Part shown: positions 1 to 64,000 of the stretch, piece after piece | Numbering within the stretch: position 1 is the first letter of the stretch | How the letters are laid out: each line of letters begins with the position of its first letter | Source of the DNA: an uncultured delta proteobacterium | GTDB taxonomy: Bacteria; Desulfobacterota; Binatia; Binatales; Binataceae | Length of the DNA stretch: 64,000 nucleotides | Assembly: GCA_963842085.1 (NCBI GenBank) | Contig: CAWJET010000001.1 | Coordinates: 2,144,001 to 2,208,000 of the forward strand | Direction: 5' to 3' | The notes under the pieces: model-generated | What the model was told of the DNA's origin: nothing | The model's database searches: none | The model's input: the letters and a program-made list of their open reading frames with translations, nothing else | Program-made: the position numbers and the translations under genes

Positions 1-741
1 ACGGCGCTCAGCATCAATTGGGGAGCGTGGAGCGGATTGGGCTTCGCGGAAGCGCCGGGAGGAAAGCGCCTTGCCGCGCGCCTCGCGCTCCTCGGAATCA
101 AGAGCATCGCACCTGAGCAGGCGCTGGAAGTGATGGATCGGCTGCTCCGGCAGGGCTCGACCCAGGTCGCGGTGGTGCCCGTTGACTGGGCGCGGTATCG
201 CCAGTTCTATCCGGCGGGAACAGAGTCGCCGCTGCTGTCTGAGCTTGCACGTGAGGAAGCTGACAACTCACCGCAAGCAGGTCATCCATGCGAGAAGAGG
301 GATAGGCTCATTGCCGCAGAACCAGCGGAGCGCCTTCAGTTAGCCCTGTCCTACCTGACAGAGCTGGTGGCTCGTGTACTAGGGCAGTCCGCATCCAAGG
401 TGGACGTACAACAACCGCTGAGCACTATGGGACTGGACTCTCTGATGGCGGTCGAGTTGAAAAACCGGATCGCAGTTGACCTGGGCGTCAACCTGCCCAT
501 GGTCACCTTTCTCTCGGGACCCAGCGTCGAGCAGGCTGCGTCGCAACAGATCCTTCTACTTACATCTGAAGCTTTTGCTGTGTCAGTGCCGCTTGGCTCG
601 GTAAATGGTCACCCCCGAGGACAGCAAGGAAACGGCGGCATCGAGGAACATCTGTTGGAAAGTCTTGACCAGTATTCCGATGAGGAACTGAATTCGTTGC
701 TCACAGATCTATTGGCTAAAGAGGAAGTCAGTGAAAAGTGA
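1..741 (+). CDS. Type I PKS, C-terminal part (end of KR domain + ACP); begins upstream of the window
   Basis: Frame is open from base 1 (TALSINWGAWSG, the KR C-terminal motif); ACP motif MGLDSLMAVEL; C-terminal docking-like helix; stop overlaps the next start. Confidence 0.9.
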   Translation, partial: TALSINWGAWSGLGFAEAPGGKRLAARLALLGIKSIAPEQALEVMDRLLRQGSTQVAVVPVDWARYRQFYPAGTESPLLSELAREEADNSPQAGHPCEKRDRLIAAEPAERLQLALSYLTELVARVLGQSASKVDVQQPLSTMGLDSLMAVELKNRIAVDLGVNLPMVTFLSGPSVEQAASQQILLLTSEAFAVSVPLGSVNGHPRGQQGNGGIEEHLLESLDQYSDEELNSLLTDLLAKEEVSEK

Positions 742-2321
742 ATAGTAGCACTTCCCAGCGAATCGCCGATCTTTCACCGGGCGAAAAGCGTGCTCTGCTG
801 GCCGAGCTTCTTCGAAAAAAGGCAGGCCAGTCCGCGTCCTCTCATCCGCTCTCCTACAACCAGCAAGGGATATGGTTTCTTTGCCAACTCGCTCCTGAGA
901 GCTCGGTTTACAATGTCAATTTTGCGGCGCGCATAAGCGCTGAAATAGATATTTCGGCACTAAGGCGCGCGCTTCAGGCGCTAGTCGATCGGCACCCCGC
1001 CCTGCGCACTACGTTCCCCGTGCGTTGCGGCAAACCGATCCAGCGAGTCCACGAAGCCCAGCAGGTTCATTTCCAGGAAGTGGAATGTTCGAGCTGGAGC
1101 CCCGAGGAACTAAACACCCGATTGCTGGAAGAGGCCTACTGTCGATTTGATCTGGAGCAAGGGCCTCTGCTGCGGGTGACCCTGTTCACTCAATCGGCAC
1201 GGGAGCACATTCTCCTGCTGGTAGTGCATCACATCGTCATCGATTTTTGGTCGCTCGCGATACTTCTCGATGAACTCGGGGTACTATACCCGGCGGAAAG
1301 CGTGGGCGTGAAAGCGCCCCTGCCTCCTCTCGATTTAAAATACACAGACTATGTCCGTTGGCAGGCCGATATGTTGGCAGGCCCGGAAGGAGAGCGGCAG
1401 TGGACCTACTGGCAGAAGCAACTTGCCGGGCAGCTGCCGGTACTTCAGCTTCGGACTGATCGGCCGCGCACCCAGAATCCGACTTATCGAGGCGCGTCTC
1501 ACGACTTCGGTATGGACGCGGAACTGAGCTCTGGGCTCAAGGCGTTGGCCAAGGCTCACGGAGCGACACTGTACATAGTGCTTCTGGCGGCGTTCCAAGT
1601 GATGCTTTCCTACAATAGCGGCCAGGAAGACCTGTTGGTGGGATCTCCTATGGTGGGCAGGAGTCGGGCCGAGTTCGAAGGAATCGTCGGCCTCTTTACA
1701 AACCCGGTCGTCTTGAGGGCAAATCTGTCCGGGAACCCGACGTTCCGAGAATATGTTCGCCAGGTTCGCCACACCGTGCTGTCCGCTCTCGAGCATCAGG
1801 ATTACCCCACCGTTCTATTGGTTGAGCGCCTGCGGCCGCCCCGCGATCTTAGCCGCCCGCCGCTGTGCCAGGTGATGTTCGTGCTCGACAAGCCCCATCG
1901 GCTCGCGCAACCAGGCGCGTCTGCATTTGTGGCGGCCGAAACAGGGCTGCGCATGAATCCCGGGGGACTTGTCCTGGAGTCGGTGGCGCTGGAACGCCGT
2001 GCCGCCACTCTCGACCTGGTCTTGTTGATAATCGAGGGGCAGGAATCGCTGGCCGCTTCCATGCGCTACAACAGCGACCTGTTTGATAACGCGACCATTG
2101 CCCGGATGTCGCAGCATTACGAAATACTTCTGCGTCGCATTCTTCAAGAGCCCACCGCCAGACTGGATGCGCTGAAGCTCGCACTCGCCGCGGCGGACCG
2201 GCAACAACAGGTGAACGTCCGGAGGAAGCATAAGGAAGTCAACATTCAAAAACTCAAATACATCAAGCGCAAGAACATCATAACGTCGCAACTGAGCATT
2301 GAAGCCGTCGCGCGAAAGTAG
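738..2321 (+). CDS. Stand-alone NRPS condensation-domain protein
   Basis: PLSYNQQGIWF, RHPALRT, HHIVIDFWS active site, VGLFTNPVVLR; no A or T domain in 527 aa. Confidence 0.9.
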   Translation: MNSSTSQRIADLSPGEKRALLAELLRKKAGQSASSHPLSYNQQGIWFLCQLAPESSVYNVNFAARISAEIDISALRRALQALVDRHPALRTTFPVRCGKPIQRVHEAQQVHFQEVECSSWSPEELNTRLLEEAYCRFDLEQGPLLRVTLFTQSAREHILLLVVHHIVIDFWSLAILLDELGVLYPAESVGVKAPLPPLDLKYTDYVRWQADMLAGPEGERQWTYWQKQLAGQLPVLQLRTDRPRTQNPTYRGASHDFGMDAELSSGLKALAKAHGATLYIVLLAAFQVMLSYNSGQEDLLVGSPMVGRSRAEFEGIVGLFTNPVVLRANLSGNPTFREYVRQVRHTVLSALEHQDYPTVLLVERLRPPRDLSRPPLCQVMFVLDKPHRLAQPGASAFVAAETGLRMNPGGLVLESVALERRAATLDLVLLIIEGQESLAASMRYNSDLFDNATIARMSQHYEILLRRILQEPTARLDALKLALAAADRQQQVNVRRKHKEVNIQKLKYIKRKNIITSQLSIEAVARK

Positions 2322-2884
2322 AATTACCCGAATGCAAATGGACGTTATCGAAGGGTTCCGGCTTTCACCGCAGCAAAGGCATCTATGGTCGTTACAGCAG
2401 CACAGCGGCGACGAACTGCCGTATCGTGCGCAATGCGCCATCCTCATCGAGGGGAGCCTCAACCTGCGGGTTCTAAGGGCTGTCCTGCGGGACATCTCAG
2501 ACCGATACGAGATCCTCCGAACCACTTTTCGTTGTCCGCACGGAATGACAATTCCTCTCCAAGGAGGTAAGGAGGAAAGTGCGCCTTCGATAGAGGAATA
2601 CGACCTGAGCACCTGCGACCCTTTGCGCCAAGAGGCGGAAATCGAAGCACTGTTTCAGGAACTTGGCCGGGTTCCCTTCGACCTTGCGAACGGGCCGGTC
2701 CTGCATATCTCCTTGCTAACCCTTGCGGCCGACCGGCACATGTTGTTCGTCAACGTGCCTTCGCTTTGCGCGGATGCGGCATCACTCAGGATTCTAGTGC
2801 GTGAGATCAGCCGCCGCTATTCAGCTTTCGTACGCGGCCAAGAACCATCAGGCGACCCTTCTCAATATGGTGATTTTGTTGCTA

Positions 2885-2913
2885 TTGACAGTCATCACGA
2901 TCTGCGCTAATTT
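2885..2913 (+). promoter_or_regulatory. Sigma70-type promoter with its -35 inside the left TIR
   Basis: TTGACA-17 bp-TAATTT; the predicted start site coincides with the ATG at 2920. Confidence 0.6.
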
Positions 2914-2919
2914 AACGTC

Positions 2920-3036
2920 ATGCCAGAGCGAGGACACGGAGCGCGCAATGTTCGCTTTATCTTGATCATTCTGTGCTGGCTCATCGCTATTCTGGTGTTT
3001 GTGCTGGCTGTTAACTACGCGGTGCTCAATCAATGA
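2920..3036 (+). CDS. 38-aa single-transmembrane microprotein, leaderless, coupled to the transposase
   Basis: MPERGHGARNVRFILIILCWLIAILVFVLAVNYAVLNQ*; stop overlaps the transposase starts (ATGATG); below the ORF-track length cutoff. Confidence 0.5.
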   Translation: MPERGHGARNVRFILIILCWLIAILVFVLAVNYAVLNQ

Positions 3037-3935
3037 TGACTTACGAACAATTCAACAAAGCGTTCTCGACCGATGACGCCTGCAAAGAATACATCGTTGC
3101 CAAGCGCTGGCCCGATGGCGTGCGATGCCCTCGCTGCAATCGGAAAGAGAAAGTCTACAAGCTGAAAGCGCCGTTCCGATGGACCTGCTGCAACAAGGAT
3201 TGTGGCGGGCGCTCCGGTTATCGATTCAGCGTGACCACTCACACGATCTTCGAGGATACAAAAGTCTCGCTGCGCATCTGGTTTCAAATCGGCTACTTGA
3301 TGTGGACTGCGAAGAAGGGACTTAGCTCGCTGCAAGTCCGGCGCGTCATTTTCGGCGAGGACTCGGGCACCGACTGGCGTACCGCTTGGTACATCTGCCA
3401 TCGTTGGCGCGCTGCGATGAAGGGCGATGCGATGCCGCTGACTGGCGACGTGGAAGTTGATGAAACCTTCATCGGCGGAAAGGCGCATAACATGCACGCC
3501 AAGGACCGCAAGCGCGCCGCGCTCACCGGCACCAAAGGCAAAGTCGCTGTCATCGGCGCAATCGCTCGCAAGGGAATGGTCGTGGCAAAAGTGATCGAGA
3601 ACACCGACACCGCAACTCTCGACAGTTTCGTTCGCCAGACCGTTTCCAAAGACGTGAAGCTGATCGCGACCGATGAGCATTCGGGATACCGGCTGCTTGG
3701 AAATTTCCTGCCGCATCGCGTCGTCCGCCACGGTCAAGGCGAATACGTGGTCGGCACCACTCACACCAACAGCATCGAAGGATTCTGGAGTCTGTTCAAA
3801 CGCGGAATCATCGGTTCGTATCATAAAGTGAACAAAGCCTATCTACCACTGTACGTGAATGAATTTGCGTGGCGCTTCAACAACCGCAAAAATCCGAACG
3901 CCTTTGCCGATTTGATTGCGACGTGCAGTAACTAG
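3033..3935 (+). CDS. IS1595/ISXO2-like DDE transposase
   Basis: RWPDGVRCPRC zinc ribbon, VEVDETFIGG, TDEHSGY, HTNSIEGFWS, YVNEFAWRFN. Confidence 0.95.
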   Translation: MMTYEQFNKAFSTDDACKEYIVAKRWPDGVRCPRCNRKEKVYKLKAPFRWTCCNKDCGGRSGYRFSVTTHTIFEDTKVSLRIWFQIGYLMWTAKKGLSSLQVRRVIFGEDSGTDWRTAWYICHRWRAAMKGDAMPLTGDVEVDETFIGGKAHNMHAKDRKRAALTGTKGKVAVIGAIARKGMVVAKVIENTDTATLDSFVRQTVSKDVKLIATDEHSGYRLLGNFLPHRVVRHGQGEYVVGTTHTNSIEGFWSLFKRGIIGSYHKVNKAYLPLYVNEFAWRFNNRKNPNAFADLIATCSN

Positions 3936-3967
3936 CGGGCACGCCATCGAAGCGCTAAAGTATCGGG

Positions 3968-4126
3968 GTGGCTTCCACAAAGCGAAGTGGCCGACCGGCC
4001 CGCAAAAGAAAATACGTCCCAAGTCCGGAGCAGCGCGCCGAAGACGAAAAATTGCGCGAGAAACTCCGCGGCTTCGATTTGAAGACTTTCGATAAAGCAT
4101 TGGATCGCGCGCTCCGCTCACGCTAG
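3968..4126 (+). CDS. 52-aa basic microprotein inside the IS
   Basis: GTG start; MASTKRSGRPARKRKYVPSPEQRAEDEKLREKLRGFDLKTFDKALDRALRSR*; fills the gap and overlaps the DUF3800 stop by 9 nt. Confidence 0.45.
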   Translation: MASTKRSGRPARKRKYVPSPEQRAEDEKLREKLRGFDLKTFDKALDRALRSR

Positions 4127-4957
4127 GCGCGCTCGCTCGATCTTTAGCTGAAAGTACAAATCGCGCAGCTCCTTGAGGCTGCTGTACGTAACCCACAGCC
4201 GATATTTTTTTTGAAGGGCGTCCATCGCGTACCGGATGGTCAGATCCGGCTTGTATTGAAGTCGCGAGATTTCTGCGCGGAGATGATATGCGGCTAGATC
4301 GGCAGCGTGGAGCGGCAACATATTCTTTTTCTCGCCGCCCATCGTGATCTGCCCTAAGACGTGGCCCATTTGTAAATCCCGCAGATGGGAAAAGATTTTA
4401 ATCACTTCTTCATCGAAGAACGGCTTCATGTTCTCGAAGAAAAAGTTCACGTGACGCTTTCGCAATTCGGGCACAAACGGCCCCTTCTCGAACGAATGCA
4501 ACATTGAGTTGACGCCGATAAAGAATGGATGCTTAATCTCGTCCCGAAAAGCCTGCGGCATTTGGGCGAGGTCTTTGGCGAGAACGAATCCAGCAACGCC
4601 GAACATTGTGTGGCAATCGATAATGGACGAGAGCTTTTCGACGAATTCCCGCTCTCTTTCCTCACACCAATCGCAGAAGAATCCCCTTTTGTATTGAAGA
4701 TCGAAGGCGTGAAACTTCTCCGGGGGAACCTCAAAGGCCTTCAACGCCCGACGCCATTCCATGTCGAATTTCGCCCACTGCGGAACAGTGGCGACGTAAC
4801 CCGCCGCGCCGGTCACCTCAGATCCCGGCAGTTGCCCCGTTTCGTCATGCGTTCCGCTATCATCGAAATATCCGCGTAGTACGGCCACGATTCGATCTCT
4901 GTTGTCCTGCCCAATTTCGATAAGCGATAAAAGATTCCAGCGCTCAGGATACAACAT
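4118..4957 (-). CDS. DUF3800-like (RNase H-fold) passenger protein; start may be the GTG at 4888
   Basis: N-terminal GYFDDSGT, central FHA, C-terminal LHAADLAAY, matching the DExG...QxAD pattern of DUF3800. Confidence 0.75.
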   Translation of the reverse strand: MLYPERWNLLSLIEIGQDNRDRIVAVLRGYFDDSGTHDETGQLPGSEVTGAAGYVATVPQWAKFDMEWRRALKAFEVPPEKFHAFDLQYKRGFFCDWCEEREREFVEKLSSIIDCHTMFGVAGFVLAKDLAQMPQAFRDEIKHPFFIGVNSMLHSFEKGPFVPELRKRHVNFFFENMKPFFDEEVIKIFSHLRDLQMGHVLGQITMGGEKKNMLPLHAADLAAYHLRAEISRLQYKPDLTIRYAMDALQKKYRLWVTYSSLKELRDLYFQLKIERARLA

Positions 4958-7900
4958 TTACCCTTCCCCAGCGGTGACTGTCAACAGCAACAAAATCACC
5001 TCTCAATATGCCGATCTTGCCGAGTGGGAAAATGACCTGTTGGAATCGGAAGAAACGCAGGAAGGAAAGAAGCGCTGGCACGAAGCGGAAGCCTCGGCTT
5101 TCCGCGTTCCGAAGCTTTCCTTCGAAAAGCGACCTTCCGCAAGGGCGGCCTTCGAGCCTCGGCTTCTGGCGTCGACGGTCAATCCTGAGTTGACCTCGAA
5201 GATTGGAAAGCTCGCGGCCAAGTATGACGCCTCGGCCTCTGCGTTCTTCCTGGCTTGTTGGCAAACCCTGCTCTGGCGTCTCGCTGGCGAATCGGACTTT
5301 GTGATCGGCTTAGCGTGCGATGGGCGTACTTACGAAGGACTGCAGGAAGCGCTCGGCCTGTTTGCTAAGACGCTGCCTGTTCACTGTCGGCTCGAAGGGC
5401 AGCTTCGGTTCAGTGAAGTTCTAGAGCGGACCAACGGATCGGCGCGTGAGGCCGTTGAATGGCAGGAGTATTTCAACTTTGAAGAACTTCCTCGATTGAA
5501 TGGAGTCGAGCCGCACCGCTTCTTTCCGATTGCTTTTGAATTCCAGGATGCGGAGGCGAGCTATACTGAGGGCGACACGACCTTTTCCATTCAGAAGCAA
5601 TACTGCTGTTTTGACCAATTCAAGTTGAAACTCTCCTGCGTACGGCGACGCGAACTGCTGGCCGTGGAGCTTCACTACGATTCCAACTTCTTTTGCGCTG
5701 AAGATGTCAAGCGCTTGGCACAAGAGTTCCTGACTCTGCTCGAGAGTGCCTGCGCAAATTCGGAGTCGCCAATCGCAGATCTGGAGGTCGTGAGCCCCAA
5801 TGAGCGGCGCCAGTTGCTGGTTGAGTTCAACGATACGCGGACCGACCACCTGGAAGACAAGTGTATCCACGAACTTTTCGCGGAACGCGCTCGGTATGCT
5901 CCGGAGAATGTCGCGATCGCTTTTAATGACCACTGTCTGACCTACGCTCAGCTCGAGGCTCGCGCCAATCAGCTAGCGCATCACCTGCAAAGTCTTGGAG
6001 TCGGTTCGGAAGTTCCGGTCGTGATCTGCATGGACCGTTCGTTGGAGATGGTCGTAGGTATCCTTGCTATTCTTAAGGCTGGCGGAGCATACGTGCCGCT
6101 GGATCCGGAATATCCCCAGAAGCACTTAGCCTACGTGATGGAAGACGTTCAGGCGCCGGTACTGCTGACGCAGGCAAGTCTGCGGAACAGAATACCGGAG
6201 CTTGGAATCAAAGTGGTGTGCGTAGACTCGGACTGGGAAGCCATCGCAAGGCATAGTGAAGAGGCCCCATCGCTCAGCGCAACCGCCAAAAACGCCGCAT
6301 ATGTGATCTACACTTCCGGTTCGACCGGACGGCCGAAGGGAGTAGTAGTCGAACACGGCGGACTGACCAATATTATTAACTGGGTAATAGAGACACTTGA
6401 GCTGTCATCCATCGACCGCTGTATTTTGAAAACGCCCATCACCTTTGATGCCGCTGGACGCGAATTGTTCGCGACGCTGTTGGCGGGAGGAACGCTGGTA
6501 ATTGCGGAACCTGGCGGTCATCGTGATAGCCGATACTTGGCCGACATCATACGTGGCCAGCAAATCTCAATTCTCCATTGCGTGCCATCGCTTCTCCGGC
6601 TCCTGATCGAGGAGCCTGCTTTTGACGAAAGCCTCGTCCTGCGCGCTGTCATGTGCGGCGGTGAGGCCTTAGCGTCCGAGAGCGTCACGCGATTCCAAAG
6701 TCGCACCCGGGCCAAGTTGTACAACGTCTATGGGCCGACTGAGACAGTCATCGACTGTGCATATTGGTCATGCGAAAAGGGCCCTATTAATTCTGCAATT
6801 CCTATCGGACGACCTATACCGAACGCGCAAGCATACATTTTAGACGATTCACTTCGCCTGCTTCCGATCGGTGTCGCGGGTAACTTGTACATAGGTGGTG
6901 CGAGTCTGGCACGGGGCTACGTCGGGCGACCCGATTTGACCGCTGAGAAATTTATTCCTGATCCCTTCAGCGACGAGTCAGGGTCGCGGCTGTATGAGAC
7001 CGGGGATCTCGCGCGCCACAGGCCAGATGGAAACATCGAGTTCCTGGGTCGTGGGGATCACCAGGTTAAGGTTCGCGGGTTCCGAATCGAACTTGGAGAA
7101 ATTGAGGGAACGCTGGGACAACACCCCCTGGTGCGGGAGGCAATCGTACAGGCTCAGGAAGTCGGGCCCGAAGAGAAACGGTTGGTGGCCTATGTGGCAG
7201 CCGGGAGAGAACCACGCCCCACTGCGAGCGAACTGCGCGGTTTTCTGAAAGACAAGCTGCCCGAGCACCTGGTGCCTACGTTGTTCGTGCTACTGGACGC
7301 TTTTCCACTAACCGCCAATGGTAAGGTGGATCGCCGCGCACTGCCGCCGCCGGACGGGCGGCGACTCGAACTGGACGAGGCATTCGTGGCATGCCGCACG
7401 CCTACGGAAGAGTTGCTCGCCGAGATCTGGGCCCAAGTCCTCGGCGTCGAACGAGTAGGTGTCCACGATAACTTCTTTCAGTTAGGCGGGCACTCGCTGT
7501 TGGCTACCCAGGTCGTTTCCCGAATCCGCGAAGCCTTCCAGATGGAGATGCCGCTACGCCGCCTGTTCGAGTCGCCCACCATTGCCGGCCTTGCTGAAAG
7601 CATTGACGCGGGTCGCGGAGCAGGGCGGCAAGCTCCTCCCATTGTGCCTGTTCCTCGGGACGGAGACCTGCCTCTGTCCTTTGCTCAACAGCGACTGTGG
7701 TTCATCAATCAGCTCGAACCAGGCAGCTCTGTCTACAATTTTCCCGCCGCCGTCCGTCTCAAGGGACCGCTCAACATTGTGGCGCTCAAGCTGAGTCTCG
7801 ACGAAATCGTGAAGCGCCATGAGGTCTTGCGGACGACCTTTGCCATTGTAGATGGCCGCCCGGTTCAGGTTATCGCACCGCTCCTGACGCTGACCCTGCC

Positions 7901-10900
7901 AATAGTGGATTTGCGAGAGCTGCCCGAGACCGAGCGGGAAGCCGAGGTCCAGCGGCTCGGGACGAACGAGGCAGCGCGGCCTTTTGATTTGGCACAAGGT
8001 CCGCTCGTGCGGGCTACCGTACTACGGCTGGGCGAAGACGAGCACGTCGGGCTGCTGACGATGCATCATATTGTTTCCGACGGCTGGTCAACTGGAATCC
8101 TGATCCGGGAGATGGCGGCACTCTACGACGCCTTTCGCGCGGGAAGGCCGTCATCGCTGCCCGCGCTGCCCCTCCAATACGCAGACTTTGCCCATTGGCA
8201 GCGAGATTGGTTGCAGGGTGAGGTTCTGGAGACTCAGCTTACCTATTGGAAGCAGCAACTGTTTGGTGCGCCTCCGCTCCTGGAGTTGCCCGCGGACCAT
8301 CCAAGACCCGCTGTACAAACTTTTCACGGAGCGCAGCAATCTATTCTATTGCCCCGGACCGTCGGCGATGGATTGAAGGCGCTAAGCCGCCAGGAAGGGC
8401 TTACTCTGTTTATGACCCTGCTGGCGGCGTTCAAGGTTTTGTTGCACGGGTACACGAATCAAGACGACATCGTCATAGGCACGCCGATCGCCAACCGTAA
8501 CCGGCTGGAGATCGAGGGGTTGATAGGATTTTTCGTAAACACGCTGGTCCTGCGCAGCGACCTGTCAGGCAATCCCAGTTTTCGGGAGCTTTTGCGCCGG
8601 GTGCGGGAAGTGTGCTTAGGAGCCTATGCCCATCAAGACCTGCCCTTCGAAAGGCTGGTCGAGGAATTGCACCTGGCGAGGGATCTAAGCCGTAATCCGC
8701 TCTTCCAGGTGATGTTTGTGCTGCAGAATGCGTCGCCGCAGGCGGTGGAACTGCCGGGCTTGAGCCTGAGTCCTGTGGAAGTCGACACCCGGACGACTTA
8801 CTTTGATCTGACTCTGCATATTGTCGACACCGATCAAGGTCTCGTCGGAACATTCGCATACAACACCGATTTGTTTGATGCCGTTACTATCACACGTATG
8901 CTTGGCCATTTTGCATCCTTACTCGAATCCGTGATCGCCGCTCCCGACCGACGCCTGTCGGACCTATCGCTATTAACCGAATCAGAGCGACAGCAAATAC
9001 TGGCGAACTGCAACGATGCCGGGAGTAATCGTCTCAACGAGCATATCCATCAACTCTTCGAAGCGCAGGTCGAGCGAACACCTGACGCGATAGCGGTAGT
9101 ACTTGAAGATCAGGAGCTGAGTTACAAAGAGCTGAACCACCGGGCCAATCAACTGGCGAATCATCTGCGGGCTCTGGGAGTGGGACCGGAGATACCAGTC
9201 GGACTCTGCCTCAAGCACTCGGTGGAGATGGTCGTTGGACTGCTCGGCATTCTAAAGGCGGGCGGGGTCTACTTGCCCCTGGAGCCAGCGTATCCGAAAG
9301 AGCGACTCGCCTTCATGCTGGAAGACGCCGAAGTCCCGGTGCTACTGACTCAGGAAGCGTTGCTGCCGGGATTGCCTGAACACCACGCGAAGGTCGTCTG
9401 TCTGGATTCAGATTGGGCGGCAATTGCACAGGAGAATGCGGAGAACCTGAATTGCCTGACCATGCCGGAGAACCTCGCTTACATAATCTATACCTCGGGA
9501 TCCACCGGTCAGCCGAAGGGAGTTCTTATTTCACATGCTTCGATCGCGGCGCATTGCCTAAACAGTCAAAAGTACTACGCGCTGGATTCGAGTGATAGGG
9601 TCCTCCAGTTTGCCTCTTTGAGTTTCGATCCATCATTGGAACAAATCCTCCCTACGTTCATCGTCGGCGCGACGCTGGTCATGATGAGTACCGAGGTGTG
9701 GGATACCACCGAATTTTACAAAAAGCTTTCGGAGTTCGGCCTCACCGTACTCAATATTCCGACCGGCTACTGGCAGGAACTGGCGCGAGAGTGGGCAGAC
9801 CTTTCGGACCTGATTCCAGATAACCAGGTCAGGGTCTTAATCGTCGGCGGAGATACGATGTTGCCCGAGTTCCTCGCGCTCTGGAAGCGAACACCAATGA
9901 GTTCGATCCGTCTAATCAATGCTTACGGCCCGACGGAGACGACAATAACAGCAACTGCGTTTGAGATCGCATCGCGATTCGGCGAGGTCTCGACTCTTCA
10001 GAGGATTCCAATTGGTCGTCCACTCGCTAACAGAGAGACCTACATTCTAGACAAGTACGGTAACCCTGTTCCGGTGGGAGTTCCAGGCGAACTGCATATC
10101 GGCGGTGACTGCTTAGCCAGAGGCTATCTGAATCAAGCCGATTTGACTGCGGAGAAGTTCGTCCCGAACCCCTTCAGCGGCGAGTCCGGAGCGCGCCTGT
10201 ACAAGACGGGTGACCTCGCCCGCTATCTCTCTGATGGAAGTATCGAGTTCCTTGGTCGAGTTGATCGTCAGGTGAAGATTCGCGGGTTTCGTGTGGAACT
10301 CGGGGAAATCGAGGCAGTGCTTCGCCAGCATTCTGCCGTGCGCGAGACGGTCGTCCTGGCTCGGGAAAACGGATCCGGAGAAAAGCAGTTGGTGGCCTAT
10401 GTGATCGGCCAGCGGGATTCCCAGCCAACGGCAAGTGAGTTATGTGCCTTTCTGAATGAGAAGCTGCCCGATTATCTGATGCCCGCGGTCTTCGTGCCGC
10501 TCGATGCTTTGCCGTTGATGCCCAACGGTAAGGTAGACCGTGACGCTCTGCCGTATCCCGAGCGAACACTATCCGAATCCGGCAGGGTGTTCGTGGCGCC
10601 GCGAAGTGCTCTGGAACTCCAGCTCGTCAATCTGTGGGAAGAAGTTTTGGGTGTTCGGCCCATCGGGCTGACGGACAATTTCTTCGAGCTGGGGGGGACA
10701 TTCCTTGGCAGCAGTTCATTTGTTCGCGTTGATAGAAAAGAGACTGGGCAAGAAAGTTCCATTAGCCACCGTGTTTCAGGGAGCAACGGTTGAGCATCTA
10801 GCGAATATTCTCCGCCAGCACGCCAAAGTGGTGCCAAGTTCATCTTTGGTGGCTATTCAACCGCACGGCAACAGACGGCCTCTCTTCCTTATACATCCGG

Positions 10901-11692
10901 CCGGCGGACACATTTTCCCTTACGTTCATCTGGCAAATTGCCTGGGCTCCGATCAGCCCTGCTATGGACTCCAGGCGAGAGGACTGGAAGAGGGACATGA
11001 ACCACATCGGCGGATCGAAGAGATGGCCGCTTACTACATAAACGCAATACGGACCGTGCAGGCTGAGGGTCCGTATCTCCTGGGAGGATGGTCCATGGGA
11101 GGAGTGGTGGCCTTCGAGATGGCGCAGCAGCTTCATGCGCAGGGGCAACGCGCCTCACTGTTGGCCTTGCTGGACACGCGGGTTCCCACACCCGAGGAGG
11201 AATTTGCGGACGAAGATTTCGAGGCAACCTTGCTGGTCGATTTTGTCCGCTATTTCGGTCTTTCACTGGATCCCCGGGTTTCTCTCGCACGCCTTCCAAA
11301 GCACGAGCTGCTGGAGCGCGTGCTCGAGCACGCGAAAATAGCCGGCCTGGTGCCCTCGGATATTGAAGTCTCGCAAGCTCAGCCGTTCATCGAACTCTGC
11401 AAGGCCGATTTTCGAGCTACGCGAATCTACACATTGAATCGCTACCCGGGTCGAATCACGCTCTTCAAGGCTGCTCAGGAGCTTTCGGGAAGCTCGTCTG
11501 ACCCGACCTTGGGGTGGAGTGAGTGGGCTGCTGGAGGAGCTGACGTCCACGTGGTTCCGGGTAATCACGCTACCATGGTTTACAAGCCTCACGTCGAAGT
11601 CTTGGCTGACAAGCTACGAGCTTGTCTAGATCAGGTTCACGCGACTGAAGAAGCTTCGCCGATGAAGCCAATCGATCGATGCAGGATGCCAA

Positions 11693-11932
11693 ATGAATAG
11701 TGACGACAAGGAAGACACCACAACCTACAAAGTCGTTGTAAATCATGAAGAGCAGTACTCTATCTGGCCCTCTGAAAAGAAGATCCCTCCCGGCTGGACA
11801 CCTAAAGGCAAGACCGGTTCCAAGACCGAATGCCTGGCTTACATTAAAGAGGTGTGGACCGATATGAGACCGCTCAGTCTGAGAAAGAACATGGATCAGC
11901 GGTACAGTCAAATCCGCTCATCAAAGAGTTAA
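11693..11932 (+). CDS. mbtH: MbtH-like protein
   Basis: [33 protein letters not shown]. Confidence 0.95.
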
Positions 11933-11966
11933 CTCGTATCTTCTACTTTGCAAGGACAGATTCTGA

Positions 11967-12719
11967 ATGAGCCGGCCAACAACCGCCGCTGCTTTGGACC
12001 CCTGGATTTCATTCCGCAAGCCGAGCCCAAAGACCCGCGTTCGATTGTTTTGCTTCCCTTACGCCGGAGCCGGCGCGTTGATCTTTCGCACCTGGTCCGA
12101 CGCCTTGCCAGCGGATGTCGAGGTCTGCCCGGTTCAACTCCCGGGACGGGGAACTCGGCTGATGGAGCGTCCTTTCACTCGACTCTCGCCTCTTATCGAA
12201 GCTCTCGCCCAAGGCCTGGCTCCACTTTTGGACATGCCTTTTGCATTCTTCGGCCACAGCCTGGGAACATTGGTCAGCTTTGAACTCGCTCGCCGGATTC
12301 GCAAGCAATATGGCGTGCATCCTGTTCGACTATTTGTATCTGCTGGTCGTGCGCCTCAGATTCCTTATAGAGACCCGTCTATTCACACCCTGCCAGACAA
12401 AGAATTCCTGGCGGAACTGCGCCGGCTGAACGGCACGCCCAGTGAACTTTTGGACCACGAAGAATTAATGGAGATCATGCTTCCTATCTTGCGGGCCGAC
12501 TTTGCCCTGTACGAAACGTACGTGTACTCGACTGAGCCGCCCCTGAACTGTCCTATCTCCGCGTTTGGCGGCTTGCAGGATCACAAGGTGAAAGATAGCG
12601 ATCTCGAAGCCTGGCGTGCTCAGACAAGTGTTTCGTTTTCGTTGCGGATGTTTCCCGGAGACCATTTCTTCTTGAAACAGCCTCTTCTACTTAGGGCGCT
12701 CTCGCAGGAACTGCAATGA
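11967..12719 (+). CDS. Type II thioesterase
   Basis: LFCFPYAGAG, QLPGRGTR, GHSLG, PGDHFF. Confidence 0.92.
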   Translation: MSRPTTAAALDPWISFRKPSPKTRVRLFCFPYAGAGALIFRTWSDALPADVEVCPVQLPGRGTRLMERPFTRLSPLIEALAQGLAPLLDMPFAFFGHSLGTLVSFELARRIRKQYGVHPVRLFVSAGRAPQIPYRDPSIHTLPDKEFLAELRRLNGTPSELLDHEELMEIMLPILRADFALYETYVYSTEPPLNCPISAFGGLQDHKVKDSDLEAWRAQTSVSFSLRMFPGDHFFLKQPLLLRALSQELQ

Positions 12720-12738
12720 AACCGGTAAGCTCGGCCAC

Positions 12739-13518
12739 ATGAAGACGGCCCCCATGGCCTCAACTTCTACCCAGTGGGGGTTTCCACCGGCGACGATAGT
12801 GTTGGGTGGTAACGAAGTGCATGTCTGGCAAGCCTCTCTGGACGAGCCCGCGCCGCAGCGTGATCGCCTCCTGCATACCCTTTCTGCCGATGAGCGAACG
12901 AGGGCCGAGCGGTTTTACTTTCAGAGAGACCGCGAGCGCTTCATCATCGCTCACGGAATACTCAGGGCTATCCTCGCCCTCTACTTGAACAGAGCTCCGG
13001 AATCTCTTTCCTTCTGCTACAGTTCTCACGGAAAGCCCGCCTTGGCCTGCGAATCTGGCGGGGATGCCCCCCGCTTTAACATGTCCCACTCTCACGGTGT
13101 GGCCCTTTATGCGATTACTCGCGGCCGTGAGATCGGCATCGATCTGGAATTCATCCGCTGCGATTTGGAAGCAGAGCAGATCGCCGAAAGATTTTTCTCA
13201 CGGAGCGAGATTGCGACGCTCCGGGCGCTTCCGTCCAGCCTTCGGAGACACGCATTTTTTCTCTGCTGGACCCGCAAGGAAGCCTACATCAAGGCGAGAG
13301 GCGAAGGACCCTCCATCGCCCTGGGTCAGTTCGACGTGTCGCTAATCCCCGGAAAACCCGCAGGATTGTTGAGCACCCGACCGGATTCGGACGAAGCCCT
13401 TGGTTGGTCGCTACAGGACCTGACCCTGGACTTGGGCTACGCGGCGGCTCTTGCGGTCGAAGGACGCGGGTGGAATCTATCGTGTTGGCAATGGCCACAC
13501 CCTGAGATAAAGCGATAA
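12739..13518 (+). CDS. Sfp-type 4'-phosphopantetheinyl transferase
   Basis: FNMSHS, IGIDLE, WTRKEAYIKARG. Confidence 0.93.
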   Translation: MKTAPMASTSTQWGFPPATIVLGGNEVHVWQASLDEPAPQRDRLLHTLSADERTRAERFYFQRDRERFIIAHGILRAILALYLNRAPESLSFCYSSHGKPALACESGGDAPRFNMSHSHGVALYAITRGREIGIDLEFIRCDLEAEQIAERFFSRSEIATLRALPSSLRRHAFFLCWTRKEAYIKARGEGPSIALGQFDVSLIPGKPAGLLSTRPDSDEALGWSLQDLTLDLGYAAALAVEGRGWNLSCWQWPHPEIKR

Positions 13519-13740
13519 TCGCGCTTCGGTTCGTTGACCAGCCTCTTTGCGTCGCCCTCTCCAAGGGCATATAATTAGATTACCTCGCCCCAAGAGTTTG
13601 CTTCCATCTCCATACTCTGCCCGAGGAAGTGTTGCCGTTTACGCGCGGTATTTGTGCGTGGGTATCTGCACCTAAGCAATGGCCCCACATGCATGAACTC
13701 GCGCACCGGCGCTTATGGCTGTCGGATTTAGGAGTCGCGA

Positions 13741-14724
13741 ATTTTTAGAATAAGCACTTCATCGTTCCGAGTCCGGATTCTCGTTTCTTCGCTGATCGCG
13801 TTCGCAGCAGTTTTAACTCAATGGCCGGCTGTGGGGCGCACGGATGTTGTTCTGGCGCCGGGCACAGAGTCGAGTGCGGGTGGCGTGACGGATGCCTGGC
13901 TTGTGGCGCGGGGTCTAATCGATAGCTCGATGATCAGCGAACAATCCGGTAGTGACATAATCACGCCGCCGCCCGGCACCGAGGTGGACGAAACGCGGCA
14001 AACGGCGAATCTAACGGGTGAGGTGCTGAACCAGGTCAAGTCGTGGAACCAAATGGTCGGCGACGACACGATCCATGTCGAGGTGACCACGCTATCGACC
14101 TATCAGTTCGAAGTCGCCTTCTGGCTGTTTCCCAATCATCGGAAGGGTTGCACCATGTATCGGTGGACGCTGTACGACCATGGCCGCGCGCTGCAGAGTG
14201 CATTCTGGCGTAACGATGCAGCAGTGCTGCGGCTGGCCGGGGCCGCGGACTTGCCACATGACTTGTATCCGGACTCGGTTCCCTGGGTGGCGTTTCTTCG
14301 GGTCCTCGACGCGCCGCGCGACGGCGGCGAAGGCATGATTCATCAGCAGATCACGCCGTACAGCTATGTCGGTCAGGAGGTTTGGGCTAGGAGCTCCGAA
14401 CCGATCAGCGTGCCCGCCGGCACCTTCTCCGCGCTAAAGGTAACCGCGAAAGTCGATATCACGACGGTAATGCCGAACTGGCCGCGCTTTGTCCTGCAAG
14501 TCATCAAGCCGGTAATTCCCAAGAACACGCTCTATTTCGAGGCGGCGCCGCCCTATCGGCTGCTCAAGCAGGAAGGCACCACCTTTGTCGGCGGTCCTGA
14601 GGTCACCACCGAACTGATTCGCTTCTACATCGCAGGCGCGCAGCCGGTCGTCGCTTCAGCGACCGTGGCCGCCGACCACGCGCCGATCGCCGCCGTGCTC
14701 GGTGACACATCAATTCACAAGTGA
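13741..14724 (+). CDS. Exported hypothetical protein (DUF3108-like C-terminus); start uncertain (ATT 13741 or GTG 13831)
   Basis: EPISVPAGTFSALKV motif; the in-frame upstream segment reads as a signal peptide; AGGAG lies 6 nt before ATT 13741. Confidence 0.6.
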   Translation: MFRISTSSFRVRILVSSLIAFAAVLTQWPAVGRTDVVLAPGTESSAGGVTDAWLVARGLIDSSMISEQSGSDIITPPPGTEVDETRQTANLTGEVLNQVKSWNQMVGDDTIHVEVTTLSTYQFEVAFWLFPNHRKGCTMYRWTLYDHGRALQSAFWRNDAAVLRLAGAADLPHDLYPDSVPWVAFLRVLDAPRDGGEGMIHQQITPYSYVGQEVWARSSEPISVPAGTFSALKVTAKVDITTVMPNWPRFVLQVIKPVIPKNTLYFEAAPPYRLLKQEGTTFVGGPEVTTELIRFYIAGAQPVVASATVAADHAPIAAVLGDTSIHK

Positions 14725-14816
14725 CATCTACGTGGTCAGACCCGGGGGCGTCTCGCTGAGTCGCGCGACACCCTTATTCTGTGGACCCACCTGCGATGGG
14801 CCTTTCCATGCCGGCA

Positions 14817-15007
14817 TGCGCGCGAAGCCGTCGAAAGCTGTAAGGGCTTCCTACCAGGGAGATGCGTACGCGGGGCACCGGACCGCCAGCGACGAGCCGT
14901 ACGATCCCGAAGCCTTGACGGCGGCGTCGAGCACTTTACCGATCGGTTCCTCAGTCACGGTAACCAGCCCCGCGACGGGCCGTTCTGTGAAGGTTCTTCT
15001 CTTATAA
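14817..15007 (+). pseudogene. RlpA-like lytic transglycosylase fragment
   Basis: ASYQG..GHRTASDEPYDPEALTAASSTLPIGSSVTVT...GRSVKV then a premature stop before the expected INDRGP. Confidence 0.7.
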
Positions 15008-15042
15008 TAGTCTGTTTATTCCGCTTGAACGCCGAAGCTTTT

Positions 15043-15083
15043 GGCGGGCACCGCGGGAGGGGGGAGTCTCCCGGATGCCCGCC
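15043..15083. terminator. GC-rich hairpin between convergent genes (C-rich loop on the - strand)
   Basis: GGCGGGCA-CCG-CGGGAG...CTCCCGG-A-TGCCCGCC. Confidence 0.35.
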
Positions 15084-15127
15084 ACCGACATCTTGACTCG
15101 GCTCGCGGCTCTCACGTGAACGAACGG

Positions 15128-15283
15128 TCAGATGGTGAGTACGCCGTTAAATAGCCAGATGATCACCACGATTGTGAGCACCAGCATCAACAAGCCGCCC
15201 GGATCTCTGGCGCCGTGATGATAGGTTCTGTAACCACCGCCGCTGCCGAACAGAATCAGCAAGATAATAAGAATCAATAACAT
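15128..15283 (-). CDS. 51-aa small membrane protein (DUF3309-like)
   Basis: MLLILIILLILFGSGGGYRTYHHGARDPGGLLMLVLTIVVIIWLFNGVLTI*; not in the ORF track. Confidence 0.7.
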   Translation of the reverse strand: MLLILIILLILFGSGGGYRTYHHGARDPGGLLMLVLTIVVIIWLFNGVLTI

Positions 15284-15318
15284 CGTGATTTCGCCTGCCT
15301 GGCTCAGTCAACAGCATG

Positions 15319-15717
15319 CTAATGCCATGTCAGTTGATCACTCACGCCGGTGACGCCTGGTGCGGCAGCTGCAATATCGCCGGCCCGCTTGGCGTCCTCG
15401 GCCGACTTGACAACACCGCTCAACAAAATCTTGCCATGATCGCAATCGACGGCAACAAGATATCCATCGGCGACACCGTCATGCGCGAGTGCGCTCTTGA
15501 CCTCGGTGATCAGCAGATCGTCGTGCGCACGTTCCGCCGGGGAGTTGTAATGATGCTCCGCCTTGACGTTTACAGTGTCGTTCTCGCGAGTCGCGGAGTT
15601 AGAGTCCGTCGTGCCTGGTTCGGCGCGGGCATCGGCGACAAGCAGTCCGCCGCCAATCAAGACTGCGAGCGCAAGTGATGCCACGGCAGTTCTTTTTCGA
15701 TTGCGTCTATTTTGCAT
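15319..15717 (-). CDS. Secreted BON-domain protein
   Basis: Signal peptide; DDLLITEVKSAL..GKILLSGVV..GVTGVSDQL. Confidence 0.85.
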   Translation of the reverse strand: MQNRRNRKRTAVASLALAVLIGGGLLVADARAEPGTTDSNSATRENDTVNVKAEHHYNSPAERAHDDLLITEVKSALAHDGVADGYLVAVDCDHGKILLSGVVKSAEDAKRAGDIAAAAPGVTGVSDQLTWH

Positions 15718-15741
15718 CGCGGAATTCTCCCCGGTTTGCAA

Positions 15742-16032
15742 TCAGTTACTCGGGGTTACGCTTGTGGATTCGCTGTGATGAGAACTTGAGCTATCGACGG
15801 TGCCGCCAGCGCTCGACTCGCTCGAATCACGTGACTTGTCCACCGACGTGCTGGTGGTGGTGGTTGGAGGAGCCACCTGTACCGGCGGCGCCTGCACGAC
15901 GACTTGAGCCGGCGCGGCGGCGGGAACATAAGTGGTGGAGTCGACTTCCTTGGTGCTAGTGCCGCATCCGGCAACGCAAGCCAAGGCCGCAACACCGACA
16001 AAGCTGATAGCAAATCGCTGGATTGAATTCAT
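15742..16032 (-). CDS. Small Ser/Thr/Pro-rich lipoprotein
   Basis: Lipobox VAGC; paralog of 36910-37308. Confidence 0.75.
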   Translation of the reverse strand: MNSIQRFAISFVGVAALACVAGCGTSTKEVDSTTYVPAAAPAQVVVQAPPVQVAPPTTTTSTSVDKSRDSSESSAGGTVDSSSSHHSESTSVTPSN

Positions 16033-16114
16033 TTCTTTAGTTCTCCATTGGACTTAGGTTGTAAGTTTTGTGATTGATGCGCGATACGCCTGTTTAGGGC
16101 GTATCGCCCCGCCA

Positions 16115-17261
16115 TTATTTCTTAGCTTCGCGCACCGCGCCCTCGTGCCCACCGCTTTGGTGACCACCACCCTCGTGACTCGCACTCGCCTGTCTGTGCT
16201 GTTCAGGTTGCTGGCGAGACGAGTGCTGCTCGTGAGTCGCCTGCTGATGCTGAGCCTGCTGCGGACGCGCCTGCTGCTGATGCGTAGCCTGCTGATGGCT
16301 GGCCTGCTGCTGATGAGTCGCCTGCTGCTCGGTGCGAGTAGCCCGCTGCTCGTTCTGAGTAGCCCGCTGCTGATTGTGAGTCGCCTGCTGCTGATTGCGA
16401 GTAGCCTGCTGCTCGCGCGACGCCTGCTGCTGGCGAGTCGCTTCATTGCGCTGAGTGGTTGCCGCTCTTTCATTCACGCGCGTCTGCTGCTCGCGCGACG
16501 CCTGCTGCTGGCGGCTCGCCTCGTTGCGCTGATTGGTAGCCGCCTGCTCATTCACCCGCGTTTGCTGCTCGCGCGACGCCTGCTGCTGGCGAGTCGCCAC
16601 ATTGCGCTGCTCGCTCGCCGTCCTCTCGTTGACGGCCGCCTTCTCGTTCACCTGCTTTTGCTGGTTCGAGGCCTGTTGGCGACTCTGCGCGCTACCTTCG
16701 TTCTCGGTCCGCATCACAGCCCGGTGATCATTCGGCTCCGTGTGATTCGCCCAGTTGCTGTGCTGGCTGGTCCAGTTGGGATGGTTCGCGGAAACCCAGC
16801 TCGCGTTCTGGTTGTACCACCACTGACCATTGCCAGTTGTGCTGCGCATCGTAGGCGCCGTCCGTGTCGCGCCATGCCGGATACCATGAAATCCAGTTCG
16901 GATGATTGGCGTAGAAGAAATCCGGATCGTTCTGATGCCACCAGTACGCATCTTGCCAAGTGCCATCGCTCTCGTAGTCGCCATCCTGGATGAGCCACAG
17001 GGCGTCCATGAAGCGCCATTCCGGATGATGGGCGTAGAACCACATGATGTCGTGCTGATGCCACCATCGCGCGCCTCGCCAGGTGTGAGTATTGTCATAC
17101 GCGCCCCATCCGGCTTCGCCGGGGCCGCCGTAGTAGCCGGGGCCGTTGTAGCCGGGGCCGGGACCGTATTGCGCGAATGACGGCGCTGCCATTCCGAACG
17201 CCAGGATCGCGCCGGACAAAGCAATCGTCTTTCCGAGATTTTTGATCAATTTCGTTCGCAT
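16115..17261 (-). pseudogene. Secreted protein with three Trp/His-rich repeats and a Gln-rich tail; frameshift near 16830
   Basis: Signal peptide ending SFAQ; the third repeat continues in another frame (…HNW|NGQWWYNQNASWVSANHPNW); may be a sequencing error. Confidence 0.7.
16160..16630 (-). repeat. Coding tandem repeats: three 78-nt units plus Gln-rich heptad-like units
   Basis: VNExxAxxQRNxAxRQQQASREQQxx x3, then RNQQQAT/HNQQRAT/QNEQRAT/RTEQQAT. Confidence 0.8.
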
Positions 17262-17295
17262 AAGCGGTAATGCCGTGAGACTGGGCGTCTCGTGC

Positions 17296-17420
17296 GGACC
17301 TCCTCAAGCCTTGGCAATATCGATTTGACGATGGTCTAGCGAGACGTGGTCAAAGGCGAGCGGAAAGACCACTATCGGGCTGGATCAGAGCCGGACTCGA
17401 ATCCTATATCGATTCCGACT
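17296..17420 (-). ncRNA. Candidate structured 5' leader RNA, copy A
   Basis: Near-identical to 20241-20366 apart from a 14-15 nt spacer; starts 6 nt after a -10 box; ends at GAGGAGG. Confidence 0.55.
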
Positions 17421-17425
17421 ACTTA

Positions 17426-17454
17426 ATTCTATAATAGTAGTTCCGAATTAGTAA
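17426..17454 (-). promoter_or_regulatory. Sigma70-type promoter for leader A
   Basis: TTACTA-17 bp-TAGAAT, same offset to the leader as in copy B. Confidence 0.45.
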
Positions 17455-17614
17455 CCGCAGAAACACTAATGATGTGCTCAAAAGAACGAAATACATACTC
17501 ACTTTCTGACTCTATCGGTTCTAAGCGAAATCCAAGTGGCTACTCCTGATCGATTCTACCTGCTCGAGAAGTTGCCAACGGTGTTTCCTGAATCGGCCTG
17601 GAACTCCGGGCAAG

Positions 17615-19489
17615 TTATGATTTCCGGGTTTCCGCGTTTTGGATGAGACCGCTCTGACCAGCGGTTGCCGTCCTGGTGTCGACCAATGGACGGTTGCTGC
17701 TGATTCCTGATGATCGCGAAACCGAGCGTCTAAGAGCGTATAGACGTATGGCGTGACGTACTTCGCCTCTGCTGCCGCATACTTGCGATGCACCGGCATC
17801 GAGGAGTTCTGAGCGCTGCGACAATGCGGATGCTCCGCCAGCGATGATGGTTAAGTGCGGTGACGCCGCCATCAGCGCGCGCACCAGCTCGACTGCTGCG
17901 GGCATGCACTCCGCTGTGGTGCACGAGAGAAAGACCATGTCGGGTGCGTATTGGGTTACAAAGGCACAAATCTCTGCCGGCGATTTATTTATGCCAAGAA
18001 AATTAGCGGCGCTCCCGGTCCGCCTGAGAAGTTCGAGCAGCATGAGAAGCCCGAGAGTGTGAACTTCGCCGGGCGGCACTATGCCCAGGAAGCGAAGCCG
18101 GCCTCTCAATCTGGGTTTGTCGAATCGGTCTCCGAGTTCCTTCACCAGCGCGACCGTCGTTTCGAAAACAAGGCGCTGATTCTCTTCGCTGATATGACTT
18201 TCAGACCGCTCTTCCCCGGCCAGAACGACGGCGGGGACGAGGACGTCGTCGAAGGTCGGCTCGAGACCATTTTTGTCGCAATACCCGACGGCGATCTTAC
18301 GCGCGCTCGACTGATCCAGCTCGAGCAGGCTGCGATAGTAGTCGTGATAATCTTCACGGGCGCTGTCGTCGCCGAACAGCACGGCGAAGAAACCAAGTGC
18401 GGGAATATAGTCACCCGCGACCTTAAGGCACGCGGTCAAGGAGGTGGCGAGCAAGAGTCCCGGAAGTCCCCACAGCCACCCCCAGAACATCGCGGAGAAC
18501 AACAGGCCAAGCGGCGACAGACCAATTCCGCGACCGATTAAAAAAGGCTCGATCAGGTAGCCCACGATTTGATCGAGAATGACGAACGAGGCAAAGACTT
18601 CGACTGATTCACTCCATCCGGGAGAGACCGCAAAGGCTACAAACATCGGCAGTAGAGCGGCAACCGGAACGCCGACGTACGGAACGAAACGAAACAGCGC
18701 TGCCAAAGAACCCCACAGAATTGGGTTCGGCAACCCGATCATCCACATAGTCAATCCTATCGCAACTCCGTATCCAAGATTAGTCAGAGCGAATAGCAAC
18801 AGGTAATGACCAACTGCTTCACCCGCTGCCCCAATCGCCTCGGCCGAAAGCGTAATTCGCCCCCGTGCCGCAAGCCGCACCAGCCGATCACGCAAATCGG
18901 TTCGGCCATAAAGTAGAAAGAACATCAGCACCATGACCAGCAGCGCTTCGAGCAGGCCTGACAAGATTGGGACAACCGGCTTCTCGGCCTGTTCCAGGTA
19001 CGACGGCTCGGCCGGCGTCTGAACGACACTGGTGGCTTTTGAGACCTTTGGTCGCGGCGTCAGGTCGCTGATCTGCTGCTCGACGTCCTTGATTCCATAC
19101 TGTACCCGCAGCATCCACTCGGGCGTGCTACCTTCCAACGCGCTCAACTTAGTAGCGATGTTGTTGGTGTAATCGGTAACCTGAACGGCGACAGAGGTAA
19201 GCTCGACCGTTACGAAATAGCCAATACCGATAACAATTGCGATTGCCGTTACCACAACCAGCGCAGCGCTGACAAAGGTTCCAACCAAACGATCCAGCCG
19301 GCTCGCAATCGGACTGAAAATGACGGCCAGCAACGCAGCCATCGTCAACGGCATCAAGATGCTTTTCGCGAAATACAGAACCACGGTCGCAAGGACTACC
19401 GCGACAACCGGTCCCGCAGAACTCCCGCCGTCCGGGTGTTCATCATGCTCGTGCTCGAGAATGAGCGGACTCGTCGAGGATTCTTCCAC
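17615..19489 (-). CDS. AI-2E family transporter fused to a C-terminal cobalamin-binding-like domain
   Basis: Multi-TM region with RFVPYVG, IEPFLIG, WGWLWGLPGLLLA; C-terminal GEVHTLG, FLG, PDMVFLS, IIAGG. Confidence 0.8.
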   Translation of the reverse strand: MEESSTSPLILEHEHDEHPDGGSSAGPVVAVVLATVVLYFAKSILMPLTMAALLAVIFSPIASRLDRLVGTFVSAALVVVTAIAIVIGIGYFVTVELTSVAVQVTDYTNNIATKLSALEGSTPEWMLRVQYGIKDVEQQISDLTPRPKVSKATSVVQTPAEPSYLEQAEKPVVPILSGLLEALLVMVLMFFLLYGRTDLRDRLVRLAARGRITLSAEAIGAAGEAVGHYLLLFALTNLGYGVAIGLTMWMIGLPNPILWGSLAALFRFVPYVGVPVAALLPMFVAFAVSPGWSESVEVFASFVILDQIVGYLIEPFLIGRGIGLSPLGLLFSAMFWGWLWGLPGLLLATSLTACLKVAGDYIPALGFFAVLFGDDSAREDYHDYYRSLLELDQSSARKIAVGYCDKNGLEPTFDDVLVPAVVLAGEERSESHISEENQRLVFETTVALVKELGDRFDKPRLRGRLRFLGIVPPGEVHTLGLLMLLELLRRTGSAANFLGINKSPAEICAFVTQYAPDMVFLSCTTAECMPAAVELVRALMAASPHLTIIAGGASALSQRSELLDAGASQVCGSRGEVRHAIRLYALRRSVSRSSGISSNRPLVDTRTATAGQSGLIQNAETRKS

Positions 19490-19555
19490 AATTGTCCTCC
19501 GGTCAGTAATCAGCCCAGCCAGAGTCCACAGATGAAGCCGACAAATTGAGCCGGC

Positions 19556-19780
19556 CTACCCTTTCTGATACAGGCCGCCTGCCACTAGAACCATCCCGAC
19601 GATTAGTGCCGCCCCACTGAGAATGGGCGGTATTGCGTGTGAGATTGGCTCGTTCGCTTGAATTTTGAGATCGCCAAGCGTGACAACGTTCTTCGTCTGA
19701 TTCGTGGTGAACACCGGCGACGCAATCGCAGGGAGGCCAAGCAACGCGAGAATTGCGCCGATCATTACTATGGGTTTCAT
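19556..19780 (-). CDS. Small 2-TM membrane protein (DUF3185-like)
   Basis: Two hydrophobic segments around VVTLGDLKI and IPPILSG. Confidence 0.7.
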   Translation of the reverse strand: MKPIVMIGAILALLGLPAIASPVFTTNQTKNVVTLGDLKIQANEPISHAIPPILSGAALIVGMVLVAGGLYQKG

Positions 19781-19847
19781 TTTCTCTCCGACTCGAACTT
19801 CGTCAACGTAATGATCAGCTATTGGCTCGCGGTGAATTCGCGCTTAT

Positions 19848-20237
19848 TCATCCGGCTGCCTTGGTTGCTAGTGCGAGACGGCCCCAAACTGTCCTTCCTG
19901 AGTCTGCCAGCATTTTTCCGGCAGCATCCACAACCAACGCGGCCAACGCGAAAACAAACAAAGACAGTATAACCGCCAATCGCACTTCGCTCCAGGCCAC
20001 AGTCACGGCGAGACTTCCGATCTGTCCCGATTGCAAGTGCCGCCCCGTTTGCGAGTCCACGACAAACACGCTCACCGGATTTATCACGTGTGACAAGAAA
20101 GTGAGGTATAGCCAGTACACGTCCACGATCACAAATCCGCACAAAATGCTAAATCGCGAAAGGCCCTTGCTTGACGTTAAATTCATACTCGACTCCAAAC
20201 GGATCAAGTCGGACAGGCTTTCAGCCGAGCTCTCCAT
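19848..20237 (-). CDS. Hypothetical 2-TM protein downstream of leader B
   Basis: ATG 6 nt after GAGGAGG; two hydrophobic stretches. Confidence 0.6.
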   Translation of the reverse strand: MESSAESLSDLIRLESSMNLTSSKGLSRFSILCGFVIVDVYWLYLTFLSHVINPVSVFVVDSQTGRHLQSGQIGSLAVTVAWSEVRLAVILSLFVFALAALVVDAAGKMLADSGRTVWGRLALATKAAG

Positions 20238-20240
20238 AAA

Positions 20241-20366
20241 GGACCTCCTCGAGCCTTGATTCTTTAATCATTTACGATGGTCTAGCGGAACGTGGTCGAA
20301 GGCGAGCGAAAGGCCACTGTCGGGCTGGATCAGAGTCGGAACTCGAATCCTATACCGATTCCGACT
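20241..20366 (-). ncRNA. Candidate structured 5' leader RNA, copy B
   Basis: Homologous to 17296-17420; 5' hairpin AGUCGGAAUCG/CGAGUUCCGACU with a loop containing AGGA. Confidence 0.55.
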
Positions 20367-20371
20367 AGTTG

Positions 20372-20400
20372 ATAGTACACTTAGTTATTTGGAGTGTCAC
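20372..20400 (-). promoter_or_regulatory. Sigma70-type promoter for leader B
   Basis: GTGACA-17 bp-TACTAT in an AT-rich intergenic region. Confidence 0.6.
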
Positions 20401-20497
20401 AATGAATAATTTATATAGTATAACTTCGGTGCCCGTGAGAACAAAACAACTGAATATACTCGGGTACTCATTTTACTATCTTCGACGATTCATCAAA

Positions 20498-23400
20498 TCA
20501 GCCAAGTATAATTCGCACTCGATGGGTGGCGCTGTCATCGGCGAGGGCGATTTGCGCCGGGCGTACTACCAGCGCCTTGCCGTCGAGCTCCATGCTGGTC
20601 ACTCCGCGGCTGACGCCGCGCGGGTTTTCGACCGCGATTTCGTAACGCGTTGCGCCGTATCGATAGACAATCTCGAAGCCCGGCCACTTTGTCGGGATGC
20701 ACGGATCGATCACCAGCGTTTTACCGCGAAGCCGAAAGCCCAATATCCACTCGAGGCCCGCGCGATACATCCATCCCGCGGAGCCGGTGTACCAGGTCCA
20801 TCCGCCGCGCCCGACGTGCGGCGGCATCGAGTACACGTCGGCGCACGCCACGTACGGCTCGACTTTGTAGCGATGGATCCCGGCGCGCGTGTTCGCGTGA
20901 TTGATCGGATTCAGTAGTGAGAACAGTTCGCCCGCCTTGTCACCGTCACCGAGCATCGAAAACGCGATCACCGACCATAGCGCGCCGTGCGTGTATTGGC
21001 CGCCGTTCTCCCTGATGCCGGGCGGATAGCCCTTGATGTAGCCGGGATCGAGCGGGGTGTGATCGAACGGCGGCGTGAACAGCAGCACCAGGCCGTCTTC
21101 GCGTTTGACCAGGTATTCGTCAACGGCCGCCATCGCGGTCTTAGCGTGGAGCGGACTCGCGGCGCCGGAGATTACACTCCACGACTGCGCGATCGAATCG
21201 ATGCGGCATTCGATGTTGCCAGCCGAGCCGAGCGGCGTGCCGTCATCGAAGTACCCGCGCCGATACCAGTTGCCGTCCCATCCTTCGCGCTCGAGCGATC
21301 CCGCGAGTGCCGTTGCGTGACTCCTCCAGGTCGCAGCGCACGCATCCTCGCGCCGGACATCCGCCAACGGTGCGAATGCCTGGAGCGTCGTGTAGAGGAA
21401 CCATCCGAGCCAGATGCTCTCGCCCTTGCCTGCCTCGCCGACGCGGTTCATGCCGTCGTTCCAATCGCCCGACCCGAACAGCGGAATTCCGTGGACGCCG
21501 ACCGCGAGGCTTTGGTCGAGTCCAAGAGCGCAATGCTCGAAGATTGTCCGGCACTGATCGGAGACCGTCGGCTGAAAAAACGATTCAACCTCGCCGGGAG
21601 GCAGCTCCGGACCGTCAAGGAAAGGGACAGTTTCCTCGAGGATACCGAGGTCGCCTGTCACCTCTATGTAGTGAGCGACCGCGTACGCGAGCCAGACGCG
21701 ATCGTCCGCGATACGGGTGCGAACGCCCTGTCCCGCGGGCGGAAGCCACCAATGCTGCACGTCGCCGGCAACGAACTGGCGCGAGGCCGCCCGAATCAGT
21801 TGTTCCCGCGTGAGCGCCGGCTGTGCCACCGTCAGCGCCATCACGTCCTGGAGCTGATCGCGAAAGCCGTACGCGCCTCCCGCCTGGTAGAAGGCGGACC
21901 GGGCCCAGAGGCGGCACGCCACAGTCTGATAGAGCAGCCATCGGTTGAGCATAATGTCCATCGAACGGTCCGGAGTCTTGACCTGAACGGCGCCAAGCAA
22001 GTCGTCCCAGTAGCGCGTGACTGCTGCCAAAGCCGAGTCGTGATCGGCGTCGCGATATTTTCTGATTGTGGCAATCGCTTCCGCCCTGCTCGCCGCCTCG
22101 CCGAGAAAGAAGGCGACCTCGGTCATGGCGTTAGGCCTGAGCGTTAGCCTGGTTTGCAGCGCGGCGCACGGATCGAGCGCGGCTCCCGCCTTGGCGGACA
22201 GCGGCTTTCCGTTCGCGAGCGCAGCGGGGTTGTCAAGCGTTCCGTTGCGGCCGAGAAATCCGGTTCTGTCCGCGGTCCACGAGCTTTGCTGGCCGCTCAA
22301 ATCCGCGAATGCGATCCGGTTTCCGTAGTCGATGCTGAAGGAGTTGCGCACGAGTACCGCGTGAGTTTCGGGCTCGATCTCGGAGACGATGTACGGGGCG
22401 GAGGCGCCGCGCGAAGTGCCGAGCACCCATTCCACGTAAGCAGTCACCGACAAACGCCGCGCGCGCGGTGAGAGATTTCGAATCATCAACCGCGAAATCT
22501 TGACTGAGCCGTCCAGCGGCACGTACTGCGTCAGCTCGAGTGAAATTCCGTGCGAGGTGTGCTCGAAGACGCTGTAGCCGTGGCCGTGTCGAACGACGTA
22601 TGGCGCCACATCTTCGCGTATCGGCAGCGCGGTCGGTCCCCACAGCTCACCGGTATCCAGGTCGTGAACGTAGAGCACCTCGCCGGGACGGTCGCTCACC
22701 GGATCGTTCGACCATTGCGTAATCTGATGCTGCTGGCTGTTGATTGCCCACGTGTAGCCGCCGCCCTCGACCGAAACCTGGAAGCCGAACGACGGATTCG
22801 CGATCACGTTGATCCACGGCGCCGGTGTCCATTGCCCCTCGCCGAGAATCGTTACGTACTCACTGCCGTCGGCGGCAAATCCTCCAAGGCCGTTGAAAAA
22901 CTCGATCTGTCGACGCGGCATCGACAACGCCGCGCGTTGTATCGCGGGTGTTCGCCGCGGCGGCGGGCCTGCAGCCGGCTCGAACACCTCCAGCCGTTTG
23001 ACCTGCTCGGACAAGGTCCCGCGCCGGCTCAGCAACACCGCTCGCGCCACGGTCTGCAGAACACTTCGCAGCTCGGCCGACACCAGGTCGGCGCGCAGCA
23101 CGAACACATTTCCGCATGCGCCTTGCCCGTCGGGCGCTCGCGCCGGGGTGGTCCGAACAAGGGCCTCGAGCGCGATTTGCAGGTCCTGATCGTATGACGG
23201 GGGCCGCTCGTTCAGGATCACCAAATCGACGCACAGCCGCTTCATCCGCCAATATTCATGGGCCCGCACCAGCTCGCGCACGATCTCCATATCGGAGGTC
23301 TCGTCGATCCGAACCAGCACGATAGGCAGGTCGCCGGAAATCCCGGCGGGCCACAGCTTCGACTGTCCGCCCTCGCCGCGCCGCAACAGGTCGGACGAAG

Positions 23401-26400
23401 GCCGCAACGTCGGGTCCGAGTAGAGCACGCGATTGGCGATGCGCTGGAAAAGATGCGCTTCCTCGGCGTCAACGCGCAGGTGATGGAGCTGCACCTGCGC
23501 CTGCGTCCACGCCAGCGTCACGGCGCGTTCGAAAGCGTTGGAGTCGTGATGCTTGTCGACCAGGTCGAGTGCTTCGGTCCGCGACGGCGCGACGATAGTC
23601 CAGAACGCGACGCGCGCGGTTGCTCCCGCCGCAATGCGCAGCCGGCGGCGGACGCTGAAGATCGGATCGAGAACGGCGCCAACAGTATCCGACAGCGGCC
23701 GCCCGTCGATAACCGAAACGGCGTCGCGGAGCTCGCGCCCGCGCCCGAGAAATCGCGCGCGGTCGGTCTCGAACTGTATCTCGCCGACAGACTCGCCCTC
23801 GGCCACCGCCAGGTGCGCCGCCCACACCGGCACCTCGGTAGGCGAGCGGAGCCGCCGCGTCGCCAGTAGCGCTCCAACCTCGGCGTCAAATTCCGTCTGC
23901 ACGAACATCTTGGAGAAGGCCGGATGCGCAGTATCCGACGCTGTGGACGCCAGCACGATCTCGGCGTACGAGGTCACCTCGACCTCGCGCACGCGGCTGC
24001 CGAGATTCGAAATGGAGACGCGCCGCACTTCGGCGTCGTCCTCGGGTGATACCGCGACTTCGAGCGTAGTCGTCACAGTGCCGTCGCGCCGCACGATTTC
24101 CGCGCGGTCCTCGGAGAACTCGACTTCGTAGCTGTCCGCCTCGACGCCGGCCGGCTGAAACCCCGCCGACCAGACCTTGCCGCTCTGCACATCGCGGACG
24201 AAGATGTACGTCCCCCACGAATCGCAGGTGACATCCTCGCGCCATCGCGTGACCGCCAGGTCGCGCCAGCGGCTGAAGCCCGAGCCGGCCGCCGTGATCA
24301 TCACGGTGTACTTGCCGTTAGATAGAAGATGCGTGCGCGGGATCAGATCGTGCGGCGAATGGAACCGGCGAACTGTCGGCGGAGCGCTTTCGCGAACATT
24401 GGCTTCCGCCTTGACCTCCTCGGCCCGCGGGCGCGCCACCGCTACATCGCGCGGTGTCCGCTCCTGGAGCAGCAGCTCGGTCGCCTGGATGATGGGCTCG
24501 GCGTGAAACCGCGCGCGCATCGCGCCGTCGTTCAGCGCGTCGGCAATCGCAACCAGCGTCATGCCTTGGTGATGCGCCATGTACGCACGCACCACAGCGA
24601 CGTTCTCGCCTTCGGGCACCCGCGACGGCGTATAGTCCAACGCTTCATACCAGCCGAAGTGGCCGAGGCCGCCTGCGGCGAACAGCCGCGAGAAGTTTTG
24701 CGCCGCGGCCTCCGGATTGACCATCGCCGCCAGCGCCGTCGCATAGGGTGCGATCACCGCGTTCTCGCTCAGCCCGCGCTTCAGTCCGAGTCCGGGCACG
24801 CCGAAGTTCGAGTACTGATAAGTGAGCTCGAGATCGCGCGCGTTGTAGGCAGATTCCGAAATTCCCCATGGCACGCCAAGCTCGGCGCCGTACTTCATCT
24901 GGCGGCGCACCACCAGCCTATTCGTCTGATCGAGCAGGCTGCCGACCGGCGCGCGCATCACCAGCGACGGCATCAGGTACTCGAACATCGAGCCCGACCA
25001 CGAAATCAGCGCCGAGCCTCGATCGACCGGCGTCATCCCGCGTCCCAACCGAAACCAGTGCCGCGACGGCACCTCCCCCTTAGCAATCGCGACGAAGCTC
25101 GCCAGCCGCGCCTCCGACGCAAGTAAGTCGTAGCAGTTGGAGTCCAGACTGCCGTCCGTGACGCGGTAGCCAATTGAAAGGAGTTGGCGCGCGGGATCGA
25201 GCAGGAAGTCGAACTTCATCGCGTCAAGCATCCTGCTCGCGACCGCCGCGAGTTCCGTCAGCCGCCGCTCGAGTGCTTTGGCCGCGTCGCTCGCACGCGC
25301 GCAGGCAGCTTGATTGAGCGTCGAGTCCCGGCTCGCCGCATCATTATATAGGTCCGGCAAGTCGCCCAGCTTAGGTATCGATTCGAGCTGCGTCGAGCTG
25401 ACATCGAGCGCGCCCGTCTTGACCCGAGCGCGCAACGCCCACGGCTTGAGCAACTCGACGTCGCGTTGATGACTGCGGATGCACGATCGCAGCGCCTCCG
25501 CCCATGCGAGCACGTCGCTGGCCGCGGAGTCCGCGCGCTCCAGCGTCAAGGCGCGCGCGATATCGGTGGCCGAATCGCTGTGAGCCGCGAGCTCCGTCAG
25601 CCACGCCGTCATTTCCACCACGGTCCGCGGCTCCGACTGCGTCAACGGCGCCATGGTGTCGAGCACTTCCTCGAGCTGCTTGGGCGTGACGGTGTAGCTG
25701 CGCCGGTCGGTGCCCAGCGCCGCCAGCGACTCGCGCACCAGCGCCATCGAGTCTTCGATTCCCTTTAGCCAATTCGGGTCCACCGCCGGCCGCGCGATCA
25801 TTTCGCGGCACGCGTTGCCCAGCGCGATCAGATGCCCCGCCAGGTTGCCGCTGTCCACCGACGACACGTACTTCGGATCCAGCGGCCGCAGGTCGCGCGT
25901 GCCGTACCAGTTGTAGAAATGCCCGCGGAACCGCTCCATCCGCTTCATCGTGTCGAAGGTCGCGCCCAGCCGCTCGACCGTCTCATGCGTTCCGAGCCAG
26001 CCGAAGTCGTGCGCCGCGATAATCGACAGCAGGTACAGCCCAAGGTTGGTGGGCGACGTCCGATGGGCCAGCGCGGGCTTGGGGTCTTCCTGAAAATTGT
26101 CGGGCGGCACCGCGTTGTCTTCCGCCGTCACGAACGTCTCGAAAAATCGCCAGGTGCGTCGCGCGGTCAGGCGCAGCGCCCTGATGTCGGCAAGGGAAAG
26201 CACCTTGGCGCCCTCGAGCGGCGGCGGCAGACTCGCCCATCGCGCGACGTCCGGCGACACCATCCACAAAATCATGAACGGAACTGCGATTGCGGTGCCA
26301 CCGCGGCTTGCCGACGCGACGACGATTGCGGCCGCGACCGCCAGTGCCCAGGCTCCCGCCATCATGCCGTAAAACCCGCGCACGTCGGGACGAGTCGCGC

Positions 26401-29308
26401 CCTTCGCCTGCGCCGCGGTCGTCCACTCGAGCATCAGCCTATGACTGACGTACAAGCGGTAGAGGGTGCGCGAAATCGCGTCGCACATCAGCCACGCTTG
26501 ATGTGCGAGCAGGGTCAGCATCATCGCAAGCTGTGAGAGCCCCGCCAGCAAATCCTTGCCGACGGCGAGGATGTGGCTGCGCTTGGAGATGTCGCGGCGG
26601 CGGGGGATGATTCCGGTGACGAACGGGAGCATCGGCGCCGTCGCGATCGTCGCGCCGATGAACGCGGTCCAGATCGCGGCGCCAGCTAACGGCAGCGTCC
26701 AGCCCGCGACAAGTGCGAGCAAAGTGATTGGCGCCGAGAGCGTACGGCGCAGGTTGTCGATCATTTTCCAGCGCCCGAGCGGCGGCATCGACGAGCGGCC
26801 GTCGCGCCCTTGCGAGGTAGTTGCGCCCGCGTCGGAATCATGCGGACGGCCTAAAATCCACGGCAGCAGTTGCCAGTCACCGCGCGCCCATCGATGCTGT
26901 CTGCCGGCGGCAACGTCGTAGCGCGACGGAAACTCCTCGACCAGCTCGATGTCGGAGACCAGTCCCGCGCGCGCGAAAGTTCCTTCGAAAAGATCGTGGC
27001 TCAGAAGCGTGTTGTCAGGAACGCGGCCCGCCAGCGCCGCCTCGAACACGTCTACATCGTAAATCCCTTTGCCGCTGTACGAACCTTCATCGAGGAGATC
27101 CTGGTAAACGTCGGAAACGGCGAACGCGTAAGGATCGATTCCGGCGGCGCTCGAGAAGGTGCGCTGGAAGACCGAGCCGTCGCGCCCGGTCGGCAGTGAC
27201 CCCGTGATTCGCGGCTGAAGAACTCCGTGTCCTTCGATCACGCGGCCGAGTTGCTTGTCGAATCGGGGCGCGTTCAGCGGATGCGCCATTTTGCCGACCA
27301 TGCGCTTGGCGGCGCCGCGCGGCAGGCGCGTGTCGGCGTCGAGCGTGATCACGTAGCGCACTCCGTCGGGGACTGCGGACGCGCCTCCATCCTGCGCAAT
27401 GAACGTGGTATCGGTCCCGCCGCGCAGCATCCGATTCAGCTCATGCAGCTTGCCGCGTTTGCGCTCCCAACCCATCCACACGCCCTCGGCTTCGTCCCAC
27501 ACGCGCCTGCGATGGAGCAGCAAAAATCTCGCGCCGGCAGGTGCCGCTCCGTGACGCTGATTCAGCCGCGCGATTCCCGCCGCCGCTGCCGCCAGCAAGT
27601 CGTCGTCGCCGGGTGCGGTTTCGGTCGCCGAGTCGGTCCAGTCCGACAGCAACGCAAAGTACAGCTCCCCGTCCGGACTTGCCAGGTAATGAACCTCGAG
27701 CCGCTCGATCTGCTCGTCGATCTCGGCGCGCGTAGTCAACAGGGTCGGCATCACGACCATCGTGCGCAGGCTCGCCAGCACGCCATCATGAAGCTCAAGT
27801 GCGGGAATCGTGTTGGGACCGATGATGGTCGTAACGGCGCGATTGACCAGCGCCACCGCCGCATCCATCGCCGGAATGATCGCGACCATCGCGAGGATGA
27901 ACCGAGTCCATCCGCCGACGTGCGCATCCGCAATCGCGAGCAGGCCGCACGCGACGATGATTGCCGTGACCACCGCGATCGTACCCAGGTATCCCTTGAT
28001 TCCGGCCGCCGCGTTGGCGCGAGCTATCCAGTCGCGAACTGGCGCACGAAATCCCAGCTTCGCTTCGAGCGCGTGACGCCCCTCTGAAATGAGGTAGTAG
28101 CCCGGATGATGCTCGCGACGCGCCACCACGCCGTCGCCATTTGGCAGTTCGGACGCCGCTCCCTTGGCCGCGGCAATCGCGCTTTGCGCGACCTCGACTT
28201 CGGTGTGCCCTGAACCTCGCGCGAGTTCCTCGATCGCGTGCCGATAGCTATCGCGCGTAGCGAAATCCATCGCCGCGAAGTCGCTGTCGGCGCGCAGTAC
28301 TGCATCGACCGCGCTCACGCTCTCGAAGAAATCCGCCCATTCGACCGCCGACATCAGGCCCATACTCGTGATCACGTTGCGCACCGTCACGTTCATCGCG
28401 CCCTGCCCCTGATGCACTTCGCGGACGATTTCGTCGGCGGTAGTGCCCTCCGCCGCCAGCCGCTGATCCAGCCACTCGAGCGCCGGCGTAACCTTGGGAC
28501 CCTGATCGCGCAGTCGTTGAACCATCTGCACCGCGAATGCCGCCGGAACAGGTGAGCGATCAAAATCCTTGAACACGACCTCAGCCGGTTCCGCGTCGCG
28601 GCCATTTGCTCCGAGCAGCCGGTCCGCCACCAAGTCGGCGCTCTGGCGTTCGGCACGGCCGCGGCCAATCTCTTCAGCCGCGCGGCGCAGGTTTTCGACC
28701 AGCACGATCCGAAGCGTAATCGCGACCGCCCACAACTCGCCGATCGTCAGCGGCTGCACGCGCTGGTAGGCCTGCACGAACCTGGACAGCGTCTGCGTAT
28801 GGAAGTAGCTGTCGGTATGCGCGACGTAGGCCCACGCGATCCCGAACACGCGCGGATATCCTTCCAGCGGACCCTCAGCCAGCTTGGGCAGTTGACGATA
28901 GAATCCGCGCGGCAGGTCGTCGCGAATTTCGCGAATCTGCTCTTCGACGACGTGAAAATTGTCGACCAGCCACTCCGCCGCGGGCGTGATCGCGCGCTCC
29001 TCCCGGATCGCGCCCGCGATGCTGCGATATGCCTCCAACAACACACGCCCATTCTCGCTGACGCGCGGCGCCATTGGCCTCCCGAGCCCCGGACGGTCCG
29101 TCACGCGCTGAGCAACTGCCAGCGACTCGCCATGCTGCTCCAGGCGCTCGACGCTGAACAATTCGGCACGGATCGGTTCTTCCGTGTGCGCGAAACCGGG
29201 CGGAGGTGCTTTACGCGCACGGAGAAATAACAGACTCAAACTTGCCTCTCGATCCGGGCGACCGGGTACGGGATGAAATAAACGCGAACTGCGCAGAGTG
29301 AAGGGCAC
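20498..29308 (-). CDS. ndvB: Cyclic beta-1,2-glucan synthase (Cgs/NdvB/ChvB; GT84 + GH94-like)
   Basis: 2936 aa; GWERKRGKL, TLDADT, LLSHDLFEG, HRWARGDWQL, SWSGSMFEYLMP, GFRDQLQD, GDWNDGMN, RENGGQYTH. Confidence 0.95.
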   Translation of the reverse strand: MPFTLRSSRLFHPVPGRPDREASLSLLFLRARKAPPPGFAHTEEPIRAELFSVERLEQHGESLAVAQRVTDRPGLGRPMAPRVSENGRVLLEAYRSIAGAIREERAITPAAEWLVDNFHVVEEQIREIRDDLPRGFYRQLPKLAEGPLEGYPRVFGIAWAYVAHTDSYFHTQTLSRFVQAYQRVQPLTIGELWAVAITLRIVLVENLRRAAEEIGRGRAERQSADLVADRLLGANGRDAEPAEVVFKDFDRSPVPAAFAVQMVQRLRDQGPKVTPALEWLDQRLAAEGTTADEIVREVHQGQGAMNVTVRNVITSMGLMSAVEWADFFESVSAVDAVLRADSDFAAMDFATRDSYRHAIEELARGSGHTEVEVAQSAIAAAKGAASELPNGDGVVARREHHPGYYLISEGRHALEAKLGFRAPVRDWIARANAAAGIKGYLGTIAVVTAIIVACGLLAIADAHVGGWTRFILAMVAIIPAMDAAVALVNRAVTTIIGPNTIPALELHDGVLASLRTMVVMPTLLTTRAEIDEQIERLEVHYLASPDGELYFALLSDWTDSATETAPGDDDLLAAAAAGIARLNQRHGAAPAGARFLLLHRRRVWDEAEGVWMGWERKRGKLHELNRMLRGGTDTTFIAQDGGASAVPDGVRYVITLDADTRLPRGAAKRMVGKMAHPLNAPRFDKQLGRVIEGHGVLQPRITGSLPTGRDGSVFQRTFSSAAGIDPYAFAVSDVYQDLLDEGSYSGKGIYDVDVFEAALAGRVPDNTLLSHDLFEGTFARAGLVSDIELVEEFPSRYDVAAGRQHRWARGDWQLLPWILGRPHDSDAGATTSQGRDGRSSMPPLGRWKMIDNLRRTLSAPITLLALVAGWTLPLAGAAIWTAFIGATIATAPMLPFVTGIIPRRRDISKRSHILAVGKDLLAGLSQLAMMLTLLAHQAWLMCDAISRTLYRLYVSHRLMLEWTTAAQAKGATRPDVRGFYGMMAGAWALAVAAAIVVASASRGGTAIAVPFMILWMVSPDVARWASLPPPLEGAKVLSLADIRALRLTARRTWRFFETFVTAEDNAVPPDNFQEDPKPALAHRTSPTNLGLYLLSIIAAHDFGWLGTHETVERLGATFDTMKRMERFRGHFYNWYGTRDLRPLDPKYVSSVDSGNLAGHLIALGNACREMIARPAVDPNWLKGIEDSMALVRESLAALGTDRRSYTVTPKQLEEVLDTMAPLTQSEPRTVVEMTAWLTELAAHSDSATDIARALTLERADSAASDVLAWAEALRSCIRSHQRDVELLKPWALRARVKTGALDVSSTQLESIPKLGDLPDLYNDAASRDSTLNQAACARASDAAKALERRLTELAAVASRMLDAMKFDFLLDPARQLLSIGYRVTDGSLDSNCYDLLASEARLASFVAIAKGEVPSRHWFRLGRGMTPVDRGSALISWSGSMFEYLMPSLVMRAPVGSLLDQTNRLVVRRQMKYGAELGVPWGISESAYNARDLELTYQYSNFGVPGLGLKRGLSENAVIAPYATALAAMVNPEAAAQNFSRLFAAGGLGHFGWYEALDYTPSRVPEGENVAVVRAYMAHHQGMTLVAIADALNDGAMRARFHAEPIIQATELLLQERTPRDVAVARPRAEEVKAEANVRESAPPTVRRFHSPHDLIPRTHLLSNGKYTVMITAAGSGFSRWRDLAVTRWREDVTCDSWGTYIFVRDVQSGKVWSAGFQPAGVEADSYEVEFSEDRAEIVRRDGTVTTTLEVAVSPEDDAEVRRVSISNLGSRVREVEVTSYAEIVLASTASDTAHPAFSKMFVQTEFDAEVGALLATRRLRSPTEVPVWAAHLAVAEGESVGEIQFETDRARFLGRGRELRDAVSVIDGRPLSDTVGAVLDPIFSVRRRLRIAAGATARVAFWTIVAPSRTEALDLVDKHHDSNAFERAVTLAWTQAQVQLHHLRVDAEEAHLFQRIANRVLYSDPTLRPSSDLLRRGEGGQSKLWPAGISGDLPIVLVRIDETSDMEIVRELVRAHEYWRMKRLCVDLVILNERPPSYDQDLQIALEALVRTTPARAPDGQGACGNVFVLRADLVSAELRSVLQTVARAVLLSRRGTLSEQVKRLEVFEPAAGPPPRRTPAIQRAALSMPRRQIEFFNGLGGFAADGSEYVTILGEGQWTPAPWINVIANPSFGFQVSVEGGGYTWAINSQQHQITQWSNDPVSDRPGEVLYVHDLDTGELWGPTALPIREDVAPYVVRHGHGYSVFEHTSHGISLELTQYVPLDGSVKISRLMIRNLSPRARRLSVTAYVEWVLGTSRGASAPYIVSEIEPETHAVLVRNSFSIDYGNRIAFADLSGQQSSWTADRTGFLGRNGTLDNPAALANGKPLSAKAGAALDPCAALQTRLTLRPNAMTEVAFFLGEAASRAEAIATIRKYRDADHDSALAAVTRYWDDLLGAVQVKTPDRSMDIMLNRWLLYQTVACRLWARSAFYQAGGAYGFRDQLQDVMALTVAQPALTREQLIRAASRQFVAGDVQHWWLPPAGQGVRTRIADDRVWLAYAVAHYIEVTGDLGILEETVPFLDGPELPPGEVESFFQPTVSDQCRTIFEHCALGLDQSLAVGVHGIPLFGSGDWNDGMNRVGEAGKGESIWLGWFLYTTLQAFAPLADVRREDACAATWRSHATALAGSLEREGWDGNWYRRGYFDDGTPLGSAGNIECRIDSIAQSWSVISGAASPLHAKTAMAAVDEYLVKREDGLVLLFTPPFDHTPLDPGYIKGYPPGIRENGGQYTHGALWSVIAFSMLGDGDKAGELFSLLNPINHANTRAGIHRYKVEPYVACADVYSMPPHVGRGGWTWYTGSAGWMYRAGLEWILGFRLRGKTLVIDPCIPTKWPGFEIVYRYGATRYEIAVENPRGVSRGVTSMELDGKALVVRPAQIALADDSATHRVRIILG

Positions 29309-29499
29309 AGCCTGTTCCGGCGAAGAATCGCGTTGATGCGTCGCTTAGTGTATCAGAACGCGGACAGAAACCTCCACTTGAGCGCTCGTCCTATCTACGT
29401 CGCTCATGCCGGGATGCCGCGCGCTGTGGCTTTTCAAAACCGATCCACGCGAAAAGTAACCTCCTGAGTCGCCGAGAGAATGCAAATCCGCGGCAGGGA

Positions 29500-29760
29500 C
29501 GGGAGCATCTTCTGCGGCCTTCAACGCGCCCTTGGGATTCGGCTCCGCGATCTGTACGCGACCAAAGACACCTATGTCTCGGTTGCCTTGACCAAAGGCG
29601 TGAGCCTAACCTGGCTGTCCGAGCAGACCGAGGTCAGGGAGAGCACGCTTCGGACGCACTACGGAAGGTTCGTTCACGCGAGCCAAGCCGACGCGTTGGA
29701 ACTCGCGAAGATCGACCCAAACGGGAAGGAGAGTTTACCCCACGATGGGGCAAACTCAAG
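29500..29760 (+). pseudogene. C-terminal remnant of a tyrosine integrase beside the tRNA-Ala 3' end
   Basis: LYATKDTYVSVALTKGVSLTWLSEQT...LRTHYGRF resembles box II plus the catalytic Tyr; N-terminus absent. Confidence 0.65.
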
Positions 29761-29789
29761 AAAAAATCCTTTGATTTACAAGGGAAAAA

Positions 29790-29865
29790 TGGTGGAGCAG
29801 AAGGGATTTGAACCCTCGACCCCTACGTTGCGAACGTAGTGCTCTCCCAGCTGAGCTACTGCCCC
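29790..29865 (-). tRNA. tRNA-Ala(CGC)
   Basis: GGGGCAGTAGCTCAGCTGGGAGAGC...CTACG-TTCGCAA-CGTAG...GGTTCAAATCC...CCA, 76 nt. Confidence 0.97.
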
Positions 29866-29884
29866 ATCCCTAAGCGACCCGGTA

Positions 29885-30751
29885 CTACTGTGAGATAACT
29901 GACTTCAGGTAGGCTCGCAACCTGTCCGCCAAGTCCGGTCGTTTCAACCCGAAGCCGATTTGCGCCGAGATGAATCCCACGCGATCGCCCAGGTCGTAGC
30001 GCACGCCCTCGAACTCGTAGCCGTAAACCTTGCGGCGTGCGGTCAGCGCCATCAACGCGTCGGTCAACTGGATTTCTCCACCGGCACCCGGTTTGCCTGC
30101 GGCGAGCAATTCGAAGATGTCGGGCGTCAGCACGTAGCGCCCCATGATTGCGAATTCGCTCGGCGCTTTCTCGGGCGCCGGTTTCTCGATCATCCCGCGG
30201 AGTTCGTAAGTGCGCTCGCCGACGGCTTTCGCATCGACAATGCCGTACTTCGAGATCTCGCTGCGCGCGACCTTGAGCAGCGCGACCACCGGCGCGTCGC
30301 GCCTCTCCGCGACGTCGAGCAGCTGGCGCAGGCACGGGCGCGGGCAGTCGAAGATGTCGTCGGGGAGCATCACGGCGAAAGGTTCATCGCCGACCGCCTC
30401 GCGCGCCTGCAGCACCGCATGGCCGAGGCCGAGCGGATGGCGCTGTTCGGCGATGGTAATCCGCGCGGGATTGTTGCTGCGTCGGACAAGTTCAAGGATG
30501 TCGTATTTGCCGCGGTCTTCGAGATGGCGCTCGAGTTCCGCGTTGCGCTCGAAGTGATCGACGACCGTCGTCTTGCCGGGGCTGATGACGAAAGTGATCT
30601 CCTCGATGCCCGAAGCGATCGCCTCCTCGACGACGACCTGGATCGCGGGCGTATCCACCACCGGCAGAATTTCCTTGGGAATTACCTTCGATGACGGAAG
30701 CATCCGCGTGCCCATCCCGGCCGCAAGGATGACCGCCTTTTTTACTTTCAT
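29885..30751 (-). CDS. galU: UTP-glucose-1-phosphate uridylyltransferase
   Basis: KAVILAAGMGTRMLP..PKEILP, LGLGHAV, GEIQLTDA. Confidence 0.95.
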   Translation of the reverse strand: MKVKKAVILAAGMGTRMLPSSKVIPKEILPVVDTPAIQVVVEEAIASGIEEITFVISPGKTTVVDHFERNAELERHLEDRGKYDILELVRRSNNPARITIAEQRHPLGLGHAVLQAREAVGDEPFAVMLPDDIFDCPRPCLRQLLDVAERRDAPVVALLKVARSEISKYGIVDAKAVGERTYELRGMIEKPAPEKAPSEFAIMGRYVLTPDIFELLAAGKPGAGGEIQLTDALMALTARRKVYGYEFEGVRYDLGDRVGFISAQIGFGLKRPDLADRLRAYLKSVISQ

Positions 30752-30782
30752 GGCAGCGCGATTTTCCGGGTTGGATGACTGC

Positions 30783-31142
30783 TCAGGTCTTCTGCTCGCG
30801 CGCTTCCTGCGCGGATTTGCATGCGATGCAAAACGTGGTGACGGGCCGTGCTTTCAGCCGCTCGATCCCGATTTCGCCGCCGCATTCCTCGCATCGCCCG
30901 TACGAGCCGTCCTCGATTCGCGCGAATGCTTCGCTGATTTTGCTTAGCAGCTTGCGCTCGCGATCGCGCATCCGCAGCAGGAAATTGCGATCCGACTCGA
31001 GCGCGGCCCGATCGGTCGGGTCGGCGCAGGCCTCTTCCGACTCGTGGTTCATAGTGCCGACCGCGCGCTCCGATTCCTGGAGAATGTCGCGCTTGCGGCC
31101 TTCGAGCAGTTTTCGAAAGAGCTGAAGGTCCTTTTGCCTCAC
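30783..31142 (-). CDS. dksA: RNA polymerase-binding protein DksA
   Basis: DPTDRAALE coiled coil; CEEC...CIACK zinc finger. Confidence 0.93.
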   Translation of the reverse strand: MRQKDLQLFRKLLEGRKRDILQESERAVGTMNHESEEACADPTDRAALESDRNFLLRMRDRERKLLSKISEAFARIEDGSYGRCEECGGEIGIERLKARPVTTFCIACKSAQEAREQKT

Positions 31143-31212
31143 GGTTGAATTATCCGCTACGAACCGAGTTTTTGATTCTATAGACGCCCTGCTACCATGT
31201 AAAGATTGCGCG

Positions 31213-32412
31213 ATGAAAACGGCTTATCTCGACGCGTTCTCCGGGCTCAGCGGCGACATGATCGTCGGCGCAATCCTCGATTGCGGTGCGGACTTTGGCG
31301 AATTCGAGCGTGCGCTCAAGTCGATGCCGATCGCAGGCTATCGGTTGTCGACTCGCCGCAAGGTCTTGAGCGGCATCTCGGCGCTCAAGTTCGATGTCGC
31401 CGTGACGGAGCCGCAGCCGGAGCGTAGTTTCGGCGAGATTCGCGCGCTGATCGATGCGTCGCCGCTGGCCGCGACGGTCAGGCATCGCGCAATCTCGATC
31501 TTCGAGATGCTCGCGCAGGCCGAAGCGAAGATTCACAACTCGACGCCTGATCGCGTTCATTTCCACGAAATCGGCGCGGTCGATTCGATCGTCGATATTG
31601 TCGGTACAGCATGGGGACTCGAGCATCTCGGCGTGGGCGACGTAATCGTATCTCCGCTACCGATGGGCAACGGATTCGCGCGCTCGCAGCACGGAGTAAT
31701 TCCCGTGCCGGCGCCGGCGACGGTCGAGTTGCTGTCAGGATTTCCGCTCAAGCTCGGCGACGGTGCGCACGAGATGGTCACGCCGACCGGCGCGGCAGTG
31801 GTCCGCGCGCTTGCGCGTCCGGCCGCAATCCCGCTTGCGTTTGAAGTCGAGAAAATCGGCTACGGGGCGGGCGCGCGCGAGCTGGAAGATCGGCCCAACG
31901 TGTTGCGGCTGATGCTGGGGCACGAGCGCCCCGCGTTCGACAGCGACGAGATGCTCGAGCTCTCGGCCAATATCGACGACCTCAGTCCACAGATCTACGA
32001 CCACCTGATGCAGCGGTTGTTCGACGCCGGCGCGCGCGACGTGACGCTCACGCCCACGATGATGAAGAAAAGCCGCCCGGCGGTGACGCTGGGCGTGATC
32101 GCCGGGGCCGCGCATCGCGACGCGCTCGCGGAGATTATTTTTGCGGAGACTTCGACGATCGGTCTGAGGTTTCACCGAGTCGAGCGGCTGAAATTGCGTC
32201 GCGAGATTCACCAGGTCGAGACGCGATGGGGCAAAGTCCGCGTCAAGATAGCGGGCGCACACGGCCGAGAGCCGACGACGATTTCGCCGGAATACGATGA
32301 CTGCCGGCGAATCGCCGCGCAGCACAACGTGGCGCTGCGCGTCGTGATGGAGGAAGCGCGGGCCGCCGCACGAGCGCTCGCGTCTGCGCCTTCCCACGAA
32401 AGCAAAAAATGA
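31213..32412 (+). CDS. larC: Nickel pincer cofactor biosynthesis protein LarC
   Basis: SGLSGDM, VHFHEIGAVDSIVDIVG, PVPAPAT, TPTGAA, ETSTIGLR, PEYDDC. Confidence 0.92.
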   Translation: MKTAYLDAFSGLSGDMIVGAILDCGADFGEFERALKSMPIAGYRLSTRRKVLSGISALKFDVAVTEPQPERSFGEIRALIDASPLAATVRHRAISIFEMLAQAEAKIHNSTPDRVHFHEIGAVDSIVDIVGTAWGLEHLGVGDVIVSPLPMGNGFARSQHGVIPVPAPATVELLSGFPLKLGDGAHEMVTPTGAAVVRALARPAAIPLAFEVEKIGYGAGARELEDRPNVLRLMLGHERPAFDSDEMLELSANIDDLSPQIYDHLMQRLFDAGARDVTLTPTMMKKSRPAVTLGVIAGAAHRDALAEIIFAETSTIGLRFHRVERLKLRREIHQVETRWGKVRVKIAGAHGREPTTISPEYDDCRRIAAQHNVALRVVMEEARAAARALASAPSHESKK

Positions 32413-33062
32413 TTTCCGAACGCCTGCACATCAACGAAATCTTTTACAGCATCCAGGGCGAATCCACGCACGCGGGCCGTCCATGCGTGTTCGTGCGACT
32501 CACCGGATGCAACCTGCGATGCAAATGGTGCGACACCGAGTACGCATTCTACGAAGGCCGGCGGATGCCGATAGCCGAGGTCGCCGAAATAATCCGCGGC
32601 TACCGCTGCGACCTGGTCGAAGTGACCGGCGGCGAACCGCTGCTGCAGGAAGGCGTGTATCCGCTGGCGGACGCGATGCTCGAATCGGGTAAGACCGTGA
32701 TGATCGAAACGTCAGGATCGATTGACCTAAGCAAGCTCGACCCGCGCGTCATCAAGATCATGGACCTCAAATGTCCGGGCAGCGGCGAATGCGAACGAAA
32801 TCTCTGGAGCAACCTCGAGCATCTGACGAAGCGCGACGAGATCAAATTCGTAATCGCCGATCGTGCGGACTACGAATGGGCCCGCGACGCGATCGTTGCG
32901 CGCGCACTCGCCCGGCGCGCGGGTGCGTTACTGCTGAGTCCCGTGTTCGGACAGCTGGAGCCGGCGACGCTGGCGGCGTGGATGCTCGAGGATCGATTGC
33001 CGGCGCGGCTGCAACTGCAGATGCATAAGCAGATCTGGCCGGGTATTTCGCGCGGCGTGTGA
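32409..33062 (+). CDS. queE: 7-carboxy-7-deazaguanine synthase (radical SAM)
   Basis: EIFYSIQGE, CNLRCKWCDT, TGGEPLLQ, QMHKQIW. Confidence 0.9.
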   Translation: MISERLHINEIFYSIQGESTHAGRPCVFVRLTGCNLRCKWCDTEYAFYEGRRMPIAEVAEIIRGYRCDLVEVTGGEPLLQEGVYPLADAMLESGKTVMIETSGSIDLSKLDPRVIKIMDLKCPGSGECERNLWSNLEHLTKRDEIKFVIADRADYEWARDAIVARALARRAGALLLSPVFGQLEPATLAAWMLEDRLPARLQLQMHKQIWPGISRGV

Positions 33063-33105
33063 TTGCGCGCTGGCAGAGGCAGAATCCTGAATCGCGCGCG
33101 AAACA

Positions 33106-33234
33106 CCCTCACCCGCGCCTGCGGCGCGACCTCTCCCGCAACTAAGCGGGCGAGGCGGGTAATCAGTGGCGCTGAACGCGACACCCTAACTTGACCCTCA
33201 CCTGTCTCCTCTCCCTGGCGGGGAGAGGAGACAG
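33106..33234. repeat. Two REP-like palindromes between convergent genes
   Basis: CCCTCACC...CTCTCCC...GGG(C/A)GAGG at 33106-33155 and 33195-33234. Confidence 0.65.
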
Positions 33235-33243
33235 ACCTTCCGG

Positions 33244-34245
33244 TTAACGCGCCGGGGCCGCGGAATGCTGGCGCACGGGATCGCCCGACAGCAACTGCTG
33301 CGCTTTTCGCAGCGCCGCCTCCGTCTCGCGCAGCAAGTCGGCGAACACTTCCGCGGCCGGCTTGATCTCGTGGATCAGTCCCGCGCCCTGTCCGGTCGGC
33401 ATGAAGGTGCGATTGGGATCGACGTCGTGGCCGCCGCGTCCGGTGTAGTTCATCACCCCGTTGCGCTGCGAAGTCTGCGCCTGCAGCGGGAACGGCTGAA
33501 TTTTCGACGGGTCCTTCTCCCACTCGAGCGCATAATCGGTACGGATGACGCGACAGGTCTTGCCGGTGTACGCGCGCGTGCGCATGGTTGAATCCTCGTG
33601 CGCCTTCAAGATCGCCTGGCGATAGCCATCCGCCGCCTGGGCCTCGGGCGTCGCGATAAAGCGCGTGCCGATCACAACGCCCTGCGCGCCGACCGTCAGC
33701 GCCGCCGCGATCTGCCGTCCGTCCGCGATTCCGCCCGCGGCCAGCACCGGCAGCTTCACCGCGTCGATCATCTGCGGCACCAGCGAGAGCATCCCGATCT
33801 CGCCGGTATGCCCGCCCGCCTCGGTGCCCTGGGCGACGACCACGTCGGCGCCGGCATCCTGCGACTTGACGCCGTGATGCACCTTGCCGCACATAACTAC
33901 GATCTTCATTCCGTTGTCGTGCATCACCTTGACGAATTCCTGCGGTACCGAGAGTCCGGCGACGAACACTTTGACCTTTTCCGCGATCATCACGGGCACG
34001 TGCGGGCGCATCATGTCGGGAATCGGCGCGAGCATATCGACGGCGAACGGCTGGTCGGTCAGCTCGCGGGTCTTGCGGATTTCGGCGCGCAGATCGTCGG
34101 GGCTGAGCGACGCGGCGCCGATGACACCGAGGCCGCCCGCGTTGGACACCGCGGCGACGAGCTTGTGCATCGCGACCCCACCCATCCCGGCGAGCAGAAT
34201 CGGATACTTGATTCCAAAGTAATCGCAAATCGGCGTATGCAGCAT
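33244..34245 (-). CDS. Nitronate monooxygenase / FabK-like flavoprotein
   Basis: AAVSNAGGLG, QGTEAGGHTG, AAGGIADG, GTRF. Confidence 0.9.
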   Translation of the reverse strand: MLHTPICDYFGIKYPILLAGMGGVAMHKLVAAVSNAGGLGVIGAASLSPDDLRAEIRKTRELTDQPFAVDMLAPIPDMMRPHVPVMIAEKVKVFVAGLSVPQEFVKVMHDNGMKIVVMCGKVHHGVKSQDAGADVVVAQGTEAGGHTGEIGMLSLVPQMIDAVKLPVLAAGGIADGRQIAAALTVGAQGVVIGTRFIATPEAQAADGYRQAILKAHEDSTMRTRAYTGKTCRVIRTDYALEWEKDPSKIQPFPLQAQTSQRNGVMNYTGRGGHDVDPNRTFMPTGQGAGLIHEIKPAAEVFADLLRETEAALRKAQQLLSGDPVRQHSAAPAR

Positions 34246-34377
34246 CGAAAGGTTCTCCAGTGGTGAGCCGCCTGTGCGACTGGCTCCTCAGGACTTCTTT
34301 AGTCCGGCTGGTGCGGCGCGATCAAGCGCGTCGTCTGTGGCTCCGCATTCCCACGTGATGCATAATCGCGTTCGCGC

Positions 34378-34469
34378 GGAGAGGTGGCCGAGCCCGGTTT
34401 AAGGCGCACGCCTGGAACGCGTGTAGACTCGAAAGGGTCTCGGGGGTTCGAATCCCCCCCTCTCCGCCA
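34378..34469 (+). tRNA. tRNA-Ser(GGA)
   Basis: GGAGAGGTGGCCGAG...CACGC-CTGGAAC-GCGTG, long variable arm, GGTTCGAATCC, CCA. Confidence 0.97.
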
Positions 34470-34701
34470 CACAGTCTGGCATGTTTCCCTACAATCTAGA
34501 GATGACGGCAAATCCGCGCGTGTCGTGGTGCTTTTTGTGTCCGATGCGAACTGGAGAAGGCAATCTCCCGGCAGATTGGCCGAATTCCTCGGTGATTGTC
34601 TCCAGGCGCAGAAAAGTCGGTTCGCTTCACGGTTCCCGAGCTTGGGCGGCCCGGCGTGAATCACGGGCATGGCCTCCATCAACCTTGGCAGAACGCGTAC
34701 G

Positions 34702-34905
34702 TCAAGGAGTGAGCGAAGCCAGGTCGTTGAGCGAGCCCAGCACTCGGCGGTTCGCGGTCGCGCCGATCGTAAACGACTCCATCTCTCGCACTTCCCGACC
34801 CACCATATCCGGCCCTGCTCCGATGCCTTGCAGCACCGACCGAGCGGCATCTCGAAAACGCGGACTGAGGGAAGACGCGCCTCTGGCTTCAACAATCATG
34901 GACAA
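34702..34905 (-). pseudogene. DUF6933-like gene fragment
   Basis: TANRRVLGSLND motif; short and truncated. Confidence 0.45.
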
Positions 34906-34938
34906 CGGGATAATCGGCTCACCAAGCGGCCTGCCCTA

Positions 34939-35277
34939 TCAAAGATGGAAGAAGAGATTCAGACCCTCACTAGGTTCCGGGTAGTAGTAGCCCGGCTCCG
35001 GCGGATAGTAGGCGTAGGGCTCAGGCGCTACGTAGTAGTCGGGTCCGGGTGTGTAATAGTAGTTCGGCCCCCACCCCCAGTAATGGCCTCTCCAACCTCC
35101 GTGATATCCGCCGCCGTGATAAGCGCGGTGCCCACCGCCGCCGTGATGGCGGGCGGCCCACGCCGACCCAACAGGGAAAGTGCAAAGCAGGCCGCCGAAC
35201 GCGAGCGCCGTCGCGATCTTGCCGAATCTCGTGAACAGGGAGCGCGAGTCGTTACTATGTGTAGTCGAGGTTCTCAT
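34939..35277 (-). CDS. Secreted Gly/Tyr/Pro-rich small protein
   Basis: Signal peptide ending AWA; GGGYHGGW and YYxPxP repeats; GLNLFFHL end. Confidence 0.75.
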   Translation of the reverse strand: MRTSTTHSNDSRSLFTRFGKIATALAFGGLLCTFPVGSAWAARHHGGGGHRAYHGGGYHGGWRGHYWGWGPNYYYTPGPDYYVAPEPYAYYPPEPGYYYPEPSEGLNLFFHL

Positions 35278-35312
35278 GGTGACTCTCCATCGCCAGTGCG
35301 ACTCTAGGTTAA

Positions 35313-35840
35313 TTAGCTCTCTTTGCTAGCTACTTTTTTTGCCTCGGTGCGCGCGCGGCTGCGGAACATTGAGTCGGCAGTCTTTTTCTGGGCGTCCGAC
35401 ATGCTGTTGTAGAGATCCTCGAACGCCGGAATGAATTTCTTCACTCCATCTTCATGGGCCTGGATCACTTCCGAGTAGGACTTGACGACGGCAACTGCGT
35501 TCATCGACTTCGTGTCAGCGGCCCGTTGTTTTTGCAGGTCCACCATCGCCCGCGCATTATCGCGCATCACCTGGGCAAGGTTGTCCCATTGAGTCTTCTG
35601 GGCATCGGTGATGTGGAGCCTTCGGTGCAGTTCCTTGATACGTGCCTCGACCGGAGAGTTTGCGGGTGATTCGGGCGCGGTCGCCGCCATCGCTTGTTGC
35701 GAAGAGGCCGCAGGTGACTTGGCCACGGCCGTCTGATCGCTGGAGGCTGCGAACAAAGGAGTAGCAAAAACGATAGCAGCTAGAAGAGTCGCCACTGCTG
35801 CGCTAGTTGCGCGCGCAGTTGGACGCGTGATCTGGATCAT
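35313..35840 (-). CDS. Spy/CpxP-family periplasmic chaperone
   Basis: Signal peptide; LHITDAQ and MSDAQKKTAD (LTxxQ-like); GGAGG before ATG 35840. Confidence 0.85.
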   Translation of the reverse strand: MIQITRPTARATSAAVATLLAAIVFATPLFAASSDQTAVAKSPAASSQQAMAATAPESPANSPVEARIKELHRRLHITDAQKTQWDNLAQVMRDNARAMVDLQKQRAADTKSMNAVAVVKSYSEVIQAHEDGVKKFIPAFEDLYNSMSDAQKKTADSMFRSRARTEAKKVASKES

Positions 35841-35870
35841 GATCGGTACCTCCATAAAATTCTAATGAAA

Positions 35871-35886
35871 TGCAATTTCGAGACCT
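35871..35886 (-). promoter_or_regulatory. Sigma54-like promoter upstream of the Spy-like gene
   Basis: AGGTCTCGAAATTGCA (GG-N10-GC). Confidence 0.45.
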
Positions 35887-36065
35887 AAGCCGGGTTTCCC
35901 TGATACTGACAAGAATTCCGACAGAATTCGCGCACATAAACGCCCTGGAGCACGCCCCTGAGTGTGAGAGATCCAGAATCCCAGCGAAAAAAACATTTTG
36001 GCCATGGCCGTCTTTCCTCTGCAGGGATTTTTAAGAGCATTTTTTTATGCCTGAACGAACCACAC

Positions 36066-36115
36066 GGATTTCGGGATGACCTGCGCCGCAGGACCTGTAA
36101 AATTTACAGCTTGCC
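36066..36115. promoter_or_regulatory. Conserved 50-bp element containing the palindrome CTGTAAAATTTACAG
   Basis: Aligns without gaps to 42549-42598. Confidence 0.6.
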
Positions 36116-36134
36116 GAAAAGTCCGCGATCTTTC

Positions 36135-36261
36135 CTAGCAGGTTGCGGAAAAAGGGTTTTTGACTCCTGATGACATTGATCCAAGACGCATTCTCGTGAT
36201 CGTAGTAATGCTTACTCTTCGCCGAAATCGTCTTTCATTGAGTTTTTCCGCAGCCTGCTAG
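36135..36261. mobile_element. MITE-like relic with CTAG flanks (IS5/IS1182-like ends)
   Basis: CTAG-CAGGTTGCGGAAAAA ... TTTTTCCGCAGCCTG-CTAG; no ORF. Confidence 0.7.
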
Positions 36262-36413
36262 AGCTGGGTTGAAAAGCCGGTGCCCGGCCCAGTCGTCGAC
36301 CAGAGTTAGACCGCGGCATCCGTCGAAAACTAACTTGAGGCAAAAACTTGCTCGATCCGGGTTGACGAGTAAACATGGTCACTTTGCCTCCTCAGCGCAA
36401 TATCCCGGAGCTG

Positions 36414-36845
36414 CTATCGCCAGGTCAGCTTATTCTTGACACCGATCACACCTTGAGTGTTGTATGCGATCAATGCAGCCCGTCTGGCGGCATCTGCTGA
36501 CGCCACCACTCCACTCAACTCGACAGTGCCGTGGTCGCAATCAACCACGACCGGGTATCCATCTGAAATACCGTTCTTTGCCAGCGAATTCTTTACCTCG
36601 GTAATCAGCAAGACGTCGTTCGCGCGCTCGGCCGGAGAATTGTAGATGTGCTCGGCTGACGTTTGCACCTCGTCATGCTCAACCGTGAGCGAACGATCGG
36701 TTGTTGCCGCGTGACCGTTGGTCGGCACGCCGCGCGGAGGAGCGGAAATCTCCTGTTGCGCGTGTGCGTTCGCGACAAACAGCGAAACGCTAGCAACACC
36801 ACAAACGAAGATCGCACTGACCAATCTGATTCTGATGACGTTCAT
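36414..36845 (-). CDS. Secreted BON-domain protein, paralog of 15319-15717
   Basis: YNSPAERANDVLLITEVK...VDCDHG..LSGVV. Confidence 0.85.
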   Translation of the reverse strand: MNVIRIRLVSAIFVCGVASVSLFVANAHAQQEISAPPRGVPTNGHAATTDRSLTVEHDEVQTSAEHIYNSPAERANDVLLITEVKNSLAKNGISDGYPVVVDCDHGTVELSGVVASADAARRAALIAYNTQGVIGVKNKLTWR

Positions 36846-36909
36846 CGACTTATCGCCTGAGGCACGGAGAGACAGTAAAGATCTCTCCGTGCCCATGCTC
36901 AAATAGCAG

Positions 36910-37308
36910 TTAGTTGCTGTCCTGGTAAGTCTTCTTCTCATAGGTCGTGGTAGTCTGTTCCTGTGCAGGCGGCACGGGAACCATCGTCATCGGAGTCACA
37001 GTCGAAGACTGGCTGTGATACGCACTCGAGCTTTCCTCGGTTGTGTCGTTTCCCGTGTCGGTTGAGTTGGAGTTGCTCTTTTCCTCAGTGGTCGTGACCG
37101 TCGTCGGCGGCAACGCTACCATTGGAGCCGGCTGCTGTATGATAACCGGCGGCGACGAATGTACGATAATCGGCGGCGGCGAAGTCGGTACGTAGGTTGT
37201 CGTCGAAGAGATCTCTTTGACGGGTTGAGTCGACGAACCGCATCCACTGACAAAAGGCATTACCGCCAGAGTCAGCAGCGAAATTGCCATCATTGTTGCA
37301 TTCTTCAT
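36910..37308 (-). CDS. Ser/Thr/Pro-rich lipoprotein
   Basis: Lipobox VSGC; shares KE.SSTTYVP and SSS..HS.S with 15742-16032. Confidence 0.75.
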   Translation of the reverse strand: MKNATMMAISLLTLAVMPFVSGCGSSTQPVKEISSTTTYVPTSPPPIIVHSSPPVIIQQPAPMVALPPTTVTTTEEKSNSNSTDTGNDTTEESSSAYHSQSSTVTPMTMVPVPPAQEQTTTTYEKKTYQDSN

Positions 37309-37544
37309 TACGCGAAACCTCCTTGATTTGGGCGTTCAGAACCCGGCTTATACTCATCGGAAGATCCAGCTAGTTTCACTTCCACTCGGCCAGTTTCGGA
37401 TCTTCCCTTGAGCCACATTGCTACCGATACCATGTCAGCGTCGTCGCTCCATGGTGTATCTATCCAGCCTGCGCGTGTCATAATCGCCCAGCGATGGTGT
37501 AGCTGGTCCCGCCGGACGATTGCAGTTGTCGTTGAGAGTTCCAT
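37308..37544 (-). CDS. Hypothetical protein
   Basis: 78-aa ORF whose stop overlaps the next start (TAATG). Confidence 0.5.
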   Translation of the reverse strand: MELSTTTAIVRRDQLHHRWAIMTRAGWIDTPWSDDADMVSVAMWLKGRSETGRVEVKLAGSSDEYKPGSERPNQGGFA

Positions 37545-37579
37545 TATACGTGGCGTCCTTTCATGTCTCCTTTTAGTAG

Positions 37580-37873
37580 TTACTCAATCGAAATCCTCCA
37601 GGGTATTTCGTTGTTAGCAAATTGGAAGTCAGCGATGCTATCGGCGAGAAAGACTGCGTGTTCCGCTTCGGTCCATGAATCCGCGGTCCCGGGTATGGTT
37701 ATGACTCCGTGATAGGTATGCACTTTGATAACGCTTCGCCTGACCATCTGGGAGCTAGGCGCGGCAACTGGAGATTGACTGGATGCGGAATGATTCAGGC
37801 AAAACGCCGAACCGGCGATGAGCAAGCCGGCGAAAGCCATAGCCGATAAGGTCATCTTTATGCTGCGTTTCAT
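37580..37873 (-). CDS. Secreted protein with a degenerate BON domain
   Basis: GAGGAG SD; signal peptide; IKVHTYHGVITIPGT. Confidence 0.55.
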   Translation of the reverse strand: MKRSIKMTLSAMAFAGLLIAGSAFCLNHSASSQSPVAAPSSQMVRRSVIKVHTYHGVITIPGTADSWTEAEHAVFLADSIADFQFANNEIPWRISIE

Positions 37874-38170
37874 ACAGGAACTCCTCGATATACGTGGAGA
37901 AGCAGGAAGCGCGCCAATCCATCCAAGCGGCTTAGTCACGACTAAATCTCTATCATTGCAAGAAAAGTCCACCCGACAGTCTGCATTTCTTACCGAGTTC
38001 GAGAGGCCCGCAGGGTTTCAACGCGCGAAATAAGCGTCCGTGGATCGCAAACTGGCTATTGGAAAAGGAGGTTTTACAAATAGCCAGTTGCATCGCCGAA
38101 GCGCAGACGCCTGAATAGCATCTTCCTCATTCGCCTGGATCGAAAGTACGAAGGAGGTAATGTCTGCTTC

Positions 38171-38800
38171 TTACTCGCGATGTTCTGGCGGGCGCTCAGG
38201 CAAGCGCTGCCGTTGTAGTACATAAACGCGCGAGGCGCGAGCAGCGTGCGACAACTCAGCGGCGAACCACTCGCCGGTCTCGGCGAGCAGCGACGAATCA
38301 CATACGATGTGATCAAAATTGTCGTTGGATTCAAGGAGCTTCAATCCGTCGGCGGAGGATTCGGCCACGACTACCGCGCATCCGCTATGCTCGAGACATT
38401 CCTTGATCGCGCTGTTTTCGACCGACGAGTCGGTAATCAATAGTGCGGTCGGCGGCCCTGGCTCGGAACCCATCGCGGGATTATCCGTCCCCGGAGCATT
38501 AGACTTCCTTTTAGTGCGACCTGGCCGCATCGACGCGACCAATTCCTCCGCGCGCGCATATTCCTCCAAACGCTGAACGCGCTGAGACGCCTTCTCGACG
38601 AGTCCGGCCAAGCGAACCATTTCGGCCTCGTATGCCGACGCCGCGAGCTGATGGTGCAAGAGTGAGACGCGCAGGCCGATCGCGTTGAGCAAGTCGTTGA
38701 GCTCGCTGGCGGCGTTTTGTGCTACCTGGACAATGGGATGGGGTTTCCGCGATTGCGTCTTGCCAGAAACCGATACCGCGATTGCCGAGCGATCAACCAT
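38171..38800 (-). CDS. Degenerate HisKA-like helix fused to a receiver domain
   Basis: ASELNDLLNAI (H-box-like, no His); ALLITDS..GCAVVVAES..GLKLL..FDHIVCD. Confidence 0.65.
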   Translation of the reverse strand: MVDRSAIAVSVSGKTQSRKPHPIVQVAQNAASELNDLLNAIGLRVSLLHHQLAASAYEAEMVRLAGLVEKASQRVQRLEEYARAEELVASMRPGRTKRKSNAPGTDNPAMGSEPGPPTALLITDSSVENSAIKECLEHSGCAVVVAESSADGLKLLESNDNFDHIVCDSSLLAETGEWFAAELSHAARASRVYVLQRQRLPERPPEHRE

Positions 38801-38914
38801 TCAACCGGACCGCATCCTCTACTTTGCAACGCGGGCGAGCAAGGAGCCGCCGCCAGACTCGCGGCCTCGTCACGAGAAATGGCGACGACTCTGATATGCA
38901 AGCCCGTGTTTCAG

Positions 38915-39337
38915 TTAGTCGGTGCTCACTGAGCTAACCACCAGAATCTGGTTGTTCACACTCTTGACGCCGTTGGTTTGTTCCGCCAGCTGCGCGGCGT
39001 GTTCCGCCATCTGGGGTGAAGGCACATTGCCCTTCAGAGTGACGATCCCGGCCGTGGTGGTGACGTGTATTCCGGAGGAACCGACATTTTTGTCACGCGC
39101 CAGCGCGGTCTTCACCTCAGCGGTGATGGTCGTGTCTTTAACCGCACGCTCGGTTCCGTGATACGCGTCCTTCGCGGCCGCTGCCGTCTCGGAACCGGCC
39201 TGCTCGACCTCCTCACCAGCCTGATGCATCTGCTGGCTGGCGGGCGCATTGTTGTCCTGAGCGAAACAGGGAACCGACAAGACCATGCTGAATAGAATTG
39301 CCGGTACGATTAGTTTGAATGAGTATTCGGTTTTCAT
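38915..39337 (-). CDS. OsmY-like BON-domain protein
   Basis: DTTITAEVKTAL, IHVTTTAGIVTLKG, GVKSVNNQI. Confidence 0.9.
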   Translation of the reverse strand: MKTEYSFKLIVPAILFSMVLSVPCFAQDNNAPASQQMHQAGEEVEQAGSETAAAAKDAYHGTERAVKDTTITAEVKTALARDKNVGSSGIHVTTTAGIVTLKGNVPSPQMAEHAAQLAEQTNGVKSVNNQILVVSSVSTD

Positions 39338-39400
39338 AATCCTCTCCGTGTGCGGGATGCGAGTGCGTCAGCAGTTTGCCGCGCCTCTCGGCCGAGAAAT

Positions 39401-39592
39401 TTAGATGCCCTCTGACCTAAGCCACCCCTTGATCGCCTCGCGTTGATCGCCCGAACGTTCCTGAATCCTTCCGACCAGCATTTCCATGTTGCCGTGAGCC
39501 TGCATCAGATCGTCGTCGGTGATCTGTCCCCATTTTCGCTTGATTTTGCCGGCCAACTGTTTGAGCTTGCCCGTCATCTGATCGCGATTCAT
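39401..39592 (-). CDS. CsbD-family general stress protein
   Basis: MNRDQMTGKLKQLAGKIKRKWGQITDDD..LVGRIQER. Confidence 0.9.
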   Translation of the reverse strand: MNRDQMTGKLKQLAGKIKRKWGQITDDDLMQAHGNMEMLVGRIQERSGDQREAIKGWLRSEGI

Positions 39593-39824
39593 GCGGATTG
39601 CTCCTCTTTGGTTGATCTGGTCTCACGAACCGACGCCGTGACTCCCAATCAAGCGGAGCAAGTATAGGGCCACGTCCCTGAACCTTTGTCCTGCAAGGCT
39701 TTTCCATGAATCGCCGGGGGAAATTTCTTCACGATTCCGAACACTCGTGTAACTTCCTTGATCGCCGGAAAATTGGAGAACAAAGGCGAGGTTGAGACGG
39801 GAACGGCCGTCGTCCGCGGGCGCG

Positions 39825-40580
39825 CTAAGGTGTGGACGGAATAGCGGAGTCGGCGAGTTTGGGGAGCGGTTCGAGCAGGGTTGAGGCTTTGGTGGCGAGA
39901 CTCATCGCGGCGACGCTGTCGCGCTCGGTGAGAGCCTCCTTGGCTTCCTGCAACAGCCGCTGGGCGAGAATATCGCGTTGAGAATAGTCGCTGCTCAAAT
40001 TATTGCGGTCGACTCGTTTTTCGATTCTGTCGATGTCCTCGATCATTTTCGCCGCCTTGGCGGGATTGGCGTCGCCCGGCGCCCCGGATGCTTCCGACGC
40101 CGGCGGACTCAGCGTCGGTGTTCCCGCTTCAGGCGCGATGCTCGCGGCTGACGCCGCCGCTGCCGGAGTTGCGCGAGCGCCGGCTGGCGTTGCGCCCGGA
40201 TTGTTCTCCAGACTCACGTCGGGGTTCGCGCCGGAGGTCTTGACCTGGTTGGACGTATTGGGCGGCTGCTTCGACGTAGTCGCGGCTCGCCTGCCAGTTT
40301 TCCTGCTCTCGTGTTCCTTGTTGATTTCTTCCGCCTCCGGAGTTGCCGAAGGAGGCGCAACTGTCGGCGGAGTCGGAGTAGCGGTCGGCGTCGGAGATTG
40401 GGCAGGCGATGATCTGGTAAAGAAATTCGTGATTTGCGCCATGCTCGGCGTGCCGCCAGAGCATCCGGCCAGAAACATCAATAGGAACGAAAGTGCGACG
40501 AGGATCGGCAGAATGAGCGGCCGATTGATTCGCTCAGGCAGCGCTGGGAACCGCTGATTTGGCAGGCGCATTGGCTGCAA
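39825..40580 (-). CDS. Pro/Ala/Thr-rich lipoprotein with a helical C-terminus
   Basis: Lipobox LAGC; start uncertain. Confidence 0.7.
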   Translation of the reverse strand: MQPMRLPNQRFPALPERINRPLILPILVALSFLLMFLAGCSGGTPSMAQITNFFTRSSPAQSPTPTATPTPPTVAPPSATPEAEEINKEHESRKTGRRAATTSKQPPNTSNQVKTSGANPDVSLENNPGATPAGARATPAAAASAASIAPEAGTPTLSPPASEASGAPGDANPAKAAKMIEDIDRIEKRVDRNNLSSDYSQRDILAQRLLQEAKEALTERDSVAAMSLATKASTLLEPLPKLADSAIPSTP

Positions 40581-40790
40581 TCGGAATCGTAACCTTGCAC
40601 ACCGTACCTTGACCCAATTCCGACTCGATCGCTATCTTCCCGCCGTTTAGTTCGATCGCCCGCATCGCGAACGGCAGGCCGAGCCCACTCCCGCCGGCTT
40701 TGGTGGTGAAATACAAGTCGAAGATCCGGTCCAGCTGCTCCTTGCTCATGCCCGGACCGCGGTCGGCGATTGTGACTTCGACTTCTCGGC
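40534..40790 (-). pseudogene. Histidine kinase HATPase C-terminal remnant
   Basis: IADRGPGM..IFDLYFTTKAGGSGLGL..GQGT; no upstream kinase body. Confidence 0.8.
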
Positions 40791-40843
40791 CAGCGTGCTC
40801 AACTCACCGGTCCCCGGCTCACAGGAGGGCGCTTCCTTGTACA

Positions 40844-42229
40844 CTAGAGCATCGGCCCCATGCATCCGGTGATCGCTTCTTCCAGTCGCTCGATCACCGA
40901 TCGCTCTTGCCATACTGATGAATCGATCTGTTGGGAATTTTCGAGATCGTTCATGAATTGCGCGTTCATTTCCTGGCCGAACGGCACGCTCAGGACCACC
41001 GTGTTGATCTCGTCGTTGCGCGCGATGCTCCACCAATCGAGATTCGAGGAACCAACCGTGGACCAGACTCCGTCGATCGTCGCGGTCTTGGCATGCAGCA
41101 TTTTGCCTTGCCAGAGATAAATCTTGACGCCGGCGTCGAGCAGCGGGGAAAAAGTCGAACGCGCGGCCGGGCCGATCAACGGCTCGTTGCTGCGCCCCGG
41201 AAGGAGCAGGCGCACATCCACGCCACGGCGCGCCGCGCCTTCGAGCGCCTCGAGCATCTGCGGGCCCGGCGAAAAGTAGGCGTCGGTGATGTAGATGTTA
41301 GTGTCGGCATTGCGGATAGCGGACATGAGAGTCACATAGATCGTGCTGAATTCCTTGGGCACACTTCCGAGTACGCGAACGATCGTATGGCCATGCCTCT
41401 CGAGCGGCGGATAGTAATCCGAAAACTTCAGCGACGCGCCACCTTGCTGGAGCCAGTGGACGCTGAACGATTCCTGGAATTCGGACACTACGGGACCCTC
41501 GACTTGGACGTCGGTGTCGCGCCACGATTTCATGATTTCGTCAGGCGAACTTTTTGGCCTGAAGTAGCCGTCGCTGAAATATACACCCGAGATGTTGATG
41601 CCGCCGGTGATTGCGAGCGCACCGTCCACCACCATCAGCTTACGATGATCGCGATGCAGGAAGGACCATCGAAAGCCGGGAGCGAACGGATTGAGCGGGT
41701 CGAACTCGACCAGCTGGATTCCGCTAGACCGCATACGCTCGAAGAGGCTGGCGGGCGTAAGCACGGAGCCGAAGCCGTCGTAAATTATATTGACCTGCAC
41801 GCCCTGTTGCTGCTTTGCGATTAGCGCGTTCGCCAACTGATTTCCGATCCGATCGTCGTCGAAGATGTAGGTTTCGAGGTTGATATTATGCGTCGCCCCC
41901 TCGATCGCAGCGAACATCGCACGATACGTGGCCGGACCGTTCTCGAGCAAAGTGACTTTGTTTCCCAGTACCAATGGGCTTGCGCTGATTGCCTGTTCGA
42001 ACGCGAGATGGCGCTCCAGGTTGTCAGTCGTACCGCTTCGCGCTTCCAGCTTTTCTATGATTCTCTCGCTATGGCCGGCTGAAAGGGGGCCCTGGGCGCC
42101 GACGACCTTGGGCGCTTGCTCATACATGCTCGGGCGGCGAATCAGTGCGAACGCATTGGGCATGGTTCCGCACCCGCTCAGGCAATTCACGCCCGCGATC
42201 AGAATCAACGCTCGCCAAAGCGTCGCCAT
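40844..42229 (-). CDS. cls: Cardiolipin synthase (phospholipase D family)
   Basis: Two HKD motifs, HRKLMVVDG and HAKTATIDG; GSSNLD; LSGC lipobox-like N-terminus. Confidence 0.88.
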   Translation of the reverse strand: MATLWRALILIAGVNCLSGCGTMPNAFALIRRPSMYEQAPKVVGAQGPLSAGHSERIIEKLEARSGTTDNLERHLAFEQAISASPLVLGNKVTLLENGPATYRAMFAAIEGATHNINLETYIFDDDRIGNQLANALIAKQQQGVQVNIIYDGFGSVLTPASLFERMRSSGIQLVEFDPLNPFAPGFRWSFLHRDHRKLMVVDGALAITGGINISGVYFSDGYFRPKSSPDEIMKSWRDTDVQVEGPVVSEFQESFSVHWLQQGGASLKFSDYYPPLERHGHTIVRVLGSVPKEFSTIYVTLMSAIRNADTNIYITDAYFSPGPQMLEALEGAARRGVDVRLLLPGRSNEPLIGPAARSTFSPLLDAGVKIYLWQGKMLHAKTATIDGVWSTVGSSNLDWWSIARNDEINTVVLSVPFGQEMNAQFMNDLENSQQIDSSVWQERSVIERLEEAITGCMGPML

Positions 42230-42519
42230 CAAGCCGCTTTGGCTTTCATCAACCGGTTTATCGCCGGGGCGAGTGGTGGTTCGGATTCGCAGTAGTCCTG
42301 CCATGTTGTAGGCGGGGCGATGAGGCTGGCGCGTCGCGTCAAGCGGGTCTCGGCGAAATCCAGGCGCGGATAAAACGCGTAAACCGAATCCAGCGATCCG
42401 CTTCGAAGACCGCCACCACCCGTGGCGTAGATGATCAACGGGATGGAAAAGAGCACCCTGTGGTTCCCAGGATTCCACAATCATTACATGTCAGCCGAGA
42501 CTATTTGTATGACGCTAAA

Positions 42520-42535
42520 AGCATCTCTTGTGCCC
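42520..42535 (-). promoter_or_regulatory. Sigma54-like promoter upstream of the cls unit
   Basis: GGGCACAAGAGATGCT (GG-N10-GC, GGCAC). Confidence 0.55.
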
Positions 42536-42548
42536 GAATGAACTATAG

Positions 42549-42598
42549 GGATTTCGGTACGACCGGCGCGGGGAGACCTGTAGAATTTACAGCTTCCC
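42549..42598. promoter_or_regulatory. Second copy of the 50-bp element (CTGTAGAATTTACAG)
   Basis: Aligns to 36066-36115. Confidence 0.6.
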
Positions 42599-42780
42599 TG
42601 GAGCTACCGAATAGCCGTTTTTTCGAAGGCGGGAACTATGTAATGGCTGTTGTCATTCGTGGCAAGGGTCACCTGCTCGGACTTGCCCCGGTGGTGAAAT
42701 ACGTAAATCCGAGAGGCGCGGGAGCCCTCTGCGACAGTAGCTCATCGAACAAGATGTCGTCCATCCGCCCTGCGCGGCAT

Positions 42781-43656
42781 CTACTCCGCGGCCGTCACCG
42801 GTATAAAGCCGGCTGTTCCATTCTTCAGACTGATCTGCAGGTAGTTGCCGGTGATCCCGGTTACGTGGACGTACTTCCTGCGCCGCACTTGCGCGACGGT
42901 GGGACTGGTGTCGTCGGGATTTTGATACACCGGCCTATTTTTCGTCAACAGGAACAGCTTGTTGAGCGGCTTGATCTTCGGCGCGACGGCTTCGGGCGCG
43001 GACGCCGTCACCGTCGCGGCTCCCGCCGGCGCCGCGGCCGCCGGGGGCATCAGCTTGGCGTCGAGCGCCCGTACCTCGTCGAACTCCGCGTTGGCCTCGG
43101 CCGCGCGCGCCGGCTCGGTCGCGACCAGATTCGCCAGCGCCAGGTGGGCCTTCGCATCCTTGGGGCTGAGTCCGATTGCGGTGCGGATTTGATCTTCAGC
43201 CTCGGCGGTTTTGCCTTCCTGTCTGAGCACCTCGGCCAGATCGAGATGGTAGTTGGAGCGGTCCGGCTCGAGCGCTACCGCGGCGCGGTACTGATTCTCG
43301 GCCAATCCGCGCTGGTTCTGATCGCCATAGAGGTTGCCCAGCGCGACGTGAGTCGCCGCATTTTTCGGATCGATCTCGAGGACTTTCATGAATTCAACTT
43401 GCGCGTCGCCCGGCTTGTGCTCGAATACGTAGAGATTTCCAAGTGCGATATGGACGCGCGGATCGTTGGGCGCGAGCTTGGCCGCCTCCTGATAAGCCGT
43501 TTCCGCGTCGGCCAGCTTCGTCGCCTGCATGGCAGCGTCGCCTTCGGCGAGAAAATCCTCCGCGGTCTGATGATGGCATCCGACCCCCGCCAGGGTCATC
43601 GCGCCGGTCACGATCATCGCTGCGGTCCAGGTCAATAGGCTTCGCTTCCTGTTCAT
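42781..43656 (-). CDS. TPR-repeat lipoprotein with a C-terminal SH3-like domain
   Basis: Lipobox GVGC; HxALGNLY repeats; VTGITGNYLQI..GTAGFIP. Confidence 0.8.
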   Translation of the reverse strand: MNRKRSLLTWTAAMIVTGAMTLAGVGCHHQTAEDFLAEGDAAMQATKLADAETAYQEAAKLAPNDPRVHIALGNLYVFEHKPGDAQVEFMKVLEIDPKNAATHVALGNLYGDQNQRGLAENQYRAAVALEPDRSNYHLDLAEVLRQEGKTAEAEDQIRTAIGLSPKDAKAHLALANLVATEPARAAEANAEFDEVRALDAKLMPPAAAAPAGAATVTASAPEAVAPKIKPLNKLFLLTKNRPVYQNPDDTSPTVAQVRRRKYVHVTGITGNYLQISLKNGTAGFIPVTAAE

Positions 43657-44109
43657 CGGTGAGGTTCCTCCAAGCAGGAATTTTCATTTTCAATATTGAA
43701 TCGGATCAGCACTGACAACCGGGCGTTCTGCAAATGCGAATTTAACTCCGGCTTTGAATCCAAAAGTGTTTCGAGCGCGCCGCAACCGAGCACTTCTGCC
43801 TCGTCGCTCGCATAACCCTAAAGCAACCATGGGGCCACGACCGGGATCCGTTATTTGCAGGGGTTTTTTCAGAGACGAGCGGTAATTTTCTTCACGCTTC
43901 AAAAAAGCCGGGAAGCGAGTTGTCTGAGATTTGGCGTGGGAAAGAGAAACGCTACGGTGTGGGTGTGTTGGCTGAATCAGCGAGTTTCGGCAGCGGCGCG
44001 AGCACCGCTTGGCCAGCAGAGCGGCCGGCGCGCTGCAACACACGTCGGCCTCCGATCCAAAACGAGAGAGTTTTTCAGCCGCCCTCAAATGGTGAAGGGT
44101 GGCGGAAAA

Positions 44110-44495
44110 ACTATAGTCAACCCACCGGGATTGTTGCTGGCGGCGACGGCAATCTGTGGATCGTGGAATCTCACGCGAACCGGATTGCAAGGATGACACC
44201 CCGAGGCGCCGTGATCAGCGAGTTCGCGTTATCTTCCGATGCCGAGCCCTTCGATATCACCGCTCATCCTGACGGGAGCATCTGGAAAACCTCGCGCGAA
44301 GACTCCGCGATTTGGCGAATCTCTCCAAATGGAGTCGGAGTTCAAGCATTCCACTTGGGCGAGAAGAGCTTGCCAGCGCTCATCGCTGTGGGGCCTGACG
44401 GCAACATTTGGTTCGCTGATATGAGCGGAAAGCTCGGGCGGGTCACCGGCTACGGTTTCGTGAGCGAATTTCCAGTCACCGCCGAATCGCGCTAG
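44110..44495 (+). pseudogene. Vgb-like beta-propeller fragment
   Basis: PTGIVAGGDGNLW, PFDITAHPDGSIW, PALIAVGPDGNIW; N-terminal blades missing. Confidence 0.65.
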
Positions 44496-44741
44496 TCGAA
44501 TCTATCTTCTTTAGGACGTTCTCGCTCCCAAACACTCACGAAGTGGAGGCGATTACTCTGTAAATCTTACCGCAACAGCATTCAAATAGAATCAGTTAGG
44601 CCTGCTCGAAACAAAATACCAACTCATACAAGAGTACGTTCGCCAGATTGCCAGTAATCTCGAGGGATGGCTTCCGGCCTTCCATAAAAATTTTTCACTC
44701 GCTCTAGCAAGTAAAGGCCAAGTACTCCAACGAAATCATGC

Positions 44742-44757
44742 AGGCATGGATTGTGCT
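44742..44757 (+). promoter_or_regulatory. Sigma54-like promoter upstream of the glycine-zipper/OmpA genes
   Basis: AGGCATGGATTGTGCT (GG-N10-GC); related palindrome CTGTAAATCTTACCG at 44558-44572. Confidence 0.45.
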
Positions 44758-44838
44758 CTGACCTGCAACTCAGAAATGGCGCATCCTGTAGGCTAGCTAA
44801 CCCTCGATGCCACCGGGCACAAGGCTATCCTACGAGAG

Positions 44839-45270
44839 ATGAAGGAGGATCGGCCTATGAGTATTTGCGCACACATCTTCCCGCGCACTGATTGGAGATT
44901 GATGGCCTGTTCGCTGGCTATCGCGACAATGCTGTGGATCGTTGCAATGACCCTGACGGGATGCTCGGGAACTCCTCTGAGCACCCGCGAGAAAGGAACT
45001 CTGGCCGGCGGCGCTATCGGCGCCGGCAGTGGCGCGATAATCGGCTCAGCGGTCGGAGCACCCGGGGCGGGCGCCGCGATCGGCGGTGCTCTGGGCGCCG
45101 GCACCGGGTTCATTGTCGGCAACGAATTACAAAACGGTGAAATCCGCAACGCACGGACTCAGGCACAGGTCTCCGCGCAACAGCGCGAGATCAACTCGCA
45201 GCATAGTGAGATCGAACACCTGGAGCAGGAGCAGGAAACCGAATGGGTCGCGGTAACTGCGGCCAGCTAA
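44839..45270 (+). CDS. Glycine-zipper lipoprotein
   Basis: LTGC lipobox; GGAIGAGSGAIIG..GAAIGGALGAG. Confidence 0.85.
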   Translation: MKEDRPMSICAHIFPRTDWRLMACSLAIATMLWIVAMTLTGCSGTPLSTREKGTLAGGAIGAGSGAIIGSAVGAPGAGAAIGGALGAGTGFIVGNELQNGEIRNARTQAQVSAQQREINSQHSEIEHLEQEQETEWVAVTAAS

Positions 45271-45448
45271 CGGGACCTAGGGTTGCGGGTTGGAAATGGG
45301 ATGATGAGTACGGCCGTCAGCCGAAGATGAACTCGCGTTGTCGATGCCGTCCGTAATGAACTTGACGCTGGGCTCTCTGCCAGACTAAAGAGATCAACTG
45401 ATCGTAAAATCAAAACGGAAATTCCGGTTGACGTAGGGAGGATTCACC

Positions 45449-46021
45449 GTGCGAATCGCGCATTTATCAGACGCTGTACGCATCGCGGTCGGAGTCTTCG
45501 CCGGGGCGGGTTTACTTTTCACCGCTGGTGGATGCCTTGCCACCCGCGCTTGGGTCGGAGATCAGCTGCGCCCGATCACGGGCCAGCAAGAGAAGCTGGA
45601 AACCCAGCTGAACAATCTCCACCTTGAGCGGAAGCTGGTCCTGGATTCGACCACGGGGCCGACCTTCGCAGTCGGATCCGCTGCCTTGACCCCGAACGCC
45701 AAGCGCGAGATCGATCAATTCTTCGGAGATATGGAGGGATCGACCGGCTCCGGGTCCGCGCCGTCGGAGCGCGTCTTCGTGGTCGCCGGGTATACCGACA
45801 GCGTCGGCCATGAGGACTACAACTACGAGCTCGGACAGCGGCGCGCTACGAGCGTCGCTGGATATCTGGTCGGCAACAAGGGCCTCGACCCGACGCAGGT
45901 TCGCGTGGTTTCCTACGGCGCGAACAAGCCGGTTGCCGACAACAGCACACCGAGCGGTCGGCGTAAGAATCGGCGGGTCGAGATTCTCGTCTTCCAGGAA
46001 AGGATCGCGACCGGGAGCTGA
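45449..46021 (+). CDS. OmpA-family peptidoglycan-binding lipoprotein
   Basis: GYTDSVG, NYELGQRRA, SYGANKP, NRRVEI. Confidence 0.9.
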   Translation: MRIAHLSDAVRIAVGVFAGAGLLFTAGGCLATRAWVGDQLRPITGQQEKLETQLNNLHLERKLVLDSTTGPTFAVGSAALTPNAKREIDQFFGDMEGSTGSGSAPSERVFVVAGYTDSVGHEDYNYELGQRRATSVAGYLVGNKGLDPTQVRVVSYGANKPVADNSTPSGRRKNRRVEILVFQERIATGS

Positions 46022-46166
46022 TTCGTTCAGGCAACTTCTAACTGTCTTCGGCCGCCGCGCGAGTGCCGGCCTTCATCGGGCCCGTTCGCAGTGCTCCGGG
46101 CAGTGGGGGAAGGGATTCACGGAAGAACGATGGGCAGACGCTGATTGCCGAAACTCGAAACCCACC

Positions 46167-46928
46167 ATGCGACTGAAGGAAAAAGTTGCGATCGTGACCG
46201 GCGCCGCGAGCGGCATCGGCCGTTCGACAGCCATCCTCTTCGCTCGTGAAGGTGCGCGCCTCGTACTGAACGACATCGACGCGCAAGGGCTGAACGAACT
46301 CGTGCGGACGCTCCCGAACGATCGAGTGCGCTGCGCCATCGGCAGCGTGGCGAACGAGGACGTTGCGCGAAGGCTCGCACATGAGGCGATCGCGGCATTT
46401 GGCTGTGTCGATGTTTTGGTAAACAACGCCGGTGTTCACTTCGTCAAGGACATCACCGATATGACCGTGGAAGAGTGGGACCGGCTGATGGACGTTAATC
46501 TGAAAAGCATGTTCGTGTGCTGCAAGCATGTTATCCCGCACATGCTCAAGCGCCGGAAGGGAGCGATCGTCAATCTGGCGTCGATCTCGTCGTTCATCGG
46601 ACAGGAGATGAACGGCGCGAGCACCTTTGCCTACAACATCACGAAGGCGGGCGCGCTGCAGCTCACGAAGTCACTCGCGACGCGCTACGCGTCCGACGGT
46701 ATTCGCGTCAACTGCGTATGTCCCGGCAACGTCGAGACAAACATCCTCAAGCGGCCCACGCCGGCTGAGGTCGCGGAGTTCTGGCGCGACGCGTCTCGCG
46801 CGGAGCCCGTCGGACGGAACGCGCAGCCCGAGGAAATCGCTAACGCAATTCTGTTCCTTGCGTCGGACGAGTCCTCGTTTGTTACCGGAGCCCCGTTGAT
46901 CGTAGATGGCGGATACCTGGCGCGCTAG
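46167..46928 (+). CDS. SDR-family oxidoreductase
   Basis: TGAASGIG, NNAG, YNITK, VDGG. Confidence 0.92.
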   Translation: MRLKEKVAIVTGAASGIGRSTAILFAREGARLVLNDIDAQGLNELVRTLPNDRVRCAIGSVANEDVARRLAHEAIAAFGCVDVLVNNAGVHFVKDITDMTVEEWDRLMDVNLKSMFVCCKHVIPHMLKRRKGAIVNLASISSFIGQEMNGASTFAYNITKAGALQLTKSLATRYASDGIRVNCVCPGNVETNILKRPTPAEVAEFWRDASRAEPVGRNAQPEEIANAILFLASDESSFVTGAPLIVDGGYLAR

Positions 46929-46946
46929 AAAATCCGACACCAATCT

Positions 46947-47936
46947 CTAGCGTCCCAGCTTCGCATACAGATCAGCCTCGGCCTTCGCCACCGGCGATTC
47001 GAGCACCTCGCCCAGCAATTGATGAAAGTTCGGCGACCCGGCTGCCTGCTCCGCCGCCCAGCGCTTCGCGAATGTTCCGTTACGGATTTCGGCGATCGCT
47101 TTACGCATCAACGCTTCCACATCCTCACCGATGAACTGTGCGCCGTGTGTAAGTTGCCCGAACTGGCTGGTGTGCGAATGCAACTTGAGCTGGTTCCAAA
47201 TCCCCATCGAGGCCATCGCGCGACCGATCTCGCCCAATTCGCCCGATGCGTACAGTTCCAATAGCGCGACCTCAGAACTCACTCCGGCCTCCGTCAGAAG
47301 TTTGTAAGCGCGTTCAAGCAGGAAAAGCATCGCGCCGGCCCACGTATGCTCGGAGAACAGATCGACCAGCGTCTCCTCCTCGAAGCTCGATTCCACCACC
47401 GCGCCATGTGGCAGAAAGGCGCCGATTCCGTGCGCAATCGCCAACGTCGTTGCCAGCGCGCGACCGGAGGGATCCTGCCTGACGCCGACCAGGACAGGAA
47501 ATCCCTCGCCGCGTGCAGGTAGTTCGAGCACGCCCTGGCCAATCATCCGCGGCGCGACGAGCGCGACGTCGACCTCTGCGGGCGGCACAATGAATTTGTA
47601 AGTGATGTTGTAACCGCTGGCGAAGACCAGCGTTTTGCCGTAGCTCAGCTGCGGTTCGATCATGCGCCGGTAGATGTCGGGTGCGATCTCGTCGGGCAGC
47701 AGCAGCAGGATGACGTTCGCGCGAGCGGCAGCCGCGCCCATCGTGAGCGTCTCAAAACCGTCGGCCTTCGCCTTGCGCCAACTGTCGTCCTCCTGGTTGC
47801 CGACGACTACCTGATGACCTGCTCGGCGCAGATTGATAGCCTGCGATCGTCCCTGATTGCCATAGCCGATTATCGCGATGGTCCTGCCGCTGAGGACCGC
47901 GGGATCTGCTTCGTTCGCGGCGAAAAACCTGGCCAT
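46947..47936 (-). CDS. ilvC: Ketol-acid reductoisomerase-like protein
   Basis: IIGYGNQGRSQAINLR, LLPDE, VAPRM, EETLVDLFSE. Confidence 0.8.
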   Translation of the reverse strand: MARFFAANEADPAVLSGRTIAIIGYGNQGRSQAINLRRAGHQVVVGNQEDDSWRKAKADGFETLTMGAAAARANVILLLLPDEIAPDIYRRMIEPQLSYGKTLVFASGYNITYKFIVPPAEVDVALVAPRMIGQGVLELPARGEGFPVLVGVRQDPSGRALATTLAIAHGIGAFLPHGAVVESSFEEETLVDLFSEHTWAGAMLFLLERAYKLLTEAGVSSEVALLELYASGELGEIGRAMASMGIWNQLKLHSHTSQFGQLTHGAQFIGEDVEALMRKAIAEIRNGTFAKRWAAEQAAGSPNFHQLLGEVLESPVAKAEADLYAKLGR

Positions 47937-48206
47937 TTCTCGTCCTCTCTGCGGTGGAAGTTTACACCAGGCGCGTCAAATTGCGAGTTGCTCAGAGGCC
48001 GGCTCGATCGATTCCAGTTCGACCGGAACGGAGAACGAAGCTTCAGGAGCGGAAGCGAAAGGAGAAGCAGGTTATGTTCACGTGCGATTGGCCGGGAGCG
48101 CTGGAGCGCCGCCCTCGACGCCGAATTTGCGCGATTTGCGCACGCACACTGAAATGTGGAGGAAAGTAAATTTGAACTGACGGTACCGATTCGAGAACTT
48201 CGGCGG

Positions 48207-48614
48207 CTATCTTCGGTTGCCGCCCGTCCGCTCTGGCTGGAGATCGAGCAGCATGTACCCTGGGAGGTTCGCGGCGCGAAGCGTCGCGCGCACCGCGCCA
48301 GGCAGGTGTGCCTCGGCGGTCTTGAAGTCCGCCACGCGGGGGTTCAACACGGTGAAGCGCCGGCCCATTTGCTCAATCTGGCAGCCGTGCGCCTTGACGA
48401 TATTGCGCGCCCAATCGACGTCGCGGCCGTAGGTCATGGGGACCACGAACGTCTCGTCGTGGCGGAAAGCGACCACCGGCGTATGATAGCCATGTCCGCT
48501 CCTTCGGCCGACATGGTGCACCACGGCCAACGGCGGCATCACCCGCGCAAGCGGGCCCAGGATGCGGTTGGTGCACACTCGGTTTATGCGTCGCATGAAG
48601 CGCGGGATGTGCAT
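48207..48614 (-). CDS. Deazaflavin (F420)-dependent nitroreductase-family protein
   Basis: HVGRRSG..YHTPV, YGRDVDWARNI. Confidence 0.85.
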   Translation of the reverse strand: MHIPRFMRRINRVCTNRILGPLARVMPPLAVVHHVGRRSGHGYHTPVVAFRHDETFVVPMTYGRDVDWARNIVKAHGCQIEQMGRRFTVLNPRVADFKTAEAHLPGAVRATLRAANLPGYMLLDLQPERTGGNRR

Positions 48615-49071
48615 CGGCGAGAGGGTATCCGTCGGCGATTCGAACCGCAATCGCTCCGCGATTCACCAATCAACGCCGTCGTTTTCAAGAACGTGTCGCT
48701 AAACGGGAATCACGCCTTTGAAGACGGTCCAAGAAAGAAAGAGTCTCCTCACGGTAAAATCTGTTGGGTCCTCCGTCAAACTGGCTCTCAGTCGCGAGTC
48801 CGGCCTCTAACCAGCTCATTGATTTGGCGGCAGATCAGAATTGGACTGCCACCGATGCACGTGCCCGTCTAGCCTCAACACACAAGACTATGTGACGGTT
48901 CGTGGCTGGCGACGCCTCCAAGCTGCATGGTATAGCGGCTGAGTGTGAAGCCGGGCGGCTGAGGTGCGGGTCGAGGCGGAGCCACCCGGTTTGGGATGCA
49001 GCGACGCCCGGCGGCGCCGGTATCGCGTTCGACGGGCCGGGCCGCAGGGCGATTTGAGCGCGGAGGCAATA

Positions 49072-49482
49072 ATGGCAGCGCAAATAACTCACATTGGCAT
49101 CGTGGTTCGCGATCTCGATGCGGCCGTGAAGCTCTGGTCGGAGAATTTTGGCATGAAAGAGTTTCGGCGGATGGATATCGCGGCCGAGGGAATTCGGAGC
49201 GCCTTTCTTTCGCCGCAGGGAACGCCCGACGAGATGCACATCGAGCTGATGGAGCCCACCGACAAGGCGGACCTGAGCAACGCGGTGGCGCGCAGACTGG
49301 CTCAGGCAGGCGAGGGCTTCTACCATCTCGCGCTGCGGGTCGACGATGTCGAGGGAACCGGAAAGACGCTCGCCGGCAAGGGCCTTACGGTGATCGAGCG
49401 TGCGCCGGTCGCGGAAGGAGCTAAGCTTCGCTGGGTGGTGCACCCGAAGTCGTCGAGCGGCGTGCTGGTAGAGCTGATCTGA
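49072..49482 (+). CDS. VOC-family protein (methylmalonyl-CoA epimerase-like)
   Basis: HIGIVVRDLDAA, IELMEP, GEGFYHLA, HPKSSSGVLVEL. Confidence 0.85.
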   Translation: MAAQITHIGIVVRDLDAAVKLWSENFGMKEFRRMDIAAEGIRSAFLSPQGTPDEMHIELMEPTDKADLSNAVARRLAQAGEGFYHLALRVDDVEGTGKTLAGKGLTVIERAPVAEGAKLRWVVHPKSSSGVLVELI

Positions 49483-49632
49483 TGGTTGGGACAAACGTAA
49501 AACCGCTTCGCTCTGCGCGCCGATGCGCGATCTATCAGAGCCCGCTTAACTCGTCCTTGTAGTTACCGGTATCCGAGTCGGCCGCGTTTGGTTCGCCTCA
49601 CTCGGCAATGATTGGCTGGTATAGGGGGTAAC

Positions 49633-50688
49633 ATGAAAGTCAGCATCGGGATCGGCGGCGCCGCGTCGGGCCGCAAGCGCGACTTCGACGAACAAGTCGA
49701 CTATGTCGTCGAAGCGGAAAAGCTCGGGGTGCATGCGGTCTGGACCGCCGAGGCATGGGGTCAGGACGCGATTTCGCCGCTCGCCTATATCGCCGCGCGC
49801 ACAAGCCGGATCCGGCTCGGCACCGGCATCATGCAGATCAGCGCGCGTGTGCCGGTGATGACCGCGATGACAGCGCTGACGATGGCCGCAATCAGCAACG
49901 ATCGCTTCATCCTCGGCCTCGGTACGAGCGGTCCGCAGGTCGTCGAAGGGCTGCACGGCCGGCCGTTCAAGGTGCCTCTCACGCGGATGAAAGAAACGGT
50001 AGAGATCATCAAACTGGCGTTTGCCGGCGAAAAGATCGAATACCACGGTAAGTATCACGAACTGCCGCTGCCGGGCGGACAGGGCAAGGCGCTACGGTTG
50101 TCACAACCCGCTAATCCGAACATTCCGATTTATCTCGCGACGCTCGGACCTCATGCGTTGGAATACACCGGTGCTGCGGCTGATGGTTGGCTCGGCACGT
50201 CGTTTACGCCGGAACACGCCGCTGCGCACCTCGACTATCTGCGCCGCGGCGCTGAATCGGCCGGGCGCAGCCTGGCCGACATCGACATTCAGGTCGGCGG
50301 CACGGTCGCGTTCGGCGACGATCTGGACGCGCTGGTGGAACCTTTGAAGCCCGCGATGGCGTTTACGCTCGGTGCGATGGGTTCAGCGACAACGAATTTC
50401 TACAACGATGCATTCAAACGGGGTGGATGGGAGGCGGCCGCGCGCGAAGTGCAGAGTCTCTGGGTCGCCGGAAAGCGTCCCGAAGCGATCGCCAAGGTAC
50501 CGCCCGAGATGGTGATCCAGGCGAATCTGCTGGGTGACACCGAGATGGTGCGCAATCGCATCCGGGCCTACAAGGCCGCCGGTGTCACGACGCTGCGCGT
50601 CGCTCCCGAAGGGCGCGATCTCGCGCAAAAACTCACCACGCTTGGGCGCGTCATGGAGCTGGTGCGCGCGGTCAACTCGGAAGGTTAA
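49633..50688 (+). CDS. LLM-class, probably F420-dependent, oxidoreductase
   Basis: AEAWGQDA, LGTGIMQ, LGLGTSGPQVVEGLHG, ADGW. Confidence 0.9.
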   Translation: MKVSIGIGGAASGRKRDFDEQVDYVVEAEKLGVHAVWTAEAWGQDAISPLAYIAARTSRIRLGTGIMQISARVPVMTAMTALTMAAISNDRFILGLGTSGPQVVEGLHGRPFKVPLTRMKETVEIIKLAFAGEKIEYHGKYHELPLPGGQGKALRLSQPANPNIPIYLATLGPHALEYTGAAADGWLGTSFTPEHAAAHLDYLRRGAESAGRSLADIDIQVGGTVAFGDDLDALVEPLKPAMAFTLGAMGSATTNFYNDAFKRGGWEAAAREVQSLWVAGKRPEAIAKVPPEMVIQANLLGDTEMVRNRIRAYKAAGVTTLRVAPEGRDLAQKLTTLGRVMELVRAVNSEG

Positions 50689-50720
50689 GCTGAGTTCGTA
50701 TCGGATCGTGAATGATTTTG

Positions 50721-50896
50721 CCCTGGATTGTTCCCATCCCCGGCACCCGAAGGCCGGAGCGTCTGGAAGAGAACATCGGAGCAGTCGCAGTTGAACTTCG
50801 CCGGACGATCTCCGTGAGATCGAAAGCGCAGCGTCAAAGATTACGGTGCAAGGCGCTCGGTACCCGGAACACCTCGAGCGAATGACCAATCTCTGA
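50721..50896 (+). pseudogene. Aldo/keto reductase C-terminal remnant
   Basis: PWIVPIPGTRRPERLEENIGA (frameshift) DLREIESAASKITVQGARYPEHLE. Confidence 0.75.
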
Positions 50897-51010
50897 GCGG
50901 ACGTGATGGCGGTCAGCAGGTTGATTGCTCCGGAATATGGCCCATCCATCTGGATCATTCCAAAAATGTCAAAACGCGGGATCGGCAATCCAATCGAACG
51001 GAAGACTTCA

Positions 51011-51240
51011 ATGGCGCGAGCGGTCTCCAGAGTGTTGCGGACCAGCAGGTCCTTTCTCTGACCACGATCGGGCGTACGACGGGTTTGCCGCGCGAGATCG
51101 AGATTTGGTTCGTAGTCTGCCACGAGCGTTTCTACTTGTTCGCCGAACCGGGTGAAGCCGCGGGATGGGTCAAGAACATCAGGCCCAATCCCAAAGTAAC
51201 GGTCCGGATCGGGGAACGGAACGACGACGGCGTACACTAG
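51011..51240 (+). pseudogene. Truncated deazaflavin-dependent nitroreductase
   Basis: LTTIGRTTGLPREIEIWF...WVKNIRPNPKVTVRIG, out of frame with the ATG and truncated. Confidence 0.7.
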
Positions 51241-51329
51241 TTCACCGAGCCCGATGGGCCGCGGAGAGCTGCGGCGAAGATGATCGATTGCCATGGAGCC
51301 TGTAGAAGTGCTGACAGAGCCAACGAACG

Positions 51330-51537
51330 AGGTCTGGCTCTACCGAGCTTGGCCGCACTGCCTGAAGGTGATGGTGCTGGTCAAACCGGCAACCGTGGTC
51401 CACTGGCACCGGCAAGGATTCCGCAGATACTCCATCTGTCGCTCAACAAAGACTGCCCGGATGCTCGCCCCATCCAACCGCCGAACCGCGGCAAGGTGAT
51501 CGCGATTGCGCAAGTCGGCGGGCTTCACCATCGCTAG
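51330..51537 (+). mobile_element. Internally deleted integrase-core (rve) transposase relic
   Basis: LVKPATVVHWHRQGFR joined to HLSLNKDCP...VGGLHHR. Confidence 0.7.
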
Positions 51538-51810
51538 GGAAGCTTCTCGCCGCCTGATCCTCTTTTGAAGGCAGCGCAATCTCGAATAGTCGCCTCTGTG
51601 TGGCGGGCTATGCCATCGCGTGCCGAATCCCGATGGCGAACGCCTACGGTACTCGCCGGAGCCCACGAATCTCACACGAGGTGGAGTTTTGCGCAGCCAC
51701 AAGAGAAATCCCCTCGGAGATGTTATCCAGCGCCTCCCCGGGGCGGCGGATCAAGTCCCGCCGGACTCTACTTATGATCTGATGGGCGTCGAGGAGCAGA
51801 CCAGCATTGG

Positions 51811-52416
51811 CTACTTTGGGGCCTGCTCTAGTGTCCAGACGACATGCCCCGCAGTGGCAATGTCGATATCGACGTGCTTAGCGACGGTGAAGAAGAGAAC
51901 GCTGGGATCTTCCAAACCCCATTCGACGTAAGGCACTGAGAAATGTGATTTCGCCACCAGGCTGTCTCCTTCGAGCCGCCCCTGAACCTCCATAACGATT
52001 TGGTGTCCCGCCCCGTGAAGCGTCAGGACTCCTTGCAGCCTTGCTTGAAACTGACCGTCTTTCTCCAACTGACCGGTAATGCGCTCGGGCGTGAGAGTGA
52101 TTTCGGGATACTTTTGAACTTCGAGAACGCTGTCCTTCATCCGGCGATCACGCGCGCCGATGCCGCTGTCACCGCTCCTCGCATCGACGATGATCGAGCC
52201 GCTGGCTGCTCCGGTACGTGGATCGGCTTTGATCATTCCATGCTCAAGCTTGAATGTCCCGTGTGTAGTATGGAGCGCGCCCGGCAAGCGAAACTCAATC
52301 AGTGTTTTTGACGGGTCTAGTTCCAGCGTTCCGGACCGCAATTCCGCTGCTGCAGCCTGATACGCAAAGGCGGCCGTGGCGAGCACGAATGCGAAAGCGC
52401 GAATGCTAGATGACAT
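51811..52416 (-). CDS. YceI-family lipid/quinone-binding protein
   Basis: Signal peptide; HTTHGTF, SGIGARDRRM, YPEI, GVLTLHG. Confidence 0.88.
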   Translation of the reverse strand: MSSSIRAFAFVLATAAFAYQAAAAELRSGTLELDPSKTLIEFRLPGALHTTHGTFKLEHGMIKADPRTGAASGSIIVDARSGDSGIGARDRRMKDSVLEVQKYPEITLTPERITGQLEKDGQFQARLQGVLTLHGAGHQIVMEVQGRLEGDSLVAKSHFSVPYVEWGLEDPSVLFFTVAKHVDIDIATAGHVVWTLEQAPK

Positions 52417-53779
52417 TTATGACGCGGCGCGCCATGCCCAGAGCTTCGGTCCAGAAGCCGGTTGAGGCATGCATCAACTCGACGGTCGATTCCATCGCGT
52501 CAACGAACTGGTCCAACTGCAATTCGCTTATCACCAGCGCAGGCGCGACCTTCAGTACCATAAAGTTGTTCCCGCAGATTTGACTGTAAATCGCCTTGTC
52601 GCGGAAAAGCCGCATCACCAGCACCTGTCCGAACATCGCAGGATGAATTCTCGAGAATGCTTCGAACAGAATTCTGAGGCGAATTTTTTTTGGCGGACGG
52701 AACTCGATGCCGGACATCATTCCGAGTCCCCGGATCTCCTTGATCATGTCGTAGTGCGAGAGGCGCGACGTCAACTTCTCGCGCAGTTGTCGTCCTAGTC
52801 GCTCGCCGCGTTCGCCCAGGTTGCCATCCGCGAGCACGTCCATCGTGGCAAGTCCGGCACGCATCGATAGGCTGTTCTCGCTATAGGTCGATGTGTGAAT
52901 GATCGAGCGCTTGAACGAAGTGTAGACGGAATTATAGACCGCATCAGACATCAGCACGGCCCCTGAAGGAACGAGTCCGCCGCTGATTGCCTTGGCCAGG
53001 ATCACCATGTCCGGTTCGACCCCGAAGTGATGCGCCGCGAGAAACGGCCCGGTGCGATACATGCCGGTTTGTACTTCATCGAGGACGAACAGCGTGCCGT
53101 AGCGCCGACATAGCGACTGTGCTTGTTCCAGATAGTTTGGTGGTGGAATCAACACTCCAGCTTCAGCCTGAATCGGTTCTACGACATACGCCGCGAACTT
53201 TCTCGACGACAGCGGCTTCTCGAGCCGCACCAGATCGCCAAATGGAACCGCTTTAGTCTCGGGAAGCAGCGGGCCGAATTCCGCCGTCCAGAAAGGATTG
53301 TCCATCAGCGACAGCGCACCGCAGGTAAGTCCGTGAAAGCCACCGCCGGCATACAAGATGCCGGCGCGACTGGTGTGCGCGCGAGCAAACTTGATAGCGG
53401 CTTCGACGCCTTCGCTTCCGGAACAGCAAAAAAACGCTTTCGACAGTCTTCCGCCACCCTGTGTGCATAGCCGCTCAGCCAGCTCACCGGCCAACTCCGG
53501 CACGTGACCTTGCAGCATCGCCGGTCCGTTGCGATCGAGTTCCGCCTTGATCGCGCGCACTACCCCAGGATGATTGTGGCCTACGTTATGAACGCAGTAG
53601 CCGGAGTTGAAATCGAGAATGCGCCGTCCATCTTCAGTGAAAAGTTCAGAGCCGAGGCAGCTCGTGTAATGCACATTCATCCCGAGTACATCGAGTAGCC
53701 GCACCCACTGCGGATTGACGTATTTCTCATACAGCGGCTGCTGTGCGGATGAGTCTTTTGCCTCTGACATCAGGTTCAT
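52406..53779 (-). CDS. Class III PLP aminotransferase (HpnO-like)
   Basis: GHNHP, SGSEGVEAAIK, FHGLT, EPIQAEAG, DEVQTG, AKAISGG. Confidence 0.88.
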   Translation of the reverse strand: MNLMSEAKDSSAQQPLYEKYVNPQWVRLLDVLGMNVHYTSCLGSELFTEDGRRILDFNSGYCVHNVGHNHPGVVRAIKAELDRNGPAMLQGHVPELAGELAERLCTQGGGRLSKAFFCCSGSEGVEAAIKFARAHTSRAGILYAGGGFHGLTCGALSLMDNPFWTAEFGPLLPETKAVPFGDLVRLEKPLSSRKFAAYVVEPIQAEAGVLIPPPNYLEQAQSLCRRYGTLFVLDEVQTGMYRTGPFLAAHHFGVEPDMVILAKAISGGLVPSGAVLMSDAVYNSVYTSFKRSIIHTSTYSENSLSMRAGLATMDVLADGNLGERGERLGRQLREKLTSRLSHYDMIKEIRGLGMMSGIEFRPPKKIRLRILFEAFSRIHPAMFGQVLVMRLFRDKAIYSQICGNNFMVLKVAPALVISELQLDQFVDAMESTVELMHASTGFWTEALGMARRVINVI

Positions 53780-53817
53780 TGTCTTCTCACCTGGAACCTT
53801 TTATTTCGTGTCGCGAG

Positions 53818-54270
53818 TCAATGCGCAGGCGCTGCCGGCGCCGAAGCCCACTGCAGGAGCGCCTGCTTCTGGTCGTCGGTTAAGCGCGCCGAATGATCGA
53901 GCGCCGTGTAATCTCCCGGAGGCATCGAGCCGGCGCTGACCGACTGTTCGATCTTCTTCAGCGCGTCCGTTTTTTTCTGCGCATCGTAAGCTTGCCAATC
54001 GGAAAAATTCAGCACCCCTCGCGCGGAGTTAGAGGCTAGATAGGTCGGCGAGACAGCCGCATACCATGGGGCGCTTCCGCCGGTCGAGTGGCACTGGTAA
54101 CACGAGCTTTCAAGGATCGCGTTCACTTGCGGGTCGGTACTAACTTCTTTCGTGGAACTCGGAGCTGTGGTCCCGGGCGTGGACGTCTGCTGAGAGCTTG
54201 AACAGCCCGCGATCAAGAGACCTAGACCTAGAAACCATGCCGTCGGAAGTAGAATTTTCAACATTAACAC
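53818..54270 (-). CDS. Monoheme c-type (Haem_bd-like) lipoprotein
   Basis: IAGC lipobox; SCYQCHS, PWYA, LNFSDW, MPP. Confidence 0.85.
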   Translation of the reverse strand: MLMLKILLPTAWFLGLGLLIAGCSSSQQTSTPGTTAPSSTKEVSTDPQVNAILESSCYQCHSTGGSAPWYAAVSPTYLASNSARGVLNFSDWQAYDAQKKTDALKKIEQSVSAGSMPPGDYTALDHSARLTDDQKQALLQWASAPAAPAH

Positions 54271-54275
54271 GCCTT

Positions 54276-55442
54276 CTAGTCATCGAGACTCACGAAACGG
54301 ATAAGTCCTGCGCCGAGGAAGATGATCCCAATACCCATCGTTGCCGCCAATGGCCGCAAGCTCGCGGACGGCGGCTGGTTGCGAATCATCAGATCGTTGA
54401 AAGCCTGCATGGTCCAGGTCGTCGGCATCCATCGAGCGAGGTCGCGCATCCATCCGGGCTCGAAGTCCAACGGCCACCAGCATCCGCCGATGGCCGCCAT
54501 CGCCATGCTGATGGTTACGCCCAGTGGCATGACCGAATCATGAGCGCTCGCGATAGACGCGACCACGAGTCCCAACGCCGCGGCCGCGAACGAAATCCCT
54601 ATCGTCGGTATGATCAACGCGACGGGGTTGCGTCCCAGCGTGATTCCGAACAACGCCCATCCGACGGCGAACAGCAACACCATTTGCACGATCCCCACTA
54701 TGAAACGCGCGAATAACTTCCCTAACAGCAAACCTGTAAGCGGCGCGCCACTGACCTGAAGGCGCTTTAAGGTCCCCCAATCGCGCTCGTCGAAGAGCGT
54801 CAGTGCGATTCCGAGCATCATGCCAATCAGCAGAAACGTAACGCCGAATCCCGGGACGTATTGGTCGAACGCATTTACAGTTACGGCCTCGCCCTCGATC
54901 GCGGGATACTCGACAAATCCGAGATCGCCCGGGAGCGTGAGCGGTTGCGGCGCTCCGAAAGACTCGATCTGCGTTTGCGCCGACATCCGTGCTTGTTCGG
55001 TAACTCTTCGGCACAGCTCGTCGAGACGAAGCTCGAGCGCGTTGACCTCTACGCGCCTGACGGGATCCACGAAAAGAACAATCCGAGGCTCGCTGCCCGC
55101 GGTGACCGCCGTACTGGTTCCCGCCGGAATCACCATCGCAATGGGTGTCCGATCGCGTCGATTTACGAGGCGTCGCGCTTCGTCGGGGTCATCAAGCATT
55201 TCCAAATTGACGGCGCGCTCGTTGCGCAAAGCCTCAATTATTCCATCGGCGACTTTTCCGTGATCCAGGTTAACCACGGGCAGCCGAAACGAATTCGCGG
55301 CGCCGCCGTACAGACTGCCGAGCGAGTATCCCGCGACGGTGATGATCACAACCGGCGCGAACAGCAGCATGAACAGCACGATCGGGTCCTTGACCAGGAG
55401 CCGCGCCTCGTTCTGCGTGGTGAACCAGATTGCTCGAAACAT
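54276..55442 (-). CDS. ABC-2 exporter permease
   Basis: VPGF, ERDWGTLKRL, GGCWWP, PTTW. Confidence 0.88.
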   Translation of the reverse strand: MFRAIWFTTQNEARLLVKDPIVLFMLLFAPVVIITVAGYSLGSLYGGAANSFRLPVVNLDHGKVADGIIEALRNERAVNLEMLDDPDEARRLVNRRDRTPIAMVIPAGTSTAVTAGSEPRIVLFVDPVRRVEVNALELRLDELCRRVTEQARMSAQTQIESFGAPQPLTLPGDLGFVEYPAIEGEAVTVNAFDQYVPGFGVTFLLIGMMLGIALTLFDERDWGTLKRLQVSGAPLTGLLLGKLFARFIVGIVQMVLLFAVGWALFGITLGRNPVALIIPTIGISFAAAALGLVVASIASAHDSVMPLGVTISMAMAAIGGCWWPLDFEPGWMRDLARWMPTTWTMQAFNDLMIRNQPPSASLRPLAATMGIGIIFLGAGLIRFVSLDD

Positions 55443-55452
55443 CGCGATGCGC

Positions 55453-56409
55453 TCAGAGCACTTGATCGCGCAGCGTGTGGCCCGTCAGCGCGATGAACGC
55501 GTCCGACAGATTGGGGCTGTGCAGGTTGAAATCGACGACATTTACATCCAGGGTCTGAAGCCCATGGAGCACCTCGGCGACCTGCGCGAAACTGTTCATC
55601 TCGAGGATCGCTTTGCCATCACTGACGGTGGATCCTATTTCACGCACCCCGGCAAGACTGCCGAAGCGCCCGTCCGGCAACTGCCCCCGATAGGTCAGCT
55701 CAATGCGGGGGCGGCTGCCTCCGAGCGATATCACCTTCTCGAGGTCGCCTTCGGCGATTAGTTTGCCGCGATCGATCAGCAGCACGCGATCGCAAATGCG
55801 TTCCGCCTCCTCCATATAATGGGTGCTGTAAATCACCGCCGCGCCCGCATCGGCATAGCGCCGAATCCGCGCCAGCAACTGTTCGCGCGATTGGAGATCG
55901 ACACCGACCGTAGGTTCGTCCAACAGCAGCACAGGAGGACGATGAACAATTCCACAGGCGAGGTTGAGAAGGCGCTGCGTTCCGCCGGAGAACGCATGCA
56001 TAGGATCGTCAGCGCGATCGCTGAGGCCGACCTCCTCGAGCGCGCGCCTGCAGTATTCCACGGCTTGGTCGCGCGAGAGCCCCTGCATACGGGCGAAATG
56101 CCATACGTTTTGCGCGGCGCTTAGCGTCGGGTAGAGCGCGAGCGATTGCGGCACCAGCCCGAGCATGCGTCCCAGCCCGCGCGGGTCGGATTTTGGCGGC
56201 TGGCCATTGATGAGAACACGACCGCTATCGGGTCTAAGTAGAGTCGCAAGAATCGACAGCGTTGTGGTCTTGCCCGCGCCGTTGGGTCCCAGCAAGCCCG
56301 CGATTTCACCGGGCCTCACTGCAATGCTGACGCCGTCGAGCGCGCGGCGCGCGCCGTAGGTCTTTGAAATCTCGATCGCTTCGAGGATTGGCGCCCCAGC
56401 TGGATTCAT
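55453..56409 (-). CDS. ABC exporter ATP-binding protein
   Basis: GPNGAGKTT, FSGG, LLLDEPTVGVD, STHYMEEAE. Confidence 0.92.
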   Translation of the reverse strand: MNPAGAPILEAIEISKTYGARRALDGVSIAVRPGEIAGLLGPNGAGKTTTLSILATLLRPDSGRVLINGQPPKSDPRGLGRMLGLVPQSLALYPTLSAAQNVWHFARMQGLSRDQAVEYCRRALEEVGLSDRADDPMHAFSGGTQRLLNLACGIVHRPPVLLLDEPTVGVDLQSREQLLARIRRYADAGAAVIYSTHYMEEAERICDRVLLIDRGKLIAEGDLEKVISLGGSRPRIELTYRGQLPDGRFGSLAGVREIGSTVSDGKAILEMNSFAQVAEVLHGLQTLDVNVVDFNLHSPNLSDAFIALTGHTLRDQVL

Positions 56410-56416
56410 TTTGGTA

Positions 56417-57568
56417 TTACGCAGCGGATACCATCATCCGCATGGCGCCGCTCATCAGCGCGCTGAATGCCCCGGGGTATCGCATCAGTGAGTTGATTAT
56501 TGTTCGCCGGGCGCGAGGATGACGCGCGACCATCAGCAGGCCGCTGGTGACGAACCAGTAACCGCGATAGACGCGGCGCGCCTCGCGTTCGTAGGCTTGC
56601 ATACTCTCCCGCGAGGCCCCGCGCTTCAGAATCTCAGGCAGATGTTTGCCGAGTATCAACGCCGAGTTGAACGCGATCGACAGCCCGTCGCCGGAAATCG
56701 AATCGACGAATCCCGCCGCGTCGCCGACCAGCACCACGCGATGGCCGTTGCGACGCTTCGCGGCGCGCGCCATCGGCCCGGCGCCCCGCACCGTTGAAAT
56801 CGTCGGCGCGTTCCCGAGCCGCGCCAATAGAGCCGGGAAGCGGCTCGAGAGGACTGGTATCTTCGGCTGCTCGATCTCTCCGTCTTCCCAGACAAAATTG
56901 ATTCCGACGCTTTCGTCGGAAACCGGAGTCACCACCGCTTCGCCCTTGTCGTCGACATAGACCTCGACGAAGTCGGTCCACGGGCGAATTCTGTAATGCT
57001 GACGAAGCGCGAACCGGCGCCGCGAGCTCGGAGCCGCCTCGAGACCGGACGCCTTTCGGAGCGACGAGTGGAGCCCGTCGGCCGCGACGATTAACCGGCC
57101 GAATACTTCCCCTTCGGTCGTGTACACCACCGCCTCGGTCGGGTTCGCCTTGAAGCCAATGACTGAACATCGATTACGCAACACCGCGCCGAGTTCCTCT
57201 GCGCGCCGAGCCAGCGCCTCGACCAGCACGGTGCGTCTGATGCCAATCCCCTGCGACGGCATCAACGCTGACGCAGCAGAACCGTCTTCCTGGACGAAGC
57301 GAATTCCGGCGAACGGATAGGAGGTCGAGCGATCGAAACGGTCAGCGATTCCAAGGCGCTCGAGAGCTTTCACACCCGGCGGCAGCACGCCTTCGCCGCA
57401 TGCCTTATCCGGCGGAAATTCGTGGCGCTCGACGACTACCACGGAGAGACCCTGCTCCGCCGCGACTATCGCGACAGCGAGTCCCGCCGGTCCGCCGCCG
57501 ACCACGACGAGATCCCATATCTCGCGCGCGGGAGCCGATGCGTAGCCGGTGGCGAGAGTGCTAGCCAC
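56417..57568 (-). CDS. FAD-dependent monooxygenase/oxidoreductase
   Basis: VGGGPAG, DKACGEG, AADGLHS, LVGDAAGFVD. Confidence 0.88.
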   Translation of the reverse strand: MASTLATGYASAPAREIWDLVVVGGGPAGLAVAIVAAEQGLSVVVVERHEFPPDKACGEGVLPPGVKALERLGIADRFDRSTSYPFAGIRFVQEDGSAASALMPSQGIGIRRTVLVEALARRAEELGAVLRNRCSVIGFKANPTEAVVYTTEGEVFGRLIVAADGLHSSLRKASGLEAAPSSRRRFALRQHYRIRPWTDFVEVYVDDKGEAVVTPVSDESVGINFVWEDGEIEQPKIPVLSSRFPALLARLGNAPTISTVRGAGPMARAAKRRNGHRVVLVGDAAGFVDSISGDGLSIAFNSALILGKHLPEILKRGASRESMQAYEREARRVYRGYWFVTSGLLMVARHPRARRTIINSLMRYPGAFSALMSGAMRMMVSAA

Positions 57569-57574
57569 TCAGCG

Positions 57575-58672
57575 TCACCATTGCAGCAGCACCAACTCGC
57601 CGCAGAAGCCCGGTCCCATCGACAGCAGCATTCCGTAATCACCCGGACGAGCGACGTTCGACTCCAGAAAGTCGGCGGCCACGAACAGCACCGACGCCGA
57701 GGACAGATTTCCGATCGATGCAAGCGATTTCCACGATCGTTCGAGGCTGCACCGTGGTATTTCGAGCGCCTCCTGCATCGCTTGCAGCACTTTCGGACCG
57801 CCCGTGTGAGCGATCCAGTGCTTGATATCGCGTCGCGATAGGCCGCGCTCGTCGAGAAACGAATCCGCGCCCTGCCGCAGTTTATTTCGCACGAGGTCCG
57901 GCACGCCTGCTGAGAGCACGATCTCGAAACCGGTCTCGCCGACGTGCCAGCCCATCATCCGCTCGGTGTCGTGAAAGAACATCGATTTTGACGCGACGAC
58001 CTTGGGCCGGCGAGGTCCGCCGTCTATCGCGCCGCCGCTTACAACAACCGCCGCAGCCCCATCTGCAAACAATCCAGACGCGATGATGTTCGCAATCGAC
58101 TGATCCTTCAGCTGCAGCGTCAGCGAACAGAGTTCGACTGAAACAAGCAGCGCCGTATGGCTCGGGAAACCACGCAGGTAGTCCGCAGCTCGCGCCAGTC
58201 CGGCAGCCCCGCCGACGCAACCGAGACCGAAGATGGGAGTTCGCTTTATGTCGCCGCGCATCGACAGTCGATTCACGAGTTTGGCGTCGATGCTCGGCGA
58301 TGCGATGCCCGTTACGGTAGTGAAAAAAATGTGGTCAACGTCTGCCGGCGACAGGCCTGCGCGCGCGAGCGCCGATAACGCCGCCTCTTCGCCGAGCTCG
58401 GCCGCGCGCTCCACCCACTTGTCGTTCATCTTCGAGAACGAATCGAGTGCGCGGTAGTCCTCGATCGGCAGCGCAAGGTGGCGCCCGCGCACACCGACCG
58501 ATCGATGCAGGCGTTCGAACCGGTTGCGGTCTTCTATTTTACCGCTCCACTCGTTCCAAAGGGCGGTCGAGAGAATTTCCTGAGGGTAATAGTTGGCTGG
58601 AAGCGCGAGACCGATCGATCGCAATACCGGGTGCCTCGTGCCCGGGAACTGATGCGTCACGGTGTTTTCCAT
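57575..58672 (-). CDS. Type III polyketide synthase
   Basis: Cys-His-Asn triad motifs GLGCVGG, AHTGG, GNLSSAS; VELCSL; MGPGF. Confidence 0.93.
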   Translation of the reverse strand: MENTVTHQFPGTRHPVLRSIGLALPANYYPQEILSTALWNEWSGKIEDRNRFERLHRSVGVRGRHLALPIEDYRALDSFSKMNDKWVERAAELGEEAALSALARAGLSPADVDHIFFTTVTGIASPSIDAKLVNRLSMRGDIKRTPIFGLGCVGGAAGLARAADYLRGFPSHTALLVSVELCSLTLQLKDQSIANIIASGLFADGAAAVVVSGGAIDGGPRRPKVVASKSMFFHDTERMMGWHVGETGFEIVLSAGVPDLVRNKLRQGADSFLDERGLSRRDIKHWIAHTGGPKVLQAMQEALEIPRCSLERSWKSLASIGNLSSASVLFVAADFLESNVARPGDYGMLLSMGPGFCGELVLLQW

Positions 58673-59472
58673 CTCAATCGGGATTTGCGATGACGCGCTT
58701 TTTCAGCACTCCCTTTCATCTCTTCGCGGCTGATTGCCAGCGTGGTCAACAGCGGCCAGACCACGCGCGTGAGAAATACCCGGGGGCTTATTCCGGCCCC
58801 CGAACTCACCAGCCTCTGCCTATAATTCGGAATCAGACCGTCGCCGGGCATCTTGAAGTTGCAAAGGACGTAGGTCAGGTCAGCCAGGGTTTCTTCGCGG
58901 TTTTGGATTAGTTCCAACTGGAGCATGTCGCGATAGAAGCCCGCATGCGCAGCCTCGTCGCGGCCAACGTAAAGGAAGATCGCCTCCAGCACCTCGTCGC
59001 CAGCCTCGCGAGCTTTATTTCTCTGCAGGTTGTAGGCGGTAAAGGTCGCGCTCTCTTGAAGCGCGCCGTAGCAGGCCATTTGGCGAACCGTCCGAAAAGG
59101 CAATTCCCAGTGCTTTAGAAACGTCCCTGTCTCCAAAACCTCGAACTGTGCCGGCGACCGAAGACCGGAGCGGGTCAAGTATTCGCGAAAGACCAATCCA
59201 TGCCGTGATTCCTCAAAAGCCCAACAAGTTTGAAACCACGCCATCCCGAACATCGAGCGCGACAAATCGAGTCCTTGGGCACTGTAGTCCGGTACGTAGA
59301 GTTCTTCAGTGCAGAAGATCTCCACGCGGTCACCGACTTCGTCGGTTGCTTTGCTGGCGTCCAGTTTCTCCCAGGGTACGTCGTTGAAAATATTCCAGCG
59401 CCGTTTGTTCTCAGCCGTTTCGAGGAATTCGAGATAAATCCGATATGCCTGCTCGCGCATCGTTGAGGGCAT
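58657..59472 (-). CDS. Acyl-ACP desaturase-like diiron (ferritin-like) protein
   Basis: WAFEESRHG and DEAAHAGFY ExxH pairs, QE, FKMPG. Confidence 0.82.
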   Translation of the reverse strand: MPSTMREQAYRIYLEFLETAENKRRWNIFNDVPWEKLDASKATDEVGDRVEIFCTEELYVPDYSAQGLDLSRSMFGMAWFQTCWAFEESRHGLVFREYLTRSGLRSPAQFEVLETGTFLKHWELPFRTVRQMACYGALQESATFTAYNLQRNKAREAGDEVLEAIFLYVGRDEAAHAGFYRDMLQLELIQNREETLADLTYVLCNFKMPGDGLIPNYRQRLVSSGAGISPRVFLTRVVWPLLTTLAISREEMKGSAEKARHRKSRLRWKTP

Positions 59473-59633
59473 TGTCTCACTCGTCTTTCGGTCGAACGCG
59501 GTCGGCTCAATGAACTCGCCGGCATTCTGAACCGGAGGTCCCGACGGACCTTCAAGGCACGATTCACGTCGTCCGCGCTTGGAAGCGATGTTATCTGTAT
59601 GAAGCAAGGCGACAGCGACAGGTGCTCGTAGTT

Positions 59634-59649
59634 AGCAAACAGCCTGCCA
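59634..59649 (-). promoter_or_regulatory. Sigma54 promoter of the PKS operon
   Basis: TGGCAGGCTGTTTGCT, near-consensus -24/-12. Confidence 0.75.
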
Positions 59650-59721
59650 TTGCTTTACGCTAGTATCGTTGGGGCAATCGCGCGGCTTCTCATCTCGGCA
59701 CCTCGACAACGACCTCGATTA

Positions 59722-59769
59722 GTTCAAAACTTTGAACATGGGAAAAATCGAACGTACAAACTTTTGAAC
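59722..59769. promoter_or_regulatory. Candidate enhancer (UAS): paired 16-bp palindromes
   Basis: GTTCAAAACTTTGAAC (59722) and GTACAAACTTTTGAAC (59754), 32 bp apart. Confidence 0.65.
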
Positions 59770-59831
59770 GAGGAGAGTCGAGACCAGCTTCAGAACTTCA
59801 GCGATTGTTAACGAATTTTAATGTTCGATGG

Positions 59832-59847
59832 CGGCATCGCGTTTGCT
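59832..59847 (+). promoter_or_regulatory. Sigma54 promoter of the two-component operon
   Basis: CGGCATCGCGTTTGCT. Confidence 0.65.
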
Positions 59848-59885
59848 CGTTAGACCACGCGGCGATTCGAAAACCCTGAACAAAG

Positions 59886-61220
59886 ATGACCGAGAACAAG
59901 CCGAGCAAGAATCTGTGGGCGCTGAACTCCCTGGCAAGCACGATCGGTGCAGGCGACTTCGCCGCAGAAGATCACGACTCATTTCGCCGTCAGGAATTCG
60001 TCTTTGCTGCTCTCAACCTCCTGCTTATCGGCGCGCTGCTCGCGCTGCAGGTAGTCTCGAGGTTCGTCCGCGGCCGGCCTGCCGCGTCCGTAATCATCGT
60101 GCTGGCCGCCGGTTTTATGATCCAGGCAGTTTACCTGACCTGGCTTCGCACGAGGAACGCGACAATTTCTCAGGGCATACGCCGGTTGCTCACTTATTGG
60201 TCTCTCGGATTCAACTCGATACTCGCGCTGGTCCTCACCTCGTTGACCATCAGGGGAGACACTGCGTACTACGCCCTGATGCTTCTTCCCATACTCGAAG
60301 CGGCTTTCAGGCTCGGCCTTGGCGTTACGATCGCAGTGATCGCGCTTGCCGACTTCATCACCTTCATGGGCGCCTACGGCATGAAATTCGGCGAGTACAT
60401 CGAAGCGGGCGCGCTCGCAGTAATTTACAGCGTGATGGGACTGCTGGTGTGGCTGCTGGTCAACAATTTGCGCACGCGCGAGGCAAAGTTCGTGCGCAAT
60501 CTCGAGGAACTCGAGCGCACCCGTCAGCAATTGCTCTCTGAGGAGAAGCTTGCCGCTGTAGGCAGATTGTCCAGGGCAATCGCGCACGAGATCCGAAATC
60601 CTGTCGCGATGATTTCCAGCTCGTTGGCTACCGCTGCCCGGCCGGGCCACGACCAAACGGAACGTGAAGAAATGTTTTCGATCGCGGCGAAAGAAGCCGA
60701 ACGTCTCGAGCGGCTCACCACCGACTTCCTGGTCTATGCGCGTCCGCGCCCCGTGCAGATCGCGCGCGTTAACCTCGCCGATACGCTGAACTACGTCGCT
60801 ACGGTTGCCAGAGCGCATGCCGCCAATGAAGGCGTAACGATCGATGTCGCGGTCGACAGCAATCTTGAGGGGGAATTCGACGCAAACCAGATGTATCAGG
60901 CGCTGCTGAACCTGGTGCTCAATGCAATCGATGCCTGCGATCGCGGCGACCTGGTGAAACTCAACGCTCAGATGAACGGAAATGGCACGATCCGAATCGA
61001 CGTGGTCGATCCGGCCGGACCGATTCCCGCGGAAATGGTAGCGCGCATTTTTGAACCGCTGTTTACTACCAAGCAGGGCGGCAACGGTCTTGGTCTCGCG
61101 ATCGCGCGCAATATCGCACGTGCTCACGGCAGCGATATCCTGTTGAGAATCAACGAACCGCAGCGGGTATGCTTTTCCCTTGAGATACCAGCGCACTCCG
61201 GGAGCCAACCTCTCGGATAG
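59886..61220 (+). CDS. Membrane-embedded sensor histidine kinase
   Basis: About 5-6 TM helices with no periplasmic domain; AHEIRNP, NLVLNAIDA, FTTKQGGNGLGL. Confidence 0.92.
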   Translation: MTENKPSKNLWALNSLASTIGAGDFAAEDHDSFRRQEFVFAALNLLLIGALLALQVVSRFVRGRPAASVIIVLAAGFMIQAVYLTWLRTRNATISQGIRRLLTYWSLGFNSILALVLTSLTIRGDTAYYALMLLPILEAAFRLGLGVTIAVIALADFITFMGAYGMKFGEYIEAGALAVIYSVMGLLVWLLVNNLRTREAKFVRNLEELERTRQQLLSEEKLAAVGRLSRAIAHEIRNPVAMISSSLATAARPGHDQTEREEMFSIAAKEAERLERLTTDFLVYARPRPVQIARVNLADTLNYVATVARAHAANEGVTIDVAVDSNLEGEFDANQMYQALLNLVLNAIDACDRGDLVKLNAQMNGNGTIRIDVVDPAGPIPAEMVARIFEPLFTTKQGGNGLGLAIARNIARAHGSDILLRINEPQRVCFSLEIPAHSGSQPLG

Positions 61221-61230
61221 GGGACAGACT

Positions 61231-62637
61231 ATGGGCAAGATACTGGTTGCAGATGACGAGCCGCACCTGCGACGCATCCTCATCTCCAATCTCAAGCAGG
61301 AGCATCACGAAGTAGTCGAGGCTGCCGGCGTCAACCACGCGCGGGCAGCGCTTTCCGAGCACACGTTCGACGCTGTAATAACCGACCAGAAAATGGGCGA
61401 CGGCGAAGGATTGGACGTCCTCGCGGCGGCGCGGGAGAGCGATCCGACCCTGTCCGTTGTTTTTCTTACGGCGTTTGCGACCATTGAACTCGCCGTCGAG
61501 AGCATGCGCCGCGGCGCGTTTGATTTCATTACCAAGCCCTTCGTTCCTGAGGTTCTGATCGCATCCGCGACGCGCGCGATGGAGCACACGCGGCTCGTGC
61601 GTGAGAACAGCAGGCTTCGTGAAACCGTGGTGCGCCTTGAAGGTTCATCGGAGATCACAGGGCGCAGCGGGGCGATTCGCCAGCTTCGCGAAAAAATTGC
61701 GCGCGTTGCACCTACCAACGCTACCGTCCTCATCACTGGAGAAACCGGGACCGGCAAGGAGCTGGTCGCACGCGCAATCCATCGCAACAGCCTGCGTGCC
61801 GAGAAGCCCCTGGTCGCCGTCAATTGTGCGGCGTTCACCGAAACGCTTCTGGAAAGCGAGCTGTTCGGACATGAGCGGGGAGCGTTCACCGGCGCCGACC
61901 GCGCGCGCGAGGGAGTTTTCGAGGCGGCACACGAAGGCACGCTCTTTCTCGACGAGGCGGCAGAAATGTCGCTGCCGGCACAGGCCAAACTACTGCGAGT
62001 ATTGACCGACGGGCTGGTCACGCGACTCGGATCGACCAAGCCCCGCCACACCGACGTGCGACTGCTGGTTGCAACCAACCGGGATTTGAAGAGGCGCGTG
62101 CAGGAGGGCCGTTTTCGCGAGGACCTATACTACCGGCTCGCGGTAGTTCCGCTCACGGTTCCTGCCTTGCGCGATCATCGTGAAGACATACCCGAGCTTT
62201 GCGCTTACTTCCTGGCGCAAGCTGTGCGCGATCTTAAGACGCCGCCGCGCAGAATCAGCGCCGGGGCAATTCAGACACTGCTCAGCTACGATTTTCCCGG
62301 GAATATCCGTGAACTTCGTAACCTTATCGAGCGCGCGTGCATTCTCTCCGCCCAGGAGGAAATCGTTCCGGAGAACTTTCCGGTACCAACTCCTCGCAGC
62401 ACAAATGGCGTCGCGACCCGCAGCTCCGCCGAGCTCACTGCCGACCAACTCGCCGAGATGATACCTGAGACGCACAACCTTCGAGACTTTCTGGCGTCGT
62501 TGGAGAAAGCGGTGATTCAGCGTGCGTTGAAGATTACCGATGGCGCCCAGGCGGAAGTCGCGCGCCGGCTTGGAATGTCGCGAAGCGACCTTTCATACAA
62601 GCTCGGCAAACATCGCATCAAAGATGCGACCGGTTGA
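61231..62637 (+). CDS. Sigma54-dependent response regulator (NtrC family)
   Basis: REC domain ILVADDE..TD; GETGTGKE, GAFTGA, FLDE, PGNIREL, C-terminal HTH. Confidence 0.95.
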   Translation: MGKILVADDEPHLRRILISNLKQEHHEVVEAAGVNHARAALSEHTFDAVITDQKMGDGEGLDVLAAARESDPTLSVVFLTAFATIELAVESMRRGAFDFITKPFVPEVLIASATRAMEHTRLVRENSRLRETVVRLEGSSEITGRSGAIRQLREKIARVAPTNATVLITGETGTGKELVARAIHRNSLRAEKPLVAVNCAAFTETLLESELFGHERGAFTGADRAREGVFEAAHEGTLFLDEAAEMSLPAQAKLLRVLTDGLVTRLGSTKPRHTDVRLLVATNRDLKRRVQEGRFREDLYYRLAVVPLTVPALRDHREDIPELCAYFLAQAVRDLKTPPRRISAGAIQTLLSYDFPGNIRELRNLIERACILSAQEEIVPENFPVPTPRSTNGVATRSSAELTADQLAEMIPETHNLRDFLASLEKAVIQRALKITDGAQAEVARRLGMSRSDLSYKLGKHRIKDATG

Positions 62638-62669
62638 AGGCTTTGTTTGTAAGTATGCAGGAGAGTCAA

Positions 62670-63488
62670 ATGAAAACTGGATTGAAACAAATCGAAGAAA
62701 CACGCATGGTCCGGACGCTGCTCGCATCGTCCGTGCTTGCAGTCATTTTCTTTGCAACCCCGGCGCAGAGCGCGGACGTCGCCCCGTTGTCGATGAACCC
62801 GGCCGCCCAATCGGCGGCTAGCGCGCAGACTCCACCGGGCGAGGACAACCAAGGCGGCTCTTCCGATCCTTTGTCCGGTTTCAACGAGCCCATGTTCACC
62901 TTCAACCTCAAGCTCGACGATTGGGTCCTGCGCCCGGTCGCCAGCGGATACGCCGACATCGCGCCGACGCCGGTGCGCCAGAGCGTCGGCAGATTCTTCG
63001 ATAACGTCCGAGTCATCCCACGTTTTGCCAACAACCTGTTTCAGCTCAAGCTGGCCGAGGCCGGCGGCGAAGTTGCACGTTTCGGAGTCAACACGACGCT
63101 AGGAGTAGCCGGCCTGTTCGATCCCGCCGACAGTTGGTTTGGACTCAAAGAACATCCCAACGATTTCGGCCTGACTATCCGCTACTACAAGATTCCGACC
63201 GGCCCGTACGTGATGCTGCCGTTCTTTGGACCTTCGACGGTCGGCGACACGGTTGGCCTGGTAGCGGACGGCGCGATGGATCCGATCAGCTACTTCGTTC
63301 CGCTGTGGGTATCGGTCACGGTAGCCGGTGGGCGCGGCGCGGTCGAAGCGGTGAACTACCGTTCGCTGAATCTCAACCAGTTCGAGGAAGCTGATCGTTA
63401 CGCGATCGACCTATACGGCGCCGTTCAGGACGCATACCTGCAGACGCGCGACCACGACGTCAAGAAGCTCCACGAGGAACAGTGGTAG
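62670..63488 (+). CDS. mlaA: MlaA/VacJ-family phospholipid transport protein
   Basis: DPLSGFNEPMFTFN, RFGVNTTLG..GLFD, DFGLT, GPYVMLPFFGPS. Confidence 0.88.
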   Translation: MKTGLKQIEETRMVRTLLASSVLAVIFFATPAQSADVAPLSMNPAAQSAASAQTPPGEDNQGGSSDPLSGFNEPMFTFNLKLDDWVLRPVASGYADIAPTPVRQSVGRFFDNVRVIPRFANNLFQLKLAEAGGEVARFGVNTTLGVAGLFDPADSWFGLKEHPNDFGLTIRYYKIPTGPYVMLPFFGPSTVGDTVGLVADGAMDPISYFVPLWVSVTVAGGRGAVEAVNYRSLNLNQFEEADRYAIDLYGAVQDAYLQTRDHDVKKLHEEQW

Positions 63489-63535
63489 CGCAGTTTACGC
63501 GCTTTCCCGGAGAATCCCTCAAACCTGAGCGTCGG

Positions 63536-63560
63536 TGGCGGAGCGAGGGGGATTAGAAAC
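63536..63560 (-). other. Degenerate tRNA 3'-end fragment, inverted relative to tRNA-Ser
   Basis: 21/25 identity to the reverse complement of 34445-34469. Confidence 0.5.
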
Positions 63561-63746
63561 GTCGGTGTCGCGAGCATTCGAGGTTCTGCGCCGTGAGTTG
63601 GAATTCGACACAGACAGGAGAGATTCCAGCTCTAGCGTACCCTGCGTTCGAGCTTTAGGGCCTCACCGTGCATTACAAGTGGGATTTCCGCCCTCGGCAC
63701 GAGATGAGTATGACTTGCGGCCGTATCGTGAAATACGCCCCCCGAC

Positions 63747-64000
63747 CTACTCCGGTAGACCAGCTTTGCGCAGGGCTTCGAGGTGGTGGGCGAGATCTGT
63801 CTCGCGTCGGTAGTGCAGCGCCGGCAGGCAATGCTCGCGGATGGTGAACCCGGGGCTGCGCTTGATTACCTCCGCAGCGTGCACGGTCGCGCGCTCGGCA
63901 TCGCCCATCTGTGCGTAGGAGGCCGCGAGCAGCGCGTGGTGCAACTCGCCTGGCGCGGTGATGTGTCTGAGGGACTCGACCGCCTCGGCGTAACGCTTTG
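63747..64000 (-). CDS. C-terminus of a TPR-type protein (continues beyond the window)
   Basis: LAASYAQMG..A..PGFTI...LEALRKAGLPE, typical of TolB/TPR adenylate-cyclase-like proteins. Confidence 0.7.
   Translation of the reverse strand, partial: KRYAEAVESLRHITAPGELHHALLAASYAQMGDAERATVHAAEVIKRSPGFTIREHCLPALHYRRETDLAHHLEALRKAGLPE

Follow-up and report, generated by a model that had tools for sequence, protein, structure and literature searches.

The window, a 64,000-nt stretch of DNA, carries two copies of a leader on its minus strand, each upstream of a gene (Table 1). An earlier note had placed copy A at 17420-17296 and copy B at 20366-20241; both were re-read at exactly these positions, and the presence of two leader copies in the window is confirmed. 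The block AAGGCU(Y)GAGGAGG at the 3′ end and a diverged 14-15 nt spacer between two conserved blocks were likewise seen in both copies. A BLASTN search with copy A against the whole genome aligned it to copy B with 85% identity (129 nt, E 1.5e-32), a similarity that, by this measure, is far beyond chance. Blocks common to the two copies, in register, were also recovered by a repeat search as families D5, D8 and D10 (88-91% identical).

The gene behind copy A is split over two reading frames in the source genome: in a tblastn search with its ortholog, residues 1-146 matched one frame and residues 131-334 the next. The products of the genes behind copy A and copy B matched no Pfam or NCBIfam family. 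The copy B protein belongs to a cluster of ~130-aa proteins encoded behind 31 of the 132 unique leader copies that make up our working collection (many per-copy counts below rest on 131). The genes at 15319..16032 are likely further members of a copy A transcription unit; in other genomes, genes of these lipoprotein-like and BON kinds carry a leader of their own. Judging from same-strand order, the genes at 17615..19780 are likely co-transcribed from copy B.

Table 1. Leaders, predicted promoters and genes at the two loci (window positions).
Feature	Position	Strand	Description
Predicted promoter of copy A	17426..17454	-	-35 TTACTA 17454-17449, 17-nt spacer, -10 TAGAAT 17431-17426; read by eye
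Leader copy A, 125 nt	17296..17420	-	From predicted transcript start to 3 nt past Shine-Dalgarno
5′-terminal hairpin P1/P1b, copy A	17388..17420	-	Element positions 1-33
Nearly invariant core, copy A	17329..17387	-	Element positions 34-92
Core segments, copy A (1)	UGAUCCAGC 17387-17379, GUGGUC 17372-17367, GCCUU 17357-17353	-	Major-base frequency 0.93-1.00
Core segments, copy A (2)	GACCAC 17351-17346, GCUAGACCA 17340-17332	-	Major-base frequency 0.93-1.00
Anti-RBS strand, copy A	17353..17372	-	Positions 49-68; complementary to AAGGC..GAGGAGGUCC block
Variable spacer, copy A	17313..17328	-	Positions 93-108; major-base frequency 0.55
RBS block, copy A	17299..17312	-	AAGGC 17312-17308 and Shine-Dalgarno GAGGAGG 17305-17299
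Post-Shine-Dalgarno stretch, copy A	17262..17295	-	Alignments with other copies
Gene behind copy A	16115..17261	-	Secreted protein, Trp/His-rich repeats, Gln-rich tail; ORFs 16728-17261 and 16115-17224
Thr-rich lipoprotein-like ORF	15742-16032	-	Candidate further gene of copy A unit
BON-domain protein	15319-15741	-	Pfam BON E 5.2e-12; candidate further gene of copy A unit
Predicted promoter of copy B	20372..20400	-	GTGACA, 17 nt, TACTAT; promoter scan, 9/12 matches
Leader copy B, 126 nt	20241..20366	-	Read on strand, repeat search, BLASTN
Copy B segments (1)	UGAUCCAGC 20332-20324, GUGGCC 20317-20312, GCCUU 20303-20299, GACCAC 20297-20292	-	
Copy B segments (2)	GCUAGACCA 20286-20278, AAGGC 20257-20253, GAGGAGG 20250-20244	-	
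Gene behind copy B	19848..20237	-	129-aa predicted membrane protein; ATG 6 nt after Shine-Dalgarno
74-aa membrane protein	19556-19780	-	Candidate further gene of copy B unit
AI-2E-family transporter fused to B12-binding domain	17615-19489	-	Pfam AI-2E_transport E 4.7e-43, B12-binding E 7.1e-15

A search of related genomes revealed that the leader is a family rather than just two copies. Covariance model R1 scored copy A at 132.7 bits and copy B at 122.2 bits, and together with BLASTN it gave four clear copies and one divergent copy in the source genome. BLASTN matched the leader in 20 of 24 congeneric genomes; with the covariance model it was found in 78 of 150 other Binataceae genomes, at 1-12 copies per genome, and the family comprises hundreds of copies across Binataceae. 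It was found in none of 133 genomes from 18 other families of the class, and a phylum-wide sample of 150 genomes yielded one marginal match. Since the leader copies are kin, counts over copies overstate their independence. The leader had been described as unrecognised, and this description held: a scan of the whole window with Rfam 15 (4227 models) at gathering scores matched two tRNAs and nothing else, and a scan of 17000-20700 with E up to 10 gave three chance-level matches, none of them on copy A or copy B.

The predicted transcript start was assessed from the position of promoter-like boxes. A −10 box of the form TANNNT begins 11-13 nt upstream of the leader in 93 of 132 copies, and the −35 box lies at a fixed distance in 83/132. 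The promoter of copy B ends at 20372, 5 nt ahead of the element. That of copy A was missed by the consensus scan because its −35 matches in only 3/6 positions, and its −10 occupies the modal place, with a start 11 nt upstream that is shared by 57 of the 132 copies. At the other end, AAGGC and the Shine-Dalgarno are kept in 118 of 127 copies, and in 75 of these 118 a start codon follows at 3-7 nt. The ATG of copy B comes 6 nt after GAGGAGG and 3 nt after the last base of the element. Thus, as had been proposed, the leader extends from the transcript start expected of a σ70-type promoter to a strong Shine-Dalgarno. Its orientation relative to genes is not random, for an ORF of 60 aa or more lies ahead on the same strand, within 150 nt, in 110 of the 118 copies that keep the 3′ block. 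No leader copy was found in plasmid and phage collections. A miniature mobile repeat of the MITE or REP-like kind was rejected on these three grounds: orientation towards an ORF, promoter boxes at a fixed distance, and the lack of a plasmid or phage match.

Copy A departs from this layout. The caveat that its ATG lies about 35 nt past the Shine-Dalgarno was borne out, the first gene-opening ATG being found at 17261, 38 nt past GAGGAGG. In alignments the ATG position of other copies reads ACG here, and the stretch 17262-17295 shows an identity of 0.72 vs 0.45-0.57 in neutral stretches. The alignments identify this stretch as what remains of a start codon and early codons that other copies still have. 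Constrained folds allow a GAGAC/GUCUC hairpin between the Shine-Dalgarno and the real ATG, which may be functional.

The two copies were said to precede unrelated genes, and BLASTP of the copy A protein against the copy B protein agrees (E 0.78). At least 10 unrelated protein clusters are encoded behind the 132 copies. They include OsmY-like BON, CsbD, glycine-zipper, DUF4142 and RRM proteins together with several family-specific secreted or membrane proteins, which upholds the proposed tie to stress and envelope genes. A hydrophobic ORF of 21-23 aa, of the kind expected of type I toxins, follows 9 of the 132 copies. When mapped onto a tree built from leader positions 1-92, the family of the downstream gene switches 18 times, compared to 57-71 times with shuffled labels. 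The leaders therefore track gene families, and their conservation is old and not a trace of recent copying. We conclude that, within one bacterial family, many small genes for stress and envelope proteins share the leader without being related to each other, and that it is probably an undescribed mRNA control element.

Conservation is distributed unevenly along the element. Among 25 loci of copy-A type, mean pairwise identity of the core (positions 34-92) is 0.91; it is 0.89 for the 5′ hairpin and 0.86 for the RBS block, compared to 0.57 for the leader spacer, 0.56 for the promoter spacer and 0.53 for third codon positions. Among all copies, GCCUU has a frequency of 1.00, AAGGC of 0.98 and the Shine-Dalgarno of 0.83. 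This comparison of sequences shows the leader to be under purifying selection, as the earlier note had argued from two copies.

Such conservation could also belong to a fixed, non-switching expression cassette, in which a promoter, a stabilising 5′ hairpin and a strong Shine-Dalgarno (in many copies with the first dozen signal-peptide codons) are reused for high stable expression. According to a study of promoter reuse in prokaryotes (PMC3575422), highly similar upstream regions before non-homologous genes occur within and between related genomes, and the present element shares with them similar upstream DNA before non-homologous genes. The conserved unit extends into the coding region, where the proteins of three unrelated clusters begin with similar peptides (M-x-R-P-R type), and the 5′ hairpin, the only well-supported structure, would fit a cassette as well. 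However, we regard this explanation as rather unlikely. Unlike in reused promoters, the promoter hexamers are here the least conserved part and the transcribed leader the most, leaders have co-diverged with gene families, and no copy turned up in plasmid or phage collections. A cassette leaves unexplained a weakly structured core of 59 nt that stays at 0.91 while the promoter itself drifts to 0.55-0.68, as well as a 20-nt strand complementary to the Shine-Dalgarno.

RNA structure was analyzed next, with shuffle controls, here and for RBS pairing, that preserve mononucleotide content only. Both substitutions between the 5′ hairpins of copies A and B were verified to keep pairing, as previously noted (A-U to G-U and U-G to U-A). 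Among the copies, pair 3-30 reads UA in 73, UG in 24 and CG in 23. The hairpin exceeds shuffles in stability (mean z −3.2 in 131 copies), with a mean pair probability of 0.35-0.68. By these computations, the 5′ hairpin is real, covaries and is unusually stable. In contrast, the core 34-92 (mean z +0.17) and the whole leader 1-128 (mean z 0.01) fold no better than shuffles, and the RNAalifold consensus contains just 11 pairs at −6.9 kcal/mol. Outside the 5′ hairpin, covariation was seen only at one P2 pair, compensated in 3 of 131 sequences. Helices P2 and P3 are compatible with the sequences but their columns are almost invariant, and those of P3 and of the GCCUU/AAGGC pairing are invariant; covariation power in the core is low because its strands hardly vary. 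Two mismatches are kept, A36-C87 in 127/131 copies and C39-A84 in 117/131. The structure of the leader is therefore partly supported.

A core that is invariant in sequence without RNA stability could instead act as DNA, as a transcription-factor platform (roadblock or activator) in the initially transcribed region with three TGA(T)CCA-like half-sites. The words GAUCCAG, GACCACG and GACCAAC do recur in 111, 106 and 77 of 131 copies, but the distances between their starts, 35 and 15 nt, match no helical repeat, and dyad symmetry is lacking in the core. The leader is moreover strictly oriented with its gene and terminates in a ribosome-binding site, its complementarity to that site has no DNA rationale, and the G-U pairs of the hairpin are specific to the sense strand, since they would read A-C on the opposite one. 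We consider a DNA site very improbable.

The claim that an upstream strand can pair with the Shine-Dalgarno-adjacent block was evaluated by RNAduplex. Positions 49-69 pair with positions 108-130 at −18.5 kcal/mol, compared to −13.2 kcal/mol with a shuffled partner, and the native value is lower in 127 of 131 copies. In the whole leader, the best partner of the RBS strand is window 49-63, whose pairing beats shuffled partners in 115/131 copies, or in 127/131 when the flanking pentamers are included. Within the CUUCC/GGAGG part, one-sided changes leave 94% of cells paired. These calculations establish a genuine complementarity to the ribosome-binding site. The masking strand pairs no better with its own RBS than with those of other copies (−11.0 vs −11.4 kcal/mol, native lower in 60/131) and thus gives no signal of co-evolution. 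The complementarity is imperfect, and the Shine-Dalgarno has an average predicted pairing of 0.5-0.8. For copy A, a fold with the RBS paired (−46.8 kcal/mol) and one with P2 and P3 (−46.7 kcal/mol) are isoenergetic. Neither leader contains a U-rich terminator; all four terminator-like sites lie outside both copies.

On balance, and with modest confidence, we favor reading the leader as a conserved cis-acting 5′ UTR of small envelope and general-stress mRNAs, built of three parts and masking the RBS. The stable hairpin 1-33 at the predicted transcript start would protect the 5′ end. The pyrimidine-rich strand 49-68, which contains CUUCC and the invariant GCCUU, would pair with AAGGC and the strong Shine-Dalgarno ~45 nt downstream, so that the RBS may be masked by default; another possible partner for the Shine-Dalgarno is present, in many copies, among the first codons. 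The invariant, C-rich and weakly structured core contains three GA(U)CCA motifs, two of which have the 5′ part of the masking strand as a possible partner, and it may act as the sensor or docking site on which formation of the mask depends. Among possible triggers, we rank a trans-acting RNA-binding protein or a physical cue ahead of a small ligand; RRM and cold-shock-domain proteins are present in the source genome. Copies of the A type have no start codon behind the Shine-Dalgarno and their real ATG lies ~38 nt further on, an arrangement that a simple masking model does not explain.

The leader had been put forward as a candidate riboswitch or regulatory RNA. The second part of this proposal is probably right; the first is weakened, since covariation expected of an aptamer is absent and core stability is at shuffle level. 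As a riboswitch, the core would fold as an aptamer with a pseudoknot, made up of P3, P2 and the pairing of GCCUU in the P2 loop with AAGGC; it would bind a small molecule, ion or second messenger, and this binding would decide if the remainder of the loop extends the pairing over the Shine-Dalgarno. H-type geometry fits, with stem 49-54/70-75, a 9-nt loop, a GCCUU/AAGGC helix of 5 bp and a junction of 1 nt; the two pentamers hardly vary at all, no copy repairs the two A-C mismatches, a hint of something beyond simple helices, and one leader before many unrelated genes would suit a global signal. Helices of small pseudoknot riboswitches can be sequence-invariant, and in the SAM-II, SAM-V and preQ1 classes the pseudoknot includes the Shine-Dalgarno region. 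The element resembles these classes in its possible H-type pseudoknot, in a 3′ strand that ends two bases before the Shine-Dalgarno and in invariant helix strands. However, it differs from them in having no sequence or model match, no covariation and an occurrence in one family only. Its loops are variable while helix strands are conserved, the reverse of the usual aptamer pattern, and the downstream genes include no transporter or metabolic gene hinting at a ligand. We judge a riboswitch quite unlikely. A bolder version, which we also hold to be unlikely, makes the leader a new class of sensor RNA, whose pseudoknot and unrepaired A-C mismatches would sense a global cue and act as the master post-transcriptional switch of a stress/envelope regulon without CsrA and Hfq. 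Cues conceivable for such an RNA are a second messenger, an ion, or proton concentration or temperature acting via the A-C mismatches.

Known post-transcriptional regulators were searched for in the source genome, which is 100% complete. No match to CsrA (PF02599) was found, while control genomes were matched. The hairpin loops of copies A and B display AGGA, which had been called CsrA-like, and together with the GGA inside the Shine-Dalgarno they recall CsrA/RsmA leaders. The CsrA-like reading failed: the genome has no CsrA gene, GGA is present in the P1b loop of just 53 of 131 copies, and the invariant parts of the element are C-rich. A CsrA/RsmA target leader was accordingly rejected. An Hfq-dependent leader activated by an sRNA, of the rpoS type, was rejected as well, PF17209 giving 0 matches in the same genome. 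Exact complementarity of more than 15 nt to any leader was found nowhere else in the genome (short sRNA seeds are below this length).

By analogy, the masking leader that we favor most likely works like other Shine-Dalgarno-masking leaders, such as translational riboswitch platforms, ROSE and fourU thermometers and the rpoS leader, with which it shares an imperfect, pyrimidine-rich anti-Shine-Dalgarno strand upstream and its place as the 5′ leader of stress genes. It differs from them in the lack of an Rfam match, the invariant 59-nt core and the number of unrelated gene families it serves; it is also much longer than thermometers and, in contrast to the rpoS leader, occurs in a genome without an Hfq gene for an sRNA mechanism. 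The cspA-type cold-shock genes and cyanobacterial RRM-protein genes have long conserved 5′ leaders serving paralogous genes. The Binataceae leader is likewise long and conserved across several stress genes, with one copy preceding an RRM-protein gene, but serves unrelated genes.

In each genome the leader marks out as many as a dozen transcription units. Since this set mixes recognisable stress proteins with families found in this lineage only, it provides a functional context for those unknown proteins. The 125-nt RNA is a compact, testable case of stress-gene co-ordination after transcription without CsrA and Hfq. If its core is a sensor, it would represent a new regulatory RNA class; if proteins dock on the core, it would lead to the regulator. 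The part of the literature on Binatota, Binatia and Binatus that was screened by title and abstract opening contains nothing on RNA regulation, and a search for Binatota together with riboswitch returned no paper. Binataceae are abundant, uncultured bacteria of soil and peat, and the leader-carrying genomes come, by their database record titles, from soil- and peat-type habitats.

Each of the two copies of the leader, A and B, is a minus-strand element preceded by a predicted promoter. A repeat search of the window showed them to share three blocks in register that are 88–91% identical, and BLASTN against the organism's own genome aligned copy A to copy B with 85% identity over 129 nt (E 1.5e-32). 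The 3′ end of both copies is AAGGCU(Y)GAGGAGG. In copy B an ATG lies 6 nt past the Shine-Dalgarno sequence; in copy A the first gene-opening ATG lies 38 nt past it. The proteins encoded behind the two copies are unrelated (BLASTP E 0.78). The earlier note therefore describes both copies accurately.

The element was also correctly called unrecognised. No Rfam 15 family matched either copy, at gathering scores across the whole window or at E values up to 10 in the interval 17000–20700. No RNA element is mentioned in the titles and opening abstract lines of the Binatota, Binatia and Binatus papers surveyed, and no paper combining Binatota with riboswitch was found. The element is in no described family and is new to the databases searched; the finding is real, and the element most likely represents an undescribed family of cis-regulatory leaders.

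Positions of the leader copies, leader segments and neighbouring features. Leader segments follow copy A numbering (the consensus script runs one higher past the spacer); frequency is the major-base frequency per segment. C1 and C2 are contigs of the organism's own genome.
Feature	Position	Strand	Remarks
Leader copy A	17420-17296	-	125-126-nt element, read from strand
Leader copy B	20366-20241	-	125-126-nt element, read from strand
Predicted promoter of copy A	distance as in copy B	-	TTACTA-17-TAGAAT; read by eye, uncalled by scan
Predicted promoter of copy B	ends 5 nt before element	-	GTGACA-17-TACTAT; promoter scan
Third own-genome copy	C1:538155-538282	+	BLASTN
Fourth own-genome copy	C1:542849-542962	-	BLASTN
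Fifth, divergent own-genome copy	C2:1545821-1545941 (L169:1501-1621)	-	covariance model, 26 bits
5′ hairpin stems	1-33		frequency 0.74-0.94
Hairpin loop	13-20		frequency 0.72
UGAUCCAGC	34-42		frequency 0.98
Variable stretch	43-48		frequency 0.78
GUGGYC	49-54		frequency 0.93
CUUCCGCUC-like	55-63		frequency 0.84
GCCUU	64-68		frequency 1.00
GACCAC	70-75		frequency 0.99
Variable stretch	76-80		frequency 0.81
GCUAGACCA	81-89		frequency 0.99
Spacer	about 90-108		frequency 0.55
AAGGC	109-113		frequency 0.98
Shine-Dalgarno	116-122		frequency 0.83
Copy A gene	16115-17261	-	split over two frames
Tandem repeats	16209-16639		periods 15-78 nt; CTGCTG-rich on +; encode Gln-rich tail of copy A protein
AI-2E-family transporter	17615-19489	-	fused to C-terminal B12-binding domain, an unusual combination
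2936-aa protein	20498-29308	-	directly upstream of copy B; GH94 supersandwich, GH94 catalytic and glucoamylase domains
tRNA gene	29793-29865	-	with the next, the window's only Rfam matches
tRNA gene	34378-34466	+

The organism's own genome (4.93 Mb in 2 contigs, 100% complete) contains four clear copies, the third and fourth 4.7 kb apart. In the divergent fifth copy the 5′ hairpin is intact and CCCUUC, CUAGACCA and GGCUUGAGG are kept; it has a TTGACT promoter box of its own and an ATG 8 nt past the Shine-Dalgarno-like GGCGGGAG. Within the genus, 20 of 24 genomes carry 1–11 copies by BLASTN, and 16 genomes from ten further families of the class carry none. Scanning species-representative genomes for the sequence pattern gave at least 118 stretches, and nearly all matches listed came from Candidatus Binatus, Binataceae or 'uncultured delta proteobacterium' MAGs. 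Seven pattern loci (L050, L062, L101, L108, L114, L136 and L160) lack the element: they match the 19 bases of the pattern by chance and were excluded from the copy set. Collection with nhmmer yielded 154 copies at 50 bits or more, 132 of them unique. R1, a covariance model of the leader built from 54 sequences over 124 positions, was run on samples of related genomes drawn from family, class and phylum. The family draw gave matches in 78 of 150 other genomes and 17 of 30 genera, 1–12 per genome and 322 in total; this tally counts one match each in the unpublished genomes G375 and G351, and is 76 of 148 without both. In the class draw 10 of 17 Binataceae genomes were positive, as against none of the 133 genomes drawn from 18 further families, and the phylum draw produced one marginal match (26.7 bits) among 150 genomes.

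A TANNNT box begins 11–13 nt ahead of position 1 in 93 of 132 copies and a TTGAC-like box begins 34–36 nt ahead of it in 83. The set distance of these −10 and −35 boxes indicates that the element begins at the predicted transcript start. At loci L032 and L040–L046, which precede genes of ~133-aa proteins, a near-perfect palindrome of the ACTAGTAAATTACTAGT type lies between the two boxes; it is absent from copies A and B, and could be the operator of a transcription factor that controls some of the leader-bearing genes. At the other end of the element, AAGGC and the Shine-Dalgarno are kept in 118 of the 127 copies whose downstream sequence is 400 nt or longer, with a start codon 3–7 nt further on in 75 of the 118 (ATG in 67). 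Similarity extends in many copies through the first dozen codons, and three unrelated protein clusters share a similar N-terminal peptide of the type M-x-R-P-R...P-I-R-N. Copy-A-type leaders, those ahead of the long Trp/His-rich secreted proteins with a Gln-rich tail, keep the stretch past the Shine-Dalgarno with ACG or GCG at the ATG position, the real start lying ~38 nt on. A leader peptide or small ORF in the core (positions 34–92) was rejected on inspection by eye: stop triplets (TAG, TGA) occur along the core and single-base indels distinguish the copies.

Selection on the leader was assessed by mean pairwise identity among 25 copy-A-type loci. Identity is 0.89 in the hairpin, 0.91 in the core and 0.86 in the block around the ribosome-binding site (RBS), 0.72 in the stretch past the Shine-Dalgarno, 0.57 in the spacer, 0.56 in the promoter spacer and 0.44 further upstream. 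Codon positions 1, 2 and 3 of the gene reach 0.70, 0.69 and 0.53; the leader is therefore constrained more than its protein, and is under strong selection.

Genes behind the leaders were surveyed for the 132 unique copies. Secreted Trp/His-rich repeat proteins, either long with a Gln-rich tail (copy-A type) or short (~128 aa), follow 51 copies, and ~130-aa membrane proteins (copy-B type) follow 31. The remainder includes hydrophobic ORFs of 21–23 aa (9 copies), 92-aa proteins (8), glycine-zipper proteins (4; weak Pfam match, E 1.8e-4, under the curated cut-off), BON-domain, OsmY-like proteins (4; E 2.1e-14), Thr-rich lipoprotein-like ORFs (2) and single cases of CsbD (E 4.9e-13), DUF4142 (E 2.6e-20) and an RRM protein (E 5.7e-23), among others. 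Searches of Pfam and NCBIfam gave no family for the Trp/His-rich, ~130-aa, 92-aa, 151-aa or ~75-aa proteins. The recognisable members are classic general-stress and osmotic-stress proteins, and the others are lineage-specific. On the same strand, the copy A unit continues with a Thr-rich lipoprotein-like ORF and a BON protein, and the copy B unit with a 74-aa membrane protein and the AI-2E transporter.

Several genes near the leaders have features of their own. The two frames of the copy A gene correspond to ortholog residues 1–146 and 131–334, switching near 16830–16860, and its relatives are single ORFs of 300–415 aa; the split may reflect a pseudogene, an error of assembly or programmed frameshifting. 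The GH94/glucoamylase architecture of the 2936-aa protein is one known from cyclic β-1,2-glucan synthases. The 21–23-aa ORFs (L038, L063, L077, L083, L092, L102, L125, L143 and L158) open with M-Y-L-P-I-S-L-G and could encode small membrane peptides or toxin-like peptides; a degenerate relic of such an ORF lies upstream of the 92-aa gene in eight further copies.

Support for the 5′ hairpin is good. Two-sided changes occur in seven of its ten pairs (pair 3–30 is UA in 73, UG in 24 and CG in 23 copies), its G-U pairs are sense-strand specific, and it is more stable than shuffled sequence (mean z −3.2; under −2 in 80% of copies). A T-arm-like pairing (GGA/UCC) within it was rejected, as position 17 varies uncompensated (by eye). 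The full model adds P3 (34–42 with 81–89), P2 (49–54 with 70–75) and pairing of 55–68 with the RBS block. Standard pairs fill 93.9% of its alignment cells, compared to 29–44% with slid partners, and 12 pairs vary on both sides versus 7.0 ± 1.1 after shuffling (0 of 500 reach 12). This covariation signal comes almost wholly from the hairpin. P3, P2 and GCCUU/AAGGC hardly vary; one P2 pair is compensated in 3 of 131 sequences. Mismatches A36–C87 and C39–A84 are kept in 127 and 117 of 131 copies, and position 53–71 is C-A in 92 and U-A in 28; in the 131 copies none of the three is ever repaired to a standard G-C. RNAalifold on the same set returned a weak structure (11 pairs, −6.9 kcal/mol), GACCA at 85–91 is mostly unpaired in the predicted ensemble (0.1–0.4), and neither the core (mean z +0.17) nor the whole of 1–128 (0.01) is more stable than mononucleotide shuffles. 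Near-invariance together with the lack of excess stability indicates that the core is conserved as sequence. Both proposed P3 strands are missing from the model alignment of the divergent fifth copy, a single case that is suggestive.

Positions 49–68, the proposed masking strand, are complementary to AAGGC..GAGGAGGUCC over ~20 nt with an internal loop. When AAGGC is left out, the best partner of the RBS strand is the stretch 49–63, with a mean of −11.0 kcal/mol; other stretches of the leader give −3 to −7.5 when non-overlapping and up to −10.7 when partly overlapping, and a shuffled RBS strand gives −8.0 (native lower in 115 of 131 copies). With both pentamers included the values are −18.5 and −13.2 (native lower in 127 of 131), and GCCUU/AAGGC has a mean pair probability of 0.37–0.48. 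The U-rich partner still pairs with the Shine-Dalgarno variants GAGGAGG, GAGGGAG and GCGGAGG (94% of cells). Co-evolution of the masking and RBS strands was not seen: native combinations average −11.0 versus −11.4 for swapped ones and are lower in 60 of 131. The first codons are a second, weaker partner of the Shine-Dalgarno (−10.2 versus −8.6 shuffled; lower in 88 of 131). Mean folding energies are −42.8 kcal/mol with RBS pairing enforced, −39.6 with P2 and P3 enforced and −44.7 unconstrained; in copy A the RBS-paired and P2+P3 folds are equal (−46.8 and −46.7).

The element is most likely a cis-acting mRNA leader, and its closest functional likeness is to Shine-Dalgarno-masking leaders. Hairpins at 5′ ends are known to stabilise transcripts, and the terminal hairpin probably does so here. 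The masking strand would keep a strong RBS closed, and the invariant C-rich core, in which GA(U)CCA words occur three times (in 111, 106 and 77+32 of 131 copies), may control formation of the mask. Two of these words are able to pair with the masking strand at its 5′ end. Transcription completes P2 and P3 before it reaches the RBS strand, so that a nascent RNA could be open at first and become closed afterwards. This regulatory reading is a plausible and mechanistically specific hypothesis.

Given a core that is constrained in sequence, folds weakly and occurs in one family, we consider a trans-acting RNA-binding protein the likeliest trigger, followed by a physical cue and then by a small ligand. 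Four genes for RRM proteins and three for cold-shock-domain proteins are present in the genome, none of them adjoining a leader copy. With no gene for either CsrA or Hfq in the genome, both are excluded as partners. The CsrA reading of the hairpin loop in the earlier note thus falls: the loop GGA is unconserved as well, so that two defining features of a CsrA-type leader are missing. As to a trans-acting RNA, no exact match of more than 15 nt to a leader, sense or antisense, occurs elsewhere in the genome, and the exact matches of 12–15 nt are chance-like. A riboswitch, also proposed earlier, would call for covariation in the helices of its putative aptamer, which is not seen at present in a test of low power; this reading stays a minority possibility.

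The pattern of downstream genes also fits reused promoter regions, a description that leaves unexplained why conservation lies in the transcribed part instead of the promoter. A mobile element was rejected, as BLASTN of plasmid and phage collections found no similar DNA, and orientation is regular: 110 of 118 copies with the RBS block face a same-strand ORF of 60 aa or more within 150 nt. On a FastTree tree of leader positions 1–92 from 109 labelled copies the downstream family changes 18 times (minimum 7; 57–71 with shuffled labels), a count that measures association, not independence, since kin share labels. The leaders have thus mostly moved together with their own genes and are no recently spreading repeat. 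Leader-bearing units cluster within a few kb in several other genomes (for example G009:C4 303–346 kb, G012:C6 388–404 kb, G263:C1 1764–1770 kb and G279:C3 78–83 kb), as do the two pairs of the own genome, which suggests stress-gene islands.

Follow-up and report, generated by a model that had tools for sequence, protein, structure and literature searches.

In srsABC of Streptomyces griseus, pkqABC of Mycobacterium smegmatis and hidABC of Cyanobium, a type III polyketide synthase (PKS), a methyltransferase and an FAD oxidoreductase form a trio, whose products are methoxy-alkylbenzoquinones or hierridins (PMC9927152, PMC6836626, PMC10896814); in clusters of this kind, the methyltransferase and the hydroxylase convert the alkylresorcinol to an alkylbenzoquinone (PMC9927152, PMC6836626). 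Two other type III PKS systems bear comparison: the ftp cluster of Myxococcus xanthus, which makes alkylresorcylic acid and whose gene list is available (PMC5006271), and the pentacistronic operon of 'Saltatorellus ferox', where a putative lipoprotein and a lipid/isoprenoid-binding protein are encoded together with the PKS, the only such pairing found in the literature searched (PMC10896814).

The locus described here lies in a window of 64 kb (the whole stretch of DNA that was analysed) and is composed, according to ORF calling, of eight packed genes on the minus strand, separated by -16 to +38 nt (ORF coordinates), and of a kinase, a sigma54 activator and an MlaA protein on the plus strand. 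Gene families were assigned with Pfam and NCBIfam profiles; the ORFs were found at exactly the limits proposed in an earlier, sequence-only reading of this DNA, and the gene content agrees with that reading:

51811-52416, minus strand: YceI-family protein, 201 aa, secreted, of a lipid-binding family (PF04264, 66 bits)
52406-53779, minus strand: class-III PLP aminotransferase, 457 aa (PF00202, 281 bits)
53818-54270, minus strand: monohaem c-type lipoprotein, 150 aa (PF14376, Haem_bd, CxxCH, 98.7 bits)
54276-55442, minus strand: ABC-2 permease, 388 aa (PF12698 and PF01061)
55453-56409, minus strand: ABC transporter ATPase, 318 aa (PF00005)
56417-57568, minus strand: FAD-dependent oxidoreductase, 383 aa (FAD_binding_3)
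57575-58672, minus strand: type III PKS, 365 aa (PF00195 and PF02797)
58657-59607, minus strand: diiron acyl-ACP-desaturase-like ORF (PF03405, 58 bits)
59634..59649, minus strand: sigma54-type -24/-12 promoter toward the biosynthetic operon, TGGCAGGCTGTTTGCT
59722-59737 and 59754-59769, no strand: two palindromic boxes, GTTCAAA-N2-TTTGWAC
59832..59847, plus strand: second sigma54-like -24/-12 site, toward the kinase gene, CGGCATCGCGTTTGCT
59886-61220, plus strand: histidine kinase, 444 aa (HisKA and HATPase_c)
61180-62637, plus strand: sigma54-dependent response regulator (Response_reg, Sigma54_activat at 235 bits, AAA_lid_14, HTH_8)
62634-63488, plus strand: MlaA-family protein (PF04333, 208.8 bits)

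The locus shares with the srs, pkq and hid trios a type III PKS belonging to the alkylresorcinol/pyrone group and, after it, a homologous FAD oxidoreductase; the kinship to srsABC-type clusters put forward by the sequence-only reading is supported. Unlike these trios, the window has no ICMT-family methyltransferase; indeed, as had been claimed, no ICMT/PEMT methyltransferase was detected among its 56 ORFs by profile scan, nor by tblastn with two ICMT queries. The locus carries in addition an ABC-2 pump, a haem c lipoprotein, a PigE-type aminotransferase, a YceI protein and a dedicated sigma54 two-component system, and its host is Gram-negative, so that the product can reach a periplasm; in agreement with the earlier statement, no described cluster of this composition was found in the literature searched. 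The ftp cluster is represented by two Archangium loci (L022, L023), which in the tree are the nearest non-Binatia relatives after L008-L010 (PKS 59-62% and FAD protein 46-48% identical); ftp-type loci carry an ICMT, an ACP and a fatty acyl-AMP ligase, whereas the window has none of the three, for which reason the starter would have to come from the general acyl pool. The 'Saltatorellus ferox' operon, likened here by its description, encodes two methyltransferases, and neither a pump nor an aminotransferase nor a flavoprotein is reported for it (PMC10896814).

The locus represents a conserved, separately regulated variation on the known srs/pkq/hid pathway. It is possible, and is tentatively proposed, that this inducible Binataceae operon makes a phenolic lipid by type III polyketide synthesis and delivers it to the cell envelope; all chemical steps, the transport direction, the redox role and the signal are what we infer from the gene families observed, their conservation and the architecture of promoters and boxes. 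On the best reading, the pathway would yield a lipid quinol or quinone derived from an alkylresorcinol, which would be exported.

The polyketide synthase, the flavoprotein and the desaturase

By its alignments, the PKS is of the alkylresorcinol/alkylpyrone-synthase type: its best solved relative is Pks11 of M. tuberculosis (E 2e-90, residues 20-365), followed by CylI (1.5e-54), C152 aligns with the Cys replaced by Ser in the Pks11 mutant chain 4jat, and H289 and N322 lie in the conserved HxGG and GNxSSA motifs, respectively. That Pks11 is deposited as an alpha-pyrone synthase, according to the structure record, speaks against the best reading. Homologues of the PKS at 60-93% identity carry the names Binatus or Binataceae; the window stems from a relative of Candidatus Binatus, an uncultured bacterium of soil. 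The enzyme would take a long fatty acyl thioester out of the general pool and condense it with malonyl-CoA to an alkylresorcinol or alkylpyrone, which the flavoprotein, the presumed counterpart of SrsC, PkqC and HidB, would hydroxylate on the ring; the product would thereby become an alkyl-hydroquinone or quinone, the ring of which, with no methyltransferase at hand, would stay unmethylated.

Four loci of the T3PKS-ICMT-FAD type (L022, L023, L029, L030) have FAD genes to which the flavoprotein shows 35-48% identity across 90% or more of its length; it is a homologue of the oxidoreductase known from T3PKS-methyltransferase-oxidoreductase clusters, and presumably a ring hydroxylase. Its match to TIGR02032 (131.7 bits) is below the cut-off of 158.8, no WxWxIP motif is present in its sequence, and the folds nearest to its AlphaFold model (pLDDT 85.4) are phenol/pyrrole halogenases, 3nix and geranylgeranyl reductase; since family and fold are common to geranylgeranyl reductases and halogenases, a role as reductase is also possible.

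In the desaturase-like protein, E133/H136, E185 and E218/H221 fall, in the alignment, on the diiron motifs found in castor desaturase and DesA2; its Atlas cluster, 'acyl-ACP desaturase family', is most frequent in Binatota. The ORF is open up to the TTG at 59607, but the start is probably the ATG at 59472 (about 271 aa), because the first 45 codons overlap a leader conserved also in loci devoid of a desaturase. The enzyme would modify the acyl chain first, in three genomes; the sequence-only reading had counted it as part of the system, yet it is an accessory gene, found only in L001 and L004 (2 of 33 loci).

Distribution of the arrangement among related loci

Among the 33 related loci of the comparison set, for which counts derive from tblastn and a crude ORF caller on metagenome-assembled genomes, some of them short or frameshifted, 19 are of an exporter/YceI type without methyltransferase and 10 of a classical type, with the ICMT methyltransferase immediately 3' of the type III PKS and without neighbours of the exporter/YceI type; no locus mixes the two. 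In the tree, the Binatia type forms a single clade (support 100/99), embedded in relatives of the ICMT type. Of the 19 exporter-type loci, 17 have YceI, 16 the ABC genes, ATPase and permease occurring together in most, 15 the full flavoprotein (L011 and L013 have a truncated one), 13 the haem lipoprotein and 10 the full aminotransferase, which is absent or degraded in the other nine; the haem protein accompanies the full aminotransferase in 10/10 loci, in favour of the best reading, while the inverted orientation of the haem gene inside the operon in L002 and L005 speaks against it. The modules are thus not all obligatory, as ABC genes, aminotransferase and flavoprotein are each lost or degraded somewhere. 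The arrangement is more than chance, its core recurring in other species down to 67% PKS identity, with a partly different gene order; a lack of co-occurrence in other genomes, named beforehand as fatal to the sequence-only reading, is the opposite of what the comparison and the tree reveal for the core genes.

It seems improbable that two unrelated neighbours were brought together here, namely a PKS-flavoprotein pair and a unit of pump, haem protein, aminotransferase and YceI for the uptake or detoxification of some other lipophile. In L031 and L032, pump, haem protein and YceI do occur without a PKS, beside other enzymes (a class-I methyltransferase, a DUF2306 protein, another FAD protein and a P450), a point that also weighs against the best reading; however, a PKS remnant of about 105 aa persists in both, so that the PKS-less state is derived. 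Moreover, the genes overlap or lie 5-38 nt apart and one conserved promoter precedes the first of them, which argues for one unit, as do L024 and L025, where the gene set is kept despite reordering (aminotransferase, YceI and haem protein ahead of the PKS), the Terriglobia locus L026, where YceI adjoins the PKS-flavoprotein pair, and the lipid/isoprenoid-binding protein and lipoprotein of the 'Saltatorellus ferox' T3PKS operon (PMC10896814).

The pump and the envelope proteins

The ABC ATPase is DrrA/NodI-like (TIGR01188 drrA, 242 bits, below the cut-off of 312), and the ABC-2 permease has six hydrophobic segments, with a periplasmic loop between TM1 and TM2; in L004, L019, L020 and L024 the permease is longer by about 175 aa. 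The pump would move the lipid to the periplasmic side, where the YceI barrel would carry it. The closest named models of the pump, DrrA/DrrB, are those of daunorubicin resistance, and alkylresorcinols are described in the literature as bioactive, so that an antibiotic or allelopathic phenolic lipid, with the pump ensuring secretion and self-protection, may be envisaged; we consider it a poor candidate, as a periplasmic YceI and a haem lipoprotein are unusual in resistance cassettes and the biosynthetic genes remain without the pump in L002, L015 and L026.

The haem lipoprotein, with a lipobox Cys23 and a stand-alone Haem_bd domain, has C57, C60, H61, M116 and W141 invariant in 14/14 orthologues. 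It aligns with residues 44-168 of E. coli YhjA (Ccp), likewise PF14376, CxxCH falling on CxxCH and M116 on M125, which in YhjA is the validated axial ligand of an N-terminal haem domain proposed as the electron acceptor from quinols (PMC10301912). On this alignment, the lipoprotein corresponds to the quinol-entry haem domain of YhjA standing by itself, the peroxidase domains PF03150 and PF00034 being absent, and it would exchange electrons with the lipid, its partner quinol being a polyketide instead of ubiquinol or menaquinol. Of the two roles suggested by the sequence-only reading for the product, autoinducer-like signal or extracytoplasmic electron carrier, the second gains some support from this match. 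Stand-alone Haem_bd relatives are numerous, with 3086 representatives at E<=0.001; when the 10 longest proteins out of the best 150 are considered, a second Pfam family is seen in three (cytochrome c, AhpC/TSA peroxiredoxin, RidA). As to YceI, which matches T. thermophilus TT1927b weakly, the E. coli yceI gene lies 4 nt from the cytochrome b561 gene yceJ, and thus adjoins a membrane haem protein of a quinone-reactive family, as would suit the best reading.

The aminotransferase, whose stop overlaps the YceI start by 11 nt, had been labelled HpnO-like; its best match is the C-terminal domain of PigE (prodigiosin, Serratia), and by homology it is of this type, with 386 bits to NF053554 PigE (below the cut-off of 850), 4ppm as the best solved relative (1.3e-82) and the motifs DEVQTG and LAKAISGG. 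The protein corresponds to the C-terminal transaminase domain alone, and partners resembling PigD or PigB are absent. Where the gene is kept, its product would aminate the intermediate at a carbonyl; we know of no precedent for transamination of a quinone-type carbonyl.

Rather unlikely is an envelope lipid of the alkylresorcinol type with a structural or protective task and no redox role, which would be produced in response to membrane stress or in dormancy, exported by the pump, carried by YceI (and MlaC/MlaA in some genomes) and inserted into the outer membrane. It has a parallel in the cysts of Azotobacter, where alkylresorcinols take the place of phospholipids (PMC4824345), and it would agree with the three different settings in which MlaA or MlaC adjoins the cluster (the window, L014, L019), with a kinase possessing membrane segments only, as for sensing membrane state, and with the PKS and pump kept next to the truncated flavoproteins of L011 and L013; it leaves, however, no role for the haem lipoprotein or the aminotransferase, nor does it account for the wide retention of a flavoprotein whose relatives make quinones. 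The membership of MlaA itself is doubtful: the gene is not conserved beside the regulator, and full-length copies near the cluster occur in no more than 2 of 33 loci, at other places in it (directly before the PKS in L014, after YceI and with MlaC in L019), while in L004 a remnant of 36 aa follows the regulator; within the 19 exporter-type loci MlaA is full-length in one, plus one short contig. In the window, MlaA likely starts near 62706, and its signal peptide is without a lipobox Cys.

Divergent sigma54 promoters and the two-component system

The -24/-12 site of the operon, with one mismatch to the consensus, is invariant in 8/8 aligned species and always precedes the operon's first gene, whether or not a desaturase is there, while the kinase-facing site has two mismatches and a core invariant in the same proportion (8/8 aligned species; invariant columns A44-G54, first sequence); over the whole window, sigma54-type matches are not enriched (25 versus 28 expected), and no sigma70-like promoter is found in 51200-64000, with 3.5 expected. 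The palindromic boxes, putative activator binding sites, have centres 32 nt apart, are conserved in 8/8 aligned species and find no further match in the 64-kb window (0.01 expected); among 35 loci, 8 contain exact matches, all with the divergent kinase-regulator pair. Divergent sigma54 promoters flanking palindromic boxes are, together with the stand-alone YhjA-type haem lipoprotein, what is new here, and they give real support to the regulation by the adjacent two-component system that had been anticipated. Transcription of the operon would start from the sigma54 promoter when the membrane-embedded kinase fires and the neighbouring response regulator activates it, and the second promoter would let the kinase-regulator pair amplify itself.

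With boxes shared by the two promoters, positive feedback on this pair is plausible, and the exported lipid might then be an autoinducer which the kinase senses in the membrane, raising expression of the operon and its own. The exporter and a membrane-only sensor with PilS-like 6TM leads would suit such a circuit, to which we nevertheless give little credence: no observation connects what the kinase senses with the product, two-component systems that respond to unrelated cues commonly regulate themselves, L031 and L032 retain the same kinase, regulator, promoter and boxes after the loss of the PKS, and a distant kinase-regulator pair (29-47% identity) occurs in L020, L024 and L025. As the sequence-only reading had noticed, the sensor region of the kinase is confined to the membrane, residues 39-192 comprising 5-6 hydrophobic segments with no sizeable loop; 6TM_PilS and MASE2 are its Atlas matches, to be taken as leads only. 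H234 of the kinase lies within AHEIRNP, and the response regulator, which likely starts at the Met at 61231, carries GAFTGA at residue 234.

Gene content and distribution of the locus

The locus is composed of two divergent sets of genes, whose limits in the ORF list coincide exactly with those drawn in the sequence-only reading; in the order of their Pfam and NCBIfam assignments they are:

51811-59607, minus strand: eight genes, coding for YceI, a class-III aminotransferase, a Haem_bd protein, an ABC-2 permease, an ABC ATPase, a FAD protein, a type III polyketide synthase (PKS) and an acyl-ACP-desaturase-like diiron protein
59886-63488, plus strand: three genes, coding for a HisKA/HATPase kinase, a receiver-sigma54-HTH activator and MlaA

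According to the ORF list, the spacing between the eight minus-strand genes is -16 to +38 nt; a terminator scan did not give a clear end of the operon (13 found, 11.9 expected). PKS homologues of 60-93% identity are named Candidatus Binatus or Binataceae, and the nearest locus (L001), whose PKS is 94% identical, lies on a Candidatus Binatus MAG contig. The methyltransferase was claimed to be missing and is indeed so: neither the ORF scans nor tblastn detected in the window an ICMT/PEMT protein, the ICMT-family O-methyltransferase being a feature of the srs, pkq and hid clusters.

A single scan of species-representative genomes with six PKS peptide patterns returned 33 related loci, which is a lower bound; they were sorted, as reported in the table, from tblastn searches with the window proteins, with ICMT and with further neighbours, from a rough ORF map and from Pfam scans of the unassigned genes.

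Table. Related type III PKS loci and the genes found in the exporter/YceI type
Exporter/YceI type (pump, YceI, haem or aminotransferase neighbours, no ICMT): 19 loci; L001-L007, L011, L013, L015, L018-L020, L024-L026, L031-L033
ICMT type (ICMT directly after the PKS, none of those neighbours): 10 loci; L008-L010, L016, L017, L022, L023, L028-L030
Uninformative: 4 loci; L012, L014 and L021 (contigs below 4.2 kb) and L027 (without any of these genes)
YceI: 17 of 19; absent from L011, L013
ABC genes: 16 of 19; absent from L002, L015, L026
Full flavoprotein: 15 of 19; truncated in L011, L013, replaced in L031, L032
Haem lipoprotein: 13 of 19
Orthologous kinase/regulator: 11 of 19; a distant sigma54-type pair in L020, L024, L025
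Full aminotransferase: 10 of 19; internal deletion in L006, remnant in L031
Desaturase: 2 of 19; L001, L004
Full MlaA: 1 of 19; L019, with MlaC (also on the short contig L014; a 36-aa remnant in L004)

The methyltransferase gene is thus found in 10 of the 33 loci and in none of the 19 of the exporter/YceI type, and no locus (0 of 33) combines it with pump, YceI, haem or aminotransferase genes. The sequence-only reading had made its cluster depend on co-occurrence of the genes in other genomes, and the core genes do occur together in other genomes; two of the proposed members fared worse, the diiron desaturase gene being present in only two of the 33 loci and full-length MlaA being linked in only two as well. 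All ten loci with a full aminotransferase also carry the haem protein, and in L024 and L025 the aminotransferase, YceI and haem protein genes lie ahead of the PKS and not behind it, so that these genes stay together through rearrangement. In a maximum-likelihood tree of 30 PKS sequences (L016, L028, L031 and L032, with matches shorter than 300 residues, were left out), all Binatia sequences of the exporter/YceI type form, together with the three short contigs, one clade (100/99) nested among ICMT-type relatives, so that a single lineage is characterised by having lost the methyltransferase and acquired the envelope genes; the Terriglobia locus L026 is a separate instance of PKS, flavoprotein and YceI. 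It is improbable, with the genes staying together in L024 and L025, that the locus consists of two unrelated units that are simply adjacent, a view to which L031 and L032, described next, would be more congenial.

Several loci depart from the common arrangement, although the truncations are read from MAGs and part of them could be assembly errors. In L031 (5877-10788) and L032 (10001-17422) about 105 aa are left of the PKS, at its N-terminus, beside a retained switch, pump, haem protein and YceI; in L032 this remnant either continues into or precedes a class-I methyltransferase, after which come DUF2306 and a different FAD protein, and a P450 follows. In two species (L005, 15787-16234; L002, 12247-12636) the whole reading frame of the haem lipoprotein, start codon to stop codon, points against the other genes of the operon, and a search of its flanks for inverted repeats gave none of note. 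Natural drop-out variants occur as well. In L006 (14856-15127) the aminotransferase lacks residues 69-384, and in L011 (11134-11442) and L013 (11090-11467) the flavoprotein is cut to about 100-125 aa; in all three an assembly error is possible.

The divergent promoters and the predicted sigma54 switch

The intergenic region and the start of the operon contain the following elements:

59530-59630, minus strand: leader of about 90 nt after the operon promoter
59634-59649, operon strand: sigma54-type -24/-12 site of the GG-N10-GC form, one mismatch
59722-59737 and 59754-59769: palindromic boxes GTTCAAA-N2-TTTGWAC, between the two promoters
59832-59847, opposite strand: second conserved sigma54 site, facing the kinase

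The operon-facing site is invariant in the eight aligned species (8/8) and always precedes the first operon gene, be it the desaturase (window and L001), an unknown 244-aa gene (L004) or the PKS (elsewhere). Sigma54 matches are not enriched in the window as a whole (25 found, 28 expected), so that the two sites are singled out by conservation only; the boxes, which are likewise invariant in 8/8 aligned species, are absent from the rest of the 64-kb window (0.01 expected), and exact matches to them occur in eight loci, all with the divergent kinase-regulator pair. Sigma54 sites with shared boxes are a textbook enhancer-dependent promoter pair, and the regulator carries the expected domains, namely PF00072, PF00158 (235 bits) and PF02954, with GAFTGA at residue 234. 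Taken from sequence, this arrangement supports control of both the operon and the regulators by the adjacent activator, whose binding to the region we infer.

The kinase was proposed to sense through its membrane part only, and residues 39-192 are in fact made of five to six hydrophobic segments, which a language-model atlas likens, as a lead only, to PilS-type 6TM or MASE2 sensors. Such a sensor would suit a lipid product acting as an autoinducer, as first suggested, a signal reading to which we give little credence.

The leader is conserved in eight species whatever gene follows. No Rfam match was obtained between 51000 and 64000 and no conserved structure was found in it (-0.86 kcal/mol; one of five predicted pairs keeps a two-sided change), while its substitutions, by reading of the alignment, are not codon-like. 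In L004 (8340-9074) the 244-aa gene, without Pfam match, lies between promoter and desaturase, and its first 22 codons match the window leader at 59542-59607.

Enzymes, pump and periplasmic proteins

The PKS (PF00195 and PF02797) has as closest solved relatives Pks11 of M. tuberculosis (2e-90), deposited as a pyrone synthase, and then CylI; it is of the alkylresorcinol/alkylpyrone group and has an aligned Cys-His-Asn triad (C152, H289 and N322), in which the Cys falls on the residue mutated in the Pks11 entry 4jat. By sequence, the flavoprotein is assigned by NCBIfam to the geranylgeranyl-reductase family, under the cut-off. Compared with the FAD genes of L022, L023, L029 and L030, loci of the canonical PKS-ICMT-FAD order among which are the ftp-type Archangium ones, its identity is 35-48%, and by way of them it may be a homologue of SrsC, PkqC and HidB. 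Its confident model (pLDDT 85.4) resembles phenol/pyrrole halogenases, an uncharacterised Cytophaga flavoprotein and geranylgeranyl reductase, and therefore the fold alone leaves the reaction unfixed. A role as putative halogenase, considered from these fold and sequence matches, was set aside as less likely: the WxWxIP motif is not visible and K55-x-C57-G is invariant, a motif that resembles those of geranylgeranyl-reductase-type proteins. The desaturase-like protein (PF03405, 58.3 bits, cut-off 22.7) has its diiron ligands aligned (E133/H136, E185, E218/H221).

In the aminotransferase the motifs DEVQTG and LAKAISGG are intact, and both NCBIfam and the solved relatives place it closest to the C-terminal domain of PigE; the PigE equivalog NF053554 is not reached (386 bits vs 850), only profile positions 377-729 and beyond being matched. 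Of the 69 NCBIfam matches, the 25 that were listed include no HpnO model, and the close homologues, some of them in Bryobacteraceae, have generic names only.

The pump belongs to the general ABC-2 families and misses the DrrAB-type subfamily cut-offs (drrA 242 bits vs 312; drrB 41.6 vs 223). An antibiotic as the exported product, for which the pump's closest named models DrrA/DrrB would speak, we think quite unlikely. In L004 (13232-14923), L019, L020 and L024 the permease is longer by about 175 aa (558-577 aa vs 388 aa in the window), the extra length being placed before the conserved C-terminal membrane part.

The haem protein, of 150 aa, has its motifs intact (lipobox C23, C57-x-x-C60-H61, M116) and matches PF14376 at 98.7 bits, a model also matched by residues 19-152 of E. 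coli YhjA (Ccp) at 104.7 bits; in the alignment the CxxCH motifs coincide and M116 falls on M125. It thus shares with YhjA the haem domain with CxxCH and axial Met and differs from it in being without peroxidase domains, since it matches PF14376 only and the catalytic CCP_MauG domains (PF03150) are absent. For the N-terminal haem of YhjA, His/Met ligation, a potential of +133 mV and a proposed role as electron entry point from quinols are reported (PMC10301912). A Haem_bd profile search returned 3086 representatives at E<=0.001, and 145 of the best 150 matches are shorter than 250 aa, so that stand-alone forms are usual; among the ten longest of these 150, one carries cytochrome c, one AhpC/TSA peroxiredoxin and one RidA domains, and seven Haem_bd alone. 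When fused forms were sought in longer proteins, none of the 795 candidates scored, a result of little weight.

YceI (PF04264, 66 bits vs cut-off 23.7) starts with a signal-like segment, as read from the sequence; in E. coli a distance of 4 nt separates yceI from yceJ, a cytochrome b561 gene. Altogether, the links to YhjA, to the Haem_bd fusions and to yceJ favour a redox-active, putatively quinol-type cargo without proving it. A predicted complex of YceI (25-197), the haem protein (44-150) and haem scored 0.00 and gives evidence in neither direction.

MlaA is matched at 208.8 bits, and no MlaC/MlaFEDB partners were found in the part of the window examined. It is repeatedly near the cluster, at differing places: with MlaC directly after YceI in L019 (17441-19343), directly ahead of the PKS in L014 (63-779) and as the 36-aa remnant after the regulator in L004 (5183-5290). 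A purely structural envelope lipid would leave the haem protein of 13 of the 19 loci without a role, and we hold this alternative to be less likely than a lipid with a redox function.

Possible products and place among related systems

The reading that we tentatively put forward, as possible rather than probable, is that a type III PKS phenolic lipid would be made, hydroxylated, exported and then handled in the periplasm, with a dedicated sigma54 switch controlling these steps and the haem protein having a redox role. Against it stand the dispensability of modules in several genomes, the survival of switch, pump, haem protein and YceI in L031 and L032 beside a PKS remnant and other enzymes (class-I methyltransferase, DUF2306, another FAD protein, P450), the clean inversion of the haem gene in L002 and L005, and the deposition of the nearest solved PKS as a pyrone synthase.

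In the characterised trios, methyltransferase and hydroxylase turn the alkylresorcinol into an alkylbenzoquinone (PMC9927152, PMC6836626, PMC10896814), the role of the planctomycete oxidoreductase being described there as still unproven (PMC10896814). A more specific proposal, which we regard as a long shot, is that an amino group would replace the methoxy group of the polyketide quinone, a PigE-type transaminase acting in the methyltransferase's stead; the resulting lower-potential alkyl-aminoquinone would be pumped to the periplasmic face and used by the haem c lipoprotein and YceI as an extracytoplasmic electron shuttle, with the kinase reading its level or redox state. The parallel is rhodoquinone. 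This proposal would fit the mutual exclusion of ICMT and these genes, the haem protein in every locus with a full aminotransferase and its homology to a quinol-entry haem domain.

Returning to the phenolic lipid in general, the locus appears as a variant of the srs/pkq/hid kind, with which it shares the type III PKS and from which it differs in being without the methyltransferase, one defining feature. Type III PKS phenolic lipids are widespread; to our knowledge, no more than a few Gram-positive bacteria and Azotobacter have had the cell biology of these lipids described. Open-access full-text papers and preprints returned no account of the gene combination or of Binatota type III PKS clusters, the nearest published mention being that of 'Saltatorellus ferox', whose type III PKS operon encodes a lipoprotein and a lipid/isoprenoid-binding protein (PMC10896814). 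This type of locus would be the first candidate parts list (pump, YceI carrier, quinol-type haem protein) for the exit of such a lipid from the Gram-negative cytoplasm and its periplasmic handling, and the conserved sigma54 switch might be put to use as a reporter. Should the quinone reading be true, the range of polyketide quinones would widen beyond actinobacteria to a soil phylum that is abundant and uncultured, and there would be a ligand to test for YceI and for stand-alone Haem_bd proteins.

Other genes of the window were also recorded. Within 48207-50688, 1-3.6 kb beyond YceI, are an ORF weakly resembling F420H2-dependent quinone reductases (48207-48650), a luciferase-like monooxygenase and a protein of glyoxalase fold, none of them conserved beside the cluster in the other loci (27-33% matches only). 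At 37-13518 there is a non-ribosomal peptide synthetase cluster (PCP, C, A-PCP-C-A, thioesterase, PPTase), which looks interrupted, since its condensation domain at 2299-2910 is partial and an IS1595-family transposase (3033-3935) comes next. On the minus strand, an AI-2E family transporter is fused with a B12-binding domain (17615-19489), and a 2936-aa ORF (20498-29308) with GH94 supersandwich and catalytic domains and a glucoamylase-like domain presumably resembles cyclic beta-1,2-glucan synthases. A LarC-like nickel-insertion protein adjoins a radical-SAM protein at 31213-33062, and periplasmic LTXXQ and BON-domain genes and a PLD-type phospholipase or cardiolipin-synthase-like gene are found at 35313-42484.
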